In this document: positions 1 through 64,000 of the stretch, piece by piece
Layout: the number at the start of each line of letters is the position of its first letter
Numbering within the stretch: the first letter of the stretch is position 1
NCBI GenBank assembly: GCA_024655965.1
Contig: JANLFL010000001.1
Coordinates: forward strand, 22,049 to 86,048
DNA from: Caldisericota bacterium
GTDB lineage: Bacteria; Caldisericota; JANLFM01
Reading direction: 5' to 3'
DNA length: 64,000 bases
Notes under the pieces: generated by a model
Database searches by the model: none
What the model saw: only the letters and a program-made list of their open reading frames with translations
Told to the model about the DNA's origin: nothing
Translations under genes and position numbers: made by a program

Positions 1-1
1 C

Positions 2-241
2 AAGGCAAGCGAGGAGTTCGAGAGACTGATGGAAAAGATAATTTCCCTGGCGAATGAGGAGATCAAAATTGAAAGGCTTGGAGGGGAAATCAAAAAAACC
101 ACAAGGAGGGTTAACGCCCTCGAACAGGTTGTGGTCCCCCAGATCAGAACGGAAATTACCTTTATAAAAGGGGTCCTTGAGGAACGAGAGAGGGAGGATA
201 CTTTCAGGTTAAAAAGACTGAAGAAAAAGCGTCAGGACTGA
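2..241 (+). CDS. ntpD: V-type ATP synthase subunit D, C-terminal fragment (5' end outside window)
   Basis: Frame is open from the window edge to the stop at 239-241. The tail KKTTRRVNALEQVVVPQI...EEREREDTFRLKRLKK resembles the conserved C-terminal helix of V/A-ATPase D subunits. Confidence 0.7.
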   Translation, partial: KASEEFERLMEKIISLANEEIKIERLGGEIKKTTRRVNALEQVVVPQIRTEITFIKGVLEEREREDTFRLKRLKKKRQD

Positions 242-780
242 AGCATCCCTCTGAAAAGGACAAAAAATAGCCCCATTAACAGGACAAGGTCTCCAGGGCT
301 AATCACCGCATGAATTCCCCAGGGTTGGGGGAGAACGATCCAATCCCCCAAAAAGTTCAACCGGGTACTTTCGTTTGCAACCCTCACATTGTTCAGGAAA
401 CCTTTTTCCTCCAGGGTCAAAGCACTTTCGGTCCTCCCGGCTTCATAATAAGCATGGGCAAAAGCTGGCATATACCCTGAATTGAGAATGATTACCAGGA
501 AATTTAGGAAAACCCCCACCAAAATTAAAGCCATTCCCGGGATTTTTAAGTTTCCCAGGAGAAAGAGAACCAGAAGCAGAAGAGAAAAAAGGTAAAGAAT
601 TGGCCCCCAGGGTTCAGGGAAGGGGGAAAACCCGGAATATAAAAGAACCTGAAGTCCGAGGGAGAGGAAGACCAAGGGCCAAAATCTCAAGCGAAAGCGA
701 GAAAAATTCTCAATTTTTCCTTTAAACAGGAACCCAAGAAGAATTGCCATAAGGGCGGCAACGACCACCCAAAATATCAT
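232..780 (-). CDS. DUF5317-like integral membrane protein
   Basis: 182 aa with 5-6 hydrophobic helices. Starts MIFWVVVAALMAILLGFLFKG...FRLRFWPLVFLSLGLQVLL, as DUF5317 proteins do. The ATGA start overlaps the rimI stop. Confidence 0.5.
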   Translation of the reverse strand: MIFWVVVAALMAILLGFLFKGKIENFSRFRLRFWPLVFLSLGLQVLLYSGFSPFPEPWGPILYLFSLLLLVLFLLGNLKIPGMALILVGVFLNFLVIILNSGYMPAFAHAYYEAGRTESALTLEEKGFLNNVRVANESTRLNFLGDWIVLPQPWGIHAVISPGDLVLLMGLFFVLFRGMLQS

Positions 781-1265
781 TTCAGTTCCTTGATCATCAA
801 AAAAGCATCCTCGTTGTTATCCCGATAATAGTTCTTCCGAACACCCGCGTACCGAAAATCATGCTTCAGGTAAAGATTTTGGGCTTTATAATTTGAAACC
901 CTCACTTCCAGAATCACCCTTCGCGCTCCCCTTTTTTTCGCTTCCTCCAGCACAAAAAGTAATAACTTTTCTCCAATCTTTTTCCTTCTAAAATCAGGGT
1001 GCACGGCGATGTTGGTGATATGGGCTTCGTCAACAATAACCCACATCCCCACGAAACCGGCAATCGATTCCCCAATTTGAGCCACAAAATAAAAAGCAAG
1101 CTGGTTAAAAACCACCTCTCTGTAAAAATCCTCGTAACGCCAGGGGCTGGAATAGGAAAGCCTCTCCACTTCCATTACCCCGTCCAGATCCCGAACGGTC
1201 ATCGGCCGGATTCGAACTGAAAAACCTTCTTCCTCTGAAATATGCTTTTCGTCTGCAGTCTTCAT
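777..1265 (-). CDS. rimI: ribosomal-protein-alanine N-acetyltransferase (GNAT family)
   Basis: 162 aa. GNAT acetyl-CoA site ITNIAVHPDFRRKKIGEKLL, followed by LEVRVSNYKAQNLYLKHDF. Confidence 0.8.
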   Translation of the reverse strand: MKTADEKHISEEEGFSVRIRPMTVRDLDGVMEVERLSYSSPWRYEDFYREVVFNQLAFYFVAQIGESIAGFVGMWVIVDEAHITNIAVHPDFRRKKIGEKLLLFVLEEAKKRGARRVILEVRVSNYKAQNLYLKHDFRYAGVRKNYYRDNNEDAFLMIKELK

Positions 1266-1276
1266 CGAATACCCTT

Positions 1277-1978
1277 TTACCTGTGGATTAAAATAGCATG
1301 CTTGGAAAGCTTCCCGAGGTCCTTGGCCTGTTCAACGGTCAAGTGCCTTTCTGAACCTTTTGGGAAATCAAAAGTGGCCTCAATTAATGCCAGATCAACT
1401 CCTTTGAAATAGCAATCAATACCCGGATACCATCCGGTATCACCGGTGTAGGCAATTTTTTCCCCGGATTTGCCGCACAGAAGATAACCCACCGCCTTCT
1501 TGAATCCTCCGGTCCCGAAAACCTCCGTCTTTTCCCTATGAATGGCTTTGAAGGGCTGGACGACCAGATCCTGGAAGCGGAAACGCAGATGCTCCTCAAC
1601 CACTTTTACCTCGACCTCGTAGGGGAAACCTCCGAAAATTAAATCACGGTAAAAACGAACTCTTTCCGTTAAATTACCATCGGGGGTAAGGATAAAAAGT
1701 TCCCTCTTCCGGCCCCTCAACCTCAAAAAGGTGAGCAGGGAAAAGATTCCCCCGGTGTGGTCCGGATGATCGTGAGTGATCAAGATCGCCAAAAGTTTAT
1801 CAACCCAGGGAAGCCCGGTAGATGAAAGGTCGCGAGTCGTTCCGTCTCCGCAATCGAGGAGAAAGTAGTCTGCCTCCCCGGAAATCAGAATCTGGGTCGC
1901 AAGCCCTTTAGCAGAATAAAGAACTTTGGCTTTTAATTCTTTCCCCTGCCAGTCCCACATTTCCATCGGTCCATTCAA
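1277..1978 (-). CDS. MBL-fold metallo-hydrolase
   Basis: HxHxDH motif ILITHDHPDHTGG, plus later His/Asp ligands (YTGDTG, HLT). Confidence 0.75.
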   Translation of the reverse strand: MNGPMEMWDWQGKELKAKVLYSAKGLATQILISGEADYFLLDCGDGTTRDLSSTGLPWVDKLLAILITHDHPDHTGGIFSLLTFLRLRGRKRELFILTPDGNLTERVRFYRDLIFGGFPYEVEVKVVEEHLRFRFQDLVVQPFKAIHREKTEVFGTGGFKKAVGYLLCGKSGEKIAYTGDTGWYPGIDCYFKGVDLALIEATFDFPKGSERHLTVEQAKDLGKLSKHAILIHR

Positions 1979-2036
1979 TCATAATCCAAAGAAGAAAGGG
2001 AGACATACTTCAAGGGGGAAAGAGAAAGAAAACCAA

Positions 2037-3686
2037 CTATCCTCTTGCTCCTTTTCTCCTCTTCCAGAAAAAACCGAAAACAAAGGGCAAAAGAAGGGCA
2101 AAAAGGCCGTTCCAAACGATCAAAAGCAACAGGGCTAGCTCATAAAAACCCTGATCAAAATCCGGAAGGTGCCAGGTTGAGGACATTCCGTTTAAATAAA
2201 AGAAAAGGGAAAAGATCATAAGAAGGATTAAGGAAACCGAAAACAGGGATTTCTGCAAAAACTTGGCCAACTCCATGGGGTTGGCCTTTCTCACCTGGAA
2301 AGGGAGGAGAAAGGAAACGATGACCTCCGCAAGTAGAAGGGGGAGACCGAAGATCAGGAAGAACTCCAGGAAGCTTCCCCATTTCAGGACCGAAAAGGAG
2401 AAAGATAAACCAAGGCCTTCATGATAGAAGATCAGGAAGAGAATCAGGATGATGGTGGCATCCAAAAATGCCAGAGGCCAGCCCTTCCTCAAGCCAAAAA
2501 GGATAACCCCGATGATCAAAATCCCGCAAACTACGGGAGCGAAAAGGCGGGAATTTCTCTCCTGAGCAATCCTTTCTCCTTTTAAGGTTTGAATTTGGGA
2601 ATCGATTCTTTTTCTAAGACTTTCCGCGGTTCCGAACACGGAGGAAAAATCGGAGGAGCTTTCAAGCATGGAGAAATTCAGAGGCTTGTATACTCCCCCG
2701 AGCATCTGGAAAAAGGATGAGGCAAACTTATCCCGTTGTTCGAGAAGCCTTAAAGAAAATCTCCCCCTGGTTTCCAGGGAAAGATCAAAAGCATCCCACA
2801 ATGGTTCTCCTAAACAATACCGTGGAATTGGGGCCCCGGACAAAAGGGAGATTGTGGGGGCAATGTCCACCTGGTTCCCGGACACTGTCACCCCTGTTTT
2901 GACATTCTCACCGAATAAAAAAAATGGGGTATTTAGGACTTCCTCTTCTCCCCCACCGTGCCCTCCCTGGTCAATATGGCCATGATCGGAAGTGACGATC
3001 ACTAAATAGGATTTGAGATCCACTTTTTCCAAAATTTCCCCAAGAAGGGTGTCCACGTTTTGAAGGGCTTTCGTTGTAGGTTCCCCCTGCAGTCCATAAT
3101 AGTGCTGGTAATGGTCAACCTGGCTCAAATGAACCAGGATGAAGGAGGGCTCCCGGGATAAAAACTCTATAGCTTTACCGGCAATCAACTGGTCCATCTC
3201 CTCGGCGCTCAGGGAAGGGTCGGGAGAAAAAGACATCGACGGGGAATCCCCTATCAGTTGAAGGTTACTTTCATCGCCCGAAAAAGCGGTGACGAAGGAA
3301 CTGGAAGAGAAGGAAAAAAGGTGCTCCACGGGGATCTCGGCGTCGAACTCGTTTGAGGTAACTGAATGAAAATCTTGCCATGTTCCCGTGATGATGTTCG
3401 CAAAACAGGGATTTGACCAGGAAGGGGGCTTCGTTTTCAGGGTTCCAAAGGCCCCGGGGATTTTCTTCAAAGAAAGAAGGGATCGAGCGGAATCAGCTCT
3501 CAGGCCGTCAATCAAAATCAAAAGGACGTTGGAGATCTTTTCCCCTGTTTTACGGGGATATTCAGGAATGTTAAGTGGGGAGGAATAGCCATAAAAAGCC
3601 CCCTCCATGGAAAGAAGGGGAAATAGTATTAACAGGCTCAAAAGAAGCGCGCAAAGGGAAAGAAAAATAGATTTGAAAATCTTCAT
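2037..3686 (-). CDS. alkaline-phosphatase-superfamily (phosphodiesterase/phosphotransferase-like) membrane protein
   Basis: N-terminal signal anchor. Motifs LLILIDGLRAD and VTSDHGH..GGHGG. The C-terminal ~190 aa form multiple hydrophobic helices. Confidence 0.65.
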   Translation of the reverse strand: MKIFKSIFLSLCALLLSLLILFPLLSMEGAFYGYSSPLNIPEYPRKTGEKISNVLLILIDGLRADSARSLLSLKKIPGAFGTLKTKPPSWSNPCFANIITGTWQDFHSVTSNEFDAEIPVEHLFSFSSSSFVTAFSGDESNLQLIGDSPSMSFSPDPSLSAEEMDQLIAGKAIEFLSREPSFILVHLSQVDHYQHYYGLQGEPTTKALQNVDTLLGEILEKVDLKSYLVIVTSDHGHIDQGGHGGGEEEVLNTPFFLFGENVKTGVTVSGNQVDIAPTISLLSGAPIPRYCLGEPLWDAFDLSLETRGRFSLRLLEQRDKFASSFFQMLGGVYKPLNFSMLESSSDFSSVFGTAESLRKRIDSQIQTLKGERIAQERNSRLFAPVVCGILIIGVILFGLRKGWPLAFLDATIILILFLIFYHEGLGLSFSFSVLKWGSFLEFFLIFGLPLLLAEVIVSFLLPFQVRKANPMELAKFLQKSLFSVSLILLMIFSLFFYLNGMSSTWHLPDFDQGFYELALLLLIVWNGLFALLLPFVFGFFWKRRKGARG

Positions 3687-3692
3687 ATTTAC

Positions 3693-4988
3693 TTAAAGTG
3701 CCTCTTCAATCTGCCGGAGGCCCCTTTCCAATATCTCGCAAGCTTCCTCCACATTTTCCTCGGTGAAACAAAGGGGAGGGGTGATTCGAATCACGTTGCC
3801 CAAGGGTCCGGCTTTCCCGATAAGGAGACCATTTTCGCGGCAGAACTCCAGGATTTGACTCAAGCCCTGGGGATAAGGTTCCTTTGTCTTCTTGTCTTTT
3901 ACCAGTTCCACACCGATAAGCAATCCAAGTCCCCTTACCTCTCCAATACTTGGATGCTTTTCCTCCAGGTTCTTCAATTTTTCCAAAAATATTTCCCCTA
4001 CCCTCCGGGAATTGGAAATCAGGTTTTCCTCTTTTAACACCTCCAGGGTTGCAAGAGCCGCAGCGCAGTTTACGGGATTTCCCCCGAAAGTGGAAAAGTG
4101 CTGGCCTGGCTTGAAGGCTCTGGAGATCACGTCATTCGAAACAAAGGCACCCAAGGGAAGACCGTTGGCCATCCCTTTCCCCAAGGTCATCAAGTCCGGG
4201 ATCACGTTGAAATTTTGAATTCCGAACCATTCCCCGGTCCTTCCAAAACCGCATTGAACGTCATCATCGATGAAAAGTCCCCCATGCCGGTGAACAATTT
4301 CCCCGACAATTCCAAAATACTCCATGGGAGGAACTATCACCCCTCCGTTGCCCTGAACCGGTTCGGCAATGAAACCTCCAATCTCCCCATTGGTGCAGCT
4401 CTCTATTGCCATTTCCACATCCTCCGCGCAGGCCAATCCACAGGAGGGATAGGTCAAATTAAAGGTACATCTGTAGCAATAAGGGTTGGCAACGAAGATG
4501 ACCCCTGGAGCATAAGGGCCCTTTCCTCGCCAGCTCTTCTGAGCGGTAAGGCTTAAAGCCATTAGGGTTCGCCCGTGAAAAGAGGAGCGGAGGGCGATGA
4601 ACTGGTGATTATCCGTAAAGGCTTTTACAAGAGCGGTGGCCCCTTCAACGGCTTCGGCTCCCGAGTTGCAGAAAAAAATCCGGTTCAAATCCCCAGGAGT
4701 GATCTGGGCCAGCTTTTCCGCAAGAAGGACCATAGGGCTTGAAAGCATAAGGCTGGAAATGTGAACCAGGGATTGCATTTGCTCGAATGCCCTCTGATTG
4801 ATAAGGGGGTGGGCATGTCCGCAATTAACCACTGCAACCCCCGCAAAACAATCCAGATAACGCTTTCCCTGACCATCGAAAAGGTATTGCCTCTCTCCCC
4901 TTTCAATTAACAACATCTCCTGAAAATAATGTGCATAACAAGGCATCAAATACTTTTTTCTTTTCTCCTCAAGCTCCTCCAGGTTCAT
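3693..4988 (-). CDS. class III PLP-dependent aminotransferase (acetylornithine/GABA/omega-aminotransferase family)
   Basis: 431 aa. Motifs FCNSGAEAVE, DDVQCGFGRTG, and the PLP-lysine context DLMTLGKGMANGLPLG. Confidence 0.8.
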   Translation of the reverse strand: MNLEELEEKRKKYLMPCYAHYFQEMLLIERGERQYLFDGQGKRYLDCFAGVAVVNCGHAHPLINQRAFEQMQSLVHISSLMLSSPMVLLAEKLAQITPGDLNRIFFCNSGAEAVEGATALVKAFTDNHQFIALRSSFHGRTLMALSLTAQKSWRGKGPYAPGVIFVANPYCYRCTFNLTYPSCGLACAEDVEMAIESCTNGEIGGFIAEPVQGNGGVIVPPMEYFGIVGEIVHRHGGLFIDDDVQCGFGRTGEWFGIQNFNVIPDLMTLGKGMANGLPLGAFVSNDVISRAFKPGQHFSTFGGNPVNCAAALATLEVLKEENLISNSRRVGEIFLEKLKNLEEKHPSIGEVRGLGLLIGVELVKDKKTKEPYPQGLSQILEFCRENGLLIGKAGPLGNVIRITPPLCFTEENVEEACEILERGLRQIEEAL

Positions 4989-5003
4989 CTTGTCGCTCCT
5001 TTT

Positions 5004-5831
5004 CTATGAGAGTTTTAGCTTGACAGCCGAAAGAAGGTTCTCAAAAAGGGAAGCGGTGGCAACCGGGCCAACTCCTCCGGGGACAGGGGAAATCCAGGAG
5101 GCGTTTTGAACCACTTCCTCAAAGCGAACGTCTCCCACAATTTTTCCCCCAATAAGGGTTGCCCCCACATCAACAACAACTGCCCCCTCTTTAACAAAAG
5201 AGCGATCAACCTTTCGGGGCAAGCCCATCGCGCTGACAAGGATTTCCGCTTGCCGGCACAAAAAGGGAAGATCACGGGATAATGAATGGCAGACGGTCAC
5301 GGTTGAATTCCTCGCAAGAAATAGGAGGGCAAGGGGCTTCCCCAAATTGGGACTTCTGCCTAGGATTACCACCCTTTTGGATTCAAGGGGAATTCCATAA
5401 AAATCAAGGAGGCTCAATACCGCTTTTGCGGTGGAGGGGATAAATAGGGGTTTTCCCAGAAAGAGCCTCCCCAGGCTTTCGGGGTTAAAAGCGTCGATAT
5501 CTTTAAAAATGGGGATTTCCAATCCCAATTGAATCCGGTCAATTCGGGGAGGGACGGGAGCAAGGGGAACTATTCCATGCACAGCCTTTTCAGATGAGAT
5601 TTTGCGGACAAAATCAAGCACTTCCTCCTGGGGACATTCGGGGGGAAATCTTTGCACACTAACCTCAACTCCTAAATCCTGGCCAAAATGCGAGATATCC
5701 TGGGAAAGAAAACTTGATTCCCCTTCGGTCCACTCAAGGAGGTAAAGATGGGGTTTTTCGGGAAGAAGAGAATATTCTTCTTTCAGCCCTTCCTTGATTT
5801 TCCGTTGAACGGGTCGCCCGTCAAGCAGCAT
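5004..5831 (-). CDS. folD: bifunctional methylene-THF dehydrogenase / methenyl-THF cyclohydrolase
   Basis: 275 aa. Motifs ILGRSPNLGKPLALLF, ADILV-like EILVSAMG and PVPGGVGPVA. Confidence 0.8.
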   Translation of the reverse strand: MLLDGRPVQRKIKEGLKEEYSLLPEKPHLYLLEWTEGESSFLSQDISHFGQDLGVEVSVQRFPPECPQEEVLDFVRKISSEKAVHGIVPLAPVPPRIDRIQLGLEIPIFKDIDAFNPESLGRLFLGKPLFIPSTAKAVLSLLDFYGIPLESKRVVILGRSPNLGKPLALLFLARNSTVTVCHSLSRDLPFLCRQAEILVSAMGLPRKVDRSFVKEGAVVVDVGATLIGGKIVGDVRFEEVVQNASWISPVPGGVGPVATASLFENLLSAVKLKLS

Positions 5832-6819
5832 CTTCTTTCCCCCAATTTAATAAACCAAGTCTGACAATTTCTTCAATCAGAATCGGAAAATCCAATCCCG
5901 CTACTTTTGCGGATTTAGGAAAAAGACTCTCCTTTGTAAGCCCGGGAATAGTATTTAATTCAAGAAGATAGATCTCCCCCTGGGAATAAATCATGTCTGC
6001 CCTTCCAAAACCCCGGCAGTTGAGCGCTTTAAAGGCAACCCTGGCGATCTCTTGGGCCTTTTGTGAGACCCCTTCTTCAATCCTGGCAGGGCAGATTTCC
6101 TTGGTCGAACCATTGTATTTGGCCCGGTAATCGAAAAACAAGCCCGGAGGAACGATTTCGATTACCGGTAGAGGTTCAGGATCCTCATTCCCCAAAACGG
6201 GAACTGTAATTTCAACCCCTTCAAGATATTTCTCGATCAGAACGCAGGAAGAGACTTGTAATATCCTATCAATTCCCGCCTCCAATTGGTCGAAAGAGGA
6301 GGAAATGACCACAAAAAGGGATGACCCCGAATCGTTGGGCTTAACCACTAGGGGAAGACCGAACTTCCCGGCGGCAACTTCCAGGCTCTCCCGGAAGGGT
6401 TCCCCCCTATGAAGCAACAAATATGGGGGGGTTGCAAGCCCGTACTTTTGGAAAATTAGGCGGCTGCGGTGTTTATCCATCCCCAAAGCACTGGCAAGAA
6501 CCCCGGAACCGGTGTAGGGAATCCCAGCTATCTCCAAAAGCCCCTGAACCGTTCCATCTTCCCCTTTCGGTCCATGAAGGGCGACAAAGACTATATCTGG
6601 TTTGGGGGTTAAGGAACGGGCGACGGACTCAAGAATCGATTGACCCTGGGGAAGATTTTCTCCATTTTTCAGCCACAATCCTTGTGAGGAAATCTCCACG
6701 GGGTAAGCATTATGGCCCCGCGAAAGGAGAGCTTCAAGGACCATCGAACCGGAGGCAAGGGATACTTCCCTCTCTCCTGATTGACCCCCCATTAAAACGG
6801 CAACAGTCAGCTTTTTCAC
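5821..6819 (-). CDS. ddl: D-alanine--D-alanine ligase
   Basis: 332 aa. N-terminal VAVLMGGQSGEREVSLASG, then ALHGPKGEDGTVQGLLE, and the ATP-grasp tail GRADMIY..GEIYLLELNTIPG. Confidence 0.9.
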   Translation of the reverse strand: MKKLTVAVLMGGQSGEREVSLASGSMVLEALLSRGHNAYPVEISSQGLWLKNGENLPQGQSILESVARSLTPKPDIVFVALHGPKGEDGTVQGLLEIAGIPYTGSGVLASALGMDKHRSRLIFQKYGLATPPYLLLHRGEPFRESLEVAAGKFGLPLVVKPNDSGSSLFVVISSSFDQLEAGIDRILQVSSCVLIEKYLEGVEITVPVLGNEDPEPLPVIEIVPPGLFFDYRAKYNGSTKEICPARIEEGVSQKAQEIARVAFKALNCRGFGRADMIYSQGEIYLLELNTIPGLTKESLFPKSAKVAGLDFPILIEEIVRLGLLNWGKEDAA

Positions 6820-7544
6820 GGTTCTCCTTCAATTTCCAAAATGCTTTTTATTTTACCGTTAAAAACCTCTTTCAACTCCTTTATGTTTTCTAAAAAAAGG
6901 GACGGGTTTGAAGCCTTTAAAATTTCCCTCGAGACATAAGGACCGGGAATTCCAACGGTAAAAACACCTGCCCTCTTTCCCATTTCAATGTCCTCCGGGG
7001 AATCGCCGATATAAGCCGCCCGTTTAAAGGAAACCTTTAAACTCTTTATCAAGGATTCAAGAGGAAGAGGATCAGGTTTCCTGGTTCCAAAGTCCTCCAT
7101 GCAAACCACCCGGGAAAAGAACCCTTCAAGGTTGAAGACCTTTAGTTCGTCCTCCAGGCGATTTCTGTTTGCCGCTGAAAGAAGCGCCAAAAGAAAGCCT
7201 TTTCTCTTAAGCCATTCCAGAACCTCGAGGGCCCCATCCATTAAAGTTCGGGGACAATCCCGGTAGATCTCCAGCCAGCGGTTGTCAGCCCATTCGAATA
7301 ATTCTTCCGGGAGCCCCAGGGCTTTATAAGTCCGATACCAATTGGGAGAATAGTACTTGAATACGTCCTCGAGACGAAGGGGAATACCTGCTTCAGAGAA
7401 AATAACCCTGTACGCCTGAAGGGTGGCCTCCTTTGAGTTAAGCAGGGTGCCATCCCAGTCGAAAGCTAAGAGTTCAATAGAGGCCGGAACCAATTTCAGC
7501 GAGTCCACGTCTAATAGGTTAAAGTTTTTCCAGAAAAATGACAA
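6816..7544 (-). CDS. HAD-superfamily hydrolase (phosphoglycolate-phosphatase-like)
   Basis: DxDGT motif AFDWDGTLL and the late motif YIGDSPEDIEMGKRAG. Confidence 0.7.
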   Translation of the reverse strand: MSFFWKNFNLLDVDSLKLVPASIELLAFDWDGTLLNSKEATLQAYRVIFSEAGIPLRLEDVFKYYSPNWYRTYKALGLPEELFEWADNRWLEIYRDCPRTLMDGALEVLEWLKRKGFLLALLSAANRNRLEDELKVFNLEGFFSRVVCMEDFGTRKPDPLPLESLIKSLKVSFKRAAYIGDSPEDIEMGKRAGVFTVGIPGPYVSREILKASNPSLFLENIKELKEVFNGKIKSILEIEGEP

Positions 7545-7559
7545 TAAAGGAGGTATGAA

Positions 7560-8297
7560 ATGAAAATTGCAAGGTTTGCCCGAATACTTTCCATCTCTCT
7601 GATCATTTTCGGTTTTCTTTTTCTAAGCTTTTCCACCTTTAAGCTCCAGGGGGCTTCGGTTTCTGCGGCTGAGGAGGAAACGGTCAATCGAATCACGGTT
7701 TCGGGCGTGGGGACTGTGAAAGCCAAGGCGGATACGGTAGAGATCATCCTCGGAGTAACCACCGACGGGAAAACCGCCCAAGAAGCCCAGGGGGCCAACT
7801 CCACAGCAATGAACAATGTGGCGAGAACACTGAAAAACCTCCTCACCCCAAATGATCGCTGGGAGACCGCTTACCTTACCCTTTATCCCCAGTACGATTA
7901 CTCGGAGGAGGGGAAAGGAACGTTAATTGGCTTCAGGGCGGAAAACGGTATTCACATTGTCCTCTCTCAGGTTTCCCGGGCTGGGGAGATCATTGACGCC
8001 TGCGTGGAAGCCGGCGCAAACACGGTCTCAAGCATTCAATTCTCCTTGAAAGATGTGGAAAGCCTGAAGCTGGAGGCAATAAAACAGGCAATGAAAAATG
8101 CTGAGGGAAAAGCTACCGCGGCCCTGGAAGAGCTGGGGAAGGCCATCAAAGGGGTGGAAAGCATCAGCATCTCAGACTCCTATTATCCTCCCCTCCCCTA
8201 TTCTTATGCCAAAACGGAGGCTTTGGGGGGTGGGGCTCCAGTAGAACCTGGCCTCTTGGAAGTCCAGGTCAATGTCAACGTAACCTACACCTTCTAA
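7560..8297 (+). CDS. SIMPL/DUF541 domain secreted protein
   Basis: Signal anchor, then ITVSGVGTVKAKADTVEIILGV and the C-terminal VNVNVTYTF typical of SIMPL proteins. RBS aaaggagg lies 5 nt upstream. Confidence 0.65.
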   Translation: MKIARFARILSISLIIFGFLFLSFSTFKLQGASVSAAEEETVNRITVSGVGTVKAKADTVEIILGVTTDGKTAQEAQGANSTAMNNVARTLKNLLTPNDRWETAYLTLYPQYDYSEEGKGTLIGFRAENGIHIVLSQVSRAGEIIDACVEAGANTVSSIQFSLKDVESLKLEAIKQAMKNAEGKATAALEELGKAIKGVESISISDSYYPPLPYSYAKTEALGGGAPVEPGLLEVQVNVNVTYTF

Positions 8298-8320
8298 AAG
8301 GACTCACCGAAAATGAAAAA

Positions 8321-8345
8321 AGGCTGTCATTTGACAGCCTTTTTT
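8321..8345 (+). terminator. Rho-independent terminator after the SIMPL gene
   Basis: aggctgtc-attt-gacagcct perfect stem (8321-8340), followed by TTTTT (8341-8345). Confidence 0.8.
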
Positions 8346-8374
8346 CATTAAAGAGGGACGTGTAAAATTAAGTT

Positions 8375-9433
8375 ATGCCGGAGTTCGTCAAAGCCCACCT
8401 ATTTGAATCTCTCGAGGGAGGAACTGCCAGATGCCTGGTTTGCCCCCGGGAATGCGTTTTAAAAGAAGGCCAGATCGGTTTCTGCGGAACACGGGTCAAC
8501 CAAGGTGGGGAAATTTACTCCATGATATACGGTATGGTCTCCTCGGTGGCCATCGACCCCATCGAGAAAAAGCCCCTGTTTCACTTTCACCCGGGGAGCC
8601 CCTGCCTTTCCTTTGGTTCCTTCGGTTGTAATTTTCGCTGCATCCACTGCCAGAACTGGAGCATTTCCCATCGGCTGGTTGAGAAAGGGATCCCTGATGG
8701 AAGGTACCTTTCTCCGCAGGATGGGGTAAAAATAGCGCTTGAAAACCAGGCAAAGGGGATTTCATGGACCTACAACGAGCCCACGATCTGGCACGAATAC
8801 ACCATGGATATGGGAAAAATCGCCAAAGAAAAAGGTTTGTACACCGTTTATGTGACAAACGGTTTCATCACCCCCCAAGCCCTGAAGGAGCTTTCCCAGG
8901 TTCTGGACGCCTTTCGAGTGGATTTAAAGGGCTGGGAAAAGGAATTCTGGAGAAGGATCTGCAAAATCGACGATCCCGCCCCTGTCTTTCGGGCAGCTTA
9001 CGAAGCAAAAAACAAATACCATATGCACGTGGAAGTGGTGACGAACGTCATCCCAACATTCAACGACGATGATCAGACCTTCACCAACCTCGCCCGGTGG
9101 ATATTGGATAACCTCGGAGCGGATTGCCCCTGGCATATCACCCGTTTCGTACCCTACCTGGAACTCTCCCATCTTCCCTACACTCCCCTTTCTACCCTGG
9201 AAAGGGGAAGGTCTATAGGCCTTGAGACCGGCTTGAAATTTGTATACTTAGGAAATGTCCCCGGCCATCCCGGGGAAAATACCTTCTGCCCCAAATGTGG
9301 CACCCTATTGATCGAGCGCTACGGTTTCTGGATCAAGAAGAACCTCCTTTCTTCAAACAACCATTGCCCAAAATGCGGGGAAAAGATTAATATAGTGGGC
9401 AGTATTGAGCGTCAAAAAAACCTCTTTTTTTAG
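8375..9433 (+). CDS. amrS: AmmeMemoRadiSam-system-type radical SAM enzyme
   Basis: N-terminal Cys-rich ARCLVCPRECVLKEGQIGFCG, radical SAM CNFRCIHCQNW, and a C-terminal zinc ribbon CPKCG...CPKCG. Confidence 0.7.
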   Translation: MPEFVKAHLFESLEGGTARCLVCPRECVLKEGQIGFCGTRVNQGGEIYSMIYGMVSSVAIDPIEKKPLFHFHPGSPCLSFGSFGCNFRCIHCQNWSISHRLVEKGIPDGRYLSPQDGVKIALENQAKGISWTYNEPTIWHEYTMDMGKIAKEKGLYTVYVTNGFITPQALKELSQVLDAFRVDLKGWEKEFWRRICKIDDPAPVFRAAYEAKNKYHMHVEVVTNVIPTFNDDDQTFTNLARWILDNLGADCPWHITRFVPYLELSHLPYTPLSTLERGRSIGLETGLKFVYLGNVPGHPGENTFCPKCGTLLIERYGFWIKKNLLSSNNHCPKCGEKINIVGSIERQKNLFF

Positions 9434-9445
9434 GAGGGAGGTTAA

Positions 9446-11137
9446 ATGAACCAAATCCCAATTGGCTTCGTTGTGGGAGAGGCCCGCTCCGATTCATTCC
9501 TTTTCGTCACCACTCCGGATCTTTGCCCCCCGAGGCTGGAATATGTCGTTCTAAAAGGTCTCCGGGAGAGAATTTCCGGGAAAGAAGAGGGTGTTGAGGT
9601 TCTGGCTCAGATCACAGAGCTCAGGGCTACTTCCCAGGTCTTTGATTCAGCCTTAACCTTTCAGGAAACGGAAACAATTCTCAGGGCTGAATACTCCGCC
9701 TCTCCCCGGATCCTCGCCACCGCAACCGTCCTTGGATACCTTGATTCCCAGGATCGGGTTTTCCTCCCGCGTTCCACTCCTCTTCCAGGGGACAGGGTTT
9801 TCGTGGCTCCCGACGATCTGCTTGAGAGATTCTTTACCAGGAATATTCAGGACGGAATTTTGGTGGGAACCCTGATAAATCGCCCCCAGGTCAAGGTCAA
9901 GATCGATCCTAATGGCTTAAGAAGGCATTTAGCAATCATTGCCCAAACTGGGGCGGGGAAATCCTACCTTTCTGGGATCCTCCTGGAAAACTTGCTTCAA
10001 TTGGGCGGGACGATCATCGTCTTCGACCCTAACTCGGATTATGTGTACATGAGGAAGGACCGAAGAGGAAAGGAAACCCCATTTTCGGGGGACATTTTGG
10101 TCTACCGGGTTCCCAATATTAAAGGAAGGCGATTCTCCGATGAGGAAATTGGAGGAAGCAATTCATACACCATTCAATTTTCCAGATTAGGGATCGACGA
10201 AATTTGTACTCTGGGGGGAATTCCCGAGAGTTATTCAAATATTCGGGAGGCAATAAAAAAGGCCTGCGCGGAACTTGAAGAGGACAATATCGATTACAAG
10301 CCCCCCGAACTGGCAAAAAAACTGAAGGAGATGGCCGGGATTTTGGAAGATGAATACCTTTCCCTTCACACTCAGAGGTTCCTCGAAGGAAAAGAAGAAC
10401 CCATCCCGGAACTTACTCCAAAAGGAGGGAAACGGAAGGGGCTTTCCCCCGATATTGAAAAAGGGGCGGAAAGGGCGATCAAGTATATCGAGAACCTTTG
10501 CTCTTACGATATCTGGGGATTCAGCGACGTCCCAATCGAAGAACTTTTAAAGCCCGTTCGCCTTTCGGTTATCGACCTTGCAGGCCTTGAAAGGAGCGTT
10601 ACGGAATTCGTCGTAGACAAAACTTTAAGGGAAATCTGGGCCAGAGCCACAACCGGAAAACTCCCGTATCCGGTTTTCGTGGTCCTTGAAGAAGCCCACA
10701 CTTTCGTTCCCCAGGAAAACAAGAGCCATTGCCGGGAAATCATAAACCGAATAGCTTCTGAGGGCCGGAAATTCAAAGTCTTCCTCATCGTGATCACCCA
10801 GAGGCCTCACAAAATTCATCAGGACACCCTGTCTCAATGCGCAAGCCAGATCATCATGAAGCTCACCAACCCCGAGGACCAGGAGGCAGTCAAGAAAGCG
10901 GCGGAAAATCTTTCCAGTGACTTGTTCGCCGACCTTCCCGGGTTGAACGTTGGGGAGGCGATCCTCCTCGGGACACTAACCAGGGTCCCTGTAATGATCA
11001 AAGCGGGTGAACGGATCACCCGGGAGGGGGGATCGGACATTGACGTACCCGAAGCCCTTAAGTTAGCTTTGCGAGAAAAGAAGATGAAAGTTCCCCCGGA
11101 GTTCCTTGAAAGGGTTGAACCCGAGGAAGCAGGGTGA
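9446..11137 (+). CDS. herA: HerA-type FtsK/HerA-superfamily ATPase (DUF87)
   Basis: N-terminal barrel PIGFVVGEARSDSFLFV, Walker A AIIAQTGAGKSY, Walker B VFVVLEEAH, and later ITQRP. RBS ggagggagg lies upstream. Confidence 0.8.
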   Translation: MNQIPIGFVVGEARSDSFLFVTTPDLCPPRLEYVVLKGLRERISGKEEGVEVLAQITELRATSQVFDSALTFQETETILRAEYSASPRILATATVLGYLDSQDRVFLPRSTPLPGDRVFVAPDDLLERFFTRNIQDGILVGTLINRPQVKVKIDPNGLRRHLAIIAQTGAGKSYLSGILLENLLQLGGTIIVFDPNSDYVYMRKDRRGKETPFSGDILVYRVPNIKGRRFSDEEIGGSNSYTIQFSRLGIDEICTLGGIPESYSNIREAIKKACAELEEDNIDYKPPELAKKLKEMAGILEDEYLSLHTQRFLEGKEEPIPELTPKGGKRKGLSPDIEKGAERAIKYIENLCSYDIWGFSDVPIEELLKPVRLSVIDLAGLERSVTEFVVDKTLREIWARATTGKLPYPVFVVLEEAHTFVPQENKSHCREIINRIASEGRKFKVFLIVITQRPHKIHQDTLSQCASQIIMKLTNPEDQEAVKKAAENLSSDLFADLPGLNVGEAILLGTLTRVPVMIKAGERITREGGSDIDVPEALKLALREKKMKVPPEFLERVEPEEAG

Positions 11138-12045
11138 TGCTACCCGGAAAGATTGTTTATTCCCCCCATTATCTCGTCCGTCTTGAAAATCACGTTTACC
11201 AGACGGAAAAATATTCCCTGGTAAAAGATAGGCTAATTCGGGAGGGCTGGGCGAAAGAAGAGGATTTCATCGAACCGGAACTCCCCTCAGAAGAGACCCT
11301 CCTTCTGGTCCATTCCCGGGAATACTTAAATGATTTAAAGGGGCTCAGGTTCACCCAGAGGACCTGTCGCGCGGAACTCCCCCTCACCCGGGATCTGGTG
11401 GATTCCGCACTTTATTCTGTTTCCGGAACCATCCTCGCTTTGGAGGAAGCTCTTAAGGCAAGGATAGGAATTCACCTCGGTGGGGGTCATCATCACGCTT
11501 TCCCGGACCACGCGGAAGGTTTCTGCTACCTTAACGACGTAGCCATCTGCGCCAGGCAGGCAATCGCAAAAGGGGTGGCTGAGAAAGTGGCCATCGTGGA
11601 CTGCGACCTCCACCAGGGAAACGGAACGGCTTTCATTTTTCAAAACGAACCCAGGGTCTTCACCTTCTCCATTCACGAGGAGGAAATTTACCCGAAAAAG
11701 GAGAAAAGCTCCCTGGATATCGGGCTAAACGGAGGGACGGGGGATATTGAATACCTCAGGGAGCTGGAAAGGGGCCTTACGGAAGTCCTCCGTTTCCAGC
11801 CCGAGTTGATAATTTATGTCGGTGGGGTTGATCCATTCCGCTACGATAAATTGGGAAGCTTAAAATTGACAAAAGAGGGCCTTTTAAAGAGGGACTCCAT
11901 GGTCCTCGGTGAATGCGCCCAAAGGAGGATTCCCTGCGTTGTTACCATGGCAGGAGGATACGCCTTCAAAGTGGAGGATACCGTTGACCTCCACTTTCAG
12001 ACGGTAATTACCGCTATCAGGTTTATGAAAATTTTAAATGGTTAG
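11134..12045 (+). CDS. Zn-dependent deacetylase, histone deacetylase (HDAC/AcuC/Aph) family
   Basis: Motifs GGGHHHAFPDHAEGFCYLNDVA, DCDLHQGNGT and MAGGYAF (catalytic Tyr). The start (GTG 11134 or ATG 11137) overlaps the herA stop. Confidence 0.85.
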   Translation: MMLPGKIVYSPHYLVRLENHVYQTEKYSLVKDRLIREGWAKEEDFIEPELPSEETLLLVHSREYLNDLKGLRFTQRTCRAELPLTRDLVDSALYSVSGTILALEEALKARIGIHLGGGHHHAFPDHAEGFCYLNDVAICARQAIAKGVAEKVAIVDCDLHQGNGTAFIFQNEPRVFTFSIHEEEIYPKKEKSSLDIGLNGGTGDIEYLRELERGLTEVLRFQPELIIYVGGVDPFRYDKLGSLKLTKEGLLKRDSMVLGECAQRRIPCVVTMAGGYAFKVEDTVDLHFQTVITAIRFMKILNG

Positions 12046-13198
12046 AATAGTCCTTACCGCGGATAACCATTTAAACGCTTATTACCGGAAAATGAGTCCC
12101 TCCCAGATGGGGGAAAGGAGAAAAGCCCTCCAATCGGCTTTTCACCAGGTCATCGAATTCTCCCTAAAAAACGCAGACATTTTCCTGCAAGCCGGGGACC
12201 TTTTCGATTCCACTGAGCCGGGATACGAGGACATTCTTTTCGCCTTGAGGTGCTTCCATCAATTGAGTGAGAAAGGGGTTAGGGCCTTCGCCATCGGGGG
12301 AACCCACGACACCCCCAAATCGAAAGAAAGAATGTCACCCCTGAGATTTCTCTCCGAGTTAGGGGTCCTCCATTTCTTCTCCAAAAAGACCGGGATTGAG
12401 ACTTCCAAGGTTAAGGTGAACGGGGTGGAAATTTCAATTGGGGGAATGTCCACAAATACCCGCTTGCCTAACTCAGAGGATCCGCTCAAAGGGGTGTCCT
12501 TCCCCGAATTCGGCGAACTAAACATCCTTCTTTTGCATTACGGCATCCAGGGCCATTACATTCCCGGGGCACAGGATTTAACCGTTCCCCTTGGAAGCCT
12601 TGACCTCTTGGAAGGAGTTAACCTGTTTGCAGTTGGACATTATCACCATCCCAGGGATTTTAGAATTGGCGAAAAATTAATAATTATTCCCGGTGCCACG
12701 GAAAGGATGGATTTTGGAGAGCGGGAGGAAAGCTGTGGATTTTATTATTTAGAATACCAGTCCGGGAAACTCGACTGTCAGTTCATCAAGGTTGAAACTC
12801 AACCAATGGGACAGGTTGTGGTCCGTTCCCCGGAAATCGAAAGGGCACTCGATCCCACCTCTATGATCCTGGAAAGGATACGAGAAGCATCAAACCCCAG
12901 AAAGCTCCTCAAATTAAAGGTGGAAGGAGTCTTCACTCCCGAACTTTACCACCAGGTCCAGTGGGCAAAAGTCTGGCAAGAAGGAAAAGCAGGGAACTTC
13001 TTCTTCGACATCGATCTGGCCTCAATGAAAATGAACCCGGCTAAACCCGATATTAAAACAGGAGGAGCAGGTTATTCGGAAAAGGAAGAAATCAAAAAAG
13101 TGGCTACAGCACTTGCAGAAAAAGCTTCCCCGAGCGAAAGGGAAATATTTCTCGATGCCCTTGATCTAATTATGGAGGAATACAATAAGCGAAGATAA
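12038..13198 (+). CDS. Mre11/SbcD-like metallophosphoesterase nuclease
   Basis: Calcineurin-fold motifs TADNHL, AGDLFD, GGTHD, LLLHYG and GHYHH. The start overlaps the deacetylase stop by 8 nt. Confidence 0.8.
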   Translation: MVRIVLTADNHLNAYYRKMSPSQMGERRKALQSAFHQVIEFSLKNADIFLQAGDLFDSTEPGYEDILFALRCFHQLSEKGVRAFAIGGTHDTPKSKERMSPLRFLSELGVLHFFSKKTGIETSKVKVNGVEISIGGMSTNTRLPNSEDPLKGVSFPEFGELNILLLHYGIQGHYIPGAQDLTVPLGSLDLLEGVNLFAVGHYHHPRDFRIGEKLIIIPGATERMDFGEREESCGFYYLEYQSGKLDCQFIKVETQPMGQVVVRSPEIERALDPTSMILERIREASNPRKLLKLKVEGVFTPELYHQVQWAKVWQEGKAGNFFFDIDLASMKMNPAKPDIKTGGAGYSEKEEIKKVATALAEKASPSEREIFLDALDLIMEEYNKRR

Positions 13199-15858
13199 TG
13201 ATCCTGATTAGAAAACTCCAGGTCCACAACTTCAAACAACTGGAAAATTTGAGCCTCTGGTTCCCAGAAAAAGGCAGTTTCCTGATCGAGGGGGCGAATG
13301 AAGCGGGAAAGAGCAGCCTTTTCGAGGCGATTTTCTTCGGGATCTTCGGAAGGCCACTTGCAGGAAGCCTTCCCGATCTGGTGAATTTTCAAGAAAACGT
13401 GAAGAAGGCCACCGTGGAACTTGAGATAACTGCGGAGGGTGAAATCCTTCACATTTTCAGGGAGATCCCCAAACAGGGAAACCAGAGCGCGTACTTGATA
13501 GTAAAAACCGAGGACGGAAAGGAGCTCGACCGCATCAGCAAAGTTAAGGTGGTTAACGATCGAATCGAAAGGGCATTGAAATTCGACTCTCAGGCTTTTT
13601 TGAACTCCTGTTTCGTGGAGCAGAAAAAACTTGGGAAGCTGGAGGAAGCAACTTCCCAAGAGAGGAGAAATGCTCTTTCCAAGCTTATCAACCTGGATTT
13701 CATGCTGGAACTCGAGGAGAAATTCAAGGTTAGCATGGAGGACAAAAACAGGTTGAATTCCCTAAAAGAAAGGGAGGAGCTTGCCAGGATCAGGGAGGAG
13801 CTTGCACCCCTTGAGGATCGGTTAAAGAAAGTGGAGCGCCAACTAAAGTTACTTTCCTTAAAAGGAAACCTGGAAAACCTGAAAAGGAACAAGGCGGAAA
13901 TCGACGAATGGAGGGAAAAAATTGCCTCCCTTGAATCAAAAAAGGTCCAGTTAAGAGAAAAGATCGAGACTTTGGAAAAATTGAACTCCCTGGCCACGGA
14001 AATCAGGATTTTTCTTTCCTCTCGCCAAAACCTCACCAATTTGCAAAAGCAGATGGAAGCAGTTGAAGGGGAGCTTGAGGAACTCAAAAAGAAAGGGGAC
14101 TCCATTCCCCAGCTCGAAGGACGGATCTCGCAGCTCCGGACCTTGAAGCGAAATTGGGATAGAATTCAGGACCTGGAAAACAAGAAAAGGGAGACCGAGC
14201 AAAAATTGGATGCGGTAGCGGGGGAAATCGACAAAAAACTCAAAAAACGTGAGGAACTTGAAAGGATTAAGGGGGAGAAGGAAGCCCTCAATGCCCAGCG
14301 GAAAGGACTTGAGGAAAAGGGTATCGAATTAAGGAATCGGGCAAAAAAGGAGCTTGCCCTTGCGATTGTTTTTCTCCTCTTGGCTGTTTCCATCTCCCTT
14401 CCTTCCATTTTCGGACTCCTGCCGATCTATCTCCTTTCCTTTCTAACTCTTTTAATTCCTGCGATTTTCTTTTCTTTGAAATCCAAAAAACGGAAAGAAA
14501 GGGCAAATTCCATCCAGAGAGAAATTCAGTCCTTCCTCGAACAGGAGCAAAAGCTCGCGGGAAAAATGGAAATTTTCCAAACCCCGGAATTCGACCTAAA
14601 ATTCGGGGGATTTGAAGAGGAATTAAATTTCTTAAGGGAAAGAAAAGCGAGAATTGAAAAGGCTTTGAATTCGGCCCTGGAAAAAGTCCAAAAAGAAGGA
14701 AGCCTCCTGGGAGCCAGGACCAGAGACGAGGTTGTCGGGGAGATCAATCGGTTGGAGGGAAAAATCGAGGATTTAAAAAAGGAGGTTGCCAGGATCGAGG
14801 ATAGGACAAATTACCTGAGGAACCTCTCCCAATCATTCCAAAAGCAATCCCTGGAGGAGGAAAAACACGGCAAAATCCTTCAAAATTTAGATCCCGGAAT
14901 TTACCTGGAAGAGGATTCTCTCAGGGGAAAATTGGCGGAGCTTCAAAGGAACCTTCAAGAAACAAAGGCAAGGGAGCTTAAAGCAGAATTGAGTGGACTG
15001 GAAAACGATGTCGGGGCTTTATCGGGTAGAGTGGAGATCAAAGAAAGGGAAAACCAAAAAATCCTTTCTGAATTAAAAGAAACCTGTTCGATTTTGGAAT
15101 TACCTTTTGAAAAAATCATGAATGGGGAAGACATTCCAGAGCTTGAAGCGCTCCCGCCTGTGGAAGAAAAGGTCATAAAAGGGGAAAGGGATTATCTTTT
15201 TGCGGAAAGGGAATCGATGAGGAAAAAGGAGGCGGAGCTCTCCGAAAAGTTGGGATTGAAAGAAATTGCCCTCGATTTTTCCTCCGCGAGAAAGGAGAGG
15301 GAGGATTTTGAGCACCAATTGAGGGTCAGGGAAATTGCCAAACAAATTCTGAGCGTCACACGGGAAGCCATTTATAACCAGGTCAAACCCCAGACGGAAT
15401 ACCACATGAGCCTTATTGTTCCCCTGCTCACTTCCAACAGGTACCAGGAAGTACAACTTACAGATGAATACAAGATCCGAGTCTGGGACGAAAGAGCAAG
15501 AGGTTACAGGGAAAAGGAGATCTTCTCAGGCGGGACCCAGGACCAGTTCTCCCTGGCTCTGCGTTTGGCTTTCGCCATGGCCACGCTTCCCCAGGAAAGG
15601 GGCTCATCCCCGGGGTTTATCTTCCTCGACGAACCATTCTCCTCCTCGGACATTGAACGAACAAAAGCCCTGGTGGAGTTACTGACCAGAGGGATCATCC
15701 ACGAGGTTTTTCCCCAGGTCTTCGTTATCTCCCATTCCACGGTCGTGGACCCTGAAGAGTTCGATTATTACTTATATTTGGAGAATGGGAGGGTTACAAA
15801 AAATACCATCGAGGAAATTCACAAGTACCCTCAGGAGGAACATGGGTTATTCCAATAA
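13198..15858 (+). CDS. Rad50/SbcC-like SMC-type ATPase with a central transmembrane hairpin
   Basis: Walker A GANEAGKS, signature FSGGTQDQ, Walker B FIFLDEPF, H-loop ISHS. Long E/K/L heptad arms. Hydrophobic aa 386-427. TAATG overlap with the upstream gene. Confidence 0.8.
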   Translation: MILIRKLQVHNFKQLENLSLWFPEKGSFLIEGANEAGKSSLFEAIFFGIFGRPLAGSLPDLVNFQENVKKATVELEITAEGEILHIFREIPKQGNQSAYLIVKTEDGKELDRISKVKVVNDRIERALKFDSQAFLNSCFVEQKKLGKLEEATSQERRNALSKLINLDFMLELEEKFKVSMEDKNRLNSLKEREELARIREELAPLEDRLKKVERQLKLLSLKGNLENLKRNKAEIDEWREKIASLESKKVQLREKIETLEKLNSLATEIRIFLSSRQNLTNLQKQMEAVEGELEELKKKGDSIPQLEGRISQLRTLKRNWDRIQDLENKKRETEQKLDAVAGEIDKKLKKREELERIKGEKEALNAQRKGLEEKGIELRNRAKKELALAIVFLLLAVSISLPSIFGLLPIYLLSFLTLLIPAIFFSLKSKKRKERANSIQREIQSFLEQEQKLAGKMEIFQTPEFDLKFGGFEEELNFLRERKARIEKALNSALEKVQKEGSLLGARTRDEVVGEINRLEGKIEDLKKEVARIEDRTNYLRNLSQSFQKQSLEEEKHGKILQNLDPGIYLEEDSLRGKLAELQRNLQETKARELKAELSGLENDVGALSGRVEIKERENQKILSELKETCSILELPFEKIMNGEDIPELEALPPVEEKVIKGERDYLFAERESMRKKEAELSEKLGLKEIALDFSSARKEREDFEHQLRVREIAKQILSVTREAIYNQVKPQTEYHMSLIVPLLTSNRYQEVQLTDEYKIRVWDERARGYREKEIFSGGTQDQFSLALRLAFAMATLPQERGSSPGFIFLDEPFSSSDIERTKALVELLTRGIIHEVFPQVFVISHSTVVDPEEFDYYLYLENGRVTKNTIEEIHKYPQEEHGLFQ

Positions 15859-16489
15859 AGCTTTTATTCTCCCGAGAGCAATTTTCTTCCTCCTTGCCCC
15901 CCTCTTTTTCTTGAGCCTAACCATATCTATTCTGGCTTTCGATCCAGGCTTTTTCTTCTCCCTTCAGAAAGGGATTGGGTACCCGGTAACCGATGCCACA
16001 TACGAGCTCGATAGGAAAATATCCAGTTCCTTGTTCTTCGGAGTCCAGGGAGAAAACCTCCAGGAGTTCTCCCAAAAGGAAATCCTCCACCTGGAGGATA
16101 TTCATAAACTCCTCCGCTCGCTTTTTATCTTTTCAATTTTCAGCGGCTTAACCTTTCTGGGATCTACCGTCTTTCTGGCGTTTAATGATATGAAGTTCCG
16201 GAAAATGCTTTTTTGGGGCTTCCTTTCCTCTCTCGGTTTTTACCTCATTTTAGGTCTCTTGTTTTTTTTATTTTTCGATTGGGCTTTTCTTAATTTCCAC
16301 CTGGCTGTTTTTTCAAATGATTACTGGATCCTTGGGGATGATTACCTCCTTTACCGCCTGTTTCCCCCGGAACTGTTTCAAAAAGCCCTCTTTCCCTTCT
16401 TTTTCCTCCTGATTTTTTTGACCTCGCTTTACTATATTCTTTCCTCCGCCATTTCCAGAAAATCCTCAAGGGCGCCCAAGGCTTCCTGA
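15842..16489 (+). CDS. DUF1461 (TIGR01906-like) integral membrane protein
   Basis: I prefer ATG 15842 (aggagg 3 nt upstream) over 15785. N-terminal TM helix, an extracytoplasmic segment with EILHLEDI, and three C-terminal TM helices. Confidence 0.5.
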   Translation: MGYSNKAFILPRAIFFLLAPLFFLSLTISILAFDPGFFFSLQKGIGYPVTDATYELDRKISSSLFFGVQGENLQEFSQKEILHLEDIHKLLRSLFIFSIFSGLTFLGSTVFLAFNDMKFRKMLFWGFLSSLGFYLILGLLFFLFFDWAFLNFHLAVFSNDYWILGDDYLLYRLFPPELFQKALFPFFFLLIFLTSLYYILSSAISRKSSRAPKAS

Positions 16490-16854
16490 GGATCACGGTA
16501 CCTAAAAAAGGTGAGATTCTTGTTCCCCTCAATCATTGCCGAAACTTTGACCCCCTCCCGGGCAAGGCAGAGCACTTTTTTCTTCAGGCTCAAAGCATAC
16601 CCAATTTCGTATCCAATCCCTGTCGAGGGGATGGAGACCTCGGCGATCAGAACATCTGAGGATTCGATCCAGGAAGTATCCCTTTCATAGACGAACTCTC
16701 GGGGAAGCTTGCTCTCACTTTCCCAGACCTCTGGTTCCAGAAGGTGCTCGGTCAAAATTTGGTGCCCTCTCTTCTGGAGAAATTCCTTAATATCCCTGTA
16801 AGGGACGGAGGGCGATTTTTCGACAATCACTGGAACAGCGAAGTAAATTTTCAT
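16432..16854 (-). CDS. 2'-deoxynucleoside 5'-phosphate N-hydrolase / nucleoside 2-deoxyribosyltransferase-like (DNPH1/Rcl family)
   Basis: MKIYFA..., DVLIAEVSIPSTGIGYEIGYA and SAMIEG match the DNPH1 family signature. Confidence 0.7.
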   Translation of the reverse strand: MKIYFAVPVIVEKSPSVPYRDIKEFLQKRGHQILTEHLLEPEVWESESKLPREFVYERDTSWIESSDVLIAEVSIPSTGIGYEIGYALSLKKKVLCLAREGVKVSAMIEGNKNLTFFRYRDPQEALGALEDFLEMAEERI

Positions 16855-16871
16855 TTTTATCCTTGCCCCTT

Positions 16872-16877
16872 TATAAT
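16872..16877 (+). promoter_or_regulatory. candidate -10 box for the SLH-protein gene
   Basis: TATAAT lies 40 nt upstream of ATG 16918. RBS gaaaggaagg lies between them. Confidence 0.35.
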
Positions 16878-16917
16878 ATTACCCAATTGATTTTAAGCGG
16901 TAGAAAGGAAGGCGTGA

Positions 16918-18195
16918 ATGAGGAAGAAATTTGTTTTCTTTATCCTTACACTGGCTCTTGTCCTGAGTCTTCCCCTTTCCCTGGTTGCCCAGGAGGAACC
17001 CCCACCCTTCCCAGATATTGAACCTCCCCATTCCCAGATCACCTACCCACAAAATGGGGCAACCTTGAATACAAACCCGATCGTGATCACCGGGACCGCC
17101 ACGGACAACGAATGGGTTCAAAAAGTGGAACTGGAGATCGCTTCCCCTTCCACCCCCACTCAGACATTTCTCTGCACCCCAGGCTCGGGAGGGGATTATT
17201 CAAACTGGTCCTTCACCTGGGTGAACCCGGCCCCGGGAACATACGTTCTAACTTCCATCGCCACCGACCGGCTGGAAAACCAGGAGGAGGAACTGGAAAG
17301 CATCATGATCACTGTCTCTTCCGGAATACAACCAATCCCTGATACCTACCCTCCATATATCGTTTTGATCTTCCCCCCTGTTCTGGAATATATGACTGAT
17401 GAACCCCAGCTTCAAATCGAGGGCCAGACGGAAACCGGAGCTCAGGTATTCATCAACGATGTTCCAATTACCGTCGAGGAAATTGGTTACTTCGCCCATG
17501 AAGTAACCCTCTCACCTGGTGAAAACATTTTCACCATCGAAGCCCGGGACCAGGCGGGGAACTCCACTTCCCTAAATTTAAAGATAGTCTTTTCAGAGGA
17601 GGGATTCACTCCAACCCCATCTCCAACTCAAACTCCGACTCAAACAACCACGCCTTCTCCCTCCCCTACCCCAACTCCAGGAACTTTTCCGGATCTCTCC
17701 GGCCATTGGGCGGAGGATTTGATCATGAACCTCGCCCAATTAGGGTTTGTCTCGGGATATCCCGATGGAACCTTTAAACCCGATAACCCGGTAACCAGAG
17801 GGGAATTCAGCGCGATCCTCTGCCGAGCTTTGGGAATCTCTCCTTCGGAGGGGAGTTCCAGTTTTCCGGATTTAAATGGCCACTGGAGCGAAAAATTTGT
17901 TATCCCCCTGGTGGAAAAGGGAGTGATCAAGGGATACCCTGATGGGACATTCGGGCCTGACCTTCAAATTAAAAGATGCGAAATTGCAGCCATCATAGCG
18001 AGAGCCTTGACCCTTCCTCCGATTGTGGGAAAACCCACTTTCTCGGACATCGACACCACCCACTGGGCTTTCGGTTTCGTGGAAACCTCGGTTTCCCGGG
18101 GGTTAATTAAAGGATATCCGGATGGGACATTCAGGCCCGAGAACCCTGCAACAAGAGCGGAAGCCTGCGCAATTATTGCCCGCTCATTAGAATAA
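16918..18195 (+). CDS. SLH-domain cell-envelope protein with Ig-like domains and a Pro/Thr linker
   Basis: Signal peptide, PTPSPTQTPTQTTTPSPSPTPTP linker, and three SLH repeats (FPDLSGHWAEDLI..GYPDGTFKPDNPVTRGEF, repeated three times). Confidence 0.85.
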   Translation: MRKKFVFFILTLALVLSLPLSLVAQEEPPPFPDIEPPHSQITYPQNGATLNTNPIVITGTATDNEWVQKVELEIASPSTPTQTFLCTPGSGGDYSNWSFTWVNPAPGTYVLTSIATDRLENQEEELESIMITVSSGIQPIPDTYPPYIVLIFPPVLEYMTDEPQLQIEGQTETGAQVFINDVPITVEEIGYFAHEVTLSPGENIFTIEARDQAGNSTSLNLKIVFSEEGFTPTPSPTQTPTQTTTPSPSPTPTPGTFPDLSGHWAEDLIMNLAQLGFVSGYPDGTFKPDNPVTRGEFSAILCRALGISPSEGSSSFPDLNGHWSEKFVIPLVEKGVIKGYPDGTFGPDLQIKRCEIAAIIARALTLPPIVGKPTFSDIDTTHWAFGFVETSVSRGLIKGYPDGTFRPENPATRAEACAIIARSLE

Positions 18196-18212
18196 ATGCC
18201 AATTCTTTTAAC

Positions 18213-18244
18213 AAAAAAAGCCCCTCCAAGGAGGGGCTTTTTTT
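18213..18244. terminator. bidirectional Rho-independent terminator between convergent genes
   Basis: A-run, then agcccctcc-aa-ggaggggct stem (18219-18238), then a T-run. Confidence 0.8.
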
Positions 18245-18263
18245 GTTTCTTTTCTTCAAATAC

Positions 18264-18905
18264 CTAAAGCGGGAAGAGCCCAAATTCCCCGGTTCTAAGA
18301 AGGGTAAGGACAATCAGAAAGAGAATTGGCCCCAGGGAGACGAGAAGTGCGGGACCAAGTTGAAGATCCTCCGTTTCTGCCAGGACCCCCGTCAAGAGGT
18401 AAACATGGAACAACAGGAAGATGATCAAGAAGATCAAGTCCGTAACCTTTGAGGGGATCAAGGAAAGCGCGGCATAAGGAACGAATGCTAACCAGGCCAC
18501 CCCGACCGCTAAAGCCATGTCTTTCAAGGGCGCGCCTTTTCCCTTGAAAAGCACCGCCATCAGACTCAAAGCGGTGGTCTCAAAAAGCCAAATCAGGAAG
18601 GGGGCAAAAAGCATGTAGAAGAACAGCCGGGCAACTACCCCCCCGGAGACATTTCTTAAGTCAATTAGAATGGCAATTCCCCCGAAAAGGCCAACCGCAA
18701 TAACACAAGCAAGGGCAAGCCACCACATTTTCTTTGAGATAACCGCGGCAAAGGCCTCCTTGGGATTGATGATGAAGTTCAGGAAGAATTTCCCCCAATC
18801 GAAACCCCCTGCCCGGACAACCGGAGCAGCAAGAGAAGTCCCGCAATTAGGACAGACCTGGCCTCCAGGGGGGATTTCGGCCCCACAATTGGGACAATAT
18901 GGCAT
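18264..18905 (-). CDS. zinc-ribbon plus Yip1-like polytopic membrane protein
   Basis: N-terminal CPNCGAEIPPGGQVCPNCG, followed by five hydrophobic helices. Confidence 0.5.
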   Translation of the reverse strand: MPYCPNCGAEIPPGGQVCPNCGTSLAAPVVRAGGFDWGKFFLNFIINPKEAFAAVISKKMWWLALACVIAVGLFGGIAILIDLRNVSGGVVARLFFYMLFAPFLIWLFETTALSLMAVLFKGKGAPLKDMALAVGVAWLAFVPYAALSLIPSKVTDLIFLIIFLLFHVYLLTGVLAETEDLQLGPALLVSLGPILFLIVLTLLRTGEFGLFPL

Positions 18906-19025
18906 TTATTGATCCTCCTTTCTCCAAAAGCCTTGTTGCCTTTATTTTAGACCCCTCAAGGGAGCCTGGCAAGATTAGGAAATAAAAAAAGGAAAAAAGG
19001 AAAAAATTAATAATCAGAAAGGTCC

Positions 19026-19310
19026 TTAATAAAGGTGAAAAAAACGGGTCAAGAAAAGATAAAGACCGCTTGTTAAAGCGGAAAAGGGAAGGACCAAAAG
19101 CCAATTTACCCCGAGAATGTTCCAGGGCATCACCTCACCCAATAGCCATTGAGCGAGAAACGCCCCGAGAAAGCCAGCAACCATTGAGGCGAGAACCCCA
19201 CCTGGTGCTTTACCTTTAGCGATTAAAAAATCCATCAGGAATCCCACAAGGCCCCCCAAGGTCAGGACCATCACCCAAATAAAAATTCCCCAATCCCTGA
19301 TGTTAGTCAT
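19026..19310 (-). CDS. GlsB/YeaQ/YmgE-family small membrane protein
   Basis: 94 aa, three TM helices with Gly-rich GGLVGFL and VAGFLGAFLAQW motifs. Confidence 0.65.
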   Translation of the reverse strand: MTNIRDWGIFIWVMVLTLGGLVGFLMDFLIAKGKAPGGVLASMVAGFLGAFLAQWLLGEVMPWNILGVNWLLVLPFSALTSGLYLFLTRFFHLY

Positions 19311-19376
19311 GGGTAAAATCTAAAAGATGGGGGGTTCCCGTGTCAATTGAAGGAGAAACCTAACTTCCAATGTTCC

Positions 19377-19405
19377 TTGAACCCACCCCAAAAACCATTT
19401 ATAAT
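19377..19405 (+). promoter_or_regulatory. sigma-70-type promoter of tRNA-Val
   Basis: TTGAAC (19377-19382), 17-nt spacer, TATAAT (19400-19405). The tRNA 5' end is 10 nt downstream. Confidence 0.6.
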
Positions 19406-19414
19406 ACACCCGGA

Positions 19415-19489
19415 GGGCGGTTAGTTCAGCGGTAGAACGCTTCGTTGACACCGAAGAGGTCGTAGGTTCGACTCCTACATCGCCCACCA
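19415..19489 (+). tRNA. tRNA-Val (anticodon GAC), CCA encoded
   Basis: Hand-folded cloverleaf: acceptor GGGCGGT/ATCGCCC (one G-U pair), D arm GTTC/GAAC, anticodon arm CTTCG-TTGACAC-CGAAG, T arm GTAGG-TTCGACT-CCTAC, then discriminator A and CCA. 75 nt. Confidence 0.95.
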
Positions 19490-19550
19490 TTTTTTTAAAG
19501 GAAACTCCAAATAACCTTCCTGCTATCATATAGATAATCAGGGATGAAAA

Positions 19551-20720
19551 ATGCCAACTTTCATTGATCTTCTGTTAAAGGAAATCTCCCAAAAAGCTCC
19601 CTCCCTTTTCAGGTTGTGGGAGAGACAGGCCTTGAGCAAGGAGGAGGAAACCCTATTTCAAAGGGCCCGGGACATCTGGTTGGCCGTTCCTGCAAGCCCT
19701 GGCAATCCTTCAGTTAAAGCTTTTGCCTGCGATGGTTCCATGATTGAGCGCTCCTTCAACAATGGGGCGACCATCTTCATCGGGCAGGCTCTACTCATTG
19801 GAAATGCCATCGAAGAAAAAAACCTAAGGGTGGACTTATTCAGGGGAGGCATGGAAAGGGGGACAATCGATCGGTTAAATTCCATTTTTCTTAAAGAATT
19901 GGAAGTCTCCCTTTGCTTGGAAAACATGGAATTGATGGAGGGAGGTGTCCTTTTCCTCGACGGGTCCCTGTATAGCACCCTCCCTCACCTCCTCTACCCC
20001 GTTTCCGGAGGGAGGGAGATTAGTCCACCGGATCCTGCACTTGACCTCCTGGAAAAAATCCTCCGCCTCCTGGAAAAAGCGGAGGAATTTAAAGTGAAAA
20101 TTATCTGTTTATCCAAGTCCTCTCACGATCTCCTCCTGTCCCGGAAACTTTACTTCAAAAGCTTAGAAGATGATATCCCCGAGGAGGAACTCCTAAAGCC
20201 TCAAGGGGAAGTCATTTCAGATTCAGAACTTCTCTTTCGTTCCACAAAAGAGCCCGGCTTTTCCCGCCCCCTGATGGTGGGGAAAATGTCCTTCTACCCC
20301 AGGCACTCCGCTCTTTTTTTGAACTTCAGGGAATTAGCCAAAAGGTTCTCCCCGGAGGAGGAAAAGGCCTTGCAAATCCTTGAAAAAATCTTGGACTCCC
20401 CCGCCCACGGCATTCTCTACTGGAGGCCATCAAAGGAAGACGATCCCATTCGGGTGGATTTCCCGTGGACCTTTGAGGATGAGAGGATTCCCTTGAGGGA
20501 GATTTTCGGAATTTTTCCCCGGGATGTTGAGAAGGTCTTCCCCATCCTTTCTCAGGTTCAAAGTTTCTACGGTGGGCCCAACGTTTACAATGCCCTTCTA
20601 TGGCAAGCGGACAGGGGGGTCCGGTTAACCAAGGAATTATCCGAAATTTACCTCGGGGTCATCAGCTCTAAGCTCGGGGAAAGGCTCAAGCTGGACCGAT
20701 CCTCCCGGAGGTTCCTTTAA
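19551..20720 (+). CDS. nurA: NurA-domain 5'-3' nuclease
   Basis: 389 aa. NurA-type acidic motifs FACDGSMIE and VLFLDGSLY. This is the usual partner of HerA. Confidence 0.65.
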   Translation: MPTFIDLLLKEISQKAPSLFRLWERQALSKEEETLFQRARDIWLAVPASPGNPSVKAFACDGSMIERSFNNGATIFIGQALLIGNAIEEKNLRVDLFRGGMERGTIDRLNSIFLKELEVSLCLENMELMEGGVLFLDGSLYSTLPHLLYPVSGGREISPPDPALDLLEKILRLLEKAEEFKVKIICLSKSSHDLLLSRKLYFKSLEDDIPEEELLKPQGEVISDSELLFRSTKEPGFSRPLMVGKMSFYPRHSALFLNFRELAKRFSPEEEKALQILEKILDSPAHGILYWRPSKEDDPIRVDFPWTFEDERIPLREIFGIFPRDVEKVFPILSQVQSFYGGPNVYNALLWQADRGVRLTKELSEIYLGVISSKLGERLKLDRSSRRFL

Positions 20721-20726
20721 ACATCA

Positions 20727-22091
20727 TCAAAAATACTTCTCGAGTTCAGAGGGGTGAACAGAAAAAAGGATTTCCTTGGCTTCTTCCCTTTTCATTTTAA
20801 TCCACCGCTCGAGGAGCAGTTCTGGAAAGACCCCATCCCGGGTTAAAAATTCGTAATCCTCCTCCAATGAATCGAGGGCTTCATCGAGGGATCTGGGAAG
20901 AAATTTGATCTTCCCCTCCTGAAATCCCGGAGGAGAATCCCCATCAAAGGGCCCAAGACCTTCACTTTGAGGATCGATCTCTTCCTCTATTCCGTCAAGT
21001 CCAGCAAGGAGGATGGAGCTAAGGCAAAGATAGGGATTGCAAGTGGAATCCGGGGGGCGGTACTCAAACCTGGTTTCCTGGGGGTCTGCCACATATCCCG
21101 GGATCCGGCAGGCGGAATTCCGATTCCCCTTACCAAAGGTAATGCTGGTTGGCGCCTCGAATCCCGGGACCAACCGCTTATAAGAATTGGTGCTGGGATT
21201 GCTGAAGGCACAAAGGCTCCGGGAGTGCTTCAGCACTCCCCCCATGAAGTACAGCCCAATTTTACTGAAGTTTGAATAAGGAGAGGTTTCCGAATAAAAA
21301 ATGTTCTCTTCCTTTACCTTTAAGAAACAGTGAAGATGCCAGCCATTTCCTGGAACTCCCTGAATGGGTTTGGGCATGAAGGTCAGGAAAAGACCAAAAT
21401 CCCGGGCGAGATTTTTTAAGGCATAGCGAATGAGGATGGCATCATCACAGGTTTTTAAAAGCGACTCGAAGAGAGTCTCGATTTCCTGCTGGCCAATTCC
21501 TCCCCCTTCATGATGGTGGTATTTAACAGAGATCTTCAATTTCTCTAAAACCTTGGAGGCTTGATCCCTGAATTGAGCTGACCTTTCCTGGGGAAGGTCG
21601 GCATGATACCCCTCCTTTATATTTTCCAGAGGGGTGATCTCCAATTTTAGAGAAAGCTCGTCCCTAAAAAGTTGAAAACCCTGGAACAGGTAAAACTCGT
21701 ACTCAGGACCCCAGAAAGACACCGCGTCTTTTACTTTTTTGAAAAGAAGGGCTTCGGCTTTCTTCGCCACGAGGCGGCAATCGAGAGGAAAGGGCGTCCT
21801 TTCCCGGTCAGGAAGGTGCATTGTGGCAAAGCATGAAAGCACGCTTTGCTCCCGAAATGGGTCCTTGAAGCAGGTTGATAGGTCGGGGATCAATACAAGG
21901 TCAGAGGATTCAACCGAGGATAACCCGTAAGAACTGGCATCGAATCCTATTCCTTCGGTTAAAACTTTGGAAGAGATGGAACTCGAGGGAAGGGAAAGGT
22001 GCCTGAGGTTCCCAAAAAGATCCACGGTTTTTAAATCGAGAAAATCGACCCCCTCCCTATCAAGAAGGACCTTAAGCGCGTGAAAATCCAT
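20727..22091 (-). CDS. glnA: glutamine synthetase (type I-like)
   Basis: 454 aa. Motifs FMPKP..GVPGNGWHLH, NPSTNSYKRLVPGFEAP and NRNSACRIP. Confidence 0.85.
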   Translation of the reverse strand: MDFHALKVLLDREGVDFLDLKTVDLFGNLRHLSLPSSSISSKVLTEGIGFDASSYGLSSVESSDLVLIPDLSTCFKDPFREQSVLSCFATMHLPDRERTPFPLDCRLVAKKAEALLFKKVKDAVSFWGPEYEFYLFQGFQLFRDELSLKLEITPLENIKEGYHADLPQERSAQFRDQASKVLEKLKISVKYHHHEGGGIGQQEIETLFESLLKTCDDAILIRYALKNLARDFGLFLTFMPKPIQGVPGNGWHLHCFLKVKEENIFYSETSPYSNFSKIGLYFMGGVLKHSRSLCAFSNPSTNSYKRLVPGFEAPTSITFGKGNRNSACRIPGYVADPQETRFEYRPPDSTCNPYLCLSSILLAGLDGIEEEIDPQSEGLGPFDGDSPPGFQEGKIKFLPRSLDEALDSLEEDYEFLTRDGVFPELLLERWIKMKREEAKEILFSVHPSELEKYF

Positions 22092-22161
22092 TTTTCTTCC
22101 TCCGGTTGGTGGTACTTGAATTATAACAGAGCAAACCTCGGGAGGGAAAAGTGTCCTATCT

Positions 22162-23478
22162 TCAAGACTTCAAAAAGACGCAGGTCTCCACATGAAAGGT
22201 GTGAGGGAAAAAGTCGAAGGGAATCACTTCAATTATTTGGAAGGGGAATAATTGTTGAAGGTCCCGGGCGAGGGTTGCAGGGTTACAGGAGACGTAAACC
22301 AAAAAAGGAGGGGGCGAGCAATTCAATACCTGCAATAACTTGGGATGGAGCCCTGAGCGGGGAGGGTCAACCACCACCAGGTCAAACTGGCCCAAATCAT
22401 TGATTTCTGAGGCATCCCCCTCCATGAATTTCAAGTTCTCCAATCCGTTCAGGAGGGCGTTTTCCCTCGCGTCGGAAATCGCCTGAGGGATTTTTTCGAT
22501 CCCCCATACTTCCCGGGAAACCTCCTTGAGAAAGCAGGCAATGGTCCCGGTTCCGCAATATAGATCCAGGACTTTTTTTGGAGATACCTCCCGAGCAAAA
22601 TCTCGGATTTTCTGATAAAGGGCCTGGGCTTGAAGGGAGTTCGTTTGAAAAAAAGAAGAGGGGGAAATGCGGAAGCGAAGCCCGCCAATTTCCTCAAGAA
22701 TGAAACCTGGACCCTTGATTATCTCCTCGCTGTCCACATGATGGCTGTCTCCCCAGGAACGATTTATGGTGAAAACCACGGTGGAATCCCCAAAAATTGA
22801 GGCAAATGCTTCTTTTGCCTGGGGGGAAATTTCCTCTCCCAGGACAAGGTTAACCAGGAGATCCCCCTTTAGGGACCTTCTGATTACAAGATTGCGAAGG
22901 GCTCCTTTATGTTCCCTCAGATTCCAGACGGAAATCCCAAAATCAAAAGCCCAGTTCCTTACGGAAGGAAAGAATTCTTCGATCGAGAAGGAGGAAATGG
23001 GGCACTCCTTAAGGTTTATTACCCGACGGAAGTCCCCTCTGGGATGAAGCCCTAACGAAATTTCTCCCTCCTCTTTAAAGGTGAATTCCATTTTGTTGCG
23101 GTATCCCCAGAGGCGAGGGGAAGGAACGCATTCCTGGATTTCAGGGAATTCCAGGCCTCCGATCCGAGAAAGCGATTCCTCAAGGAATCCCCTTTTTGCC
23201 TCAAGTTGAAGGTCATAGGAGGCATACTGGAGGGAGCAACCACCGCATTCCCCGAAATGCATGCACCGGGGCTGGACTCTGAAATTTGATGGTTGAAGCA
23301 CCTCCAACAATTTCGCCCGGAGGAAATCCTTCTTGACCTTGGTGATCAAGGCCTCGACTTTTTCTCCCGGAAGGCCTCCTCCAATTATCACGGCCCTTCC
23401 ATCAGGGGCGTGGGAAAGGGCAACTCCCTCAAAAATTAACTTTTCGATTTCCAGGTTCAGGGTCTCACCTTTTTGCAT
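22162..23478 (-). CDS. rlmD: 23S rRNA (uracil-C5)-methyltransferase, RlmD/RumA family
   Basis: TRAM-like N terminus, Fe-S cysteines CMHFGECGGCSLQ, SAM motif LDLYCGTGT, and DPPRSG. I prefer ATG 23478 over the upstream GTG 23532, which would overlap the divergent gene. Confidence 0.75.
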   Translation of the reverse strand: MQKGETLNLEIEKLIFEGVALSHAPDGRAVIIGGGLPGEKVEALITKVKKDFLRAKLLEVLQPSNFRVQPRCMHFGECGGCSLQYASYDLQLEAKRGFLEESLSRIGGLEFPEIQECVPSPRLWGYRNKMEFTFKEEGEISLGLHPRGDFRRVINLKECPISSFSIEEFFPSVRNWAFDFGISVWNLREHKGALRNLVIRRSLKGDLLVNLVLGEEISPQAKEAFASIFGDSTVVFTINRSWGDSHHVDSEEIIKGPGFILEEIGGLRFRISPSSFFQTNSLQAQALYQKIRDFAREVSPKKVLDLYCGTGTIACFLKEVSREVWGIEKIPQAISDARENALLNGLENLKFMEGDASEINDLGQFDLVVVDPPRSGLHPKLLQVLNCSPPPFLVYVSCNPATLARDLQQLFPFQIIEVIPFDFFPHTFHVETCVFLKS

Positions 23479-23518
23479 AATATAAGAGTACAAAAAATGA
23501 AGGGCTGGAGAAAATAAA

Positions 23519-24259
23519 ATGCTGGATTTCACCTCTGATCCTTACAGGACTTTAGCCCCTGTTTACGATTCACTGGGGCTTTCGGGGGAAAGCGAAGCTT
23601 ACATCAAAAAGGTTTTGGAAGCCATGGATAAACTCCCTTCCGGGGCCAAATCCCTCGATCTCGGATGCGGGACAGGAAAGGTCTCCATCCTTCTTTCCCT
23701 TTCAGGTTGGAGCGCTGAAGGGGTGGATATTTCCAGTGAAATGATCGCCATGGCCCGACTTCAAGCCCTGGAAGCCCAGGCGTTAGTGGATTTCAAAAAA
23801 CAGGACTTGAGAGCGATCGACATCAAGGAGAAATTCGATCTGGTAACCTGCTTTCGGACCCTCAACCACTTGAATGAAGAAGAGGAGATCGAAGCTTCAA
23901 TCAGGGCCATCAGCCGGTCATTGAAAAGAGGAGGTTTTTTCGCCTGCGATTTTTTCTTTCCCCGGGCTTTCCCTCAAGAGTTCACCAGGGTCCTGATGTC
24001 CCCTGGTGTTTACCTGATTGAAAAGGGCTCCCCGAAGAAGGAGGACCTTCTTGAGCGGTTCTGCATCATCTTCAAGAAAAAGGGGGAGCTTTTTGAAAAA
24101 AAGGAGTGCTCCATCCTGGAACGAGGCTATTCCAAGGACTTCCTCCTCAAGACTGCCCAGAACCACGGCTTAAAACTGATTAAAACCTGGGGAATCAAAG
24201 AGGGGAAGTTTTTGGAGGAAGAGGAAAAATATAATCTCTTCCTCTTCAGGAGGGACTAA
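23519..24259 (+). CDS. class I SAM-dependent methyltransferase
   Basis: Motif I SLDLGCGTGK and post-I acidic residue. 246 aa. Confidence 0.75.
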   Translation: MLDFTSDPYRTLAPVYDSLGLSGESEAYIKKVLEAMDKLPSGAKSLDLGCGTGKVSILLSLSGWSAEGVDISSEMIAMARLQALEAQALVDFKKQDLRAIDIKEKFDLVTCFRTLNHLNEEEEIEASIRAISRSLKRGGFFACDFFFPRAFPQEFTRVLMSPGVYLIEKGSPKKEDLLERFCIIFKKKGELFEKKECSILERGYSKDFLLKTAQNHGLKLIKTWGIKEGKFLEEEEKYNLFLFRRD

Positions 24260-25221
24260 TACTTCTCCTGTAAAACCCAGTGGGAAATAGTCCAGCGAAG
24301 GGCAAAGATCCCAACCAAAAAGCCAAGCCAGAGATTGAAGAAGCGAATTACCATCACCGATGTGGCCGCTATCTCCACCGGAACAGAACTGGCAAGAAGA
24401 AGGGCCATCAAACTTCCCTCGACAACCACCAATCCTCCCGGGGAGAGGGAGACCCCTCCGGCGATAGAAGAGAGGTTCAGAAAAAAGAGGGCTTCCATAA
24501 AGGTGATCGGGGGGTAAATCTCCTTCAGGAGAAAGTAGAAAGCAAGGGTCTGGAAAAGGGCTGAACAACTGCTCAAAAAGATGGAAAGGGAAAGCATTTT
24601 CCAGGAGAAGGTAAGCTTCACCGCGGAATAAAAGGAATCCAGGGATCCTGCGATATTCTGAAGCTTCTTTTTTGAACGGAGAAAATTGATCAGCGACTTG
24701 ACCCATTTTTCCCGGCTTATGAGGACCATTGCCAGGATAAAGAAACAAAGGAAAGCGAGGAGAAAGGTCCATCCATAGTTGAACTGGATTGCCCCGAAGG
24801 TCGCAAGAAGAGCGATCCCGCTTCCATCGGAAAGCCTCTCAGCGAAAATAACGGGAAGGGTTTTGGAAACCGGAATATCCCGTTTTTCAAGAAGGAAAGA
24901 CTTGACTGCTTCCCCGAGATTTCCAGGGGTTGCGGAAAGGGACAAGCCGGACAGAAAAACGATCAAAGACTCCTGAAAAGAAAGGTGAAAATGAAAAGGG
25001 CGAAGCAAAAATTGCCACCTCAGGAAGCGGAAATAATAATCAAAAGCGGAAAGAATGACCAGGAGAAGGGCGAGTGGGACGGGGAGGTTGAGGATTTTCT
25101 CTCCTACCGCCCGGGCATCACCCCAGAAAAGCAAGCCCACGAAAACCAGAAGCCCGATAATTCCAGCAAGAAGGAGCCTTTTTCTCCAGGATTCCGCTTT
25201 ATGATAGGATTCATTCATCAT
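24256..25221 (-). CDS. flippase-like (lysyl-PG synthase TM-region / UPF0104-like) membrane protein
   Basis: 321 aa, about 8 TM helices. N-terminal pattern LLLAGIIGLLVFVGLLFWGDARAV typical of this family. Confidence 0.45.
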   Translation of the reverse strand: MMNESYHKAESWRKRLLLAGIIGLLVFVGLLFWGDARAVGEKILNLPVPLALLLVILSAFDYYFRFLRWQFLLRPFHFHLSFQESLIVFLSGLSLSATPGNLGEAVKSFLLEKRDIPVSKTLPVIFAERLSDGSGIALLATFGAIQFNYGWTFLLAFLCFFILAMVLISREKWVKSLINFLRSKKKLQNIAGSLDSFYSAVKLTFSWKMLSLSIFLSSCSALFQTLAFYFLLKEIYPPITFMEALFFLNLSSIAGGVSLSPGGLVVVEGSLMALLLASSVPVEIAATSVMVIRFFNLWLGFLVGIFALRWTISHWVLQEKY

Positions 25222-25964
25222 TCCACCTTGATGAAAGAAAGGTCGGGAATGACAAAGTCAAAACAGCCCTTCAATTGTTGGTAACCTCCAGTTCCGGTCA
25301 GAACACCTATTGTGCCTTTCACTCCTGCGTTCTTTCCCATCAGGGCGTCAAGGCAGGAATCGCCCACCACGACCATCTCTCCCGGAGGGATTCCTAACCT
25401 CTGGGAACATTTAAAAATGAAATCCGGGTGAGGTTTGGGATGAGCTACCTCATCCACCCCTATTATGAGGTCAAAATACTTTCCCCAATCCAGGATGGAC
25501 ATCATCCTTTGGGCACGGACGCTTCCATCTCCGGTTGCCAGGACAACCAAGAAATCCCTGGAGTCAAGCTCCCGCAGAAGCTCTTCCGCATGGGGAAGAG
25601 GACGGAGATTTGCCTCAATATCCAGGGAGTCTTCCGCTTCCTGGAAAATCTGATGAGCAAGTTCCCTTGCTGAGGGGAAGGGGACCCCTCTCTGGAAGAT
25701 TAACCCGGCGCAGAGAATTTCCTCCTCAAATCTGGAGGCAGTGTTCAATGGTCCTCCTGGGTCAATGCTCCCGGTTTCCAAATCGTACCCGCAGACCCGG
25801 GCAAAATCCTTTTCCGATTCTGGTCCAAAGCGGGAAATGAAGGCGCGCGCCCTGGCTCTAAAAAGGGATTCCAGGACAAGACGGTAGTCAATTATGGTAC
25901 CGTCTTTATCGAATATCACCGCCCGACAATCAATCAGATTGTCCAGGACTTTTAACCGTCCCAT
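25218..25964 (-). CDS. HAD-superfamily hydrolase
   Basis: Motifs IFDKDGTIID, LATGD and VVGDSCLDALMGKNAG. Confidence 0.7.
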   Translation of the reverse strand: MGRLKVLDNLIDCRAVIFDKDGTIIDYRLVLESLFRARARAFISRFGPESEKDFARVCGYDLETGSIDPGGPLNTASRFEEEILCAGLIFQRGVPFPSARELAHQIFQEAEDSLDIEANLRPLPHAEELLRELDSRDFLVVLATGDGSVRAQRMMSILDWGKYFDLIIGVDEVAHPKPHPDFIFKCSQRLGIPPGEMVVVGDSCLDALMGKNAGVKGTIGVLTGTGGYQQLKGCFDFVIPDLSFIKVE

Positions 25965-25993
25965 GGGCTAATTTTAGCAGGAGAAATGGCTTT

Positions 25994-26842
25994 CTAATAT
26001 TCCGGGGGAAGGCCCTCCAACTCCGAGACCCGGAAAATGGGGCCATCCTTGCAGACGAATTTGGGGCCGATGTTGCACCTACCGCACTTTCCGATTCCGC
26101 ATTTCATCCTTCTTTCAAGGGAGGTGAAGATCTTTTCCTTGGAAATTCCCTTTTCCAGAAGCTTGGGAATGGTTAAGCGAATCATGATCGGGGGACCGCA
26201 AATGAAACAGTTCACCTTTGAAGGATCAACTTCCACTCGGGATACGATATCGGGAACGAAGCCCACCAATCCCGTCCAACCGGGAAATTCCCTATCGACT
26301 GTCAGGAAAAGGTTAATCCCAGGGTTGTTCCTCCATTCATGGAGAAGGTCTTTATAAAGAAGCATGCCAGGGGTCCTGGCCCCATAAACGAGATCCACCT
26401 TCCCAAACCTGTCCCTGAAGCCTTCAAGAAGGTATTTGGTTAAAGAGGCAAGGGTGGTGAAGGCAAAACCCCCGGAGATGATAAACAGATCGGAACCGAA
26501 AAGATCCTCAAAGGGGTACGAATTTCCAAATGGACCCCGAATGCCCACGAGGTCGCCTGTATCAAGCTGATGAATAGCCCTGGTGACCGTGCCCGTTTTG
26601 TTCACCGTTATTTTTATTAATTCTTCATTGGGACTTGAAGCGATTCCAAACGGGCTTTCACCTTTCCCTGGCAAGGAGAGCTCGATGAACTGCCCGGGCT
26701 TAAAGGAGAAGGCTTCCCTATCCTTCTCTTTGAGGAAAGAGAACCAGAGGGTCTTTAAGGAGCGGTCATCGCTTTCAAATCTCACCCTTTCCACCCTTGC
26801 GGGAAAAGGAAGATAAGGATTAGGGTTTGAATTCGGATACAC
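25994..26842 (-). CDS. flxA: FAD/NAD(P)-binding oxidoreductase with C-terminal 2Fe-2S site (FlxA / sulfhydrogenase-gamma-like)
   Basis: Ferredoxin-reductase-type fold (PGQFIELSLPG, SGGFAFT) and the C-terminal motif CGIGKCGRCNIG. Confidence 0.7.
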   Translation of the reverse strand: MYPNSNPNPYLPFPARVERVRFESDDRSLKTLWFSFLKEKDREAFSFKPGQFIELSLPGKGESPFGIASSPNEELIKITVNKTGTVTRAIHQLDTGDLVGIRGPFGNSYPFEDLFGSDLFIISGGFAFTTLASLTKYLLEGFRDRFGKVDLVYGARTPGMLLYKDLLHEWRNNPGINLFLTVDREFPGWTGLVGFVPDIVSRVEVDPSKVNCFICGPPIMIRLTIPKLLEKGISKEKIFTSLERRMKCGIGKCGRCNIGPKFVCKDGPIFRVSELEGLPPEY

Positions 26843-27827
26843 GCCTGATCACCTCCCGAATATCTATCCCGGAAGGACAAACATCGATGCACCTTCCGCA
26901 GCCAGTGCAACCAAGAATGCCAAAGAGATAGGGAATGTAACTGAACTTGTGAAGGAAACGCTGCCTCCATCTTTCCTTTAAACTGGGACGGGGGTTATGC
27001 CCGCTTGCTTCCAGGGTGTATTGATTGAACATGCAGGAGTCGTAGGTCCGGACTCTTTTTCCCGCTGGGCCCAAAGTGATGTCCTGAATATCAAAACAAT
27101 AGCAGGTAGGGCAGTGGTAAGTGCAACTGGCGCACCCCAGGCAGGTTGAACTTATCTCCTCCCAGAGTTCGTCATTGAAGATCAGGGATAAGTATTCCTC
27201 AGGGGAAAGAAGAGGAGGTTCATCTTTTTCCCTCCGGGGAATTATCGCGCATTCGCACTCTCCCTCATCGACTTCCAGGCTATTAAAAGAGAATTTCTCA
27301 AGCCTGGAGGAGATTGCCTGATTCTGGGAAAGAACAGCCCATCCAAAGGTTGTGGGGAAAATTATGGCGTCAGCTCCATTCATCGCTCCGGGTCCATCCC
27401 CAAGGTAATCGCAGAAGCAATTCTCCTGGAATTCTGGGCATGAAACTGAAATAACCAGTGTGTTTTCCCGTCTTTTTTTAAAATAGGGGTCGACCGGCTG
27501 GGTCTTTAAAAAATTGGCTTCCAGAACCTGGATCCCCCGGCAATCGCAAGGCCGAATCCCAAGAATAATGCGGGGTTTTTCCTCAAAAACGGGCTCTTGA
27601 ACATCCTTTCCCCGGAGGAAGTAGAAAATGGTTTCTTCAGGAGGAAGAAGGAGCTCCTTGGCGGAAAACGTCGTCCGGTCAAATTTAAAATCAGGGGGAA
27701 TGGCTTCATAAGGGACCTCTTTCAATGGTACCTTTTCGCCATCCTTAACGGGAACGAAAAATGAATACTCGGAGAATTCCCCAAAACCCTTCAGGAGGTC
27801 CTGGGGATAAAATTTCAGGAGCAACAT
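26820..27827 (-). CDS. 4Fe-4S dicluster protein (FlxB/C-type; sulfhydrogenase-beta/AsrA-like)
   Basis: Motifs CLGCASCTYHCPTCYC and CTGCGRCIDVCP. Overlaps both neighbours. Confidence 0.65.
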   Translation of the reverse strand: MLLLKFYPQDLLKGFGEFSEYSFFVPVKDGEKVPLKEVPYEAIPPDFKFDRTTFSAKELLLPPEETIFYFLRGKDVQEPVFEEKPRIILGIRPCDCRGIQVLEANFLKTQPVDPYFKKRRENTLVISVSCPEFQENCFCDYLGDGPGAMNGADAIIFPTTFGWAVLSQNQAISSRLEKFSFNSLEVDEGECECAIIPRREKDEPPLLSPEEYLSLIFNDELWEEISSTCLGCASCTYHCPTCYCFDIQDITLGPAGKRVRTYDSCMFNQYTLEASGHNPRPSLKERWRQRFLHKFSYIPYLFGILGCTGCGRCIDVCPSGIDIREVIRRVSEFKP

Positions 27828-28783
27828 TTCTTTCCTTCCTCCTTGCCTCCTCCCCAGAAGAAATCGGGGTCATCGAGACGATATTCGCCAAAGGCGGGTT
27901 TTTCGCCGATCTTCAATCCTGGCTGGAACTGGAATAAATCCAAAACTGTCTGGTTTGAAAAATACAGGAGGGACATCAAATCTACGCCCTCCGGGCAAGC
28001 TCTGGCACAAGATCCGCACTGGACGCATCTTCCGGCCAGATGATATACCCGGGTAAAAAGCCAAATCAGGTTATCCGGCCATTGGGGAACTGAATGAAGC
28101 CAGCGGGGCTCGGAGTTTTCCACAAAACAACTCTCGCAGTAACACATCGGGCAAGCCTGCCGGCAGCCGTAGCAACGAATACATTTCTCCGCTTCATTTT
28201 TAAAATAATTGAGCCTTTCACCCTCAGTAAGTCCCGCTAACTCCTCTACCCTCCTCTGAAGCGAACCTCTCCCCGGTTCCTTGGAATTGCCACTCACTTT
28301 TAAATCAAAAAAAACCGGATCAGGGAAAGGACATTCCAGGCAGCTTTCGGAAAGGTAGTCTTTCAAGGGAAGCTCTAAAATTTTGCCCTCTTTTTCCAGA
28401 AAAAAGCTCCCTTCCCCGGAGCCAATAAATTTGGCCCCTGAAAAAGAGGTCAAATTTTTCCTGTCGATCAACCCCTGGCAGGGAACCCCAACCACCGTCA
28501 GGTTTTCCCTTACGAGCTGCCCTTCGTTGATCAAAATCACCAGGGAACGGGAAACGCATCCCGGGGCCACGATCCCCACCTTTTTCCCTTTGAACCGGGG
28601 GAGGAGAGAGGCAAGGTTCAAGGAAGCGCTGGGATCCCACTTTAATTCCTTCAGGGATTCGAGGGAGGAAAAAACCGCAGGCCTTAAAAAACCGGAGGGG
28701 GACCTTTCATACCCCAGGAAGACGTCCAGTTTTTTCTCAGTGAATGCTTGCTCGCAAATTAAAACCAGATCATCGGTACTCAT
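27815..28783 (-). CDS. 4Fe-4S dicluster protein (FlxB/C-type)
   Basis: Motifs CIRCYGCRQACPMCYC and CVQCGSCARACP. Overlaps both neighbours. Confidence 0.6.
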   Translation of the reverse strand: MSTDDLVLICEQAFTEKKLDVFLGYERSPSGFLRPAVFSSLESLKELKWDPSASLNLASLLPRFKGKKVGIVAPGCVSRSLVILINEGQLVRENLTVVGVPCQGLIDRKNLTSFSGAKFIGSGEGSFFLEKEGKILELPLKDYLSESCLECPFPDPVFFDLKVSGNSKEPGRGSLQRRVEELAGLTEGERLNYFKNEAEKCIRCYGCRQACPMCYCESCFVENSEPRWLHSVPQWPDNLIWLFTRVYHLAGRCVQCGSCARACPEGVDLMSLLYFSNQTVLDLFQFQPGLKIGEKPAFGEYRLDDPDFFWGGGKEEGKKCCS

Positions 28784-29222
28784 TTAAAAACCTCACCAGG
28801 TCCTCTTTATTTCGGACGAACTCCAGGTTTCTCCCCGCTTCTTTAATTTCCGAGGTGAATTCCCGGATTAACTGGGCGAATTGGGCCCCTTCGCTGGCGG
28901 AAACCCAGGCCATTTTTAACCGGGCCGGGTTAATACCTAAAAACTCCAAAAGCTTCTTAAAAACCTCCAGGCGTCTTCTGGCAAAGTAATTTCCACTCTG
29001 GTAATGGCAATCTCCCGGGTGGCAGCCAGAAACAAGGACACCATCAGCCCCCTCGTAAAGAGCTTTCAGGATGAAGAGAGGGTTAATTCTTCCCGAGCAG
29101 GGAACCCTTATTACCCGGACATGAGGGGGGTATTGAAACCTGGAAACACCCGCAAGGTCAGCTCCAGCATAAGAACACCAGTTGCAGAGGAAGGCAATTA
29201 TTTTTGGTTCAAACTCGTTCAT
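28770..29222 (-). CDS. mvhD: MvhD/FlxD-type (methyl-viologen-reducing hydrogenase delta subunit) iron-sulfur protein
   Basis: Motifs FLCNWCSYAGADLAG, VRVIRVPCSGR and GADGVLVSGCHPGDCHY. Confidence 0.85.
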   Translation of the reverse strand: MNEFEPKIIAFLCNWCSYAGADLAGVSRFQYPPHVRVIRVPCSGRINPLFILKALYEGADGVLVSGCHPGDCHYQSGNYFARRRLEVFKKLLEFLGINPARLKMAWVSASEGAQFAQLIREFTSEIKEAGRNLEFVRNKEDLVRFLNEYR

Positions 29223-29231
29223 ATCCTCCTC

Positions 29232-32200
29232 CTAAATCTCCAAAATAGCCTCGAGGGCCTCGCTTATTTGCTGATTGGAGAATCCTTCAAGATCAATGGC
29301 ACTGGACCTGCATCCACCGGAACAGGCGCCGCACCCCTTGCAAAGCGAAGGGTTAACTTCCGCAACCCTTTTCAAAAGGCCCAAAACTTTCTTTTCAATT
29401 ACCTTGATCGCCCCGTAACTGCACAGGAGTTCGCAAAGGCCACATCCGGCACATACTCTTTCGTTTACCCGGGCAATTCTTCCTCCAGCTTCTATTCCTT
29501 CCTTTGAAAGAAGAACTGCCGCTTTTCCCGCAGCTGCCTTTGCCTGGGCGATTGATTCCTCGACGGTCCTGGGCGAATGAGCCAACCCAGCGAGAAATAC
29601 CCCATCCGTGGAAAATTCAACCGGCCGCAGTTTGGCGTGAGCTTCAAGGAAGAAACCGTCGGAATTCAACGGAACCTTGAAGAGTTTCGCCAACCTTTCA
29701 TTTTCCGGGTTGGAACGGATACCAACACTCAGGACAACCATGTCCGCAGGAATGTCAATCTTCCTCTGAAGGGCAACCTCCTTAAACCGGACCCGGAGAG
29801 TTCCATCCTGGTATACCTCGGGTGGTTCTTCCTCCTCGTAATTCAAGAAAAGGACTCCAGCCTCGCGGGCTTTGGTATACAAAGCCTCGTTCAATCCATA
29901 GGAACGAATGTCCCGATAAAGAACTATTACTTCTGTTTCGGGGCTCAATTCTTTAACCTTAATTGAGTTTTTCAAGGCTTCCTGGCAACAAACTCTGGAA
30001 CAATACGGGTGGTCCTCATCCCTTGAATCAACGCACTGAATGAAGATCAGGTTCTGGGGATTTCCTAAATTTCCGCTGGAGATTGCGCTTTCCAGTTCTC
30101 GCTGGGTGATCACCCCCTTCAGGGTCCCCCTTCCGAATTTAAAAGTGGGGATTTCTTCAGCACCCGTTGCAATTATCACAGCGCCGTGCTCGATTATCTC
30201 GCCGTTGGAGAGGGTTGTCTTGAAATTTCCAACGTAACCTTCAGAATTTTCCACCTGGACATTGGTGAAGACCTTAACTCTTTCATGGTTTTTCACCTTT
30301 TCCCTGAGCTCATCCAGAAATGGCTTGAAGGGGGAACCATCTTTTTTGAAAGCGATGTGGCGGGCATTGCCCCCCAACTCCGGTTCCTTTTCAACCAGAA
30401 CGACTTCGAATCCCTGGTCTGCAAGGCCAAGGGCCGCAGTCATTCCCGAAATCCCGCCCCCGATCACCAGCCCTCTCCGGGTTATGGGAAGAAGCTGGAC
30501 TTCAAGGGGGGAAAGCTCCACCGCCATTGCCACTGCGCTCTTTACCAGGTCCATAGCTTTCTTTGTAGCCCTCTCCGGCTCGAACTGGTGCACCCAGCTG
30601 TCCTGGTCTCGGATATTGGCCATCTGAAAGAGGAAACGGTTCAATCCTGCTTCCCTGATCGTCTCCTGAAAGAGAGCTTCATGGGTCCGGGGTGTGCAGG
30701 AGGCGACCACTACCCGATTTAAACCGTATTCCAGGATTTTTTCCTTAATCCTCTGCTGAGTGTCTTGAGAACAGGTGTAAAGGTTGCTCTCCGCATAGGC
30801 TACATAGGGGAGGTTTCGGGCAAACTCGGTCACTGCTTTTACATCGAGGAATCCAGCGATGTTTAAACCACAGTGACAGATGAAAACCCCCACCCTCGGC
30901 TTCTCGCTCCGGACATCAATTTCGGGAGGGAGTTCCTTCCGGGATATCTCTTTTCCTCTCTCCTGGGCAATTATCCTGGATGCTTCCTCTGCAGCGGAAC
31001 TTCCTTCGGTTACGGATTCAGGGATATCCTTGGGACCCGAGAAAGCCCCCGCAATGAAAACCCCTTCCTCCGGGGAAATGACAGGATCCAGGCCAGGACA
31101 ACGGGGGAATCCAGTTTCATCAAGGGTCAAACCGAATAATTCGCCCAGCTCCTCAGCACTTTTAGGAGGCTCCAAGCCCACGGAAAGGACCACCAGGTCA
31201 AAGATTTCCCTCTGAAGTTTTCCGTTCTCGTCCTCATATAAGAGAAGGAGCGAACCATCCTCCAGTTCCTCCACGCTGGAAACGCGGGAGCGAACGTATC
31301 TCACCCCGTACTCGGACTTCGCCCTCTCGATATATTTTTCAAAATCCTTACCGAAGGAACGAATGTCAATGTAGAAAATTGTGGCTTCCACTTCCCGGGA
31401 ATGCTCTTTGGCGATCACTGCTTCCTTGGTAGCGTACATGCAGCAAACCGAGGAGCAATAAGGATGAAACCGGTCACGGGAGCCAACACACTGGATAAAG
31501 GCGATTTTTTTGGGATGTTTTCCATCCCCGGGCCTTTGAATTACACCGGAAAAAGGTCCAGAGGCGGAAAGAATCCTCTCAAACTGGATGCTGGTCACCA
31601 CATTGGGGAACCTTCCCCAACCGTACTGGAAGTAGGAGGAGGGATCGAACTCGTCGAAACCAGGGGCCAGGACCACGCTTCCGACTTCCAGCACTTCCTC
31701 CACTGGTTTCATATCGTGCTCAATGGCTTTAGCCTCGCAGACCCTCACGCACTCCATGCACTCTGAGCAACCAGCGCAGTTCAAACACCGCTCGGCTTCC
31801 GATTTAATATCCTCCGGGGAAAGGCCAAGGTTCACCTCGGAAAAATCACCCTTCAAGGAGGGGGGGAGGCGAAACTGAGGGAGGGATCTATTTTTACTGA
31901 CAACCTTCTTTAAATCGACGTTGACTTTTCCCTCTAAGATTCCCTCCTCCTCTCTTCCTTCCCTGAGGTCTTCCCCCCTCAAGTAACGGTCAATTGAATT
32001 TGCCGCCTTCCTCCCCTGCGCCATTGACTCGATAAAGGTAGAGGGACCGAGGACAGCATCTCCTCCAGCGAAAACCCCGGAAATTCCAGTCTCCAGGGTT
32101 AAGGGGTCAGCCTTGATCAAGCCTTTTTCGGAGATGAGAGGAAGGTTTTCGACCTCTGGCTCCTGGCCGATTGCTGACACAATCAGGTCAAAAGTCAAAG

Positions 32201-33638
32201 TCTCCTGGGCTCCCGGGATGGGGACAGGGCGGGGACGGCCGGAGGAGTCAGGCTCGCCGAGCCTCATTCTTTGAATTGTCAGCTCGGCCCTCGAACCCGA
32301 TTGCTCAATCTTTAAAGGAGCGGAAAGGAACTGGAAGCGTACCCCTTCAAGTTCTGCTTCCTCAACCTCCTGGGGATCCGCTGGCATCTCGTTCCTTGTC
32401 CTCCGATAGATAACCCATACCTCCCCAGCTCCCAAGCGGAGAAGCGTTCGGGCAGCGTCAATAGCGGAATTACCTCCGCCGATCACTGCTGCTTTCCCCT
32501 CAAATTGGCGGGGGTTGATGCTGGCCTCCCTTAAGAAGGTCAAAGCATCGGTGACTTGAGGAAGATCTTCCCCCGGAACCCCCATCTTCTTGGACCTCCA
32601 GGCCCCAATGGCCACAAACAGTGCATCGAATTCCCGCTTTAACCGCTCAAAGTCCCCACTTCTAATCTCCGTGCTGGTATTGAACTCAACTCCCATGCGG
32701 GAAAGCAGGGACAGCTCGAAATCCAGAATTTCCCTGGGGAGCCTGTACGGAGGAATTCCATACCGGAGCATCCCTCCAATTTTGGGCATCTTCTCAAAAA
32801 CGGACACTTTATACCCTTTGAGGGAGAGGTCATAAGCTGCAAGGAGGCCTGCTGGTCCTGAACCGATTATTCCCACCTTCTTTCCGTTTAAGGGAGGAAC
32901 TTCAGGGGCCCACACCTCCCCTTCCTTGTATGCAAGGTCGGAGATGAAGCGTTTTAGGTAATCAATTGCCACGCTCTGATCGACATCTTTTCGGGTGCAG
33001 GACTTTTCGCAAGGACGGGTACAAATTCTCCCTGTGATCAAGGGGAAGGGGTTTTTCTCCCGAACCAGGGAAAGGGCTTCCCGGTACTTCCCTTTGGAAA
33101 TAAGCTGGATGTATCCTTGAGCGTTCACATGGAGGGGACAAGCACCCCGGCATGGGCTGATGCCAAGTTTGGTGATCCCGAAGGAACTGGGGACTGCTTG
33201 TTCATACAAGCGGAAAATAGCCCTTCTCTGGGAAAGCTTTTCTTCGTAATCGTTTGGCAGGAAAACGGGACATTCCTTAGCGCAATCGCCGCACCCTTTA
33301 CACTTTTCCAGGTCCACATAGCGAGGCTCCCTCAATACCGTTACCTTAAAGTGGGGAGCCTCCCCTTCCACCTTCAAGATCCTGGAGCGGGTGAGAAGTT
33401 CGATATTGGGGTTCGAACCAACCTCCACCAATTTGGGGGATAAAATGCACATGGAGCAGTCATTTGTGGGGAAGGTTTTATCGAGCTGGGCCATGGTTCC
33501 ACCGATTGCGTCCTTTGACTCCAAAAGGTAAACTTTGAAACCACCGGCGGCCAGGTCCAGGCTCGCTTGAATTCCCGCAACTCCTCCTCCGACGACCAAA
33601 ACCCTTCCGATGGGATTTTTATCCATCTGCATGATCAT
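29232..33638 (-). CDS. hdrA: giant HdrA-type flavoprotein: two tandem HdrA modules with an NfnB/GltD-like NAD(P)H module inserted in the first (HdrL-like)
   Basis: Module 1: VVGGGVAGIQASLDLA, TFPTNDCSMC, and CKGCGDCAKECP. An insertion at aa ~155-556 carries SPCRGACPLH, CTRPCEKSC, GSGPAGL and GGGNSAID. Module 1 then continues with CVGSRD..YCSSVCC. Module 2 from aa ~913: VFICHCGLNIAG, IGGGISGM, CVDSRD..YCSRVCC, and the C-terminal CAGCGLCELLC / CKGCGACSGGC. Confidence 0.8.
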   Translation of the reverse strand: MIMQMDKNPIGRVLVVGGGVAGIQASLDLAAGGFKVYLLESKDAIGGTMAQLDKTFPTNDCSMCILSPKLVEVGSNPNIELLTRSRILKVEGEAPHFKVTVLREPRYVDLEKCKGCGDCAKECPVFLPNDYEEKLSQRRAIFRLYEQAVPSSFGITKLGISPCRGACPLHVNAQGYIQLISKGKYREALSLVREKNPFPLITGRICTRPCEKSCTRKDVDQSVAIDYLKRFISDLAYKEGEVWAPEVPPLNGKKVGIIGSGPAGLLAAYDLSLKGYKVSVFEKMPKIGGMLRYGIPPYRLPREILDFELSLLSRMGVEFNTSTEIRSGDFERLKREFDALFVAIGAWRSKKMGVPGEDLPQVTDALTFLREASINPRQFEGKAAVIGGGNSAIDAARTLLRLGAGEVWVIYRRTRNEMPADPQEVEEAELEGVRFQFLSAPLKIEQSGSRAELTIQRMRLGEPDSSGRPRPVPIPGAQETLTFDLIVSAIGQEPEVENLPLISEKGLIKADPLTLETGISGVFAGGDAVLGPSTFIESMAQGRKAANSIDRYLRGEDLREGREEEGILEGKVNVDLKKVVSKNRSLPQFRLPPSLKGDFSEVNLGLSPEDIKSEAERCLNCAGCSECMECVRVCEAKAIEHDMKPVEEVLEVGSVVLAPGFDEFDPSSYFQYGWGRFPNVVTSIQFERILSASGPFSGVIQRPGDGKHPKKIAFIQCVGSRDRFHPYCSSVCCMYATKEAVIAKEHSREVEATIFYIDIRSFGKDFEKYIERAKSEYGVRYVRSRVSSVEELEDGSLLLLYEDENGKLQREIFDLVVLSVGLEPPKSAEELGELFGLTLDETGFPRCPGLDPVISPEEGVFIAGAFSGPKDIPESVTEGSSAAEEASRIIAQERGKEISRKELPPEIDVRSEKPRVGVFICHCGLNIAGFLDVKAVTEFARNLPYVAYAESNLYTCSQDTQQRIKEKILEYGLNRVVVASCTPRTHEALFQETIREAGLNRFLFQMANIRDQDSWVHQFEPERATKKAMDLVKSAVAMAVELSPLEVQLLPITRRGLVIGGGISGMTAALGLADQGFEVVLVEKEPELGGNARHIAFKKDGSPFKPFLDELREKVKNHERVKVFTNVQVENSEGYVGNFKTTLSNGEIIEHGAVIIATGAEEIPTFKFGRGTLKGVITQRELESAISSGNLGNPQNLIFIQCVDSRDEDHPYCSRVCCQEALKNSIKVKELSPETEVIVLYRDIRSYGLNEALYTKAREAGVLFLNYEEEEPPEVYQDGTLRVRFKEVALQRKIDIPADMVVLSVGIRSNPENERLAKLFKVPLNSDGFFLEAHAKLRPVEFSTDGVFLAGLAHSPRTVEESIAQAKAAAGKAAVLLSKEGIEAGGRIARVNERVCAGCGLCELLCSYGAIKVIEKKVLGLLKRVAEVNPSLCKGCGACSGGCRSSAIDLEGFSNQQISEALEAILEI

Positions 33639-34504
33639 CCCTCCAGTTTGGAAAAGAAGGAATCCATTTTTACCCGGTTAAGGTTGAATCCAAGCTCCTC
33701 CTTGGGAATTCCCAGGGCGAGCCCCAGAACCTGGGGGAGAAAAACCACCGGAAGATCAAGCGCTTCTCCCAGGGCTTTTTCCACCTTCTTCTGGTTCTGC
33801 TCGAACATGATGTCGCAAAAAGGGCAAATCAGGACCATGGCGTCAGAACCGGACTTCTTCGCCTCTTTCAAGGTCAGCCCGGCCATGCTCAGTGAAGTTT
33901 CCTCCTTGAAGCCGAGGACCGCCCCGCCGCAACAGGGATTTGCCTCCATCAGCACCTGGGCTCCGGTGGATTTCAAAAGTTCCCCCAGGGTATCCGGAAA
34001 CTCGGGATTATCGAATCCCTGGTAAATCCTGGAGGGACGGGCAAAATGACATCCAGTGTAAGGGAAGAGTTTCAAGGATTTTAGGTTTCGGGTAATTTTT
34101 TCCTTAATCTTTTCCTTGAACTCATCAAAGAGGAAACGAGCGGAGTGGCGCACCTCCACCGAGCCTGAGTAATTGTGGCCAATCTCCTTTAGAAGGGGTT
34201 GAAATTTCTCCCTGGTTCCCGGGTCCTCCTTCCAGAGAAAATTTGCTTCCGTTAGGTTTTCCGTGCAGGCATTACAAAGCGTGACAAGGTCCTGAATCCC
34301 CCTCTCCTCAGCGAGAGCGAGGTTGGTTAAGGCCATCAAGATTCCCGATTCCTCCTTGACGCTTTTTAAAGGAAAACCGCAGCAGAAGAATTCGGGGACA
34401 TCAATAATTTGGATGCCTAATTCCTGGGCAACCCTGCGAAACGCCTGTTCATAATTGATCGCCCGAACCGGGACCGTACAACCTAAAAAGAGTCCAATCC
34501 TCAT
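33635..34504 (-). CDS. hdrB: heterodisulfide reductase subunit B (two CCG domains)
   Basis: N-terminal LFLGCTVP and CCG motifs FFCCGFP and NPCCGGA. ATGA overlaps on both sides. Confidence 0.85.
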   Translation of the reverse strand: MRIGLFLGCTVPVRAINYEQAFRRVAQELGIQIIDVPEFFCCGFPLKSVKEESGILMALTNLALAEERGIQDLVTLCNACTENLTEANFLWKEDPGTREKFQPLLKEIGHNYSGSVEVRHSARFLFDEFKEKIKEKITRNLKSLKLFPYTGCHFARPSRIYQGFDNPEFPDTLGELLKSTGAQVLMEANPCCGGAVLGFKEETSLSMAGLTLKEAKKSGSDAMVLICPFCDIMFEQNQKKVEKALGEALDLPVVFLPQVLGLALGIPKEELGFNLNRVKMDSFFSKLEG

Positions 34505-35004
34505 TTTTCTCCCTTAAGGTTTAAAAGTTCAGCCACATCGAGGACTTTTAAGGCAAGCTCTTTCATCTCGGTTAGGGTTGGCACTCCCTGCTTTGCCCTC
34601 TTTTTATTCTCAAAATCCCCTATTTCATAAAGCCTGCCGTGAGCCTTTAACAGTTCAAGCTGGGCTTCGAGGCCCGGGGGAATTACCCCCTCTTTCACCG
34701 CAATGTTCTTCAAGGCAGTCATTAAATCGGTGATTCTCACGTCCTGTGGGCAGCGCTCAGAGCAAAGGTAACAGGCGGAACAGAGCCAGATAAAGGGCGA
34801 TTTCAGGACTTCTTCCTTTGCCCCGATGAGGGTAAGGCGAACGATCCTCCGGGGATTAAACTCCTCATCGACCACATGAACGGGGCAACTAAGAGTGCAG
34901 GTGGCGCAGGAAAAACAGCGAAATAACTTTTCCCCGCCTTTCTCCTTAATTACTTGATACTTGAATTTTAAATCCAGGTTTTTTTCAGTTAAGGTTTCTT
35001 CCAT
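34501..35004 (-). CDS. hdrC: heterodisulfide reductase subunit C (4Fe-4S dicluster)
   Basis: Motifs CFSCATCTLSCP and CSACYLCSERCP. Confidence 0.8.
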   Translation of the reverse strand: MEETLTEKNLDLKFKYQVIKEKGGEKLFRCFSCATCTLSCPVHVVDEEFNPRRIVRLTLIGAKEEVLKSPFIWLCSACYLCSERCPQDVRITDLMTALKNIAVKEGVIPPGLEAQLELLKAHGRLYEIGDFENKKRAKQGVPTLTEMKELALKVLDVAELLNLKGEK

Positions 35005-35019
35005 GATCCTCCTAACTTT

Positions 35020-36477
35020 TTAGGAGCGCGAAACCTCCTCAATTGTTTTTTGAAGAACTTTTTCCAAAAGTTCCGGGGGAATTGTTTTGATAAAGGATTC
35101 CTTGATTAAAAGTTCGGTCAAGTTCCGTGAGTAATCAATGTCCTCCTTAGCTTTGCGATAAGCCTCCTCCCTGGTCATCTGGACCCTGGAAACCCCATCT
35201 TTTACAGCTTGCTGAGCGACATCCGCCGCTTCATTGGGAAAAACACCCGGCTCCTCCATGGTTGCGATAATGTTATCCGGATTAATGCCCCTCTTTTCCG
35301 CAAAATCCGCAAGGGATTTTGCCGCGGCAATCGCCATGGCGTCAGTCACCTTCCGGGCCCTGACTAAAAGTGCGCCTTTAAGAATCCCCGGAAACCCGAG
35401 GGAATTATTGATCTGGTTGGGAAAGTCTCCCCTACCCGTTCCCACGATGTAGGCTCCGGCTTCCTTCGCCTCGTAGGGATAAATTTCGGGAACGGGGTTT
35501 GCGCAGACGAAAACGATGGACTTGGGAGCCATTAGTTTTATCCATTCAGGCTTTATCACTCCTGGCCCTGGCGTGGAGACTGAAATCAAGACATCCGCTC
35601 CCTTCATTGCCTCTTCCATGGTCTTGACCCCTTCAGGGTTGGTCTTCATACAAATTTCCCATTTGCGGTAGAAACGGGGATCGGCTTCCACATCCTTCCT
35701 TCTTTTATGAAGAGCCCCTCTGGAATCGAACATGATGCTCTTTTCCGGATCCGCTCCCGCGGCAACATTCAGACGCAGGCAGGTAGTGTTTGCAGCCCCC
35801 GCACCGAAATAGACAATTTTGACTTCCGAGAGCTTCTTGCCCACGATCTTCAAAGCATTGAGAAGCCCGGCCAGAGTAACGCAGGCGGTCCCCTGCTGGT
35901 CATCGTGCCAGACAGGAATATCGCATTCTTCCCTTAACACATCCAGGACTCGATAGCAGTTTGGCTGGCTGATGTCCTCAAGGTTAACTGCTCCAAAAGA
36001 AGGCTGGATTCTCTTCACCAGGTCGATTATTATTTCCGGGTCGTTTTCGCCCTTCTGGTTCCGGGAGTCAATGCAGAGAGCAACGGCGTCGATCCCTCCT
36101 AAATACTTCATGAGGAAAGCCTTCCCCTCCATCACCCCCAAACCACCGGGAGGGGTAACATCTCCGTCTCCCAGGACACGGGTCGAGTCGCTGACTACGG
36201 CGACAAGATTCCCCCTGTTGGAAAGTTCAAAGGACCTCTCATTATCGTCCCGGATAGTTGTGGAGATCTTGGAAACCCCCGGGGTGTACCAAACGTTAAA
36301 CCAGTTAAAACCGAAGACCCCGGCCTTCGGGATGGTTTGCATTTTTCCCCCGTAAAAGCGATGCCCCTCCAAAGCGAGGGTCTTGTAAAAAATGGTTTTT
36401 GCCTTAGCTACTTGAGCAGGGGTAAAGCTCTCGGGAAAACACTCCTCCAAATTGCTCAAATCCGATTTGAGTTTCAT
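35020..36477 (-). CDS. NAD(P)-dependent malic enzyme
   Basis: Motifs VVSDSTRVLGDGD, NLEDISQPNC and FGAGAAN. I choose ATG 36477 (aaggagag RBS, no overlap) over the upstream extension to 36519. Confidence 0.85.
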   Translation of the reverse strand: MKLKSDLSNLEECFPESFTPAQVAKAKTIFYKTLALEGHRFYGGKMQTIPKAGVFGFNWFNVWYTPGVSKISTTIRDDNERSFELSNRGNLVAVVSDSTRVLGDGDVTPPGGLGVMEGKAFLMKYLGGIDAVALCIDSRNQKGENDPEIIIDLVKRIQPSFGAVNLEDISQPNCYRVLDVLREECDIPVWHDDQQGTACVTLAGLLNALKIVGKKLSEVKIVYFGAGAANTTCLRLNVAAGADPEKSIMFDSRGALHKRRKDVEADPRFYRKWEICMKTNPEGVKTMEEAMKGADVLISVSTPGPGVIKPEWIKLMAPKSIVFVCANPVPEIYPYEAKEAGAYIVGTGRGDFPNQINNSLGFPGILKGALLVRARKVTDAMAIAAAKSLADFAEKRGINPDNIIATMEEPGVFPNEAADVAQQAVKDGVSRVQMTREEAYRKAKEDIDYSRNLTELLIKESFIKTIPPELLEKVLQKTIEEVSRS

Positions 36478-36490
36478 CTCCCTCTCCTTT

Positions 36491-38167
36491 CTAAAGTCCC
36501 GCTGGGGCAAAAGGATCAAAAGCCGTCCTGTGCCTCTTTAAGGCTTCCAGGTTCCGATATTCGGGAAGGAGCAATGGGGAATAACCCTTTTTTTCGATCC
36601 CCTCCCTTTCCAGCTCCTTCTCAAAATCCCAAACGTGGTCCAGGTTCAAACGACCTTTGATTTCCGTCTCCCTGGCAATCCTCGCTGCTTCAATTCCAGC
36701 TCGCCGTCCGAAGACGTTGTAGTCGAGAACCGAGTTCCCCATCAAGCGGTTCCGCCCGTGGACACCGCCGGATACTTCCCCGGCCGCGAGAAGGTTGGGT
36801 ACGCTGGAATGGCAGTTCTCATCGATCTCCACTCCCCCGTTCTGGTAGTGAAGAGTGGGGTAAACAAGCATGGGAAGCTCACGGATGTCTATCCCAAAGC
36901 GCCTGTACTGTCTGAGCATGGCGGGGAAAGCCCTTTCGATAGTGCCCGGCCCGTTGAGAATCTCAATCAGAGGTGAATCCAGCCAGATTCCATATTGTCC
37001 GTCTGGGGTACGGACTCCCAGACCCTTTTTGCATTCCTGAATGTACTCGGAAGCTTCCACATCTCGGGGTTCCATGGGGAAAACGAAGAGCTCTCCCTTG
37101 GCGTTAACCGGTTGACCGCCCATTGCCCGAATTTTTTCCGTGATCAGGAACCCGTGAATTTGGGGAGGGTATATTGCCCCAGTTGGATGGAATTGAACCG
37201 AGTCCATGTGAAGAAGCCTGGCACCTGCCCGGTAAGCCATCACCACTCCATCCATGGTGGCTCCGTAATGATTGGTAGTTGGGAAACCCCGGATATGGAT
37301 GCGACCGAACCCCCCGGTCGCCAGGATCACCACCTTTGCTTGAACCACGAAAAACTCGCCGGTCTCCATGTCGAAAAGGATGGCCCCCGCAACCTTTCCT
37401 TCTTCATCCTTGATCAGCTCAACCGCGGGGAGAAACTCCAAAACGGTAATTTGATCGGGATGATTGCGGACTTCGTCCCTCAGGACACGCATGATCTCCG
37501 CTCCAGTGTAGTCCCTGCAAGACAGCATCCGCCTTCTTGAAGCTCCCCCTCCGGACTGGGTCTGAAAGTGACCATCGGGAAGCTTGTCCCAGATAACCCC
37601 TAACTCCTCGAGAAACTTTACAATATAGGGAGCCTCGGTGGTCATGATCTTCAATAACTCGGGTTTGTTGTCGAAGTGACCCCCTCCGATGGCATCGAGG
37701 TAGTGGATGAGAGGGGAATCCCCGGGGTTAACTGAAGCCTGCATCCCTCCCTGGGACATCATGGAATTTGCATCCCCCAGGCGGAGTTTTGTGGAAAGGA
37801 TAACCTTTGCCCCCTCCTTTGCCGCCCAGAGGGCAGCCTGGCAACCGGCACCCCCTCCTCCAATCACCAAGACGTCGGTTTGATAATCCACTGGCTCAAG
37901 TTTAAAGTCCCGAGGGAGCCGGGAAGGCCTCTCCAAAATATCGACCACTTCGGAGGTGAGCTCCTCCCCTCTATTTGGCCCGACCCGAATTGGTTTTCGG
38001 GCGTCCGGCTGATAATCTGGGTGGTTCTCCCTTAAAACTTTTTCCCGGGCTTCGGCAGAAAGGGGAACAAGGAATTTTTGCAAACCTTCCCTGGCCATTT
38101 CCGCCCTTCGAGGCCTTGTGGCCTCCACCATCTTAATCGACTCGAACATATTATCAGGGTAGCCCAT
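36491..38167 (-). CDS. fumarate reductase / succinate dehydrogenase flavoprotein-family subunit (TfrA/SdhA-like, soluble type)
   Basis: Motifs VLVIGGGGAGCQAALWAA, QFHPTG and AAGEVSGGVHGRNRLMGNS. No adjacent membrane-anchor genes. Confidence 0.8.
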   Translation of the reverse strand: MGYPDNMFESIKMVEATRPRRAEMAREGLQKFLVPLSAEAREKVLRENHPDYQPDARKPIRVGPNRGEELTSEVVDILERPSRLPRDFKLEPVDYQTDVLVIGGGGAGCQAALWAAKEGAKVILSTKLRLGDANSMMSQGGMQASVNPGDSPLIHYLDAIGGGHFDNKPELLKIMTTEAPYIVKFLEELGVIWDKLPDGHFQTQSGGGASRRRMLSCRDYTGAEIMRVLRDEVRNHPDQITVLEFLPAVELIKDEEGKVAGAILFDMETGEFFVVQAKVVILATGGFGRIHIRGFPTTNHYGATMDGVVMAYRAGARLLHMDSVQFHPTGAIYPPQIHGFLITEKIRAMGGQPVNAKGELFVFPMEPRDVEASEYIQECKKGLGVRTPDGQYGIWLDSPLIEILNGPGTIERAFPAMLRQYRRFGIDIRELPMLVYPTLHYQNGGVEIDENCHSSVPNLLAAGEVSGGVHGRNRLMGNSVLDYNVFGRRAGIEAARIARETEIKGRLNLDHVWDFEKELEREGIEKKGYSPLLLPEYRNLEALKRHRTAFDPFAPAGL

Positions 38168-38177
38168 TCTTACCTCC

Positions 38178-38864
38178 TCAAGTGATCTGGAAGTTGATTT
38201 CCCTGGAGAAATAACGGTTCTTGAGCTCTTCCTTGCTCAATGACATTAGTTCTTTATACCCTTCCTCATATTTTCCTGAAGAAATGTCCTTCAGCCTCTG
38301 CTCGAGGAGGGCGCTCTTTTTGGTGAGGAACTTCCCGTAGATCCTCCGAGCAAGGAGGGCAATGTTGAATTGGGTAATCTCCGCAGGGCACCTTGCGCTG
38401 CAAAGCCCGCACATGATGCAATCAAAGGAGAGGTTTGCAACTTGCTCAAAATCCCCCCTGATTGCCGCCTGGACGAAATCCATTACCTGGAGTTCCTGAG
38501 GGCAGATCTTTGTGCAGGTGTTGCAGGAAAGGCAACGATATAGCTCGGGATAATGGCGAACGAAAACTTCCGGGTCAGGTTTCAGCTCCTCGATGTTGTA
38601 AATGGCCTTCGGGGCGGGGACAAATGGAATCTGGACAATCTGCATCTCGGGCTGGACAACGGTCTGACAACCCAGGCCCCCTCTCAATTTATAATCCCCT
38701 TTCAAGCGGTAAAGGGAAGCGCATGCCCCACAGAAGCCCTCTTTGCATCCAACTCCCTTTTTTAACTTGAAGCCCAGGTACTCAAGGGCGGTAATGATCG
38801 TCGAACCTTCCGGGACAAGAAATTTCCTCGAGTAAAGGTAAATTGGGATCAGGTCATGGGCCAT
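38178..38864 (-). CDS. SdhB/FrdB-like iron-sulfur subunit (2Fe-2S plus 4Fe-4S motifs)
   Basis: I choose ATG 38864 (MAHDLIP...), which abuts the upstream stop. Motifs CKEGFCGACA, CLSCNTCTKICP and CIMCGLCSARCP. Confidence 0.75.
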   Translation of the reverse strand: MAHDLIPIYLYSRKFLVPEGSTIITALEYLGFKLKKGVGCKEGFCGACASLYRLKGDYKLRGGLGCQTVVQPEMQIVQIPFVPAPKAIYNIEELKPDPEVFVRHYPELYRCLSCNTCTKICPQELQVMDFVQAAIRGDFEQVANLSFDCIMCGLCSARCPAEITQFNIALLARRIYGKFLTKKSALLEQRLKDISSGKYEEGYKELMSLSKEELKNRYFSREINFQIT

Positions 38865-38865
38865 A

Positions 38866-39771
38866 CTAAATTCCCCCCTTCTCTTTTTCAAAAAATCCCG
38901 CGAGCACCGGCTGAGGAGCCACGAAGTGCTCGTCGGTAAAACCATTTCCTTTTCCCAGAGCAATGGAAAGAAGCTCCGAATAATAAACTGCGGGGATGAA
39001 TTTGTGATCTGAATGGTTCTCCTTCGCTTCCTTTTGACGATAATCAAGGTTGAAGGCGCATAAAGGACAAGCGGTTATGACAATATCCGCCCCTCCCATT
39101 GAAGCTCCCTTGAGAATGTCGTAGACCAGATCGGAAACTAACCCCGTCTCTGTGACCGTCTGATAACTCCCGCAACAACGCATCCTCCTGGGGTTGGATG
39201 CGACTTCCGCACCTAATGACTCCACCAGGTCTTCCAAGATCGAGGGGTTCTCGGGGTCATCGATGGAAACATCTTTTGGTCTTAAAAGATTGCACCCGTA
39301 ATAAGGGGAAACCTTCAGTCCCTTCAGAGGTTTCTTGACCTTCTCTTTTATTTTTTCGAAGGAGATTTCCCTTAGGAGTTGAAGGGCGTGAATTATTTCC
39401 ACTTTTCCGAGGTATGGCTGGGCTTCAAGGTATAAGAAATCGTTAACCTTTTTCAAATCCTCGGGATTCCCCTTAAGGCGGGCGTTTGCCCTTTTCAAAA
39501 CGTTGAAGCACATGGCGCAGGAAACAACCAGGCGGGGGTCGTCGACCTCCCCCTTCTCCACAACTTCCTGGGTCCGAATCAGATTGGTAATTGGGGCCAC
39601 CTGCCTGAGGAGGTCATCCGAAACCAGGGAATAAACAGCTCCGCAGCAATTCCATCTGGGAAGTTCGACAAGGCTAACCCCGAGCTCTTCAAAAACCGCC
39701 CTGGTGGAGGCGTCGAAGTCCCGGGCTTTGGTTTTAAGGGTACACCCTGGATAATAAGGCATCCTGATCAT
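38866..39771 (-). CDS. HdrB-like / TfrB-C-terminal-like CCG-domain protein
   Basis: N-terminal YYPGCTLK and CCG motifs WNCCGAV and MRCCGSY. Confidence 0.8.
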   Translation of the reverse strand: MIRMPYYPGCTLKTKARDFDASTRAVFEELGVSLVELPRWNCCGAVYSLVSDDLLRQVAPITNLIRTQEVVEKGEVDDPRLVVSCAMCFNVLKRANARLKGNPEDLKKVNDFLYLEAQPYLGKVEIIHALQLLREISFEKIKEKVKKPLKGLKVSPYYGCNLLRPKDVSIDDPENPSILEDLVESLGAEVASNPRRMRCCGSYQTVTETGLVSDLVYDILKGASMGGADIVITACPLCAFNLDYRQKEAKENHSDHKFIPAVYYSELLSIALGKGNGFTDEHFVAPQPVLAGFFEKEKGGI

Positions 39772-39775
39772 CTCG

Positions 39776-40198
39776 TCACCCCGTGAACTTTCTCATAGCG
39801 GCCACAAGAGCAATTTGAGGGAGGATCTTCGCCTCTTCTTCCCCAATCTTTGAAAGGTCGAGGTAATCGATGGCCGCGCGAAGCTTTAACTGCCTCAGGG
39901 CTTCCGCCACCTTGGAGGGATCGATCCCCCGGGGACACCTGACAGAACATGTGTAACAGGAAGCGCAAATCCAGAATGTCTTGAAATTCAGGACCTCCTC
40001 CTCCCCCAATTGAACCATCCTCATCATCAAAGAGGGGGTCTGATCCATTTCTCCGACAAGGGGACAGCTTCCCGAACAGGTTCCGCATTGTTCGCAGAGG
40101 TTTATCGTCTCTCCGCTCAACTCCTCCACCTTTTTGGAAAATTCCCTGTTCTTGGGGCCTAAAAGGATCCTTTTAATTCGAAGAAAACCCTGCTTCAT
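39776..40198 (-). CDS. HdrC-like 4Fe-4S dicluster protein
   Basis: Motifs CEQCGTCSGSCP and CASCYTCSVRCP. 4-nt overlap with the upstream gene. Confidence 0.75.
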   Translation of the reverse strand: MKQGFLRIKRILLGPKNREFSKKVEELSGETINLCEQCGTCSGSCPLVGEMDQTPSLMMRMVQLGEEEVLNFKTFWICASCYTCSVRCPRGIDPSKVAEALRQLKLRAAIDYLDLSKIGEEEAKILPQIALVAAMRKFTG

Positions 40199-43100
40199 TC
40201 TCTCGCTCCCTGGGCCCTGGTCCAGATGTTCTGGGCCCTCTCCCTTATTCTTTCCCGCACTTCAGGGGGAATCTGGGGGACCTCCCGTTTCACAAATTTC
40301 ACCAGGGAGGCTACATATTTGAAGAAATCCGTAAGCAGAGAGGTCAAAAGTTCCGCCGATTTTAACCTCTCGGGATCAACCCCTTCATCCTTTAGAATCT
40401 GCTGCACAATCTTCACGTTCTCTCTTATAGCCTCGTTAGAACCAGGGAAGGGGGAAGCACGGCTATCGCATTCCCCTATGAAAATACCGTCAGCACCATT
40501 TGCGAAGGCTTCAAGTAAAAGAGCAGGGGTTACCCTGGCACCGGAGGGTACCCTGATGATTCTGGTTTCAACCGGGTAAGAGATTCGCGAGGTTCCCAGG
40601 TTATCCGCCAGCCGGTAAGTGCAAACTGAGTCAGCAAAAACCAGGACCCGGGAGTCGTCGGGTTTTTTCTCCTTAAGAGCCTCTTTTATCTGGGCTCTCA
40701 TTTCCGCATTGGTGTAGTAATGAAGGTCGAGGGCTTCTTGAGGACAGTGGGCAAGGCAGATTCCGCAACCCTTGCAAAGGGCTTCGTTAATTTTTATCTT
40801 CTCCCCTTCCCTGGAAATCGCCTCAACAGGACATGAGGGGAGGCAAAGGCCGCATCCGTCGCAGAGCTCGGAATGGAGAAAAGCCGTGATTGGTTCGATC
40901 TCGTAGTATCCCTTATTCATCAGGCGAATTGCCCTTGAGGCCGCCGCGGAAGCCTGAGCAACCGTATCCGGAATGTCCTTCGGTCCCTGGGCACAACCGG
41001 CAATGAAAATCCCGTCAATCAGGGTGTCGACAGGGCGGAACTTGGGATGGGCTTCCTGGAGGAAGCCATCAGGGCTCCTTGCCAGTTTGAGCATTTCGGA
41101 AATCCTGTCGGAGTCATTTGAAGGAACGAGGCCTGTGGACAGGACCACGGTATCGAATTCCCCCGAGATGAGGCTCCTCGTTAAGGTATCCTCCGCAGAA
41201 AGAATCAGGGTTCCGTTTTCAGGATTCCTCTGGATTTCCGCTACCCTTCCCCTGATGTATTTAATTCCCGATTTCTGGGCTCTCTTATAGTATTCCTCAA
41301 ATCCCTTCCCGTAAGCCCGGAGGTCGGTATAAAAAATGAAAATCTCCCGGGAGGGGTCCAGACGCTTCAAAAGCTGGGCAAGTTTGGTGGCGTACATGCA
41401 GCAAATTCTTGAGCAGTTCTCCCTTCCAATCTGCTCGTCCCTCGAGCCCACGCACTGGATGAAGGCAACCCGGTTACCTATGGCTCTCAGGGGAGGACCT
41501 GAAGATCCGGTGGAAATTATCCTTTCCAGTTCTAAAGCGGTGAGGATATTGGGAGAGTTCCCGTACTGGTAGACTGGTTTCAGCATGGGGTTGAAGGTCT
41601 CAAATCCCGTGGCCACGATGATCGTGTCCGCCTGGATCTCCTCAATTCTCTCGGTCTCCTCAAAATTAATGGCCTTCGGCTCGCAGGCCCTGACGCATTC
41701 CCGGCACTCGGAACATCCCCCGCAGTTCAGGCACCTTTCCGCTTCCCCCTTTACCGCTTCAGGGGACAACCCCAGGTTAACCTCCGATGAGTCAGAAACC
41801 AGGCTTTCGGGGATGGAAATTCTGGGCTTTGCCCGGGAGGATGGCTCAACTTTGGAGATGTCCGGCTCAATCGGGGAAGAATATGGGCCCTCAAATTCAC
41901 GGCCAACCCGGAGGTCCTCAAAGTTCAAATACCGATCGATGGAGATGGAAGCTTTTTTTCCGTGCCCCATTGCCTCGATGAAGGTAGAAGGTCCAAGGAC
42001 GGCATCCCCTCCGGCAAAAACTCCGGGAAGGGAAGTCTCCAGGGTGAGGGGGTCAGCTTTGATCAGCCCATCTTGATCGGACAAATTGAAGCCGTTTTCC
42101 GGGGGGAGTTCCTGCCCCACGGCAACGATCACGGTCTGGAATTCCTCGAGGTAGGTCTGCCCGGGGATGGGGATTGGTCTCCTCCTGCCTGTAGAATCCG
42201 GCTCCCCCAGCTCCATTTTTTGTAAAGTTACCAGAAGTCCGGAATCGCTTTTTTCAATTCTCAAGGGGGTCTCAAGGAAGCGGAATCCCACTCCCTCCAA
42301 CTGCGCTTCTTCAATTTCCTCCTCATTCGCCGGCATTTCCTTTCGGGTTCGGCGGTAGATGATCTCAACTTTTTCCGCCCCAAAGCGAATAAGGGTTCTT
42401 GCAGCGTCAATAGCGGCATTCCCTCCCCCGATGACCGCTGCCTTCCCCTTAATTCCCTCAACCTTGCCCGTGTTCGCTTCCTTCAAAAATTCCAGGGCTC
42501 CGAAAACCCCCGGAAGGTCTTCCCCAGGGATTCCCATTTTCCTGGAAGCCCAGGTTCCCACCGCAAGGAAGACCGCGTTGTATTCCTCGAGCAACCGGGA
42601 TAAGCCTTCCTTTCCTTTAATCTCCATCCCGGTGAAAAATTTGACTCCGATATCTGAAAGGACACCGAGCTCCCTGTCGAGGACTGCGCGGGGAAGCCGA
42701 TAAGGAGGGATTCCGTAACGGAGCATTCCCCCGATCTCCAACATCTTTTCAAAGACTGAAACCTCGTAACCCAGCATCCTTAAATTAAAGGCAGCCATCA
42801 GTCCTGCCGGCCCTGAGCCAACTATGGCAACTTTTTTTCCGTTGGAGGAAGGAGGGGAAAGCTCCCATTTTTTCCCTTGCTTTTCCGCGTAATCGTAGAT
42901 GAACCTCTTTAAAAGGTCTATGGCCAGTGGTTGGTCGACCCTTTCCCTACGGCAGGCAGTTTCGCAGGGATGAGTGCAGATTCTCCCGGTTATCCCCGGG
43001 AAGGGATTCGCTTCCCTGACCAATGCCAGGGCTTCCTCGTATTTCCCTTTCTTTATTAACTGAATATATCCCTGAGCGTTCACGTGGATCGGGCAGGCAG

Positions 43101-43968
43101 CCCGACAGGGAGAGGTTCCGATCTTGGTAATGAGGTACTTGTGGGGAACCGCCACATCGTTGTAAATGTGGATGGCTTTTCTCTGGGAAAGCCCGAGGTT
43201 GAACTGATTGGGCATCTCCACCGGACATTCCTTGGCGCAGTCCCCGCAGGCGGTGCACTTTTCCAGGTCGACGAAACGGGGCTTCCTCCGCACCTTGACC
43301 TTGAAGTTCCCCAGATACCCGCTAACCGATTCCACCTCGGAATAAGTGTAAAGGTGAATGTTCGGGTGCTCAGCGACATCCGCAAGTTTGGGTCCGATGA
43401 TGCAGGTTGCGCAGTCCTCGGTGGGGAAGGTTTTGGAGAGCATGGCCATCTTTCCCCCGATTGAGGCCTCCTTTTCCACCAGGAAGACCTCGAAGCCTGA
43501 ATCCCCGAGGTCGAGGGAAGCCTGAATTCCGGCAATTCCCCCTCCGATCACCAGGACCCTCTTCCCAATGGGCATCCTCTTCCTTTCGAGGGGGACATGA
43601 AGGGCGCAACGGGCAATGGCCATTCGAACCAAATCCTCAGCTTTCTTTGTGGCTTGCTGCTTGCTTGTGTGGCACCAGGAACAATGTTCACGGATATTTG
43701 CCATGTCGAAAAGATAAGGATTCAATTCCGCTTTTTCCAGGGTTTTCATGAAGGTCTTTTCGTGGAAAAGGGGAGAACAGGAAGCGACCACCACACGGTT
43801 CAGGGAATGTTCAGAGGCATCCTTCAAGATGCATTTTTGGCCGTCCTCAGAGCACATGTGCTCAAGGTCCCTGGCAACAACCACCCCGGGCTGCTCCGAT
43901 GCCACCTGGAGGAGCCTTTTCACATCGACGACATCGGAAATGTTTCCCCCGCAGTGGCAGATGTACAC
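40195..43968 (-). CDS. hdrA: HdrA / NfnB(GltD)-like / degenerate MvhD-like fusion flavoprotein (HdrL-like). True start probably upstream of the GTG at 43968.
   Basis: Motifs YICHCGGNIS, VIGGGIAGIQASLDLG, TFPTEDCATC and CTACGDCAKECP. Inserted module at aa ~280-683 (SPCRAACPIH, CTHPCETAC, GSGPAGL, GGGNAAID). Then CVGSRD...CSRICC, CDGCGLCLPSCP / CKGCGICLAHCP, and a C-terminal MvhD-like tail. Confidence 0.8.
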   Translation of the reverse strand: MYICHCGGNISDVVDVKRLLQVASEQPGVVVARDLEHMCSEDGQKCILKDASEHSLNRVVVASCSPLFHEKTFMKTLEKAELNPYLFDMANIREHCSWCHTSKQQATKKAEDLVRMAIARCALHVPLERKRMPIGKRVLVIGGGIAGIQASLDLGDSGFEVFLVEKEASIGGKMAMLSKTFPTEDCATCIIGPKLADVAEHPNIHLYTYSEVESVSGYLGNFKVKVRRKPRFVDLEKCTACGDCAKECPVEMPNQFNLGLSQRKAIHIYNDVAVPHKYLITKIGTSPCRAACPIHVNAQGYIQLIKKGKYEEALALVREANPFPGITGRICTHPCETACRRERVDQPLAIDLLKRFIYDYAEKQGKKWELSPPSSNGKKVAIVGSGPAGLMAAFNLRMLGYEVSVFEKMLEIGGMLRYGIPPYRLPRAVLDRELGVLSDIGVKFFTGMEIKGKEGLSRLLEEYNAVFLAVGTWASRKMGIPGEDLPGVFGALEFLKEANTGKVEGIKGKAAVIGGGNAAIDAARTLIRFGAEKVEIIYRRTRKEMPANEEEIEEAQLEGVGFRFLETPLRIEKSDSGLLVTLQKMELGEPDSTGRRRPIPIPGQTYLEEFQTVIVAVGQELPPENGFNLSDQDGLIKADPLTLETSLPGVFAGGDAVLGPSTFIEAMGHGKKASISIDRYLNFEDLRVGREFEGPYSSPIEPDISKVEPSSRAKPRISIPESLVSDSSEVNLGLSPEAVKGEAERCLNCGGCSECRECVRACEPKAINFEETERIEEIQADTIIVATGFETFNPMLKPVYQYGNSPNILTALELERIISTGSSGPPLRAIGNRVAFIQCVGSRDEQIGRENCSRICCMYATKLAQLLKRLDPSREIFIFYTDLRAYGKGFEEYYKRAQKSGIKYIRGRVAEIQRNPENGTLILSAEDTLTRSLISGEFDTVVLSTGLVPSNDSDRISEMLKLARSPDGFLQEAHPKFRPVDTLIDGIFIAGCAQGPKDIPDTVAQASAAASRAIRLMNKGYYEIEPITAFLHSELCDGCGLCLPSCPVEAISREGEKIKINEALCKGCGICLAHCPQEALDLHYYTNAEMRAQIKEALKEKKPDDSRVLVFADSVCTYRLADNLGTSRISYPVETRIIRVPSGARVTPALLLEAFANGADGIFIGECDSRASPFPGSNEAIRENVKIVQQILKDEGVDPERLKSAELLTSLLTDFFKYVASLVKFVKREVPQIPPEVRERIRERAQNIWTRAQGARE

Positions 43969-43988
43969 TCCAAGTCTGGGTTTATCTT

Positions 43989-44546
43989 CTATAGGAGGCA
44001 GTATTGTCTCACCCCTTCCACATAAAGGTCATTTCCCTGGGGGTCAATTGCCACAATCAATGGGAGGTCTTCCACCTCCAGTTCCCGGATCGCTTCCGCC
44101 CCCAGTTCCTCGTAAGCCACGGTCCGGGAGGACTTGACCGCTTTGGCCAGGAGCACTCCCACCCCTCCAGTTGCCGCAAGGTAAACCGCGCCATTCCTTT
44201 TTATGGCTTCCACGACCTCGGGGCTTCTCTGACCTTTTCCGATCATTGCTTTTAGCCCCAAATCGAGGAGTATTGGGGAATAAGGGTCCATTCGCTCACT
44301 GGTTGTGGGTCCCGCGGAACCAATTACCTGTCCAGGCTTGGGAGGGGTTGGCCCCACATAATAAATCGCCTGCCCTTGGAGTTCAATGGGCAGTTCCTTT
44401 CCCTCTTTTATCAATTGGGCAAGCCTCCGATGGGCGGCATCCCTCGCAGTGTAAATTTTTCCGGAAAGGAGAACCCGGTCCCCGATCTTCAGGTCCTTTA
44501 AATCCTCCTTCCTGAGAGGGGTCTTCAATCTGATTTCTTGAGGCAT
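43989..44546 (-). CDS. fumB: class I (Fe-S) fumarate hydratase, beta subunit
   Basis: 185 aa. Motifs LSGKIYTARDAAHRRL and GPTTSERMD. Confidence 0.8.
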   Translation of the reverse strand: MPQEIRLKTPLRKEDLKDLKIGDRVLLSGKIYTARDAAHRRLAQLIKEGKELPIELQGQAIYYVGPTPPKPGQVIGSAGPTTSERMDPYSPILLDLGLKAMIGKGQRSPEVVEAIKRNGAVYLAATGGVGVLLAKAVKSSRTVAYEELGAEAIRELEVEDLPLIVAIDPQGNDLYVEGVRQYCLL

Positions 44547-44556
44547 CTTTTCCCCC

Positions 44557-45402
44557 TTAAACAGTTACTGTTTTATGACGGGCGGCATGGCATTGAATGT
44601 TGACAGCCACCGGCATACTGGCAATATGGCAGGGGAGGGTGAGGATCTTTACCCCTAAGGCGGTAACCCTTCCCCCCAATCCCATGGGCCCGATTCCCAA
44701 GCGATTAATTCGGTGGAGAAGTTCATCCTCAACCTTGGCCCATTTTTCCTCAGGATGCTTATCCCTCAAGTCCCTCATCAGGGCCTTCTTGGCAAGGAGA
44801 GCGCAGGATTCGAAATTCCCCCCGATCCCCACTCCCACAATAATCGGAGGGCAAGGGTTTCCCCCGGACCTGCGAACCCGGTCAACAACGAAATCCATAA
44901 CGCCTTCCAGGCCCTGAGCGGGGGTTAACATCTTCACCTCGCTCATGTTCTCCGAGCCTCCACCCTTGGGGGCAACGGTGATCTTGATCCTGTCACCAGG
45001 GACGATATCCAGGTGGATGATGGCCGGGGTGTTGTCCCCGGTATTCTTCCTCTCAATTACCGGATCGTCCACCATGGACTTCCGGAGGTATCCGTCTTTG
45101 TAACCCTGCCTGACACCTTCATTAATTGCCGCATAAAGATCTCCTCCTTTGAGGTGAAGTTCCTGGCCGAGTTCCACGAAAACCACCGCAACCCCGGTAT
45201 CCTGGCATGCGGGCATCTCCTCCTGGGAAGCCATCCGGTGGTTGGTTAAAATCTGCCTGAGGATTTCTTTACCAACAGGGGATTCTTCCAGGGTAAGGGC
45301 TTCTTCAAGCTTTTCCAGGACATCCTCTCCGATGAAATAGTTTGCCTCAATGCAAAGCTTTTTCACCTGAGGAATCAATTCCGAAACATCAAGCTCCCTC
45401 AA
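44557..45402 (-). CDS. fumA: class I (Fe-S) fumarate hydratase, alpha subunit
   Basis: 281 aa. Motifs PACQDTGVAVVFVELG, KGGGSEN and GNPCPPIIVGVGIGG. Confidence 0.8.
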   Translation of the reverse strand: MRELDVSELIPQVKKLCIEANYFIGEDVLEKLEEALTLEESPVGKEILRQILTNHRMASQEEMPACQDTGVAVVFVELGQELHLKGGDLYAAINEGVRQGYKDGYLRKSMVDDPVIERKNTGDNTPAIIHLDIVPGDRIKITVAPKGGGSENMSEVKMLTPAQGLEGVMDFVVDRVRRSGGNPCPPIIVGVGIGGNFESCALLAKKALMRDLRDKHPEEKWAKVEDELLHRINRLGIGPMGLGGRVTALGVKILTLPCHIASMPVAVNIQCHAARHKTVTV

Positions 45403-45420
45403 TTATCCCAGCTCCTTTCC

Positions 45421-46485
45421 TCAATCTTTAAATCCCAGGGCCATGATGAGGTCTTCGGCGGTCACACCAGGCATTTCCTTTTCCCTCGATTCGATGAAAC
45501 TCTCCACCCTTGGAAGAAGCTCAAACTTTTCTCTTCTTGAGCCAATTAGGCTCTTCTCTAACTTTTCGGAAAGAGCAAGGCGAGGAATCAAGGTGAAATC
45601 CCCACTGATTGAAAGATCCTTAATCCTTCCTCCAATCGGTGGGCCTTCCACCTCCTGGACAGAACGGATTAAACCGCCCCGGGCTTTATGTTGACCGAAA
45701 ATCAAGTTTAGCCCTGATTTAATCTTCAATGAATCAACGACAGGCTTCCTTTTTCCGAAGAGGAACTCCGGTTTTTGCATTTCCCTCTCCAGGGCTTCCG
45801 CCCTTCTGAGGAAATCGGGAGGAAGTTCTCCCTTCTCAAGGGGTCCGAGGACCTTTTTGAACTCGGAGATCAGGACCTCCTCGACCTCCCTTCTGTCCGG
45901 AAGTTCCCCGAGTTCCTTTTTCATGGTGGTGAGGTTTTCCTCCAGGGTCTTGAAGACCTTATCCCTCCATTTCTCGTCCGGGATCTTTGCTACCTTTGAC
46001 ATGGTCCGATAATCGAAATCCATGAGCATGGATCCCACGAATACCATGCATTCGCCAATATCCGCCCCACCTTCGCCCCCGATCTTCTTCCCTTCGGGGG
46101 TAACGAGGTCGTTTATCTCCCGGAATCGGGCCTTGATCCCAAAGTGTTCGTGCGCCCGGCACGGTGGTTCAGAGAAAAGCTCATATGCCCCTTTTATGGT
46201 CTGGGGAAATTTCTTGTTCTTGCGGGAGTAAATCACCTGATAAAAAATTTGGTTCTCGTCGAGGTAGGTGGTCCCACCACCGACCTCCCTCCGGAAGAGA
46301 GGCAAACCGGAGTTCTTCAAATAATCGAGGTCCACTTCCTGGAAGGCATCCTGAAAATACCCAATGCTGATAATCGGTTTCTCGGGGGAGACGATAACCA
46401 GGGCTTCTGCCCCCTCTCGCGCAAGCTGGTGAAAGATGACCATCGAGAGGAGGCGGGGCATGCGATCAAGGCGGAAGAGATACAT
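45421..46485 (-). CDS. lplA: lipoate--protein ligase family protein (BPL/LPL catalytic domain)
   Basis: Motifs RREVGGGTTYLD and GKKIGGEG (lysine motif). 354 aa. Confidence 0.7.
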   Translation of the reverse strand: MYLFRLDRMPRLLSMVIFHQLAREGAEALVIVSPEKPIISIGYFQDAFQEVDLDYLKNSGLPLFRREVGGGTTYLDENQIFYQVIYSRKNKKFPQTIKGAYELFSEPPCRAHEHFGIKARFREINDLVTPEGKKIGGEGGADIGECMVFVGSMLMDFDYRTMSKVAKIPDEKWRDKVFKTLEENLTTMKKELGELPDRREVEEVLISEFKKVLGPLEKGELPPDFLRRAEALEREMQKPEFLFGKRKPVVDSLKIKSGLNLIFGQHKARGGLIRSVQEVEGPPIGGRIKDLSISGDFTLIPRLALSEKLEKSLIGSRREKFELLPRVESFIESREKEMPGVTAEDLIMALGFKD

Positions 46486-46494
46486 TTCCTTGCC

Positions 46495-46911
46495 CTATTT
46501 GGCTTTCTTCCGGATTTCCTCTTCCATCCACTTCAAAGCGGCTTCCCCTTTGAAGAGATTGTCCAGTTCCGAAGGGTCAGAAGCTTTGAGCTTGAAAAGC
46601 CAGCCCTCACCATAGGGGTCGAGGTTGGCGAGCGAGGGAGTGTCAACAACTTGAGAATTGACCTCCAGAATCGTCCCGCTTAAGGGGGAGTAGATCTTTC
46701 CCACCCATTTCCCGGTCTCCACGGTTCCAACCACGTCGTCCTGGGAATACTCATCGCCCTCAGAGGGAAGTTCAAGATAGGAGATCTCTCCGGCGAGTTT
46801 CTGAAAAAAATCGGTGACGCCGACCGTTGCGACATCACCTTCCATCCTTACCCAGAAGTGCTCCTTGTGGTACCAGAGGTCTTCTGGCAGCAGGTAACCC
46901 CCTACTTCCAT
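46495..46911 (-). CDS. gcvH: GcvH-like lipoyl-carrier protein
   Basis: Motifs HFWVRMEGDVATVGVTDF and VETGKWVGKIYSPLSGTILEVN (lipoyl-Lys context). ATG 46911 has a cgaaggagga RBS; the extension to 46977 is rejected. Confidence 0.8.
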   Translation of the reverse strand: MEVGGYLLPEDLWYHKEHFWVRMEGDVATVGVTDFFQKLAGEISYLELPSEGDEYSQDDVVGTVETGKWVGKIYSPLSGTILEVNSQVVDTPSLANLDPYGEGWLFKLKASDPSELDNLFKGEAALKWMEEEIRKKAK

Positions 46912-46976
46912 TGCGGTTCCTCCTTCGAAATTGATCCTCAAATTTGAAGGGCACGTAAGAATCCACGATTGAAACA

Positions 46977-46986
46977 ATTATAACCA
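46977..46986 (-). promoter_or_regulatory. candidate extended -10 promoter for the gcvH-to-flxA operon
   Basis: The minus strand reads TGGTTATAAT, about 65 nt upstream of the gcvH ATG, inside the only large AT-rich gap (46912-47118). Confidence 0.35.
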
Positions 46987-47118
46987 AAAGGAAAATAAAA
47001 TTCCCCATTTTTTAAACAAAATATTTTATTAAAAGGTTTTAAAAGGGGATTGTTAAACTTCAGGGGGTCCCGCAGAAATTGAGTAAAATTTGAAATAGAA
47101 AATTTTACTTATAGATTT

Positions 47119-47523
47119 CTATTTTTTGTGGGAGCAGATTTCCGTGAGCACAGAATTCGTGGACCGGGGGTGAAGGAAGAAAATCCAAGTATCATGGGAG
47201 CCTTCCCTGGGCTCCTGGTCGATAAATTCAAACCCCAGCGTTTTATATTCCCTCATCTGCCCCTCGATATCCTCGGTCTCAAAAGCAATGTGATGAAGAC
47301 CCTCGCCCCTCTTCTCCAGGAATTTCCCAATTGCACTGTCAGGGGAGGTGGGCTCGAGGAGCTCAACATGCACATCCCCAATCTCGAACATGGCAACTTT
47401 CACTTTTTGAGAAGGGACCTCCTCAATTCCCAGAAATTTCATTCCCAGGTTTTTAAAAACCGGAATGCTTTTTTCCAGGGAGTTAACAGCAATTCCAACG
47501 TGCTCGATTTTTTTAAGCATCAT
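47119..47523 (-). CDS. mce: methylmalonyl-CoA epimerase (VOC family)
   Basis: 134 aa. Motifs IEHVGIAV, VELLEP and GLHHIAF. Confidence 0.85.
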   Translation of the reverse strand: MMLKKIEHVGIAVNSLEKSIPVFKNLGMKFLGIEEVPSQKVKVAMFEIGDVHVELLEPTSPDSAIGKFLEKRGEGLHHIAFETEDIEGQMREYKTLGFEFIDQEPREGSHDTWIFFLHPRSTNSVLTEICSHKK

Positions 47524-48452
47524 TCATCCTCCTTCAGGGTGTCGGTGATTTTTTTGATTAATCCTCGAACAGTCTCGGGGGAATACCGGTCAAATGATTC
47601 GGGTTTTAATGAATCCTCAACCTTCATCCGGAAAAAATTCATCAAAGATTGGAAAACTTGAAAATAAGCCTGCCTCCTTCGCTTCTTTTCAAGTACTTCC
47701 AGGAAATTCTGGTTTTTCGGGATCCCTTTTAAGAACTCCCAGAGCTCGTCAAGCCCCTCTCCGGTTAAAGCATCAGTGGAAAAAACAGGGGGGATCCACC
47801 TGGCGTTCAAAAAACGGGGGGAACTACCGATCAGCGATTCGAGCTCCATCCGGAGTTTTTCCGCTCCCGGAAGGGTGCACTTGTTGATCAGGAAAAAATC
47901 CGCCACCTCCATCAAACCGGATTTCATCGCTTGAATATCGTCTCCTAAATTGGGGACGAGAACCACCCCCACCAGGTCAGCCAGGTACATCACCTCGACC
48001 TCCGCTTGCCCTACCCCCACAGTTTCCAAAAGAAGGAAGTCGAAGCCGTAGTAATCCATTAACTTGACCGAGGTAACAATTCCCGGGGAGAGCCCGCCAA
48101 GATGGCCCCTGGAGGAAAGGCTCCTGATAAATACCCGAGAAGGATCAAAATCCGGGATGGAGATCCTCAAGCGGTCAGCCAGGAGAGCTCCTCCGGAAAA
48201 TGGGCTGGAGGGATCAACCGCCAGGACGCCAACTGAAAAGCCTTCCTTAACTGCGCGAGAAATGATGCTCCTGATCAGGGTGCTCTTGCCGGATCCCGGA
48301 GGCCCGGTGAGGCCAATTTTATAACTTCCCGGGGGCTGGGAGATAATTTCTCCAAAAACCCTCTCGCAGGAAAGAGGATCGTTTTCAGCCAAGGAAATCG
48401 CCTTGGCCAGGGCCCTTAAATCTTTCCTTTTAAGGCCCTCAAGAAGCTGCAT
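47520..48452 (-). CDS. meaB: methylmalonyl-CoA mutase-associated GTPase
   Basis: P-loop [12 protein letters not shown], then ETVGVGQ and NKCT-like INKC. Confidence 0.85.
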
Positions 48453-48846
48453 CCTTCAAGGTTTTCTCGATGAAGGCGGTCACCTGATCGATGGTCGTTC
48501 CCGGAGGGAAGATCTCCCTGATTCCCCTGGATTTCAAATAAGGGATATCATCTGCGGGAATTACCCCTCCCCCGAAGACCACGATGTCCTCCGCCCCCTT
48601 CTCCTTTAAAAGCTCCACAACTTTGGGAAAAAGCTGGTTGTGGGCACCGGAAAGAAGGCTCAAACCGACAAATTGAACGTCCTCCTGGATTGCCGCCTTC
48701 ACGACATCCTCAGGTGTTTGCCGGATGCCCGTGTAAATTACCTCGAACCCTTCGTCCCTTAAAGCCTGGGCGATGTACTTTGCCCCCCTATCGTGACCGT
48801 CAAGTCCGACCTTGGCAATTAAAATCCGGATTTTTCCTTTCTCCAT
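48439..48846 (-). CDS. methylmalonyl-CoA mutase, B12-binding small subunit
   Basis: B12-binding DxHxxG context [13 protein letters not shown]. 135 aa. Confidence 0.85.
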
Positions 48847-48855
48847 TTTCCCCCT

Positions 48856-50520
48856 CTAAAAGATGACCTGCTGTTGGTATTCGCCGAAAACTTTCCGCAA
48901 GGCCCCGGTGATTTCCCCCAAAGTAGCGTATGCTCTCACTGCCTCGATAAAATGCGGGATCAGGTTCTCCTCGGTGGAAGCGACCTCCTCAATTTTTTGA
49001 AGGATGGCCTTCACCTTCCCGGAGTCCCTCTTTCCCTTCACTTCATTAATCCTGGCGATCTGGAGGTCCCGGAGTTTTGGATCGACCTTTAAAATTTCCT
49101 TCGGGGGTTCCTCATCGGTCTTGAACTTGTTCAACCCGACGATGATTCTCTCCCCGTTTTCGATGCTCTTCTGGTATTTGTATGCGGATGCCTGAATTTC
49201 CCTCTGGATGTAGCCCTGTTCGATGGCCTCAACCATGCTCCCCATTTTTTCAATCCGCTCAAGATACTCCACCGCTTTTCTTTCTATCTGATCGGTGAGG
49301 TACTCAAGGTAATAAGAGCCCCCGAGGGGGTCAACCGTACTGGTTACCCCTGACTCGTAGGCGATGATCTGCTGGGTCCTTAAGGCGATCTGAACGGATT
49401 TTTCCGTGGGGAGCCCCAGGGCTTCGTCCATGGAGTTGGTATGAAGGCTCTGGGTGCCACCCAGGACCGCCGCAAGGGCCTGAATTGCCACCCTGACGAT
49501 GTTGTTGTCCGGCTGCTGGGCAGTGAGGGTTGAGCCTCCAGTCTGCGTGTGGAAGCGGAGCATCAGGGAACGGGGGTCCCTTGCCTGGAACCTCTCCATC
49601 ATAATCCTCGCCCAGAGCCTCCGCGCTGCCCGAAATTTGGCCACCTCTTCCAGGAGGTCGTTGTGGGCGGCGAAGAAAAAGGAAAGCTGGGGGGCGAACT
49701 GATCGATGTCCATCCCCGCCTTTTGAGCAGCCTTGCAGTACTCGATCGCGTCGGCAAGCGTGAAAGCAACTTCCTGAACTGCATCCGCCCCCGCCTCGCG
49801 AATGTGATATCCGGAGATGGAAATTGGGTTCCACTTGGGCATTTCCCTGGCGCAGAATGCCAGGGTGTCCACGACCAGGCGCATTGAGGGCTTGGGAGGG
49901 AAAATGTAGGTCCCCCGGGCGATGTATTCCTTGAGAATATCGTTCTGAATTGTCCCCCGAAGCTGGGAACGGGGAACCCCCTGCTTTTCCGCAACCGCGA
50001 TGTACATAGATAAAAGAATTGCCGCCGGGGCGTTGATGGTCATGGAAGTGGAAACCTTATCCAGGGGAATGCCATCGAAAAGCACTTCCATATCCGCCAG
50101 GCTGTCGATCGCCACACCGACCTTTCCCACCTCTCCTTCAGCCAGGGGGTGGTCGGAATCGTATCCCACCTGAGTGGGAAGGTCGAAAGCCACGGAAAGC
50201 CCGGTCTGACCTTGATCGAGGAGGTACTTGAACCTTTTGTTTGACTGCTCCGCGGTCCCGAACCCAGCGTATTGCCTCATCGTCCAGAGCCTTCCCCGGT
50301 ACATGTTCGGGTATACCCCCCTGGTGAAGGGGTATTCACCGGGAAATCCTAACTTTTCAAGATACTCCTCCTCCCTGAATTCCAGGGGGGTATAGAGGGG
50401 GTCCACCTTATTTCCGGAAACCGTGGAGAATTCCTTTTCCCTTTCCGGGGACTTAGAAACGAAATCCTTTAAAGTGGAGCCCTGCCAGCGCTCCTTCTCT
50501 TTTGCGATTCTTTCTCCCAT
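48856..50520 (-). CDS. methylmalonyl-CoA mutase, large catalytic subunit
   Basis: 554 aa. Motifs [23 protein letters not shown] and [15 protein letters not shown]. Confidence 0.9.
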
Positions 50521-50550
50521 TTGATTCCTCCAGAGGTTTAGGAAAACGAT

Positions 50551-52050
50551 TTATTCAATTTCGGTCAAACCGACTTCGAAATCCTGATCCCCGATCCGGA
50601 TGATGAACCTCTTCTGAGGATGACCGTCGGGGGTGGGGAGGGTGGTCTTCAAAGCCTCCTCCCTGACCTTCTTCTTGAGGGGGTCTTTCTGGGCTTCGAA
50701 GAACTCCTTGGCAACCTTGGGGTAAAGGGCGTAAGTCAGGATGTCCTCCTCCTTGTCGGAATAGGGCTCCATTTCCTTCCTGGCTTTTTCCCATTCCGGA
50801 GGAAGGTAATCGGCTGGCCTTCCCTCGATCGGTTTCTCATCCCCGATAGCTTTCTTCATCACCGTGGGGTCAATGGGAGCGGGGGTCCTTCCGTAAAGGC
50901 CCCGACAGAGGTCCTTTACCTCCTGAATGATGATCTTGTACCGCTCGCCGGCGAGGACGTTCATGGTCGCTTGAGTACCCACGATCTGGGAGGTGGGCGT
51001 GACCAGAGGAACATAGCCAAGTTCAGCCCGCACCCTGGGGATTTCCCTCAACACGTCCTCGAACTTGTCGAGGGCGTTCTGCTTCTCGAGCTGGTTCACC
51101 ATGTTGGAGAGCATCCCTCCAGGGACCTGGTAAACCAGAGCCCGGACGTCAACCCTCTCGGCAATCGGGCTGAGGAGGCTCTTGTAAGCGGTATCCTTGA
51201 TTTCCTGGAAGTAATCAGCGATCTCCAGGAAGTGGCTCTTGTCGATCCTCAACTTGAAACCGGCATCCTGGAGCATTTCCACCATGGTCTCGGTGGGGGG
51301 TTGGGAGGTCCCCATGCTGAATGGAGAAATGGCGCAGTCGATGATATCCACTCCGGCTTCCGCTGCCTCAAAGTAAGCGGTGGGGGCCATTCCCGTGGTG
51401 CAGTGAGAGTGGAGGCAAACGGGAAGGCCGATTTCCGCCTTTAACCTGCTCACAAGCTCAGAGGCGGCACGGGGGGTGATCAGTCCAGCCATATCTTTGA
51501 TGGTGATGATGTCGCACCCCAGTTCCTTCAATTCCCGGGCGAATTTCACGAACCCCTCGATGGAATGGACAGGGCTTAAAGTGTAGCTTAAAGCCCCCTG
51601 GACGATGGCTCCGGTTTTCTTTGCCACGACGATGGCCTTCTCCATGTTCCGGATGTCGTTCAAGGCGTCAAAAATGCGGAAGACGTTGATCCCCAATTCC
51701 GCGGCCTTATTGATGAAGCGCTCGAGGATGTCATCGGGGTAATGCTTGTAACCCACGAGGTTCTGCCCGCGAAGGAGCATCTGCAACTTGGTATTCTTGG
51801 CGTATTTTTTGAAGACCCTGATCCGATCCCAGGGGTTTTCATCCAAAAAGCGAATCATCGAGTCGAAGGTCGCCCCGCCCCACATTTCGAATGACCAGTA
51901 ACCCACCTGATCCATCTTCTCGATCATGGGGATCATGTCCTTAGTGCGCATCCGGGTGGCGATCAACGACTGGTGAGCGTCGCGGAAACCGGTTTCGGTT
52001 ATCTCAACGAGGTGATTTTTTCCCTGCACAATTTTTCCTTCCATGCTCAT
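50551..52050 (-). CDS. carboxyltransferase 5S subunit (oxaloacetate decarboxylase alpha / pyruvate carboxylase B-like)
   Basis: Motifs ETGFRDAHQSL and CLHSHCTTGMA. No biotinyl domain of its own. Confidence 0.85.
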   Translation of the reverse strand: MSMEGKIVQGKNHLVEITETGFRDAHQSLIATRMRTKDMIPMIEKMDQVGYWSFEMWGGATFDSMIRFLDENPWDRIRVFKKYAKNTKLQMLLRGQNLVGYKHYPDDILERFINKAAELGINVFRIFDALNDIRNMEKAIVVAKKTGAIVQGALSYTLSPVHSIEGFVKFARELKELGCDIITIKDMAGLITPRAASELVSRLKAEIGLPVCLHSHCTTGMAPTAYFEAAEAGVDIIDCAISPFSMGTSQPPTETMVEMLQDAGFKLRIDKSHFLEIADYFQEIKDTAYKSLLSPIAERVDVRALVYQVPGGMLSNMVNQLEKQNALDKFEDVLREIPRVRAELGYVPLVTPTSQIVGTQATMNVLAGERYKIIIQEVKDLCRGLYGRTPAPIDPTVMKKAIGDEKPIEGRPADYLPPEWEKARKEMEPYSDKEEDILTYALYPKVAKEFFEAQKDPLKKKVREEALKTTLPTPDGHPQKRFIIRIGDQDFEVGLTEIE

Positions 52051-52055
52051 CCTCC

Positions 52056-52472
52056 CTACTCCACGAGGATCATCGTCTCGCCGGAATTCACGTTCTGCCC
52101 CTCCACAACCAGCACTTCCTTCACCCTTCCCGGAAATGGGGCGGCAATTTCGGTTTCCATCTTCATGGCCTCAAGTTTCAAAATCACGTCCCCTTCCTTG
52201 ATCTCCTGTCCGGGCTGGCAGAGAATCTTTAAGACTGTCCCGCTCATCGGAGCCTGCACTTTTTTCAGTCCGGAAATCTCCGAGACCTTGGGCTTTCCTG
52301 AAGGGGGTTGGGGCACCTGGGGCATCTGCACGGGGATGCTTTTTGGTGGGGGCGGAGTCGGAGGGGGTGAGGTTTCCACGGCAGGCGAAATGGAGGTGAC
52401 CCTTTTTGTGACCTCCTCGACCTCCACCTCGTAGGTCTTGTTATCCACTCGGATCAAATACTTTCGGGTCAT
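52056..52472 (-). CDS. biotin carboxyl-carrier protein (1.3S-type) with a Pro-rich linker
   Basis: Biotinylation motif LEAMKMETEI. PPPTPPPP linker. Confidence 0.85.
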   Translation of the reverse strand: MTRKYLIRVDNKTYEVEVEEVTKRVTSISPAVETSPPPTPPPPKSIPVQMPQVPQPPSGKPKVSEISGLKKVQAPMSGTVLKILCQPGQEIKEGDVILKLEAMKMETEIAAPFPGRVKEVLVVEGQNVNSGETMILVE

Positions 52473-52478
52473 CTTTCT

Positions 52479-52664
52479 TTATCCTTTCACACGGGTCATA
52501 TTCAATCGCCTTCCCTCCAGGCCCCAGAGGTTGATCTGGGATAGCTGGACGGGTTTTATGGAAACAACCTTGAAGGAGAACTTCTCGTCGCGAAGGTATC
52601 GGGCTAAGGCAGCCGCGATAACCACTTTGATCTCCGGAGGAATGGTGTCCTTTTTTTCTTCCAT
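52479..52664 (-). CDS. small protein of the carboxyltransferase operon (OadG-C-terminal-like motif, no TM helix)
   Basis: 61 aa, tightly packed between the 12S and 1.3S genes. Motif VVIAAALARYL. Confidence 0.4.
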   Translation of the reverse strand: MEEKKDTIPPEIKVVIAAALARYLRDEKFSFKVVSIKPVQLSQINLWGLEGRRLNMTRVKG

Positions 52665-52678
52665 TTTCTCTCCCCTCC

Positions 52679-54235
52679 TTAAAGGGGAATGTTCCCGTGT
52701 TTTTTGGGAGGAGCCTGGTCCCTCTTCGTCCTGAAGATTGCCAGGGCCGATGCGATCCTCCCCCTGGTTTCCTCTGGGGGGATCACAGCATCGACATAAC
52801 CTCTCTTTGCGGCTTCGTAGGGGTTGGAAAAGAGCCTCTCGTAATCCTCGGTGAGCTCCTTTCTCTTTTCTTCGGGGTTGGAGGAACTCTCAATTTCCCT
52901 CTTGAAAATGATGTTGATCGCCCCCTGAGCGCCCATGACCGCGATCTCCGCCTGAGGCCAGGCGAGCATCAGGTCGCAACCCAGGTCCTTGTTGCACATG
53001 GCGATATGCGCCCCCCCGTAGGATTTGCGAAGGGTCACGGTGATTTTGGGGACTGTGGCTTCCGCATATGCGAAGAGCAATTTTGCCCCGTGTCGAATAA
53101 TCCCCCCGTGCTCCTGCTGTTTTCCGGGCAAGTACCCGGGGCAGTCCACCAGGGTAACGAGGGGAATGTTGAAGGCATCGCAAAACCGCACGAAGCGAGC
53201 TGCCTTGTCCGAAGAATTGATGTCCAGGCAGCCTGCGAGAACCTGAGGTTGGTTTCCGATGATCCCCACGGTCATTCCGGCGATCCTCCCAAAACCGACA
53301 ACGATGTTGGGGGCGAAGAACTCCTGGACCTCCAAAAAATCTCCGTTGTCCACGATATGGGAAATCACATCCTTGATGTTGTAAGGGATTTTGGGGTTGG
53401 TAGGAACTAGTTCCCTCAGGTCGTAAACGATCCTTCCAGGGTCATCCCCGGTATCAAACACCGGGGGATCGTCGAGGTTATTGCCCGGGAGGAAGGAAAG
53501 AAGCCTCCGCACTCCTTGGAAGCATTCCTCCTCGGAATTAAAGAGAAAGTGGGCATTTCCGGAGACGCTGGAGTGGACCATCCCTCCCCCCAGTTCCTCG
53601 ACGCCGATTTCCTCGCCGGTAACCGCCTTGATCACCTGGGGACCGGTGATGTACATGTTAGAGACCTTATCGACCATGAAGACGAAGTCAGTAATTGCTG
53701 GTGAGTAAACCGCCCCTCCAGCGCAGGGACCCAGGATGATGGAAATCTGAGGGATTACCCCCGAGGCCCTGGTGTTGCGGAAGAAAATCTGCCCGTAGCC
53801 GTGAAGGGAATCAACCCCCTCCTGAATTCTGGCCCCTCCGGAATCGTTAATCCCGATCAGGGGGACCCCCATTTTCATCGCCATGTCTTGCATCTTGGCG
53901 ATTTTCATGGCGTGAGCTTCCCCAAGAGAACCTCCGGCGAGGGAAAAATCCTGGGAGAAGAGGAAAACCGGCCGTCCGTTTATCAGCCCGTAACCCGTGA
54001 CCACGGCATCCGCGGGAATCTCCACCTTGTCCATTCCAAAGTTGGTGCATCGGTGCTGGACGAAAGCGTCATATTCGATGAATGAATCGGGGTCAACAAG
54101 GAGTTCGATCCTTTCCCTGGCGGAGAGCTTCCCCTTCTCGTGCTGTTTTTTTGCCCTCGTGCCATCGGCGTCAATGATGTTTGCCCTTTTCTCCTCCAAC
54201 TCCCTGATCAACTGTTTGATAGTTTTTTCAGCCAT
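52679..54235 (-). CDS. methylmalonyl-CoA carboxyltransferase 12S subunit / acyl-CoA carboxylase beta
   Basis: 518 aa. Motifs DSGGARIQEG, GPCAGGAVYSP and GYLPG..QEHGGIIRHGAK. Confidence 0.9.
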   Translation of the reverse strand: MAEKTIKQLIRELEEKRANIIDADGTRAKKQHEKGKLSARERIELLVDPDSFIEYDAFVQHRCTNFGMDKVEIPADAVVTGYGLINGRPVFLFSQDFSLAGGSLGEAHAMKIAKMQDMAMKMGVPLIGINDSGGARIQEGVDSLHGYGQIFFRNTRASGVIPQISIILGPCAGGAVYSPAITDFVFMVDKVSNMYITGPQVIKAVTGEEIGVEELGGGMVHSSVSGNAHFLFNSEEECFQGVRRLLSFLPGNNLDDPPVFDTGDDPGRIVYDLRELVPTNPKIPYNIKDVISHIVDNGDFLEVQEFFAPNIVVGFGRIAGMTVGIIGNQPQVLAGCLDINSSDKAARFVRFCDAFNIPLVTLVDCPGYLPGKQQEHGGIIRHGAKLLFAYAEATVPKITVTLRKSYGGAHIAMCNKDLGCDLMLAWPQAEIAVMGAQGAINIIFKREIESSSNPEEKRKELTEDYERLFSNPYEAAKRGYVDAVIPPEETRGRIASALAIFRTKRDQAPPKKHGNIPL

Positions 54236-54300
54236 CGTTTCTACCTCACTTGTTAGGTGGCACGAAATTATCTGAAACAGGAAAAAGCTTCATTGCTTGG

Positions 54301-54306
54301 ATTATA
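54301..54306 (-). promoter_or_regulatory. candidate -10 box for the methylmalonyl-CoA pathway operon
   Basis: The minus strand reads TATAAT, about 65 nt upstream of the 12S ATG, in the 102-bp gap after birA. Confidence 0.35.
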
Positions 54307-54337
54307 AATGAAAGGCGGGTTTTTGAAAAGAAAAAAT

Positions 54338-55033
54338 TTAAAATTTTACTAGGGTTCCATCTAGCACAAGAAGCGGGCCAGCGGGAGTTATCAATTTTAG
54401 AAAGCCCTCATCGTTGATCCCATCAGCGATCCCTTTAAGAATTTTTTCCCCGAAGGAAACCTCAACCTCCCTCCCCAAAAATGCCAGGCTCCGTTCGTAT
54501 TCCTGGCGAAAAAAGGTGAAGCCCTCTTTTTCAAAAACAGGGAGGGAGAAAGAAAGCTCGGCAAGGATCCCCCTAAGAATTTCTTCCAGATCGAGCGTTT
54601 TCCCGGTCAATTCCTTTAAAGAGACCGCTTTTTCCTTCAATTCCGGGGAAAGGCCATTGTTGACGTTCACCCCCACCCCCCAGAAAACCCTTTCCCGGAC
54701 CTCGGTCAAAATCCCGCAGACCTTCCTTCTAAAATGGACAACGTCGTTGGGCCACTTGATTTTCAGATCCCCAAAGATCTCCCTTAAGGCTTTAAAAACC
54801 ACCAGGGCCAGGAAAGCGGATAGCCCTGAAAGCCTCCTTGCGGGAAAGACAGCGGTGAACCAGAGACCCCCTTCGGGGCTTTCCCAGAAGGCTCCCTTCC
54901 TTCCGTAACCGTTGGTCTGCCTTGAAGCGCGAACAACGAAGGGGCCTTTGACCTCAAGGGAAATTTCCCGGGCTTTGGCCATGGTCGAGCCCAGTTCAGG
55001 AAAAAAGAATTGTTGAAAACCCTCAGTCTCCAT
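54338..55033 (-). CDS. birA: biotin--protein ligase (group I, no HTH domain)
   Basis: Motifs QTNGYGRKGAFWESPEGGLWF and KWPNDV. Confidence 0.8.
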   Translation of the reverse strand: METEGFQQFFFPELGSTMAKAREISLEVKGPFVVRASRQTNGYGRKGAFWESPEGGLWFTAVFPARRLSGLSAFLALVVFKALREIFGDLKIKWPNDVVHFRRKVCGILTEVRERVFWGVGVNVNNGLSPELKEKAVSLKELTGKTLDLEEILRGILAELSFSLPVFEKEGFTFFRQEYERSLAFLGREVEVSFGEKILKGIADGINDEGFLKLITPAGPLLVLDGTLVKF

Positions 55034-55138
55034 TTCAGGAAAAGGTTTAACATATAAATTTCTTCGGGGGAAGGGGAGACTCTTTTTTGGGACTTTTAGA
55101 GGGATTTTTTAAGATTTTTCCCAAAATATTTCTTTATG

Positions 55139-55147
55139 TGGTATAAT
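55139..55147 (+). promoter_or_regulatory. extended -10 promoter (TGGTATAAT) of the HD-GYP gene
   Basis: TGGTATAATAC lies 25 nt upstream of GTG 55173. RBS AAGGAG at 55158-55163. Confidence 0.5.
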
Positions 55148-55172
55148 ACCCAATTACAAGGAGCGGAGTGGA

Positions 55173-56285
55173 GTGAAAATGGGTTCGTTTAAAGCAAAAG
55201 AAAAAGGCTATTCCACCGGAGGGAAGTCCCTCGGTTCCCCAATTTCTTCCTTGAATAATTCTCTTGCTGGTTTCTGTGCCTCAAATCCCAAGTTCCATAC
55301 TGACAATTTGGGGGATTGGCTGGCGAAAAACGGCCATAACTTCAAAAAGGAAAGGGACCTTTTGGAGTTCGCTCTGGAGTACGGTAAGGACCTTCTCCGG
55401 GCAGATAAAGGGACCATCTTTTATCCCGGTGGAAAAAGAGGAATTGAAATTCCTAAAGATCCCCCCTTTTCCTCCCTTGCCGGAGAATCATGGCCAAATT
55501 CAGAAATTGGGAGCCTTAAAGAACCCAGAATAATTACAGCAAATTCCGAAACAATCCTTGTTCCCGTTCTTTTCCACAAAAACAAACACGCGGTGTTTGC
55601 CTTTTCCTCCAGGGCCCCAGGATGGGCAAAGGAAAACTTCTTCTCCGCCATAAATTTTTCAAATTCCGTATCCTGGGCTTTAAAAAATTGGAGACTGGAA
55701 TGGGAAAAGGAAAAGACCCTTTATGAAGCAGTTAGGACATTGTGGCAGACGGTTTACGCCAAGGACCCGAATTCCGCGAAACACCTTGCCCTTTCCCGCA
55801 GGATCGGGGAAGCGCTGGGGAACAAATTGGAGATTACACCTCCAGAGAAAAACCTTCTTCAGTACTCCCTCATGCTCCACGATATAGGGAAAATTGGGGT
55901 CCCCGGAAGCATCCTCAACAAGCCCGGCCCCCTTTCGGAGGAAGAATGGAAGATCGTTCGCCTTCACCCCCAAATCGGGGCGAAAATTCTCAAGCCCTTC
56001 ACTTCCTTGAAAAAGATTGTCCCTGCGGTCCTCCATCATCACGAGAGGTGGGACGGATTGGGTTACCCCGATGGCTTGAAAAAGACCGAGATCCCTTTCC
56101 TTGCCCGGATCGTTTCCCTGGTGGATGCTATCCAGGCGATGCGGTCGGATCGCCCCTACCGGAAAACCCTTTCCCTGAATGAGACCTTAAAGGAAGTGGA
56201 AAAGGGTGCAGGGAGCCAATTCGACCCGGAAATTGCCGGGGTTTTTCTGAAAATGGCAACAAGTGGCGCTCTGAGAGGGATTTAA
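55173..56285 (+). CDS. HD-GYP domain protein (putative c-di-GMP phosphodiesterase) with an uncharacterised N-terminal half
   Basis: Motifs HDIGKIGVP and HHERWDGLGYPDGL. Confidence 0.8.
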   Translation: MKMGSFKAKEKGYSTGGKSLGSPISSLNNSLAGFCASNPKFHTDNLGDWLAKNGHNFKKERDLLEFALEYGKDLLRADKGTIFYPGGKRGIEIPKDPPFSSLAGESWPNSEIGSLKEPRIITANSETILVPVLFHKNKHAVFAFSSRAPGWAKENFFSAINFSNSVSWALKNWRLEWEKEKTLYEAVRTLWQTVYAKDPNSAKHLALSRRIGEALGNKLEITPPEKNLLQYSLMLHDIGKIGVPGSILNKPGPLSEEEWKIVRLHPQIGAKILKPFTSLKKIVPAVLHHHERWDGLGYPDGLKKTEIPFLARIVSLVDAIQAMRSDRPYRKTLSLNETLKEVEKGAGSQFDPEIAGVFLKMATSGALRGI

Positions 56286-56344
56286 AATAAAAAGCCCCAA
56301 AGAGGTGATTTAATGGAAAATTTGATGTTTCCCAAATCAAAAAG

Positions 56345-56353
56345 TGGTATAAT
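56345..56353 (+). promoter_or_regulatory. extended -10 promoter (TGGTATAAT) of the pilin genes
   Basis: Identical TGGTATAATAC core. About 110-nt purine-rich leader before ATG 56473. Confidence 0.5.
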
Positions 56354-56472
56354 ACCTAACACAATTGGGAAAGGGGGAAGTTAAAAGGGAAAAAGAAGGA
56401 AAAAGGATTAACAAAAAGGAAATACAGGGGTAAAATCTTTTAGGTGTTTAGAAACACAAAAGGAGGGAAAAA

Positions 56473-56874
56473 ATGAAAGGACAAAAGGGTTTCACCTTAA
56501 TCGAGTTGATCATCGTCATCGCCATTATTGCCATCCTGGCGGCAGTGGCCATTCCTAACTACCTGGGGTTCAGGGACAGGGCGAATATATCTGCGGCCAA
56601 GGAATCCCTGGGGTCTTTGAGGACTGCGCTGGAGGTTTACAGAGCGGACCATAACAATTACCCTGCTACTAATGATGTCGGCACTTTAGAAAGTACTCTT
56701 ACCGCTTCAAATCCAATTCCGTATTTTTCCCAATCAGATTGGGATAAATTGGAGGCAAACATCTCCAGTTGGGGAACTGTAAACGTTACAGGCACTGACT
56801 ACACAATTGAGGTTAAGGCCAAAGATCGCAATAATACTACAATTACCGCCACCCCAGGTGGCATTACGCCCTAA
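56473..56874 (+). CDS. type IV (major-type) pilin
   Basis: Prepilin signature MKGQKG/FTLIELIIVIAIIAILAAVAIPNY with Glu+5. RBS aaggaggg. Confidence 0.85.
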   Translation: MKGQKGFTLIELIIVIAIIAILAAVAIPNYLGFRDRANISAAKESLGSLRTALEVYRADHNNYPATNDVGTLESTLTASNPIPYFSQSDWDKLEANISSWGTVNVTGTDYTIEVKAKDRNNTTITATPGGITP

Positions 56875-56914
56875 TCCCCTCAAGCATTCGAACAGGGAAA
56901 TATGAATTTTTTTT

Positions 56915-56944
56915 TCAGGAGTCGGGCTCAAGCCCGACTCCTGA
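56915..56944 (+). terminator. strong stem-loop after the first pilin gene (possible partial terminator/attenuator)
   Basis: 13-bp perfect stem tcaggagtcgggc-tcaa-gcccgactcctga. There is no good downstream T-run. Confidence 0.4.
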
Positions 56945-56977
56945 AACTTTCCGGCTCATTTTCACCAAGGAGGTGCC

Positions 56978-57415
56978 GTGAAGAATAAGAGAATTACGAT
57001 TGCCGTAATCCTCGTCCTCGTGGTCCTCGCCCTGGTCGCGGAACTGGTCATCCCACTAATGCGCTCCCAACCTTCCGGAAGCATAAAAGAAAACCCGGCC
57101 GGAGAAGCCAATACCTCCCTATCTGAGGAAATCGGCCAGGCGGAAATTGCCCTAGCAAAAGATTCCCTGGGAATTCTGAAAACTGCACTCGAGGCTTACC
57201 GCGCTATAAACGGCGCTTACCCAACCTCCCTTAATTGGAGCGATGGCACTCCCCTGATCCCCGATTATCTCTCTCCCGATGACTGGAACAGGATAATGGA
57301 AAGCGTCAGGGACCTCCGGGGCACAATTTCAAGCGACGATTACCGAATAACCGCTCGCGCAAAGGACAAAAGCGGGACAGCCATCATCCTCACCCCTCAG
57401 GGTTTTTTACCTTAG
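56978..57415 (+). CDS. pilin-like paralogue lacking the prepilin cleavage/methylation motif
   Basis: GTG start with AAGGAGG 4 nt upstream. The globular part aligns with both neighbouring pilins (AKDSLGILKTALEAYRA...YRITARAKDKSGTAIILTPQG). The N terminus MKNKRITIAVILVLVVLALV has no G/F..E. Confidence 0.65.
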   Translation: MKNKRITIAVILVLVVLALVAELVIPLMRSQPSGSIKENPAGEANTSLSEEIGQAEIALAKDSLGILKTALEAYRAINGAYPTSLNWSDGTPLIPDYLSPDDWNRIMESVRDLRGTISSDDYRITARAKDKSGTAIILTPQGFLP

Positions 57416-57514
57416 AGGGAACTTGGGCATTTTTTACAGGGGATTCCCATTTCTTAAAACAAGGAAAACCCCCAAAATGGCGCCAGCAAAACCAATTGTG
57501 ATAGAATTTCCACC

Positions 57515-57928
57515 ATGAATAGGCAACGGGGATTTACTCTTCTTGAAGTTTTAATCGTGGTCGCAGTCCTCGCCATCCTTGCAGGAATTGCCATTCCCAA
57601 TTACCTTGCAATTCAGCAGAGGGCATGGCTTTCCGCGGCAAAATTCTCCCTGGAGCATTTCCGGAGCTACCTGGAAATTTACCGGGCAGATTTCAAAAGC
57701 TACCCGGCGGAAGTAACGGTTTCCGGTTCAGAGCGGGGATATCCTTTCACCTCCACTTCCTGCCTGTACCTGACCGCGGAAGATTGGGACAAAATAATAG
57801 CCAACCTGGCGGAAAACTCCCTAACCTATCAATGCCTCAATGAGGGATCTTCCTACCTGATCACCGCTCAAGCAAAGGATCGAAACCACACCACTTTGAC
57901 CGCCACCCCCGGCGGGACCGCCCCTTGA
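57515..57928 (+). CDS. type IV pilin (second canonical paralogue, with a Cys pair)
   Basis: Signature MNRQRG/FTLLEVLIVVAVLAILAGIAIPNY. C-terminal AKDRNHTTLTATPGG matches pilin 1. Confidence 0.85.
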   Translation: MNRQRGFTLLEVLIVVAVLAILAGIAIPNYLAIQQRAWLSAAKFSLEHFRSYLEIYRADFKSYPAEVTVSGSERGYPFTSTSCLYLTAEDWDKIIANLAENSLTYQCLNEGSSYLITAQAKDRNHTTLTATPGGTAP

Positions 57929-58451
57929 TTGTCAAAAAACCATTGCAGTTTCCCCCGGAATAAAAGGAAAAATATTAAAATATTTTCCTCTAATATCGGG
58001 AGTTCCCGGAACTGCTTCACCCGATTCTGAAAATTAAAACCTTGAAGCTAAGAACAAGGAAAAGCCCTCAACCCTTGCCAATTTCCCAATCATGAAAACC
58101 CGATTAAAAGCCATTTCCGGGGACCTCCTCCGCTTCTCCTCCGCTGATGTAAATCAAAATCTTGGCAAAATTTTGAAAAAGCCTTTTAAAGTTTGAGAAA
58201 TAACTGGTTTTTATTCGTTTTTCCCCATAAAAACTCCCAAACCTTTCCCCTGGGCGGAATACCGCTTACAATTTTGCCTTCAAAAAAACAAAAAACTCAA
58301 AAAACCCGAATCGGAAACTCAATTTTTAAAATCTCAGAATTTGGCTTTAATCCTGGGAGAATCCTCCTTTCAATTTATCCCAGAGGGGGGAATTTCATGG
58401 AGGATTCCCTATTCCCATTCCTTCCCCTTTCCAAAGGAAGGCCTCAAAAGA

Positions 58452-58480
58452 TTTTCAAAAAATGACCCATTCCCTATAAT
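58452..58480 (+). promoter_or_regulatory. weak candidate promoter for pilD
   Basis: TTTTCA, 17-nt spacer, TATAAT (58475-58480), 36 nt upstream of ATG 58516. Confidence 0.3.
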
Positions 58481-58515
58481 TTTGTTCATGCTGAGTAGGG
58501 AAGGACCGCTTTTCC

Positions 58516-59283
58516 ATGCAGACTGATGCCGTGAAGATCATTTTTTTAGTTTTCGCCTTCCTCTTCGGGCTGGTCATAGGTTCCTTCCTCAATTCAGTCA
58601 TCTACCGACTTCCCAGGAAAATCCCCCTTTCAAAAGGCCGTTCCTTCTGCCCAAAATGCGGACACGGGCTAAAGGCTTTCGACCTCGTTCCCCTCTTTTC
58701 CTTCCTTTTTCTCAAGGGAAAGTGCCGTTACTGTGGCGCCCCGATTTCCTTCCGCTACCCTTTAGTTGAGCTCCTTGCGGGAGCGGGAATTGCCCTCCTT
58801 TTCTGGTTTTACGATTTATCCCTCCCTTTTTTCACCTGGGCCGTTTTGTTTTTGCTTTTACTCCCCCTATTTTTCATTGACCTGGAGCACAAGCTTCTCC
58901 CCGATGTCCTCACCATCCCGGGGATTTTCCTCGGGTTAGGGTTCCAGTTCGCCCGGGGGAACTTCTGGCAGTCACCGCTGGGAGCGGCAATTGGAGGGGT
59001 GCTTTTCCTCCTGATCTACCTTCTCTGGAAGGGTGGGATGGGGGAAGGAGACATTAAACTTGCGGCAATGATCGGGGCTTTTCTCGGATATCCCCTGGTG
59101 CTCGTCTGGTTTTTCATCTCCTTCGTCCTGGGGGCCCTGGGTGGAATCCTGGGAATGCTCCTTTTTAAACTGAAGGGTAAAAGCGCCATCCCCTTCGGGC
59201 CTTACATGGCGGTTTCCGCCCTGATTACCGCATTCTGGGGAATGCCAATTCTGGAGGGATATTTAAGACTCGCTGGTCTATGA
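58516..59283 (+). CDS. pilD: prepilin peptidase (A24 family)
   Basis: N-terminal CPKCGH...CRYCG zinc motif, multiple TM helices, and GMGEGDIKL (catalytic Asp context). Confidence 0.9.
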   Translation: MQTDAVKIIFLVFAFLFGLVIGSFLNSVIYRLPRKIPLSKGRSFCPKCGHGLKAFDLVPLFSFLFLKGKCRYCGAPISFRYPLVELLAGAGIALLFWFYDLSLPFFTWAVLFLLLLPLFFIDLEHKLLPDVLTIPGIFLGLGFQFARGNFWQSPLGAAIGGVLFLLIYLLWKGGMGEGDIKLAAMIGAFLGYPLVLVWFFISFVLGALGGILGMLLFKLKGKSAIPFGPYMAVSALITAFWGMPILEGYLRLAGL

Positions 59284-59732
59284 AGGCCCGGGGATTTGCC
59301 TTAATTGAGCTGGTGATTGTCCTGGCAATTGGCGCCATCCTTTTGGGAATTGGGATTCCCACCTTCGAGGGCCTGATTGACAAAAACAGGCTCACGGTTG
59401 CCTTAAGCCAGGTGGAAGCGGACCTCAGGAAAGCTCAAGCCATGTCCAAGGCAATCGGGGAAAACATCGAGGTCCTCTTTATCCCGGGAAACAGCGAGTA
59501 CTACATTTTCAAGCATCCCCCCACGAGCACCCCCATTCTGTTGGAAAAAATTCAGATTCCCGAAGGGGTCAGGATTTACACCAACACTGCCCCCGCAAAC
59601 AAAATCGTTTACTTCGGGGCCTATGCGGAAAGCGAGGTCACGGGGGGAACCATCACCTTCAAGTCTCCCAGGGGGAAAATGGGAAAGGTGATCGTTGCCT
59701 CGATCACGGGAAGGATCAGGATCGAGAAATGA
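59280..59732 (+). CDS. GspH/FimT-family pseudopilin
   Basis: Signature MKARG/FALIELVIVLAI, followed by the FimT-type L..V..DL..A helix. Confidence 0.7.
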   Translation: MKARGFALIELVIVLAIGAILLGIGIPTFEGLIDKNRLTVALSQVEADLRKAQAMSKAIGENIEVLFIPGNSEYYIFKHPPTSTPILLEKIQIPEGVRIYTNTAPANKIVYFGAYAESEVTGGTITFKSPRGKMGKVIVASITGRIRIEK

Positions 59733-59907
59733 AATTTGTTATTTTGCCTTCCAAAAAAGCTGGAGTATAAAGAGTGGGACATTCTCCTGGCTCCTAAGTG
59801 GGAAAACTGCTTAATAACATTCGGTTGCCTTGGTGCGTCCAGGCGATTTTCCATTTTGCCTGTTTTTTGTTATTTTATCACTTTCGGAAGGCAATGATTT
59901 GGCAAAC

Positions 59908-59943
59908 TCAGGGAGTTTGGGGGCCAGATTTTTCACTCCCTGA
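59908..59943 (+). promoter_or_regulatory. 9-bp inverted repeat hairpin in the spacer between the two pseudopilin genes
   Basis: tcagggagt, 18-nt loop, actccctga. Lies 42 nt upstream of the 59985 promoter. Confidence 0.3.
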
Positions 59944-59984
59944 ATCAAGCTTTTCGATTGCCTGAGGCGGAAACTTGGGAAAAA

Positions 59985-59993
59985 TGGTATAAT
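59985..59993 (+). promoter_or_regulatory. extended -10 promoter (TGGTATAAT) of the minor-pilin operon
   Basis: Third identical TGGTATAATAC core, 50 nt upstream of ATG 60044. Confidence 0.5.
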
Positions 59994-60043
59994 ACTACAA
60001 AATTGAAGGTTGGTTTTAAAATTAAAAAATCAGATCGGGGCGC

Positions 60044-60469
60044 ATGAAACAAAGGGGGATAAATTTAATTGAGGTAATGATCACGATCGCCATCCTGGCA
60101 ATTCTTCTGGCGATTGGCATTCCCCTTTTCAACAACTACATCGACGGTAAGAAACTGGATACCGCCCTCCGCCAGGTGGAGGCGGATTTAAGGAAGGCGC
60201 AGAGCCTGGCAAAAGCCTCCGGGAAGTCTTACACGGTCGATTTCACCCAGAACAGTTCGGCCTACCAGATTCACAATTCCTCCTCGGTGTCGGCATCCCT
60301 GGAAAATGGAGTTATTTCCAAGAACACCGTTTCCGTGACCTTTAATCCGGCTTATTCGACCTCGGAGATCACCTCTTCGAACACGGTTACTATTGTCCTC
60401 AAATCCCCAAAGGGAGCAGAAAGAAGCGTTTTAGTCAATCCGGCAGGAAAGATTACAATAACGCCATGA
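60044..60469 (+). CDS. GspH/FimT-family pseudopilin (second copy)
   Basis: Signature MKQRG/INLIEVMITIAILAILLAIGIPLF. RQVEADLRKAQ is shared with the first copy. Confidence 0.7.
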   Translation: MKQRGINLIEVMITIAILAILLAIGIPLFNNYIDGKKLDTALRQVEADLRKAQSLAKASGKSYTVDFTQNSSAYQIHNSSSVSASLENGVISKNTVSVTFNPAYSTSEITSSNTVTIVLKSPKGAERSVLVNPAGKITITP

Positions 60470-60960
60470 TGGAGAATAGGGGAAAACAAAAGGGAATTTC
60501 CCTGATCGAGATGATCGTAGCCATCGCCATCATGGCGATAATGTTGGGAATGGCAAGTCTGGTTCTCACCCAAGGGATCCGAATGTGGCAGAGGGAAGCA
60601 AGTTCTGTTTCTTTGGAAGACCAATTGCGGTCCGTAGCTGACCGAATCCTGAGGGATATTCGGCTCTGCTACACAGCTACGGCATTAAACAACACCACTT
60701 TAACTGCCACAGCCCGTACAAGCACGGGATTCATCACTTACACTTACGGTTACAACAGCGGGACAAAGGAAATCTGGAGAAAAATAAACAATGGTTCACA
60801 AGACCCCATCGCCAGCGATATCGCCCAGCCTCCTAATTTCAAAGTAATCAGTTTAACGGAGACTTCCACTCCTCCCCTGCTTGTAGAGATTGCCATTTCC
60901 TCCTCCCGGAATGGAGTGACAAAAACGGTTACCCTTAATGCTTATTTGAGGAACAAATGA
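60466..60960 (+). CDS. minor pilin (prepilin-type N-terminal domain, PilW/GspJ-like)
   Basis: Signature KQKG/ISLIEMIVAIAIMAIMLG. ATGA overlaps on both sides. Confidence 0.65.
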   Translation: MMENRGKQKGISLIEMIVAIAIMAIMLGMASLVLTQGIRMWQREASSVSLEDQLRSVADRILRDIRLCYTATALNNTTLTATARTSTGFITYTYGYNSGTKEIWRKINNGSQDPIASDIAQPPNFKVISLTETSTPPLLVEIAISSSRNGVTKTVTLNAYLRNK

Positions 60961-62720
60961 AAAGAAAAAACCTTTCTCCGGGCTTTACCTTAACAGAACT
61001 GCTCGTGTCCATAGCAATTTTGAGCTTTATTGCCGTTTTCCTCATAATAATCACAGCGCAGATGGCCATGCTAACCGCCAAAACTCAGGTAAAAAATGTG
61101 GCCCTTTCCCTGGCTCAGGATAAAATTGAGGAACTTCGGGCAACCCTGGCGATACCGGTATCCGACTTCCAGGAGGAAATTTGGGTGGGGCAGCACAAGT
61201 ACATAAGGGTAGTTACCTCTACATTTTATAATAATTATGCCCGAACGGTAACTGTTACGGTGAAAGGTCCTGAAAATTTAGCAACCAGCGAGGTTTCTCT
61301 AAATACGCTTATTTATGCGGATCGCCCTCAGGTTTCTTTCTTCTTCCCTTCTGGGGCAACCGCCTACGTCAGAGATAGAGTAGTTTATGAGGGCACCATC
61401 CGGGATGATTCCCGGACTATTCCTAAAAACCAGATTCAATATCGCACAAGTTCGGATAAAGGAACGAGTTGGAGCACATGGAGTCCGCTAACAGAACTTT
61501 ATCAAGATAAAGATTGTACCTTAGCAGCTTCGGATCCGCTCCAGGTTGGTAAAACATATTATTTCCGGATCTCAACTTTAGAATCCCCAGCCGGGGATGG
61601 GAACACTTTGGACATTCAGGTTAAAGTTCTTAACTCCGCTGGGATTAGCAACCTCCTTCCTTCTGAGCCCATCTCCGGAGGTCCTTACGTGAGGTTGATT
61701 TCAGACCACACCAAACCCGAAGTCGGTACTCCTTCCCTCTCATCTACCCCATCCACAATTTCCCTAAAGGCAACTGCCACAGACACCGGAGCTGGAATTA
61801 GGGATATTTTTTGCATCATTGCCAACACTTCTACGACTCCAACCGAATTCCTCGGCCTCGACGATAACGGATATTACTGGAATGTGGAACCCTTTTACTT
61901 TCCAATGACTACTTCCGACTTTTTGAATTACAAATATACCATTACCCCATCAGCTTTATTAAATAACAACATGCCTGAGGGGACAATTTTATCCATTCAG
62001 TCTCTTGCCCTTGACCGGGTAATAGGGCGTTATTATGATTACGAGACTTTGATCCCCAACAACGGGCAATGGTTTAACATCTACGTTCCCTCTGAGAATG
62101 ATTATTTCGTCTGGGTGGGGTCTGGCGATAAGGTTGTAAAAGCCAACTTTAATAGCACTCTAACAGTAACGGTGGCTACTCCCTCAATCTCAGAAGTGAA
62201 AGCGGAGGTACTTACTCCTACGAGCTTGGCCCTTTCTGGAACAGTAAACCCCAATGGTCTGGAAACGACCTGCTTTTTCACATTGACTTCCTCCACCACC
62301 TCTTTCACTACTTCCCCCATAACCGTTCCCGCTGGGTATGATTTCGTTTCAACGGGAACAATTACTGTTGACTTACCCTCTGAGGGTGCATGGGAGGTCT
62401 CCATGGTGGCCCAGAATGCGGTGGGAAGGACCGAAAAAGAAAGTAACAAAGATATTTTAGTCGTTCAGCCAAATGGGGGGGAAGAATGGCATATAGGCGA
62501 AACGCAACATATATCCTGGACCACGGTAAATGTCTCAGAAATTAATATATATATTTCCCGAGACGGAGGGGAGTTTTCCATGATTGCGACCACCTCTACT
62601 TCCTCCCCGTATGCTTTGACTGTTACTGGACCTGCATCCAACGAGTGTTACATCAAGGTCGAGGATCAAGATTCCTCAATATGGGATCGGTCGGACCAAC
62701 CCATTAAAATTTTTCCTTAA
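60957..62720 (+). CDS. large minor pilin (PilV-like N terminus) with beta-sandwich repeats
   Basis: Signature LSPG/FTLTELLVSIAILSF. 587 aa with Ser/Thr-rich beta-rich repeats and a C-terminal module VVQPNGGEEWHIGETQHISW. Confidence 0.7.
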   Translation: MKRKNLSPGFTLTELLVSIAILSFIAVFLIIITAQMAMLTAKTQVKNVALSLAQDKIEELRATLAIPVSDFQEEIWVGQHKYIRVVTSTFYNNYARTVTVTVKGPENLATSEVSLNTLIYADRPQVSFFFPSGATAYVRDRVVYEGTIRDDSRTIPKNQIQYRTSSDKGTSWSTWSPLTELYQDKDCTLAASDPLQVGKTYYFRISTLESPAGDGNTLDIQVKVLNSAGISNLLPSEPISGGPYVRLISDHTKPEVGTPSLSSTPSTISLKATATDTGAGIRDIFCIIANTSTTPTEFLGLDDNGYYWNVEPFYFPMTTSDFLNYKYTITPSALLNNNMPEGTILSIQSLALDRVIGRYYDYETLIPNNGQWFNIYVPSENDYFVWVGSGDKVVKANFNSTLTVTVATPSISEVKAEVLTPTSLALSGTVNPNGLETTCFFTLTSSTTSFTTSPITVPAGYDFVSTGTITVDLPSEGAWEVSMVAQNAVGRTEKESNKDILVVQPNGGEEWHIGETQHISWTTVNVSEINIYISRDGGEFSMIATTSTSSPYALTVTGPASNECYIKVEDQDSSIWDRSDQPIKIFP

Positions 62721-62766
62721 GGTTCCCAAAAAATTAAAAAAATATAATAATAGATAAGGGGACAAA

Positions 62767-63966
62767 ATGAAAAGCGAAAGAGGATTAGCTTTAATAACAG
62801 TAATAATAGTTTTGGCAATCGTTTTGGTGGCTGTCTCGGCTACCATAATCCTTGCGAGGTCTGAAATCTCTACCTCCAAAAATCAAGAGAGAGGGACTGA
62901 GGTTTTGCACGAGGCCGAAGCAGGTATCAGTTGGGCAGCATCTCAGCTTAAGGCCAATTTAAATTTTGCTGCTACAACGCCTACCGTTCCCGCTGGGTTC
63001 CCCAATGTCCGCGTGTTAGTGGGCCAATCACCAGATGGAAGAACAGTCACGGTAACAGCCTGGGCAACCGACCCGACGCTAGGGGATTATCCGGAGGCTA
63101 AAAGGGCCATCAAAGCAACCTTTCAAGTGCGTATAGAACAGCAATACTCCCAGAGACCGTTTACCGCAAATGGAACAATAAATTTCAATAGTGAAAAAGG
63201 CGCTAATAAACTTGACATTGAATACTCGGGGGGTTCTGGACCGGCAATCCTTTCAAATTGGTCAACCGATAACCCTTCTGTCATATTTGACCCAGATGTT
63301 AGGTTCTCAGGAGATCCCACTACGCCAACAATTGGCTATGTGGCAGGTGGAGGAGTTTCTCCTTCAACTTATAAAAGCGCCGAGTATCCTCCACAGCCTG
63401 TTCCTTCAATGGACTGGGATTATTGGAAAAATACGGCTTCATCAGGGGGAACCATCCCAGGCGGCACCTGGTCAACAAATGGAATGACAGTTACTGGGCC
63501 AAAGCTCATTAATGGCGACCTGGTAATTAATGCCAACAACATAACCTTAAACGGGGTTTTCTATGTGACCGGAACTGTCACCATCGGCGCAAATCACATT
63601 TATGGCAATTTTACCCTGGTTTCCGAGGAAGATATCGTTTTTACCGAAAACGGAACTATCAAAATCCACGGTAATTCAGCTTTCTTGGCCAAAGGAGATG
63701 TCATCATTCAGCATAATGCTTCGATAAAGTATGATAGCCAAAAGGCAGGATTAATCTATGCACAGGGCGATTTCAGTGGATATAATGTCTCAATTGTCGA
63801 TTTTAACGGAGCAATCAGCGTTCAGGGCAAAATTGATTTAACAATTGGAGCACAGTTTAACGTTCACTGGCGTGACTTGATCAATACTCCGGGTTTACAA
63901 CCTCCTGGATTCTCAGGATTAGCCACCCCAGTTCTGGAGCGCTGGGAAGAGATACCTCCACCTTAG
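62767..63966 (+). CDS. PilX/GspK-like minor pilin with a C-terminal beta-helix-like domain
   Basis: Signature MKSERG/LALITVIIVLAIVLV, with no Glu+5 as in PilX/GspK. Repetitive NGDLVINANNITLNGVFYVTGTVTIGANHIYGNFTL. Confidence 0.65.
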   Translation: MKSERGLALITVIIVLAIVLVAVSATIILARSEISTSKNQERGTEVLHEAEAGISWAASQLKANLNFAATTPTVPAGFPNVRVLVGQSPDGRTVTVTAWATDPTLGDYPEAKRAIKATFQVRIEQQYSQRPFTANGTINFNSEKGANKLDIEYSGGSGPAILSNWSTDNPSVIFDPDVRFSGDPTTPTIGYVAGGGVSPSTYKSAEYPPQPVPSMDWDYWKNTASSGGTIPGGTWSTNGMTVTGPKLINGDLVINANNITLNGVFYVTGTVTIGANHIYGNFTLVSEEDIVFTENGTIKIHGNSAFLAKGDVIIQHNASIKYDSQKAGLIYAQGDFSGYNVSIVDFNGAISVQGKIDLTIGAQFNVHWRDLINTPGLQPPGFSGLATPVLERWEEIPPP

Positions 63967-64000
63967 GGTTAAATCTTCGGCACCTGAAAATCTTAGGGCC

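Follow-up and report, generated by a model that had tools for sequence, protein, structure and literature searches.

The window analysed here, a stretch of 64,000 nucleotides from a Caldisericota bacterium, carries genes of the herA, mre11, rad50 and nurA families. The genes and domains obtained by ORF and Pfam/NCBIfam profile searches agree with the preliminary description, and all genes named in it, the four start/stop overlaps, the tRNA-Val and the displaced nurA were confirmed in place. In brief, herA, a deacylase gene, an mre11-like gene, a rad50-like gene and a gene for a membrane protein follow each other on the forward strand, with overlaps, read directly off the sequence, of GTGATG, 8 nt (ATGGTTAG), TAATG and 17 nt, and nurA lies further downstream.

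The herA gene (9446..11137, + strand) encodes an FtsK/HerA-type hexameric translocase ATPase of 563 aa (PF01935, DUF87, 4e-32, and a weak HAS-barrel match), with Walker A TGAGKS at residues 168-173 and Walker B EEAH at 415-418. The best solved structures are archaeal HerAs (9x1l, 1.7e-48; Sulfolobus 4d2i, 7e-42). Defence HerAs match at 1e-27 or weaker, and the Deinococcus HerA at 1.4e-7. HerA scores 208 bits with the NCBIfam archaeal HerA model, far under the archaeal equivalog cutoff of 970, and 114 bits with the antiphage HerA model. The closest relatives outside the Caldisericota are bacterial (50-58% identity), and HerA orthologues are on record in several Dictyoglomus species and MAGs.

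The next gene (11134/11137-12045, + strand) encodes a class IV, HDAC11-like Zn-dependent lysine deacylase of the clade B type and of 302-303 aa (Hist_deacetyl, PF00850, 4e-59). It aligns over nearly its full length with HDAC11/B of Leptospira interrogans (9GZ5/9RJD, 2.7e-80), and the catalytic motifs GGGHHH, DCDLHQGNG, GVDP and GGY are all present. The Mre11/SbcD-like nuclease (386 aa, 12038..13198, + strand) matches Pfam Metallophos and NCBIfam Mre11_Sulfo (2e-25), and the best PDB match of its head is Mre11 of M. jannaschii (1.3e-15). We found all five phosphoesterase motifs, the conservation of which was examined across 45 homologues; motif III reads GTHD, not GNHD.

The rad50-like gene (13198..15858, + strand) encodes an ABC ATPase of the Rad50/SbcC type with long coiled coils, 886 aa in length (Pfam AAA_23, SMC_N, SbcC_Walker_B and AAA_27). 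It contains Walker A GANEAGKS at 32-39, the signature SGG at 777, Walker B FLDEP at 809 and the H-loop ISHS at 844, and its head matches Rad50 heads in the PDB at 1.5e-18, best that of M. jannaschii. A search for a CxxC zinc hook in this protein found none. At the apex of the coiled coil lies instead a hydrophobic segment of about 42 residues (aa 386-427, LALAIVFLLLAVSISLPSIFGLLPIYLLSFLTLLIPAIFFSL, 14353..14478, + strand; hydropathy), with a Kyte-Doolittle mean of 2.57 over 19 residues and stretches rich in Lys/Arg on either side. The hydrophobic apex is family-wide: it is present in all 22 operon homologues and in 127 of 142 representatives of the Rad50-like family, none of which (0/142) has a central CxxC. 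A structure model gives a helix-break-helix at 386-424 at low confidence (pLDDT 47.8). From the hydropathy and the flanking positive charges, the apex is predicted to form a two-helix membrane hairpin in place of the zinc hook, by which the protein would insert into the membrane.

The last gene of the chain (15842..16489, + strand), the ATG of which at 15842 is preceded by an AGGAGG ribosome-binding site, overlaps the rad50 stop by 17 nt and encodes a polytopic membrane protein of 215 aa, Lit-like/TIGR01906-like (PF07314, 2.5e-9; TIGR01906, 50 bits, below cutoff). PF07314, formerly DUF1461, currently bears the name Lit.

From the rad50 stop to the nurA start the distance is 3.69 kb. The interval between the chain and tRNA-Val is as previously described, but it holds four ORFs rather than three unrelated genes. 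These encode a nucleoside deoxyribosyltransferase-like protein (- strand), an SLH protein (+ strand), a Zn-ribbon protein (- strand) and a product of 94 aa (19026-19310, - strand), the last called as a gene in relatives too. The nurA gene itself (19551..20720, + strand) encodes a NurA-domain 5'-3' nuclease of 389 aa (PF09376, 8.7e-13). D61, E118 and D137 do not vary across the aligned family, and the family profile matches NurA of Sulfolobus (2ygk, 5e-9), P. furiosus (3tai, 3e-6) and T. kodakarensis (9x1l_G, 1e-5). Structure and profile matches thus bear out that the proteins are of the HerA, NurA, Mre11 and Rad50 kind, with archaeal proteins as the nearest characterised relatives.

As had been noted, nurA lies behind tRNA-Val (tRNA-Val(GAC), 19415-19489, + strand; ARAGORN). 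The remark that it has no obvious promoter of its own needs correction: just upstream of the tRNA we found a sigma-70-like site, TTGAAC-17-TATAAT (19377..19405, + strand), recognised only by its fit to the consensus. In the related locus L091 the tRNA has a similar TTGACG...TATAAT in front of it, and tRNA-Val and nurA are also paired in loci L001, L093 (where 11 nt lie between them) and L091 (17 nt). Every herA-bearing lineage examined retains nurA, either behind tRNA-Val or parted from it by an integrase-bearing island; in one lineage it lies a further 21 kb off, behind such an integrated island. Since the tRNA-Val-nurA unit is conserved, nurA is probably co-transcribed with the tRNA from the tRNA promoter.

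Upstream of herA, and in the same orientation, are genes for a SIMPL protein (7560-8297, + strand) and an AmmeMemoRadiSam radical SAM enzyme (8375-9433, + strand), both assigned by Pfam and NCBIfam and both recurring in all related loci. Only 12 nt separate the radical SAM gene from herA, and the SIMPL, radical SAM, herA, deacylase, mre11, rad50 and Lit-like genes therefore probably form one transcription unit. The radical SAM-herA interval contains no promoter-like site; the nearest one upstream is at 7538-7567. It should be noted that the start/stop overlaps are weaker evidence than their appearance suggests, because about 14 of 49 same-strand neighbour pairs in the window overlap (on crude gene calls) and relatives also show overlaps between unrelated enzyme genes. 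The flanks are syntenic (Ddl, FolD, aminotransferase, HAD, SIMPL, the radical SAM gene, GlnA and TRAM methyltransferase); the neighbourhood consists of syntenic housekeeping genes and is no variable island.

Gene order was compared for about 95 loci. The genes nurA-herA-mre11-rad50 are tightly packed on one strand in at least 22 of 80 loci; the hosts belong to the Chloroflexota, the Dictyoglomota and unclassified bacterial MAGs, and a single Bathyarchaeia MAG is also among them. The four-gene end-processing set is thus common in several bacterial phyla and no oddity of this genome. The view that bacteria as a rule possess no more than sbcCD or herA-nurA pairs is not supported, since the four-gene cluster occurs widely among bacterial phyla and the closest HerAs outside the Caldisericota are bacterial. 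The layout in the window is indeed rearranged relative to other genomes, and the gene-order check found it conserved in at least five related lineages. Caldisericota relatives with 69-87% HerA identity keep the order together with the TAATG and ATGGTTAG junctions; this Caldisericota arrangement comes from sludge metagenomes. It is a clade-specific reshuffle, with the deacylase gene between herA and mre11, the Lit-like gene after rad50, and nurA behind tRNA-Val.

One of the two readings in the preliminary description regarded the deacylase and the Lit-like protein as two extra subunits. This is not borne out by three lineages of a sister Caldisericota clade, in which the order is radical SAM-HDAC-Lit, without herA, mre11 or rad50 at the locus, and the Lit-like gene lies directly 3' of the deacylase gene and is translationally coupled to it. 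Moreover, in none of 78 non-Caldisericota loci does an HDAC or Lit homologue occur less than 10 kb from herA; other phyla have unrelated inserts at the same cluster junctions. Because both genes persist in the clade without repair genes at the locus, their products are most likely operon passengers and not subunits. The two would be a pre-existing or independently retained pair with a function of its own, possibly related to acyl transfer.

Based on these observations, we suggest, with moderate confidence, that the locus encodes a chromosomal housekeeping machine for DNA-end processing, of the NurA-HerA plus Mre11-Rad50 kind, with a hook-less Rad50, deacylase and Lit-like passengers, and a gene order confined to one Caldisericota clade. 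By homology, an Mre11-like dimer with the Rad50-like ABC ATPase would recognise DNA ends and nick or trim them, a HerA hexamer would translocate the duplex into a NurA dimer, and NurA would degrade the 5' strand (or both strands), leaving 3' tails for RecA. We infer that the repair proteins form a complex, which the hairpin at the hook-less apex, predicted to be a two-helix membrane element, would probably tether to the cytoplasmic membrane. The herA, mre11 and rad50 genes would be transcribed with the upstream SIMPL and radical SAM genes and the interleaved deacylase and Lit-like genes, and nurA separately.

The deacylase could instead be a regulatory component that deacylates lysines of HerA, Mre11, Rad50 or a nucleoid protein, taking off acetyl or longer acyl groups and thereby gating resection, with its position on the same mRNA matching its dose to theirs. 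We regard this as unlikely, though it has some points in its favour. The deacylase is complete in its catalytic residues and also bears the clade-B Glu of the ELP motif, a feature that has been linked to peptide or protein substrates (PMC13325672). The overlaps on both sides of its gene (TGATG/TAATG and ATGGTTAG) are kept in every herA-bearing lineage examined, and the coupling holds in relatives whose deacylase is as little as 63% identical. Such two-sided conserved translational coupling exceeds the needs of a random passenger and counts against the passenger reading. The repair genes may have been either gained or lost around the deacylase gene; should herA and mre11-rad50 have been inserted on its two sides, with the deacylase gene already resident, the simplest reason would be that co-expression was selected for. 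Against a regulatory role, the deacylase gene stays beside the Lit-like gene, and even coupled to it, in the three lineages without herA, mre11 and rad50 at the locus, and is absent near herA in the 78 loci of other phyla. Its gatekeeper change, His for Phe, is common to lineages with and without repair genes and is thus no adaptation to them, and overlaps between unrelated genes are common here.

A defence or DNA-surveillance function is, in our judgement, decidedly improbable. A membrane-tethered Rad50/Mre11-like sensor-nuclease would together with HerA-NurA degrade incoming linear foreign DNA (phage, plasmid or transforming), and repair would be a side activity. In its favour, the predicted tether of the Rad50-like protein would sit where DNA enters, SbcE has a polar location in competent cells and influences transformation (PMC2811018), and the presence of the repair genes differs between sister Caldisericota clades. 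An action against extrachromosomal DNA was also raised, as speculation, by the authors of the archaeal work (PMC3326311). PADLOC matched HerA models (best 2e-45) and, for the Rad50-like head, Lamassu LmuB (2e-26), but these are generic HerA and SMC-head models and only the ATPase cores are shared; NurA, Mre11 and the deacylase went unmatched, and the composition is that of no known system. The scores of HerA favour archaeal repair HerAs over defence HerAs by a wide margin, and in Anaerolineae a bona fide defence-type module (HEC-01) is a separate insert inside the cluster. The HerA-based surveillance system proposed earlier is thus disfavoured by the generic ATPase matches, by a deacetylase that is a Zn-dependent class IV HDAC and not SIR2, and by the conserved housekeeping synteny of the cluster.

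We give very little credence to mere co-location, with the locus a decaying remnant of a once contiguous nurA-herA-mre11-rad50 operon heading for loss as in the sister clade, which lacks the repair genes at the locus: nurA is detached, in one lineage by the further 21 kb behind an integrated island, but each herA-bearing lineage has kept all four repair genes whole and their catalytic motifs conserved, and protein identities of 41-87% across these lineages, without frameshifts, indicate purifying selection.

The end-processing machine that we favour shares its four families, and a presumed role in end resection, with the archaeal herA-mre11-rad50-nurA operon of Sulfolobus, Pyrococcus and Thermococcus. 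The HerA, the Mre11 and Rad50 heads and the NurA profile match archaeal structures, but scores are far below the NCBIfam archaeal equivalog cutoffs, and the Rad50-like protein has a hydrophobic apex instead of the CxxC zinc hook. The bacterial relatives are ordered nurA-herA-mre11-rad50. The window has its nurA set apart from the other repair genes and unrelated genes interspersed. A bacterial NurA nuclease and HerA ATPase, implicated in end resection, are also known from Deinococcus radiodurans and Thermus thermophilus; in the papers concerned nurA-herA is taken to be the operon, and linkage with Mre11-Rad50 is reported for archaea alone (PMC9960219, PMC4663267). The match to the Deinococcus HerA is distant (1.4e-7), and in the window and its relatives the Mre11/Rad50-like genes adjoin herA.

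HerA-based anti-phage systems such as SIR2-HerA and DUF4297-HerA also place a HerA-family ATPase beside an enzyme gene, and the window's HerA matches PADLOC and NCBIfam antiphage HerA models, below its scores with repair HerAs. Here, however, the enzyme is a Zn-dependent class IV HDAC rather than SIR2 or DUF4297, PADLOC found no effector, and the context is conserved housekeeping genes. The deacylase shares with the clade B class IV enzyme HDAC11 of Leptospira interrogans (9RJD/9GZ5) the His-His dyad, Zn ligands, catalytic Tyr and clade-B Glu (ELP). It differs in the foot-pocket gatekeeper Phe, reported to be critical for defatty-acylase activity (PMC13325672); in its place the Caldisericota homologues all have His, except one with Tyr. 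The placement of the deacylase gene within a repair operon is found in this Caldisericota clade alone.

The Rad50-like protein resembles SbcE (YhaN) of B. subtilis, an SMC-like ATPase without CxxC in which a hydrophobic central domain parts the coiled coils, and the gene of which adjoins that of the SbcD/Mre11-like nuclease SbcF (YhaO) (PMC2811018). Both lack CxxC, have a hydrophobic centre and are encoded next to an Mre11-like gene. The likeness follows the description of SbcE, the match to AAA_27 (YhaN-type) being partial (28.7 bits, profile positions 3-86 of 206); the neighbours given for sbcE are yhaO and yhaM, with a HerA or NurA gene unmentioned (PMC2811018). The complex is probably tethered to the membrane, as has been proposed on architectural grounds for SbcE/SbcF. 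A hook-less Rad50-like protein with a predicted membrane hairpin is new here and is the most unusual feature of the locus.

The forward strand of the window carries a chain of five genes at 9446-16489. In brief, herA (9446-11137) encodes a 563 aa protein (PF01935, 4e-32) and is followed by a deacylase gene (11134-12045; Hist_deacetyl, PF00850, 4e-59), a gene for an mre11-like metallophosphoesterase (12038-13198; NCBIfam Mre11_Sulfo, 2e-25), a gene for a rad50/sbcC-like ATPase (13198-15858; 886 aa; AAA_23, SMC_N and SbcC_Walker_B) and a gene for a Lit-like protein (15842-16489; PF07314, a family once named DUF1461 and now Lit). Read directly from the sequence, the junctions are GTGATG, an 8-nt overlap (ATGGTTAG), TAATG and a 17-nt overlap. 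Base 13198 is both the last base of the mre11-like gene and the first of the rad50-like start codon, and an AGGAGG precedes the Lit-like ATG at 15842. Further downstream on the same strand are tRNA-Val(GAC) (19415-19489) and nurA (19551-20720; PF09376, 8.7e-13). Open reading frames, domains and junctions bear out the preliminary description of an overlapping five-gene chain with a tRNA-Val and a detached nurA. That nurA lies 3.7 kb away behind the tRNA also holds; the three unrelated genes said to separate them are four, namely a nucleoside deoxyribosyltransferase-like gene 3' of the chain (negative strand), an SLH-domain surface protein gene (forward strand), a Zn-ribbon protein gene (negative strand) and, added here, a small conserved ORF of 94 aa (negative strand). 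The deoxyribosyltransferase-like gene and the Lit-like gene converge, with 58 nt (16432-16489) at the 3' end of the latter shared by both; relatives show similar convergent overlaps, such as one of 92 nt at locus L084.

Upstream of herA are, on the forward strand, a SIMPL gene (7560-8297) and an AmmeMemoRadiSam radical SAM gene (8375-9433). The radical SAM gene is separated from herA by 12 nt that hold a ribosome-binding site; no promoter-like site was found in this gap, and the nearest one precedes the SIMPL gene. A strong bidirectional terminator is located at 18210-18247, after the SLH gene. The chain is probably part of a seven-gene transcription unit of mixed function, and co-transcription is thus a weaker argument for shared function. 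In this compact genome, approximately 14 of the 49 same-strand neighbour pairs in the window overlap, and overlaps are also found between unrelated enzyme genes of relatives. The sequencing runs listed as containing the window sequence are of DNA, from sludge or bioreactor metagenomes, and none is of RNA.

HerA carries TGAGKS (residues 168-173) and EEAH (415-418), both invariant across 18 homologues, and a weak match to the HAS-barrel (Pfam, 0.006). Its best PDB matches are archaeal HerA structures (9x1l, 1.7e-48; 4d2i, 7e-42), against 1e-27 or weaker for HerAs of defence systems and 1.4e-7 for Deinococcus HerA. The archaeal NCBIfam model scores 208 bits and the antiphage model 114 bits, both far under their equivalog cutoffs. 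The Mre11 and Rad50 heads likewise match those of M. jannaschii and P. furiosus best, with the bacterial chains (T. maritima, SbcD) ranking lower. Mre11 motifs I-V are present (D9xH11, GD54, G-T89-H90-D91, H167 and G200-H201-x-H203). Motif III reads GTHD where GNHD is canonical (residue 89, nt 12302-12304); among 45 homologues this residue is Asn in 28 and Thr in 16, and the metal-ligand position is therefore variable within the family. The single NurA sequence gave no match against PDB sequences; a profile of 17 sequences matches 2ygk, 3tai and 9x1l_G, the NurA proteins of Sulfolobus, Pyrococcus and Thermococcus. D61, E118 and D137 are invariant in these 17 sequences, and we infer that they form the catalytic triad. 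The catalytic motifs of HerA, Mre11, Rad50 and NurA are all intact. Apart from the Rad50 zinc hook, the archaeal-type family features looked for were found in all four repair proteins (HerA, NurA, the Mre11 motifs, and the Rad50 head and coiled coils), and judged by sequence the four are of archaeal type at the family level.

Among species-representative genomes, a Caldisericota MAG gives the best match to HerA (locus L001, 87% identity). Relatives at 45-58% identity are plentiful outside the Caldisericota, in Armatimonadota, Chloroflexota (Anaerolineae and Ktedonobacteria), Dictyoglomota and two archaeal MAGs, and HerA orthologues are on record for several Dictyoglomus species and MAGs. We scored all ORFs of 80 HerA-relative loci against the window proteins. 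In at least 22 of them nurA, herA, mre11 and rad50 follow one another in this order on a single strand, for the most part closely spaced (for example L021, L023, L037, L041, L042, L051, L064, L066, L067 and the Bathyarchaeia MAG locus L043), and several further loci end at contig edges. These loci of other phyla hold all four genes in one cluster; in the window nurA is set apart. The preliminary description had noted an archaeal-style set in a bacterium; because of these loci, we regard the quartet as an ordinary trait of several phyla of bacteria, in which it is a common and tightly linked cluster, and not as peculiar to this Caldisericota genome. The four-gene operon has been described as archaeal, with bacterial NurA-HerA only in Deinococcus-Thermus (PMC9960219, PMC4663267). 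A literature search on this cluster of four genes in Chloroflexi or Dictyoglomus brought up no specific description, with incomplete coverage that leaves novelty unproven. The locus is probably a bacterial variant of a system of known kind, NurA-HerA plus Mre11-Rad50 end processing, and rearrangement together with interleaving with unrelated genes accounts for its clade-specific gene order.

The Rad50-like protein has the Walker A, signature SGG, Walker B and H-loop motifs, and Pfam SMC_N covers residues 4-848. No CxxC zinc hook is present anywhere in the protein. The centre of the coiled coil is instead occupied by a very hydrophobic stretch of 42 residues (386-427, nt 14353-14478; Kyte-Doolittle mean 2.57), interrupted by SLPS, with RNRAKKE on one side and KSKKRKE on the other. 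Such a pattern is the mark of a membrane hairpin of two helices, predicted to have both ends in the cytoplasm. A single-sequence AlphaFold2 model of low confidence (mean pLDDT 47.8), used for secondary structure alone and not for fold search, has long helices from approximately 180 to 745 and a helix-break-helix at 386-424 amid them. All 22 Rad50-like ORFs of the clusters from other phyla have a central hydrophobic stretch, the sequence of which is itself not conserved, and none of the 22 has a CxxC. The family was searched exhaustively; of the 4772 representatives obtained, 366 reached E <= 1e-30. Among the best 142 full-length representatives a central hydrophobic segment is found in 127 and a central CxxC in none. 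By its sequence, the Rad50-like subunit is a member of a large family that lacks the hook and has a predicted membrane hairpin. Cluster look-ups for a name of this family returned only "exonuclease SbcC" or a mis-annotation, and a literature search for a transmembrane Rad50 tied to HerA or NurA, of incomplete coverage and so no proof of novelty, gave nothing specific; the family-wide feature is real and, as far as we could find, undescribed. If the hairpin is real, this Mre11-Rad50 variant would hold DNA by membrane tethering and not by hook-mediated bridging, and the hook-less family merits experimental attention.

The Bathyarchaeia locus L043 (3926-10597) has the bacterial-type order nurA-herA-mre11-rad50. 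Its Rad50-like protein is hook-less with a hydrophobic apex (Kyte-Doolittle 3.02), and the variant is therefore not confined to bacteria.

One reading offered in the preliminary description was that two further subunits, here the deacylase and the Lit-like protein, had joined a resection machine. The best PDB relative of the deacylase is the clade-B HDAC11 of Leptospira interrogans (liHDAC11/B, 9GZ5/9RJD, 2.7e-80), which places it among the class IV, HDAC11-like enzymes. The Zn ligands, His-His dyad and catalytic Tyr are present, that is, all catalytic residues. Clade-B HDAC11 enzymes have been discussed as defatty-acylases (PMC13325672), and the gatekeeper of HDAC11-type enzymes is reported to be critical for activity and acyl-chain specificity. 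Clade B is marked by a Glu in L2 and by a bulky hydrophobic gatekeeper, Phe or Tyr; here the Glu of ELPLT is present, and the foot-pocket gatekeeper is His (GGGHHH), not Phe or Tyr. Among the deacylase homologues of Caldisericota this residue (119, preceding the catalytic dyad) is Tyr in P0130 and His in the rest; the outgroup sequences that were compared carry Phe, apart from P0169, which has Trp. At approximately 50% identity, homologues are frequent in WOR-3, Latescibacteria and other groups, where their gene neighbourhoods are unrelated.

Three Caldisericota lineages (L084-86, L096 and L097) lack herA, mre11 and rad50 at the locus and have the order SIMPL, radical SAM, deacylase, Lit-like, deoxyribosyltransferase (negative strand), SLH and Zn-ribbon (negative strand), otherwise as in the window; the protein of L084-86 was found on 22 contigs. 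In this repair-gene-free clade the Lit-like gene is directly 3' of the deacylase gene (L097, 3398-5031; L084, 10001-11609; L096, 1970-3580), and the two overlap by 4 nt in L097 and lie 10 nt apart in L084 and 24 nt apart in L096. The arrangement hints at a deacylase/acyl-transferase-like pair with a function of its own. The 78 loci from outside the Caldisericota have no deacylase or Lit-like homologue less than 10 kb from herA, and other, unrelated inserts occupy the same junctions there. Two Anaerolineae MAGs have, between herA and mre11, a two-gene module (L005, 10059-11767; L006, 11886-13609) matching the candidate defence system HEC-01 in PADLOC (ATPase 1.3e-69, partner 3.8e-12).

Because the lineages without the repair genes at the locus keep radical SAM-deacylase-Lit, because none of the 78 other loci has the two genes near herA and because overlaps are frequent, our reading is that both the deacylase and the Lit-like protein are passengers of the operon and may form a functional pair of their own; the proposal of two extra subunits in a resection machine is probably wrong. 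The herA/deacylase and deacylase/mre11 overlaps are kept throughout the herA-bearing clade. Lineages with and without the repair genes split in a concatenate of six markers with 88% bootstrap, in a tree that is unrooted, and bootstrapping of the rooted deacylase tree gave no resolved order among the clades. The two kinds of clade around the same deacylase offer a natural test of an HDAC11-type role in bacterial repair. In eukaryotes, deacetylase control of resection is known. A broader proposal, to which we give little credence, is that the quartets of Chloroflexota, Dictyoglomota, Caldisericota and some archaea are a distinct membrane-anchored class of end-processing machines, with a hairpin in place of the zinc hook, acting on DNA at the envelope (e.g. 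incoming or segregating), and that the Caldisericota recruited the HDAC11-like deacylase as a co-translated regulatory subunit. If true, this subunit would be a bacterial counterpart of the eukaryotic control. We favour the end-processing variant with two passenger genes.

The tRNA-Val(GAC)/nurA pair is directly adjacent in four Caldisericota lineages (the window, 19377-20720; L093, 7915-8003; L091, 7909-8003; and L001), with gaps of 61 nt in the window, approximately 200 nt in L001, 11 nt in L093 and 17 nt in L091. A gap of 11-17 nt from tRNA to ATG leaves no room for a promoter. It remains correct that nurA has no obvious promoter of its own, with the addition that a promoter-like site at 19377-19405 fronts the tRNA; on the simplest reading, nurA would be made as a tRNA-Val-nurA co-transcript from the tRNA promoter. 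The spacing suggests a nurA message that is nearly leaderless after tRNA processing. The conserved unit is real and, as far as we could find, undescribed. NurA homologues of at least 46% identity fall in seven clusters. The three NurA contexts examined are all from herA-bearing lineages (L091 and L002 are the same genome, with nurA and herA on separate contigs), and the right-hand neighbours of nurA are conserved (ferritin, GlnA, a TRAM methyltransferase and others). On contig k141_1196564 (L081, 19222-20909; L089, 1-8000) approximately 21 kb separate tRNA-Val from nurA, carrying CDC48-like ATPase, gas-vesicle and two-component genes, and a tyrosine integrase adjoins nurA. This stretch resembles an island inserted at the 3' end of the tRNA. 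A search near nurA there for repeats of at least 14 nt from the tRNA or from the sequence flanking it 3' gave none.

A dedicated defence role, the other reading put forward earlier as a HerA-based surveillance system, is unlikely. PADLOC, run as had been proposed, called no defence system: the chain and nurA gave matches to the HerA core and an SMC head (LmuB) alone and none for the deacetylase, Mre11, Lit-like protein or NurA. The PHROGs matches were SbcCD-like, with no phage assignment. As these are generic ATPase and SbcCD-like matches alone, we rejected a defence or phage assignment. No pairing of HerA with an effector of the known kinds, SIR2 and DUF4297 among them, was recognised as a system, and the flanks are housekeeping genes syntenic across Caldisericota lineages, not an island-like variable context. 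The closest HerA outside the Caldisericota, P0008 (L098, 4941-11779; 58% identity), is solitary; its neighbour is a DEAD/Helicase_C/MZB protein of 1567 aa, and NurA, Mre11 and Rad50 are all absent from its surroundings. Its context differs from the quartet and is possibly of defence type. Recent lateral acquisition into the Caldisericota genome was rejected, since GC is flat across the region and the proposed check of gene order found the window layout common to lineages down to 69% HerA identity. The preferred end-processing variant, as a membrane-tethered end-degrading machine, could act on entering DNA.

The closest described architecture to the Rad50-like protein is that of Bacillus subtilis SbcE (YhaN). 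SbcE lacks CxxC, has a unique hydrophobic, insoluble central domain and is partnered by the SbcD-like SbcF (YhaO); it acts in break repair and transformation and forms polar foci in competent cells (PMC2811018). We liken the two by this published description; a possible sequence link is a partial PF13514 AAA_27 match (28.7 bits, cutoff 22, profile positions 3-86 of 206), with AAA_23 scoring higher and no NCBIfam match of YhaN type. Like SbcE, the window protein is an SMC-like ATPase without CxxC and with a hydrophobic centre between coiled coils, and, as with SbcE/SbcF, its gene adjoins that of an SbcD/Mre11-like nuclease. The exchange of hook for predicted hairpin would link the quartet to this poorly understood pair of the Firmicutes.

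What the first reader, a model, noticed from the sequence alone, without database searches (positions are those of the whole stretch)
14353..14478. Rad50/SbcC-like ATPase carries a two-helix membrane hairpin where the zinc hook should be
Seen: the 886-aa protein has split ABC head motifs at both ends and long heptad-rich arms. Almost exactly at the midpoint (aa 386-427) sits LALAIVFLLLAVSISLPSIFG-LLPIYLLSFLTLLIPAIFFSL. This is 42 uncharged residues flanked by KK on one side and KSKKRKER on the other. The whole protein has only two Cys residues and no CxxC.

Established: Rad50 and SbcC dimerise at the coiled-coil apex through a CxxC zinc hook.

Inference: the apex is inserted into, or dimerises within, the membrane, which would tether a DNA-end-processing complex to the envelope. 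The next, translationally coupled gene is also a membrane protein.

Caveat from memory: the Bacillus subtilis SbcE/YhaN SMC-like protein, with partner SbcF/YhaO, is annotated with central hydrophobic segments. This may be that family, here newly linked to HerA and NurA.
Basis: partly seen in the sequence, partly recalled or inferred. Interest (0 to 1): 0.65.

Follow-up and report, generated by a model that had tools for sequence, protein, structure and literature searches.

The report
Rad50 with membrane hairpin replacing hook
This DNA-break-repair ATPase (Rad50) has, where its zinc hook should be, two greasy helices that look built to sit in the cell membrane, and the same swap defines a large, apparently undescribed Rad50 family found in many bacteria and archaea, including Asgard archaea.

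Summary
The 886-aa ORF at 13198-15858 has Rad50-type ABC heads and long helical arms. Residues 386-427 (14353-14478) form a 42-residue uncharged stretch with basic residues on both sides. There is no CxxC.

It is not an error or a one-off. Related sludge strains carry 11 substitutions across this region but only one amino-acid change. About 90% of roughly 300 homologues have a 35-67-aa hydrophobic hairpin at the same position, and none has a zinc hook. Every hook-bearing relative lacks the hairpin.

AlphaFold2 shows the hairpin as the direct continuation of the antiparallel coiled coil.

The gene is translationally coupled to an upstream mre11. In Bathyarchaeia, Thermofilaceae, Nitrososphaeria, several Asgard phyla, Dictyoglomaceae and Chloroflexota, the same Rad50 type sits in canonical nurA-herA-mre11-rad50 operons.

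By sequence it is much closer to canonical Rad50 than to Bacillus SbcE/YhaN. SbcE/YhaN has an analogous hydrophobic centre that has never been interpreted as a membrane hairpin.

Best reading: a genuine Mre11-Rad50 complex whose apex is anchored, and probably paired, in the cytoplasmic membrane. Membrane insertion and biological role are inferred, not shown. I found no published description. I rate it a new variant of a known kind.

The parts
13198..15858 (+). rad50-like gene (886 aa) of the membrane-hairpin type
   Evidence: ORF and translation. Pfam finds AAA_23, SMC_N and SbcC_Walker_B. All 8 PDB sequence hits are Rad50. AF2 mean pLDDT is 83.4.
13198..13734 (+). N-terminal half of the ABC head (aa 1-179), with Walker A GANEAGKS at 13291-13314 and Q-loop Q142
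   Evidence: Invariant columns G32 N34 E35 G37 K38 S39 Q142 in the 55-sequence alignment. AF2 beta/alpha head with pLDDT about 90.
13735..14352 (+). outgoing coiled-coil arm (aa 180-385)
   Evidence: AF2 predicts a single helix over 180-405.
14353..14412 (+). hydrophobic helix 1 of the hairpin (aa 386-405, LALAIVFLLLAVSISLPSIF)
   Evidence: Hessa-scale 19-mer sum -0.96 and KD maximum 2.57. Helical in AF2.
14413..14421 (+). three-residue turn (aa 406-408, GLL) between the two hydrophobic helices
   Evidence: AF2 places a non-helical break at 406-408, with pLDDT dipping to 63. P/G/N occurs in the central 14 residues in 143 of 151 family hairpins.
14422..14478 (+). hydrophobic helix 2 of the hairpin (aa 409-427, PIYLLSFLTLLIPAIFFSL), followed by KSKKRKER
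   Evidence: Hessa-scale sum about 0.0. AF2 helix 409-460. Basic-flank statistics.
14479..15429 (+). returning coiled-coil arm (aa 428-744), about 110 aa longer than the outgoing arm and interrupted by several breaks
   Evidence: AF2 helices 409-460, 469-503, 509-564, 572-633, 657-685 and 694-744.
15430..15855 (+). C-terminal half of the ABC head (aa 745-886), with signature SGGTQDQ at 15526-15546, Walker B FIFLDEP at 15616-15636 and H-loop H846
   Evidence: Nearly invariant columns S777 G778 G779 D782 Q783 F807 D811 E812 P813 H846. Pfam SbcC_Walker_B over 767-830.
12038..13198 (+). mre11/sbcD-like nuclease gene (386 aa), with its stop codon overlapping the rad50 start (TAATG)
   Evidence: Pfam Metallophos; NCBIfam Mre11_Sulfo at 89.8 bits, below the cut-off. 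Junction sequence. An Mre11 gene lies immediately upstream of the rad50 gene in most related loci.
11134..12045 (+). histone-deacetylase-family gene inserted between herA and mre11, overlapping both
   Evidence: PF00850 at 200.8 bits. The same position is seen in L005, L006 and L086 only.
9446..11137 (+). herA helicase gene
   Evidence: PF01935 at 112 bits; NCBIfam helicase_HerA at 208 bits.
15785..16489 (+). Lit/TIGR01906-like polytopic membrane protein gene overlapping the rad50 3' end; the alternative start at 15842 follows a GGAGGA
   Evidence: PF07314 at 37.8 bits and TIGR01906 at 50 bits. Junction sequence. A 39%-identical homologue occupies the same position in L086.
19551..20720 (+). 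nurA nuclease gene, detached from the operon by four genes and a tRNA
   Evidence: PF09376 at 48.8 bits. tRNA at 19415-19486. NurA is contiguous with herA-mre11-rad50 in many related loci.

Best explanation
The gene encodes the Rad50 subunit of a genuine Mre11-Rad50 complex. The apex of its antiparallel coiled coil is a helix-turn-helix of two about-20-residue hydrophobic helices instead of a CxxC zinc hook.

The hairpin inserts into the cytoplasmic membrane. Both basic flanks, both arms, the ATPase heads and Mre11 stay in the cytoplasm. The heads could therefore reach up to about 30 nm from the membrane (about 205 residues of coiled coil).

The hairpin does the hook's job of holding two arm tips together. 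It does so either by lateral packing of two hairpins into a four-helix bundle or simply by confining them to two dimensions. It also restricts the DNA-end clamp and nuclease to the membrane-proximal zone. HerA and NurA then carry out long-range resection.

Shown here: the sequence feature, its conservation, its mutual exclusivity with the hook, the Mre11/HerA/NurA gene linkage and the predicted fold.

Inferred: membrane insertion, pairing in the membrane, and the biological role. The role could be housekeeping break repair at the nucleoid periphery or handling of DNA that enters at the membrane.
For: 1. Physical properties. The segment has 42 residues with no charged or amide residue and a KD maximum of 2.57. 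Hessa 19-mer sums are -0.96 and 0.0.

2. Family-wide conservation of the property, not the sequence. In the first search, all of P0001-P0058 have a central hydrophobic stretch and no CxxC, while all of P0059-P0118 have a central CxxC and no such stretch. Of 173 non-redundant long members, 151 have a hairpin of at least 34 aa (median 44), and most of the rest have one interrupted by a single charge. Of 128 further 50%-identity cluster representatives, 116 have it and none has a hook.

3. Basic flanks on both sides. K+R per 10 residues is 3.17 and 2.80, and D+E is 0.93 and 1.11. The arm background is 1.58 and 1.93 (p 6e-38 and 2e-28).

4. AF2 (pLDDT 83.4) gives helix 180-405, a turn at 406-408 and helix 409-460. 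The hairpin is therefore the coiled-coil apex.

5. Purifying selection. A related sludge strain has 11 substitutions across 14328-14481, no indel and a single change, S426F.

6. The heads are Rad50-type. All 8 PDB sequence hits are Rad50, Foldseek identity to T. maritima Rad50 heads is 28-29%, and hhalign to hook-type Rad50 gives E 5e-69 over 827 columns.

7. Gene context. The mre11 stop overlaps the rad50 start. Mre11 lies directly upstream in most of about 150 loci. Complete nurA-herA-mre11-rad50 operons carry this Rad50 type in Thermofilaceae, Bathyarchaeia, Nitrososphaeria, Hermod-, Prometh-, Thor-, Odin- and Baldrarchaeota, Dictyoglomaceae, Krumholzibacteria and Chloroflexota.

8. Heads-only profiles place the archaeal and bacterial hairpin types closest to each other (260-283 bits) and further from hook types (126-201 bits).

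9. Precedents. The hook is a modular dimeriser that can be swapped for an SMC hinge (PMC6969161). The hydrophobic centre of B. subtilis SbcE is insoluble, and SbcE forms polar foci in competent cells (PMC2811018).
Against: - There is no experimental evidence of membrane association for any member.
- No dedicated TM predictor and no multimer model could be run, so hairpin pairing is speculative.
- About 8-10% of the family (Thermoflexus L030 and L036; L043, L082, L023, L048; 12 of 128 representatives) have neither hairpin nor hook. The apex is therefore dispensable or replaceable, and the complex can evidently work without a membrane anchor.
- A 35-45-aa hairpin with a very short turn could be a re-entrant monotopic anchor rather than a twice-spanning one.
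- The two arms differ by about 110 residues, which the simple rod picture does not explain.
- I could not determine whether these genomes also carry a hook-type Rad50/SbcC.
Confidence: 0.7

Rival explanations
1. The hydrophobic apex is not in the membrane. It is a cytosolic self-association module: two or more apices bury their greasy helices against each other, as a hook substitute or a higher-order clustering device.
For: The hook's known role is dimerisation, and it can be replaced by another dimeriser (PMC6969161). The hairpins are rich in Ala and Gly (16% and 12%), which favours tight helix packing. Some relatives manage with neither hook nor hairpin.
Against: A soluble bundle needs polar outward faces, but here all positions are apolar over 35-67 residues. 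The sequence drifts freely while only hydrophobicity, length and basic flanks are kept, which is the signature of lipid-exposed helices. Hessa sums at or below 0 predict translocon insertion. The SbcE centre is completely insoluble (PMC2811018).
Confidence: 0.1
2. It is simply a member (orthologue) of the already named SbcE/YhaN-SbcF/YhaO family of Firmicutes. On this reading nothing is new except the neighbourhood.
For: The architecture is the same: split head, long arms, a central hydrophobic hairpin between basic residues (KQKK-37 aa-KK in the Bacillus protein) and an upstream SbcD/Mre11-like gene. The Pfam AAA_27 (YhaN) model is matched above its threshold (28.7 bits). It is matched nearly end to end by the Thor- and Baldrarchaeota members (41.7 and 37.7 bits). 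hhalign probability is 99.2%.
Against: BLASTP aligns only the P-loop (E 2e-5). YhaN hits only AAA_27, at 100 bits, whereas the window family is led by AAA_23, SMC_N and SbcC_Walker_B, like Rad50. hhalign to hook-type Rad50 is far stronger (E 5e-69 over the full length) than to YhaN (1e-19 over the C-terminal half). Heads-only profiles score YhaN at 65 bits or less against every group, with no preference for the hairpin family. NJ bootstraps are unresolved. The hook-type control P0062 also touches AAA_27 (23.6 bits).
Confidence: 0.12
3. The architecture is as in the best explanation, but the role is not chromosomal break repair. The membrane anchor positions the complex to meet DNA that crosses the envelope. 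That could mean processing transforming or conjugative DNA for recombination, or attacking the ends of injected phage or plasmid DNA.
For: SbcE accumulates at the poles of competent B. subtilis cells, and its loss mildly lowers transformation (PMC2811018). In Thermoproteales, DNA-import (Ted) loci co-occur with rad50 and herA-like genes (PMC9905601). Rad50-like ATPases recur in defence systems, and the window protein matches LmuB at 91 bits. Linear DNA ends appear first at the membrane.
Against: Mre11, NurA, HDAC and the Lit-like protein have no PADLOC hits. HerA scores higher on the repair equivalog (208 bits) than on the anti-phage models (108-153 bits). The gene sits in the canonical, chromosomal nurA-herA-mre11-rad50 operon among housekeeping genes (ddl, glnA, folD), with conserved synteny and no mobile-element or defence-island signs. 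Relatives on viral contigs are all hook-type. No Pyrobaculum or Vulcanisaeta (Ted-bearing) genome appeared in the archaeal scan.
Confidence: 0.25
4. The hydrophobic stretch is an assembly or sequencing artefact, for example a frameshift hiding a hook.
For: None was found. The source is a metagenome-type sequence.
Against: Independent sludge and bioreactor runs from five studies carry the gene. A related strain shows only substitutions and one conservative amino-acid change across the hairpin. Hundreds of homologues from independent assemblies and cultured Ktedonobacteria (L027, L029, L037, L071) share the feature.
Confidence: 0.01

Closest known systems
Canonical archaeal/bacterial Rad50 (P. 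furiosus, M. jannaschii, T. maritima) with Mre11, HerA and NurA
   Same: It has the split ABC head with all motifs and a long antiparallel coiled coil. It has an adjacent, translationally coupled mre11 and operon linkage to herA and nurA. It is the best sequence and profile match.
   Different: There is no CxxC zinc hook and no PF04423 match; a 42-aa hydrophobic helix-turn-helix sits at the apex instead. NCBIfam Rad50 equivalogs score only 61-91 bits against cut-offs of 700-1087. The arms are asymmetric.
B. subtilis SbcE (YhaN) with SbcF (YhaO)
   Same: It is an SMC-like ATPase without CxxC. It has a central hydrophobic segment between basic residues and a conserved Pro in the middle, and it has an SbcD-like partner gene upstream (PMC2811018).
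   Different: It belongs to a different sequence family (AAA_27 only). The central domain is larger, with a polar second half. There is no herA or nurA. It coexists with hook-type SbcCD. The 2010 paper does not interpret the centre as a membrane hairpin. The AF2 model of its apex is low-confidence (pLDDT 31-49).
E. coli SbcCD
   Same: It is a Mre11-Rad50-type nuclease/ATPase pair with a long coiled coil. Foldseek matches the head complex 7yzp.
   Different: SbcC has a zinc hook. NCBIfam sbcc scores only 49 bits here against a cut-off of 478.
SMC hinge as an alternative apex
   Same: It shows that the coiled-coil tip of this superfamily is a swappable dimerisation module (PMC6969161).
   Different: The hinge is a soluble globular domain, whereas this apex is a lipid-type hairpin.
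Lamassu LmuB and other defence Rad50-like ATPases
   Same: The head is Rad50-like, with a PADLOC LmuB match of 91 bits.
   Different: Those proteins have no Mre11, HerA or NurA partners and different effectors. None of the partner genes here match defence models.

Membership tests
Rad50/SbcC | Split ABC ATPase head with Walker A, Q-loop, signature, Walker B, D-loop and H-loop | tested here: met
   The motifs are invariant in the 55-sequence alignment. Pfam finds AAA_23, SMC_N and SbcC_Walker_B. All PDB sequence hits are Rad50.
Rad50/SbcC | Long intramolecular antiparallel coiled coil between the head halves | tested here: met
   AF2 helices span 180-405 and 409-744 with a single reversal at 406-408. 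Foldseek top hits are full-length SMC and Rad50 chains.
Rad50/SbcC | CxxC zinc hook at the coiled-coil apex (PF04423) | tested here: not met
   There is no CxxC and only 2 Cys. There is no PF04423 match in the window protein or in the archaeal members, while the control P0062 scores 35 bits.
Rad50/SbcC | Adjacent Mre11/SbcD phosphoesterase partner gene | tested here: met
   A Metallophos/Mre11-like gene at 12038-13198 has its stop overlapping the rad50 start. This arrangement is conserved in most loci.
Rad50/SbcC | Score above the NCBIfam Rad50 or SbcC equivalog cut-offs | tested here: not met
   The best score is 91 bits against a cut-off of 700.
SbcE/YhaN | Full-length match to the YhaN N-terminal domain model (PF13514 AAA_27) as the dominant hit | tested here: not met
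   The match is 28.7 bits over profile positions 3-86 of 206, ranked below AAA_23 and SMC_N. Bacillus YhaN scores 100 bits over positions 2-203 and hits nothing else.
SbcE/YhaN | Central hydrophobic domain in place of the hook | tested here: met
   The window has 42 uncharged residues. Bacillus has KQKK-TVIAAGMLFIVLFLLLQQWIPAISIGAALIVYWLASG-KK.
SbcE/YhaN | Closer by profile to YhaN than to hook-type Rad50 | tested here: not met
   hhalign gives E 1e-19 to YhaN (C-terminal half only) against 5e-69 to hook-type Rad50 (full length). Heads-only profiles agree.
Archaeal-type NurA-HerA-Mre11-Rad50 end-resection module | herA, nurA, mre11 and rad50 encoded together | tested here: met
   The window holds herA-(HDAC)-mre11-rad50, with nurA 3.7 kb downstream. 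Relatives have contiguous four-gene operons.
Integral membrane protein (helical hairpin anchor) | Two hydrophobic segments long enough to span a bilayer, with a favourable insertion energy | tested here: met
   Helices of 20 and 19 residues; Hessa sums of -0.96 and 0.0; KD maximum of 2.57.
Integral membrane protein (helical hairpin anchor) | Positive-inside charge bias on the cytoplasmic flanks | tested here: met
   Both flanks are enriched in K/R and depleted in D/E relative to the arms in 101 homologues.
Integral membrane protein (helical hairpin anchor) | Physical association with the membrane | not testable with these tools
   This needs fractionation, topology reporters or imaging.

The most novel reading that the evidence does not exclude
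The membrane-hairpin Rad50 is the only Rad50 of many archaeal and deep-branching bacterial lineages, including most Asgard phyla. It marks an ancient, membrane-anchored version of the whole HerA-NurA-Mre11-Rad50 machine. In these organisms DNA-end resection would be physically coupled to the envelope. Possible purposes are importing or exporting DNA, clearing DNA from the division site, or holding broken ends at the membrane. The FtsK-like HerA pump and Rad50 would act as one membrane-associated apparatus. The zinc hook would then be only one of several interchangeable solutions for the Rad50 apex.
Probability: 0.3. Interest if true: 0.85.

Novelty: new variant of a known kind. Interest (0 to 1): 0.72.

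Why it matters
The zinc hook is treated as a universal and functionally essential feature of Rad50/SbcC. Here a coherent family has replaced it with what looks like a membrane anchor. The family has at least several hundred 50%-identity clusters. It spans Chloroflexota, Caldisericota, Armatimonadota, Dictyoglomota, Thermofilaceae, Bathyarchaeia, Nitrososphaeria and Asgard archaea.

If the anchor is confirmed, three things follow:
- It shows what the apex is really needed for. Tethering the arm tips would be enough, without zinc chemistry.
- It shows that break processing can be confined to the cell periphery.
- It gives a concrete hypothesis for the long-unexplained 'unique central domain' of B. 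subtilis SbcE.

The family includes cultured, growable Ktedonobacteria (Thermogemmatispora, Thermosporothrix, Dictyobacter), so the idea can be tested directly.

Tried and rejected
- Sequencing or assembly error hiding a hook: rejected.
- Buried coiled-coil heptads: rejected. The segment has no polar positions at all, against 52% in the arms.
- Known anti-phage system: PADLOC gives only generic LmuB and HerA matches, and nothing for the partner genes.
- Viral origin: relatives on viral contigs are weak matches and all carry CPTC-type hooks.
- Rooted NJ tree of head domains to decide between one and several origins of the hairpin: the bootstraps were unresolved because YhaN is a very long branch. 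Heads-only profile cross-scoring was more informative.
- Co-occurrence of hook-type and hairpin-type Rad50 in one genome: the closest hook-type group (853 aa) lies in Anaerolineales. None of its 80 assemblies coincides with the roughly 150 hairpin-type assemblies. Both lists are truncated, so this is inconclusive.
- Link to the Ted DNA-import loci of Pyrobaculum and Vulcanisaeta: no such genomes were recovered.
- AF2 of B. subtilis SbcE to compare apices: the apex has pLDDT 31-49 with a shallow alignment, so it is uninformative.
- Literature: ten searches found no description of a transmembrane Rad50. The ABC-ATPase classification by Krishnan et al. 2020 (PMC7544218), which could mention it, is not held.
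- The window contains no second SMC-like gene.
Full report
**Observation**

The window carries an 886-codon ORF at 13198-15858 on the + strand.
- Residues 386-427 correspond exactly to 14353-14478. They read LALAIVFLLLAVSISLPSIFGLLPIYLLSFLTLLIPAIFFSL.
- The stretch is preceded by RNRAKKE and followed by KSKKRKER.
- It contains no charged residue and no Q, N or H. In the flanking arms 52% of residues belong to that polar set.
- A run of 42 uncharged residues is expected about 1e-5 times in a protein of this composition.
- The protein has two cysteines and no CxxC.
- All head motifs are present: Walker A GANEAGKS, Q142, signature SGGTQDQ, Walker B FIFLDEP and H846.
- Pfam finds AAA_23, SMC_N and SbcC_Walker_B but no Rad50_zn_hook.

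There are two small corrections. A glutamate lies between 'KK' and the first leucine. The hairpin sits at 0.46 of the length rather than exactly at the midpoint.

**Not an artefact**

Contigs from sludge and bioreactor metagenomes of five studies carry the gene. A related strain differs at 11 nucleotide positions between 14328 and 14481. It has no indel in this region and only one amino-acid change, S426F. That is strong purifying selection on a hydrophobic segment.

**Neighbourhood**

The + strand order, with supporting, is:
- radical-SAM (AmmeMemoRadiSam) gene, 8375-9433
- herA, 9446-11137
- a histone-deacetylase-family gene, 11134-12045
- mre11, 12038-13198
- rad50, 13198-15858
- a Lit/TIGR01906-like membrane protein gene, from 15785 or 15842 to 16489
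- then a nucleoside deoxyribosyltransferase gene (- strand), an SLH-domain protein gene, a zinc-ribbon protein gene (- strand) and a tRNA (19415-19486)
- nurA, 19551-20720

Successive genes from herA to the Lit-like gene overlap by 1 to 74 nt. The mre11 stop and the rad50 start share a base (TAATG).

**Family**

The first homology search gave a clean dichotomy.
- P0001-P0058, at 82 to 1863 bits, all have a central 35-67-aa hydrophobic stretch and no CxxC.
- P0059-P0118, at 79 bits or less, all have a central CxxC and no hydrophobic stretch.

The hairpin sequences are not alignable between lineages. What they share is length (median 44), composition and flanks.
- Composition is L 21%, A 16%, G 12%, I 11% and V 10%.
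- A P, G or N lies near the middle in 143 of 151.
- The flanks are basic. K+R per 10 residues is 3.2 and 2.8, and D+E is 0.9 and 1.1. In the arms the values are 1.6 and 1.9 (p about 1e-38 and 1e-28).
- Hessa-scale sums for the two best 19-mers are mostly at or below zero.

Conservation of physico-chemistry without conservation of sequence is what lipid-exposed helices show. It is not what a soluble domain or a buried coiled coil would show.

An exhaustive profile search of 1.84 billion cluster representatives returned 2,343 proteins at E up to 1e-30. Of the 128 new full-length representatives in the top 150, 116 have the hairpin, none has a hook and 12 have neither.

**Structure**

AlphaFold2 with the 55-sequence alignment gives a mean pLDDT of 83.4. 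It predicts a helix over 180-405, a three-residue break at 406-408, and a helix over 409-460 that continues into the returning arm. The hydrophobic hairpin is therefore the tip of the antiparallel coiled coil, exactly where the hook sits in Rad50.

Foldseek finds SMC and Rad50 chains, with 28-29% identity to T. maritima Rad50 heads. All eight PDB sequence hits are Rad50.

**Distribution and context**

Genome scans with the bacterial alignment (A1) and an archaeal alignment (A4) recovered about 150 loci.

Mre11 is directly upstream in most of them. Complete nurA-herA-mre11-rad50 operons with a hairpin-type Rad50 occur in these groups:
- Thermofilaceae, Bathyarchaeia and Nitrososphaeria
- Hermod-, Prometh-, Thor-, Odin- and Baldrarchaeota
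- Dictyoglomaceae and Krumholzibacteria
- several Chloroflexota

Cultured carriers include Thermosporothrix hazakensis (L027), Thermogemmatispora tikiterensis (L029), Dictyobacter alpinus (L071) and Ktedonobacteria strain brp13 (L037).

No archaeal member has PF04423. The hook-type control does.

The HDAC and Lit-like genes accompany the operon only in Caldisericota (L005, L006) and in one further lineage (L086). I treat them as lineage-specific.

A minority of the family lacks both hairpin and hook. These are Thermoflexus L030 and L036, together with L043, L082, L023 and L048. Some of them carry a beta-like insert instead.

**Relation to known families**

Profile-profile comparison places the family close to hook-type Rad50, with E 5e-69 over 827 columns.

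B. subtilis SbcE/YhaN was retrieved through a published primer sequence. It has the same architecture, including KQKK-[37 uncharged residues with a central IP]-KK. In sequence, however, it is remote:
- BLASTP aligns only the P-loop.
- hhalign gives E 1e-19 over the C-terminal half only.
- YhaN hits only Pfam AAA_27. The window family is led by AAA_23, SMC_N and SbcC_Walker_B.

Heads-only HMM cross-scoring excludes any bias from the hairpin or the coils. It shows the archaeal and bacterial hairpin types to be each other's nearest relatives (260-283 bits). They score 126-201 bits against hook types, and YhaN scores 65 bits or less against every group. An NJ tree rooted on YhaN was not resolved.

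I conclude three things:
- The hairpin-type Rad50s form one family distinct from hook-type Rad50.
- The window protein is not a member of SbcE/YhaN by sequence.
- Whether the SbcE hairpin shares an origin with this one is open. Some Asgard members match AAA_27 nearly end to end, so a deep link cannot be excluded.

**Mechanism**

Shown:
- a Rad50-type head
- a coiled coil whose tip is a hydrophobic helix-turn-helix
- basic flanks on both sides
- strict mutual exclusivity with the hook
- a translationally coupled Mre11
- conserved linkage to HerA and NurA

Inferred:
- The hairpin inserts into the cytoplasmic membrane with both arms in the cytoplasm.
- It holds the tips of two Rad50 arms together, by lateral packing or by two-dimensional confinement.
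- The heads with Mre11 act on DNA ends within about 30 nm of the membrane.
- HerA and NurA then carry out resection.

The hook is a modular constitutive dimeriser that can be exchanged for an SMC hinge (PMC6969161). This makes such a replacement plausible. SbcE's central domain is insoluble and the protein forms polar foci in competent cells (PMC2811018). Both findings fit a membrane location.

**Biological role**

The role is uncertain. The chromosomal, housekeeping context and the canonical operon favour general break repair. A role in handling DNA that enters at the envelope remains possible (PMC2811018, PMC9905601). PADLOC gives no specific defence signal, and relatives on viral contigs are hook-type.

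**Limits**
- No TM predictor, multimer model or experiment was available.
- I could not establish whether carriers also encode a hook-type Rad50 or SbcC. The nearest hook-type group is in Anaerolineales and shares no assembly with the hairpin loci, but both lists are truncated.
- The AF2 model of SbcE is unreliable at the apex.
- Ten full-text searches found no description of a transmembrane Rad50.
- The 2020 ABC-ATPase classification that might mention it is not held.

**Verdict**

The protein is not an SbcE/YhaN member. I rate it a new variant of a known kind, with high interest for the Mre11-Rad50 and SMC field.

Noticed in passing
window 11134-12045 (+); also L005 7932-8840 and L086 5634-6872: A histone-deacetylase-family gene (PF00850, 200 bits) is wedged between herA and mre11, overlapping both. 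The arrangement is conserved in Caldisericota and in one more distant lineage but is absent from other phyla. It may point to deacylation control of the repair complex.
   Followed up: partly
window 15785/15842-16489 (+); L005 12666-13325; L086 11110-11784: A Lit/TIGR01906-like polytopic membrane protein gene overlaps the rad50 stop codon. A 39%-identical homologue occupies the same position in L086. It could be a membrane partner or a passenger gene.
   Followed up: partly
L030, L036 (Thermoflexus), L043, L082, L023, L024, L048; P0246, P0259, P0274 and others: About 8-10% of the hairpin-type family have lost the hairpin without gaining a hook. L036, L043 and L082 carry a 'LVLRLAVSHE..GAQVVSLHVE' beta-like insert at the apex. 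The Rad50 tip seems evolutionarily plastic.
   Followed up: partly
window 14580: Related sludge strains carry a 12-nt in-frame insertion (ACCCCGGAAATT) in the returning arm just after the hairpin.
   Followed up: no
window 14479-15429 (aa 428-744): The returning arm is about 110 residues longer than the outgoing arm. AF2 shows several breaks, including a loop-rich segment around aa 634-693, so there may be an extra element in the arm.
   Followed up: no
window 8375-9433 (+): An AmmeMemoRadiSam-system radical SAM gene (TIGR04337, 314 bits) lies 12 nt upstream of herA. It is also conserved there in L005. Its usual AMMECR1 and Memo partners were not looked for.
   Followed up: no
window 19415-19486 (+): A tRNA gene lies immediately upstream of the detached nurA.
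   Followed up: no
L152, L153, L158 (Gammaproteobacteria/Pseudomonadota): These are short relatives (610-650 aa) with a single central hydrophobic stretch and no adjacent mre11. They may be a further derived, membrane-associated Rad50-like group.
   Followed up: no
L134 12747-17699 (-): A Thorarchaeota locus has a giant 1650-aa ORF with weak HerA similarity a few kb from the nurA-herA-mre11-rad50 operon.
   Followed up: no
window 30000-54000: G+C rises to 0.52-0.55, against 0.46-0.49 elsewhere in the window. The cause was not examined.
   Followed up: no

Follow-up and report, generated by a model that had tools for sequence, protein, structure and literature searches.

A candidate Hdr-linked, soluble fumarate reductase encoded in a methylmalonyl-CoA pathway gene array of a Caldisericota genome

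The concept of a soluble fumarate reductase coupled to Hdr proteins is already published for other bacteria, where it is still hypothetical. A Flx-Hdr-coupled enzyme has been proposed for the 'succinate operon' of Pseudoclostridium thermosuccinogenes, which is supported by transcriptomics (PMC7282089, citing a 2019 preprint for the proposal), and a similar proposal, accompanied by co-expression data, exists for the Endoriftia/Thioflavicoccus rTCA clusters of tubeworm symbionts (PMC6315080, PMC11636981), with a thiol route as one option offered for Endoriftia (PMC6315080 Text S1). A sequence-only reading of the locus described here held that no such enzyme had been characterised; this is probably right, as no biochemical or structural characterisation of an Hdr-linked fumarate reductase was found in the literature searched, although the concept itself was not new.

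The locus lies in a 64,000-nt stretch of a Caldisericota contig (JANLFL010000001.1), which we refer to as the window, and comprises five genes on the minus strand encoding HdrA2, HdrC2, HdrB2, an FeS subunit and a fumarate-reductase-type flavoprotein (Table 1). ORF coordinates confirmed that the genes are consecutive and tightly packed, with junctions of -4, +4, +1 and +10 nt, and a simple hydropathy test agreed that no TM helix is present in any of the five proteins (maximum 19-residue Kyte-Doolittle mean 1.46). Pfam likewise bore out the fumarase genes read upstream and the malic enzyme read downstream. The fumarase position is the same in Caldisericota loci L001, L003, L005 and L011, and the malic-enzyme-family gene, which probably begins at the ATG at 36477, preceded by a GGAG-rich site, is syntenic in L001, L003, L005, L010 and L011. 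The five genes sit inside a 29-kb co-directional array that we read as a methylmalonyl-CoA pathway, together with a second, paralogous Flx-Hdr set whose HdrA1 was compared with HdrA2 by BLASTP.

Table 1 Features of the five-gene set and the surrounding array, in window positions.
Feature	Positions (nt)	Strand	Basis or remark
Upstream array part	45421-55033	-	co-directional with five-gene set
Biotin-ligase-like	54338-55033	-	Pfam
Carboxyltransferase 12S	52679-54235	-	Pfam; transcarboxylase subunit
Biotin carrier	52056-52472	-	Pfam
Probable 5S transcarboxylase subunit	50551-52050	-	name from reading translation only
Probable methylmalonyl-CoA mutase	48856-50520	-	name from reading translation only
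Probable B12-binding subunit	48439-48846	-	name from reading translation only
Probable MeaB-like GTPase	47520-48452	-	name from reading translation only
Probable methylmalonyl-CoA epimerase	47119-47523	-	name from reading translation only
GcvH-like	46495-46977	-	Pfam
LplA-like	45421-46485	-	Pfam
Class I fumarate hydratase alpha, FumA	44557-45402	-	upstream of set; PF05681 405 bits
Class I fumarate hydratase beta, FumB	43989-44546	-	upstream of set; PF05683 209 bits
HdrA2	40195-43968	-	1257 aa, GTG start
HdrA2, N-terminal and FAD part	43123-43968	-	aa 1-282; 5odc_A comparison
HdrA2, NfnB/GltD-like insert	41716-43122	-	aa 283-751; 300-400 bits to NfnB-type chains
HdrA2, remaining core with C-terminal ferredoxin domain	40669-41715	-	aa 752-1100; 5odc_A comparison
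HdrA2, fused MvhD/FlxD	40288-40653	-	aa ~1106-1227; matches MvhD chains
HdrC2, HdrC-like subunit	39776-40198	-	140 aa, 2x [4Fe-4S]
HdrB2, HdrB-like subunit	38866-39771	-	301 aa, two complete CCG cysteine sets
FeS subunit	38178-38864	-	228 aa; start is ATG, residue 62 of listed ORF
Fumarate-reductase-type flavoprotein	36491-38167	-	558 aa
Malic-enzyme-family protein	35020-36477	-	downstream of set; PF03949 and PF00390
Second, paralogous Flx-Hdr set	25994-35004	-	Pfam; junctions -23 to +15 nt
HdrC1	34501-35004	-	second Flx-Hdr set
HdrB1	33635-34504	-	second Flx-Hdr set
HdrA1	29232-33638	-	second Flx-Hdr set; tandem HdrA with NfnB-like insert
FlxD/MvhD	28770-29222	-	second Flx-Hdr set
FlxC-like	27815-28783	-	second Flx-Hdr set
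FlxB-like	26820-27827	-	second Flx-Hdr set
FlxA-like	25994-26842	-	second Flx-Hdr set

The flavoprotein consists of a family-specific, conserved N-terminal extension of ~94 aa (nt 37886-38167), a core of FAD and capping domains, and a short C-terminus. Its earlier assignment to the SdhA/FrdA family held up: FAD_binding_2 (PF00890) matched with 245 bits, and the top Foldseek matches of the AF2 model (pLDDT 79.8) were E. coli FrdA (1kf6_A, E 2.6e-29) and M. smegmatis Sdh1 SdhA (7d6v_A); the Succ_DH_flav_C domain gave no match in the Pfam scan. The His that carries covalent FAD had been read by eye as missing, and when aligned with SdhA of E. coli and of M. smegmatis Sdh1 the protein indeed has Asn134 (nt 37766-37768) at this position. 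This Asn is invariant in all 36 aligned family members, and the family alignment shows no deviation at the dicarboxylate-site and catalytic residues His327, Thr343/Glu344, Arg368, His440 and Arg474, all of which the protein retains. The nearest named relative, methanogen TfrA (40% identity), is also without the covalent His.

The FeS subunit carries an N-terminal plant-type [2Fe-2S] domain (C-x4-C-x2-C...C) and two CxxCxxCxxxCP [4Fe-4S] motifs, with 12 conserved Cys (C40, C45, C48, C66, C111, C114, C117, C121, C149, C152, C155, C159), and its homologues have Fer2/Fer2_4 Pfam matches. The SdhB likeness claimed for it is one of cofactor layout only; the protein matches SdhB weakly in sequence (E 1.4e-5), and Foldseek on a low-confidence model (pTM 0.45) recovered only the N-terminal 2Fe-2S beta-grasp domain. 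In a count of 78 related loci the FeS gene adjoins the flavoprotein gene in every one, and P0243 is a natural FeS::flavoprotein fusion. Our analysis supports the pair as a soluble fumarate-reductase-type enzyme with non-covalent FAD.

A motif scan recovered the two CxxCxxCxxxCP motifs reported for HdrC2 and the WNCCGAV and MRCCGSY motifs reported for HdrB2. HdrB2 has 10 Cys and PF02754 in two stretches, and its CCG sets are putative sites of two non-cubane [4Fe-4S] clusters; it matches methanogen HdrB over its full length (130 bits), and its NCBIfam scores for HdrB (157 bits) and SdhE, the MFR anchor (152 bits), are both below cut-off. HdrC2 has Pfam matches to Fer4_17/Fer4_8 and an NCBIfam HdrC score of 72.8 bits. 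Mean identity to FRD-linked homologues is 47% for HdrB2, versus 31% to HdrB1 of the window, and 51% for HdrC2 compared with other phyla, versus 33% to HdrC1. By these identities, HdrB2 and HdrC2 are orthologous to the genes of FRD-linked clusters and not to the paralogues 4 kb away, and represent a dedicated Hdr lineage.

Among 48 loci with enough flank for a 10-kb reach, same-strand HdrA and HdrB lie within 10 kb upstream of the FeS-flavoprotein pair in 42, and as this recurrence spans at least six phyla, the linkage is far beyond chance. MAGs with the Hdr-linked pair are labelled Caldisericota, WOR-3, Aminicenantes, Bacteroidales and Anaerolineae; in Hydrothermota and Cloacimonadota, on shorter contigs, HdrA is directly upstream of the pair. 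Five of the 48 loci have no Hdr within 10 kb, and in marine Gammaproteobacteria the pair is accompanied by a NuoF-like subunit alone, so Hdr is not a strict requirement for the pair. All cluster types that we examined combine the pair with a module for NAD(P)H oxidation: FlxABCD in Aminicenantes-type loci, the NuoF-like subunit in the marine Gammaproteobacteria, and the NfnB-like insert in Hydrothermota L009, WOR-3 L012/L017/L048, L001 and the window.

HdrA2 had been described as an HdrA with an NfnB-like insert (nt 41920-43131) and ferredoxin and MvhD domains, and Pfam confirmed this architecture, with Fer4_20 (aa 285-365) and Pyr_redox_2 (aa 378-670) in the insert and Fer4 (aa 1032-1080) and FlpD/MvhD (aa 1108-1225) in the C-terminal part. 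HdrA2 looks bifurcation-competent from its match to the methanogen HdrA structure 5ODC (5odc_A, 704 bits), the lysine of its CCMYATK motif, which is equivalent to the FAD-contacting Lys409 of 5ODC, and the presence of all four CxxCxxCxxxC motifs and the N-terminal cluster region. Relative to 5ODC, the insert is placed between residues 290 and 293, within the inserted ferredoxin domain of HdrA; this domain is reportedly the proposed low-potential exit arm, and NAD(P)+ could therefore be on the acceptor rather than the donor side. MvhD is the usual electron input module of HdrA and is also present here. Thus, of the NAD(P)H coupling earlier ascribed to the insert, the insert itself stands, but its role as donor site is uncertain. 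HdrA2-MvhD proteins in the close Caldisericota relatives L003, L005 and L011 are without the insert, which is therefore not essential to the system.

The best explanation for these observations, in which our confidence is evenly balanced, is that the five genes encode a single cytoplasmic, quinone-independent, bifurcating fumarate reductase complex running toward fumarate reduction. HdrA2 would accept electron pairs from NAD(P)H, either bound by the NfnB/GltD-like insert or delivering its electrons through the fused MvhD, and would then split them, one electron passing downhill to fumarate (+30 mV) and the other uphill to ferredoxin. The iron-sulfur clusters of HdrC2 and HdrB2 would form the high-potential arm of the HdrA2 flavin and pass electrons to the [2Fe-2S]/2x[4Fe-4S] relay in the FeS subunit, which would feed the non-covalent FAD of the flavoprotein, where fumarate would be reduced. 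The net reaction would be about 2 NAD(P)H + fumarate + Fd(ox) -> 2 NAD(P)+ + succinate + Fd(red), for which we calculate roughly -43 kJ under standard conditions from standard potentials. The physical association of the five proteins, a direct wire via HdrB rather than thiol chemistry, which molecules act as donor and low-potential acceptor, bifurcation itself and the direction of the reaction are elements that we infer, and the coupling interpretation reached from sequence is to this extent partly supported. Such an enzyme would serve as the redox step of a succinate- or propionate-forming methylmalonyl-CoA (Wood-Werkman-type) fermentation, for which the fumarase directly upstream and the transcarboxylase subunits, probable mutase and epimerase of the array give a pathway context; if so, part of the energy drop from NADH to fumarate would be saved as reduced ferredoxin.

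One may postulate alternative scenarios. Both CCG cysteine sets are retained in HdrB2, and in methanogens such sets perform disulfide chemistry; methanogen TfrB, the partner of the nearest named relative, combines an SdhB-like part and CCG domains in one fusion protein. HdrB2 (with HdrC2) and the FeS-flavoprotein pair could accordingly be a split TfrAB analogue, a thiol:fumarate reductase that converts a dithiol carrier into its disulfide; HdrA2 or FlxABCD-HdrA1B1C1 would then re-reduce the disulfide at the expense of NAD(P)H, with concomitant reduction of ferredoxin. Two complete Hdr sets are present in the window, and a thiol route is among the options offered for Endoriftia. Candidate carriers are a DsrC-like protein, a low-molecular-weight thiol and the GcvH-like protein through its lipoyl group; the last is encoded with a lipoate ligase in the array, and four Caldisericota loci retain its gene upstream of fumarase. 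We nevertheless consider this route unlikely, as a shuttle would have to oxidise at one CCG site and reduce at a second, and most FRD-linked clusters have one HdrB/HdrC pair only; moreover, the window shows no DsrC-like gene, the link to GcvH is confined to Caldisericota, and lipoamide (about -290 mV) has too low a potential for the high-potential acceptor of NADH-driven bifurcation. There is a similarly small chance that the proteins form a plain, soluble, non-bifurcating NAD(P)H:fumarate reductase in which HdrA2, HdrC2 and HdrB2 are a mere wire from the NfnB-like site and ferredoxin is not reduced. The NuoF-like module of Gammaproteobacteria and the lone pairs found in some WOR-3 genomes indicate that simple donors can serve the pair, but a mere wire would hardly account for an entire HdrA that retains the Lys409 equivalent and both ferredoxin domains, or for a dedicated, co-inherited HdrBC lineage, and by our calculation ~68 kJ per fumarate would be dissipated.

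The direction of the reaction and the substrate can be questioned in the same manner. The enzymes of the apparent methylmalonyl-CoA route are the same in both directions, Hdr-type enzymes are reversible in principle, and the absence of a membrane anchor would suit a quinone-free, confurcating succinate dehydrogenase (succinate + Fd(red) -> fumarate + 2 NAD(P)H) in syntrophic propionate oxidation, a role that the sequence-only reading had entertained. This role is disfavoured, and we regard it as very unlikely: complex II variants without the covalent FAD link reduce fumarate but have lost succinate oxidation (PMC5773532), the reverse reaction would require about +43 kJ under standard conditions and spend one reduced ferredoxin pair per succinate (calculated), and elsewhere the module is found in reductive contexts, namely rTCA clusters (PMC6315080) and a Clostridium that produces succinate (PMC7282089). 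Fumarate reduction, in succinate or propionate fermentation, is thus the favoured direction given the invariant non-covalent FAD and the thermodynamics. The flavoprotein family is uncharacterised, and no NCBIfam model reached its curated cut-off (TfrA, the best, scored 342 bits against a cut-off of 718), so that L-aspartate (NadB-like, with model scores of 200-255 bits), APS (AprA-like) or another enoate might be its substrate. This is highly improbable in our view, since the TfrA and SdhA/FrdA models (294 and 275 bits) score higher than those of NadB, the fumarate-site residues are all invariant, and a fumarase gene is adjacent in Caldisericota; Gly occupies the position of NadB Glu121, which we take to be the diagnostic residue of L-aspartate oxidases, and NadB, unlike this flavoprotein, has to our knowledge no Fe-S partner.

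Compared with the published proposals, a bifurcating fumarate reductase at this locus would resemble the P. thermosuccinogenes and Endoriftia systems, whose clusters look homologous, their orthology to the window genes being drawn from gene order and not from sequences. New here are the donor module, an NfnB-like insert and fused MvhD instead of FlxABCD, and the location within a 29-kb methylmalonyl-CoA pathway array.

The five-gene unit that encodes HdrA2, HdrC2, HdrB2, an Fe-S subunit and a flavoprotein belongs, judged from its sequences, to a class of fumarate reductases (FRD) linked to heterodisulfide reductase (Hdr) subunits that has been proposed before. The sequence-only reading, which had put forward a soluble, Hdr-coupled fumarate reductase or succinate dehydrogenase, was right in kind, but the idea itself is not new (PMC7282089, PMC6315080) and the direction that it emphasised is probably wrong. 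What is new is a different and more compact electron-donor module, together with a new setting for the class, namely the phylum Caldisericota and a methylmalonyl-CoA pathway context.

The five genes are co-directional, with junctions of -4, +4, +1 and +10 nt, and lie inside a larger co-directional array whose order is given in the table; the 5S, mutase, B12-binding, MeaB and epimerase names come from a reading of the translations only, not from a profile library. All domains named in the sequence-only reading were recovered by Pfam and NCBIfam, and the cysteine motifs read as it had described them. Its claim that the unit has neither a membrane anchor nor a transmembrane helix also holds: the highest 19-residue Kyte-Doolittle mean across the five proteins is 1.46, so that no membrane helix is expected in them, and no membrane-anchor gene was found in the ~29-kb array. 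Class I fumarase subunits are encoded directly upstream and a malic-enzyme-family protein directly downstream, as had been noted. No quinone or membrane respiratory genes occur in the rest of the window, which holds housekeeping genes, and no hydrogenase gene is adjacent to the unit. A promoter and terminator scan returned signals not above chance and gave no information on operon limits. One related locus, L001 (MAG contig JANLFM010000003), is fully syntenic with the window and its flavoprotein is 92% identical. Elsewhere in the window, HerA-like (DUF87), SbcC/Rad50-like and NurA-domain genes form a HerA/NurA-type DNA-end-processing set that is unrelated to the fumarate reductase unit, and a histone-deacetylase-family gene lies near them.

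Positions of the five-gene unit, its array and other features discussed (window coordinates unless a locus from another genome is named)
Feature	Position	Strand	Remark
HdrA2	40195-43968	-	1257 aa, GTG start
HdrC2	39776-40198	-	2x CxxCxxCxxxCP
HdrB2	38866-39771	-	two CCG stretches
Fe-S subunit	38178-38864	-	[2Fe-2S] + two [4Fe-4S] motifs
Flavoprotein	36491-38167	-	FAD_binding_2
Co-directional array	about 25994-55033	-	about 29 kb, contains the five genes
Biotin-ligase-like gene		-	array order 1, upstream end
Transcarboxylase 12S, 1.3S biotin carrier, probable 5S subunit		-	array order 2
Probable methylmalonyl-CoA mutase + B12-binding subunit, MeaB-like GTPase, epimerase		-	array order 3
GcvH-like protein, LplA-like ligase	45421-46977	-	array order 4
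Fumarase, the five genes, malic enzyme		-	array order 5
HdrC1-HdrB1-HdrA1-FlxD-FlxC-FlxB-FlxA	25994-35004	-	array order 6, downstream end; second Hdr set
FlxABCD	25994-29222		part of second Hdr set
FlxA-like protein	25994-26842		FNR-like; in second Hdr set
HerA-like (DUF87), SbcC/Rad50-like, NurA-domain genes	9446-15858 and 19551-20720	+	DNA-end processing
Histone-deacetylase-family gene	11134-12045
GcvH-like/LplA-like, L001	1192-2742
GcvH-like/LplA-like, L003	3709-4122
GcvH-like/LplA-like, L005	1680-2084
GcvH-like/LplA-like, L011	2650-4122
2-oxoacid:ferredoxin oxidoreductase alpha/beta/gamma, L053	1154-3884		between hdrB and hdrA
FeS-flavoprotein-NuoF-like unit, L081/L082	9366-12891		MAG GCA_018697835.1

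The flavoprotein is predicted to have the FAD_binding_2 (PF00890, 245 bits in Pfam) and capping domains of a complex II-type SdhA/FrdA protein, and among solved structures its sequence comes closest to M. smegmatis Sdh1 SdhA, to E. coli SdhA/FrdA and to NadB. Alignments place its active site intact (His327 of QFHPTG, Thr343-Glu344, the proton-donor Arg368, His440 and Arg474), and the position of the covalent-FAD His of 7d6v_A and 1nek_A is taken by Asn134, which argues against an 8-alpha-N3-histidyl FAD and bears out the earlier observation by eye that this His is missing; all of these residues, Asn134 included, are invariant among 36 family members of 60-88% identity. Foldseek searches with the AlphaFold2 model (pLDDT 79.8, pTM 0.83) gave E. 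coli FrdA (E 2.6e-29) and Sdh1 SdhA as best matches. The protein carries a conserved and confidently modelled N-terminal extension of ~94 aa, unlike SdhA, FrdA and TfrA, and its C-terminus has about 54 residues after the core versus 136-178 in TfrA/SdhA-like relatives; Pfam found no match to Succ_DH_flav_C (PF02910). When 1.84 billion representatives were searched exhaustively, full-length homologues with the extension scored 338-637 bits, and the next group, without it, reached at most 273 bits. This second group includes methanogen TfrA (40% identity, 237 bits), the nearest named relative, which likewise is without the covalent-FAD His; against the TfrA model NF004900 the flavoprotein scored 341.6 bits, with a cut-off of 718. 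Grouping with AprAB or NadB, which the sequence-only reading had named as fatal to its proposal, was examined, and both readings were rejected: NadB on account of a Gly in place of Glu121, the Glu being the mark of L-aspartate oxidases, and of an Fe-S partner that is always present, and AprAB because no AprA model is among the best 25 NCBIfam matches listed and the partner has a 2Fe-2S domain. The family also includes a 542-aa, N-terminally extended protein from Prochlorococcus sp. MIT 1201 (P0405, WP_413360575.1; representative P0246, 42% identical), and Prochlorococcus would be an unexpected host for a putative soluble fumarate reductase of anaerobe type.

The description of the Fe-S subunit as SdhB-like stands as to its motifs, with 12 conserved Cys forming a plant-type [2Fe-2S] motif and two full [4Fe-4S] motifs, and with Fer2/Fer2_4 matches in its homologues. 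The sequence match to SdhB, however, is weak (E 1.4e-5), and from a low-confidence AlphaFold2 model (pTM 0.45) Foldseek recovered the 2Fe-2S domain only. Pfam found no CCG domain in this subunit, and the TfrB model of NCBIfam scored 29.8 bits on it. The two proteins are naturally fused in P0243, an NCBI-derived metagenome protein of 727 aa, in which the Fe-S subunit is N-terminal to the flavoprotein and the family-specific extension of the latter is included.

HdrA2 is predicted to hold the domains expected of an HdrA, that is, an N-terminal [4Fe-4S] domain, a thioredoxin-reductase-like FAD domain and two ferredoxin domains; it has four CxxCxxCxxxC motifs and matches methanogen HdrA (5odc_A) at 704 bits in two stretches that span the whole chain. 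The shorter start of the gene caller (P0121, 1229 aa) was set aside, since the longer product with the GTG start is matched by the N-terminal cluster region of 5ODC HdrA from its very first residue. An NfnB/GltD-like insert, composed of Fer4_20 (PF14691, aa 285-365) and Pyr_redox_2 (PF07992, aa 378-670), matches the NfnB-type chains 9n5u_A, 5jca_L and 4ylf_B at 300-400 bits, and the C-terminal part comprises a ferredoxin domain (1032-1080) and FlpD/MvhD (1108-1225). In the alignment with 5ODC, the insert interrupts the chain between residues 290 and 293, within the inserted ferredoxin domain, which is the low-potential arm proposed in the work on that structure. No NfnA-like gene is adjacent to HdrA2, the sole FNR-like protein being the FlxA-like one of the other Hdr set. 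The segment CCMYATK aligns with CCMYAMK (residues 403-409) of 5odc_A, so that the equivalent of Lys409, which in M. thermolithotrophicus HdrA contacts FAD N5 (PMC6405883), is kept. HdrB2 has 10 Cys and matches Pfam CCG in two stretches with the CCG cysteines conserved, and it aligns end to end with HdrB structures (122 bits to the 5ODC chain and 130 bits to the best match, 8rvu_b); together, its two CCG domains of five Cys each and the two [4Fe-4S] motifs of HdrC2 have the predicted make-up of HdrB and HdrC. The NCBIfam heterodisulfide-reductase models all score below cut-off (HdrA2 922 versus 1100, HdrB 157 versus 345, HdrC 73 versus 160), and by these cut-offs none of the three subunits reaches the status of a CoB-CoM heterodisulfide reductase equivalog. 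HdrA-NfnB proteins of about 1470-1560 aa are widespread; the additional MvhD fusion occurs in only four close clusters (1226-1257 aa).

To see how firmly these genes keep company, the window proteins were mapped onto 80 flavoprotein-encoding loci from different GTDB species. An Fe-S gene is adjacent to the flavoprotein gene in every one of the 78 loci with upstream sequence, and among the 48 loci whose upstream flank reaches 9 kb or more, HdrA and HdrB are both encoded on the same strand within 10 kb in 42. Neither was found in five of the 48 (L007, L020, L030, L032 and L034); the L034 pair lies amid ribosomal-protein and tRNA-synthetase genes, with no alternative donor gene seen near it. HdrB2 and HdrC2 share a mean identity of 47% and 51%, respectively, with the HdrB and HdrC of FRD-linked clusters from other phyla, versus 31% and 33% with HdrB1 and HdrC1, which are encoded 4 kb away; the fumarate reductase pair is accordingly accompanied by an Hdr lineage of its own. 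MAG labels on related loci include Caldisericota, WOR-3, Hydrothermota, Cloacimonadota, Aminicenantes and Bacteroidales. The labels of several records look unreliable: L002 (CAZJUU010000043.1, labelled Bathyarchaeia) and loci labelled 'Eubacteriales', 'Clostridiales' or 'Pseudomonadota' (e.g. L038, L055 and L076) encode flavoproteins 61-76% identical to that of the window, and their clusters are arranged as is usual in Caldisericota or Aminicenantes.

The modules beside the pair vary. Aminicenantes-type loci have the order HdrC-HdrB-[2-oxoacid:ferredoxin oxidoreductase alpha/beta/gamma]-HdrA-FlxD-FlxC-FlxB-FlxA-FeS-flavoprotein, the oxidoreductase genes lying between hdrB and hdrA in L053 and equivalently in about 35 such loci. 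An NfnB-like insert in HdrA is found in the window, L001, Hydrothermota L009 and WOR-3 L012, L017 and L048, and other Caldisericota (L003, L005 and L011) have an HdrA-MvhD fusion without the insert. In marine Gammaproteobacteria the pair belongs to a unit of three genes that overlap at their junctions, is without Hdr and encodes an Fe-S protein of 212 aa, a flavoprotein of 545 aa that is 44% identical to that of the window, and a NuoF-like (Complex1_51K) protein of 418 aa; the composition of this unit suggests a simple NADH:fumarate reductase, soluble and based on the same core pair. As the NAD(P)H-side modules differ among loci, the pair behaves as a predicted portable soluble fumarate reductase whose modules are exchangeable.

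The most economical reading of the window unit is a hard-wired complex of HdrA2B2C2 with the Fe-S subunit and the flavoprotein. NAD(P)H would enter at the NfnB-like FAD or via MvhD, and the HdrA FAD would split the electron pair; one electron would then pass through HdrC2, HdrB2 and the Fe-S chain to the flavoprotein FAD and fumarate, and the other would go to ferredoxin. HdrB2 may instead transfer its electrons through a thiol rather than directly, and the donor and acceptor roles of NAD(P)H, MvhD-delivered electrons and ferredoxin may be assigned otherwise, because the insert lies in the proposed low-potential arm, MvhD is fused and a second Flx-Hdr set is present. One such assignment would give HdrA2 two bifurcation-type flavins, the HdrA FAD and the NfnB-like FAD in the low-potential arm, and hard-wire it to the fumarate reductase, so that the reduction of fumarate would be coupled to ferredoxin as well as to NAD(P)+/NAD(P)H chemistry, whether as fumarate-driven Nfn-like transhydrogenation or, at the extreme, as a succinate/fumarate couple that runs both ways without quinone and could serve syntrophic propionate oxidation; we regard this as improbable.

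For the hard-wired complex with NAD(P)H as donor, the direction can be judged from energetics and from the flavin site. Standard potentials are -320 mV for NAD, +30 mV for fumarate and about -450 mV for ferredoxin, from which the proposed fumarate-reducing reaction is calculated at about -43 kJ. With a covalent link the FAD potential is higher by about 100 mV, and succinate oxidation depends on this link; variants without it still reduce fumarate (PMC5773532). Because Asn is invariant at the covalent-FAD site throughout the family, its members are read here as putative one-way fumarate reductases, and for the same reason the array most likely serves succinate and propionate formation. Quinone-free succinate oxidation in syntrophic propionate degradation, the role towards which the sequence-only reading had leaned, is unlikely given the invariant Asn134 and the cost of the reverse reaction (about +43 kJ).

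The second Hdr set, 4 kb downstream of the five-gene unit, is a complete FlxABCD-HdrABC, and it holds the only FlxABCD of the window. In HdrA1 of this set (1468 aa), two HdrA copies are fused in tandem, of which the first is without the N-terminal cluster domain and carries an NfnB-like insert, and the second is complete; HdrA1 and HdrA2 are 54% identical over 882 residues. The genes that separate the probable methylmalonyl-CoA epimerase from fumarase encode a GcvH-like lipoyl carrier, which keeps the lipoyl-lysine context 'ETGKW', and an LplA-like lipoate-protein ligase, with no other glycine-cleavage genes near the GcvH-like gene. The GcvH-like gene is directly upstream of fumarase in all four other Caldisericota loci (L001, L003, L005 and L011). 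Lipoate-binding proteins are encoded beside sulfur-oxidising Hdr-like complexes, a setting that this one recalls, and the GcvH-like protein could act as a dithiol partner to HdrB1 or HdrB2.

If the proposal is true, many uncultured anaerobes conserve the energy of fumarate reduction in the cytoplasm as reduced ferredoxin, instead of through quinones and membrane potential, which would change genome-based ATP yields for succinate and propionate fermentation and for carbon fixation by the reductive TCA (rTCA) cycle and would explain MAGs annotated with 'SdhAB only'. The non-covalent FAD of the family also argues against counting these genes as succinate dehydrogenase in reconstructions of syntrophic propionate oxidation. 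Full-text literature searches found genomic and transcriptomic proposals only, and no biochemical or structural study of an Hdr-coupled or bifurcating fumarate reductase, in agreement with the sequence-only reading that no such enzyme has been characterised. The Caldisericota literature found does not mention an Hdr-FRD cluster, and a Cloacimonadota survey did not link Hdr to FRD. With its NAD(P)H module built into HdrA, the window unit of five genes offers an easier biochemical approach to a seven-year-old hypothesis and is well suited to a first biochemical test of the class.

The closest known systems are the Flx-Hdr-FRD proposals. The 'succinate operon' of Pseudoclostridium thermosuccinogenes combines fumarate hydratase, a Flx-Hdr complex and fumarate reductase, and a proposal that it couples succinate formation to ferredoxin reduction is made in PMC7282089, which cites a 2019 preprint (10.20944/preprints201912.0288.v1, Koendjbiharie and van Kranenburg). 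The rTCA clusters of the tubeworm symbiont Ca. Endoriftia and of Thioflavicoccus have the order frdB-frdA-hdrC-hdrB-korDABC-hdrA-flxDCBA (PMC6315080, Text S1, Table S1), their fumarate reductase being named tfrAB or frdAB beside flxABCD-hdrABC-korABCD (PMC6315080, PMC11636981). A complex that bifurcates electrons to OGOR and fumarate reductase was proposed for these clusters (PMC6315080), with support from co-expression (PMC11636981), and Bipolaricaulia were noted to have such a cluster too (bioRxiv 10.1101/2023.11.26.568696). The Endoriftia cluster and the Aminicenantes-type loci have the same gene families, with oxidoreductase genes between hdrB and hdrA in both, and differ solely in that the Fe-S-flavoprotein pair is at the opposite end. 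In gene content and arrangement, which is the basis of the comparison with P. thermosuccinogenes (CDQ83_RS03320-25) and Endoriftia frdAB rather than sequence, the window unit likewise has a soluble two-subunit FRD beside hdrA, hdrB, hdrC and an NAD(P)H-oxidising module, with fumarate hydratase adjacent as in P. thermosuccinogenes, and the logic of splitting NADH electrons between fumarate and ferredoxin (or OGOR) is shared. In contrast to these proposals, it is without FlxA, FlxB, FlxC and oxoacid:ferredoxin oxidoreductase genes, has the insert and a fused MvhD/FlxD, and sits inside a methylmalonyl-CoA pathway array with a complete second Flx-Hdr set 4 kb downstream.

Likenesses to better-known enzymes are partial. 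Methanogen TfrAB is also cytoplasmic and without an anchor, its flavoprotein is without the covalent-FAD His and its CCG clusters are tied to an SdhB-like Fe-S chain; TfrB, however, fuses the Fe-S and CCG parts, whereas the window has a separate Fe-S subunit and HdrB2 plus HdrC and HdrA. TfrA (40% identity for the Methanospirillum/Methanoregulaceae proteins) is without the N-terminal extension and has a C-terminal domain of 136 aa versus about 54 aa, and CoM/CoB would not be expected as donor in a bacterium, unlike in methanogens. Type E SQR and Campylobacter MFR (SdhABE) also partner a CCG-domain protein with an SdhAB-like pair, and their Fe-S subunit shares the second [4Fe-4S] motif at the place where classical SdhB has [3Fe-4S]; in the window, HdrC and HdrA are present, SdhF is absent and there is no sign of quinone or membrane association. 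Assignment to type E SQR was rejected, as HdrB2 scores 152 bits against the SdhE (MFR anchor) model with a cut-off of 500 and HdrA and HdrC are present. With methanogen HdrABC-MvhAGD (5ODC) the window shares full-length HdrA, HdrB and HdrC homologues, an MvhD module, the Lys409 equivalent and the CCG cysteines, but its MvhD forms one protein with HdrA, its inserted ferredoxin domain is split by an NfnB-like domain of 469 aa, and the proposed acceptor is fumarate, reached via extra subunits, instead of CoM-S-S-CoB. ANME-1 HdrA9-11 are HdrA-NfnB fusions with the NfnB-like insert at the same place (PMC9012536), there too ~470-500 aa within the inserted ferredoxin domain and giving two candidate bifurcating flavins per polypeptide; whereas the ANME-1 proteins belong to methane metabolism, HdrA2 is bacterial, is also fused to MvhD and is linked to a fumarate reductase.
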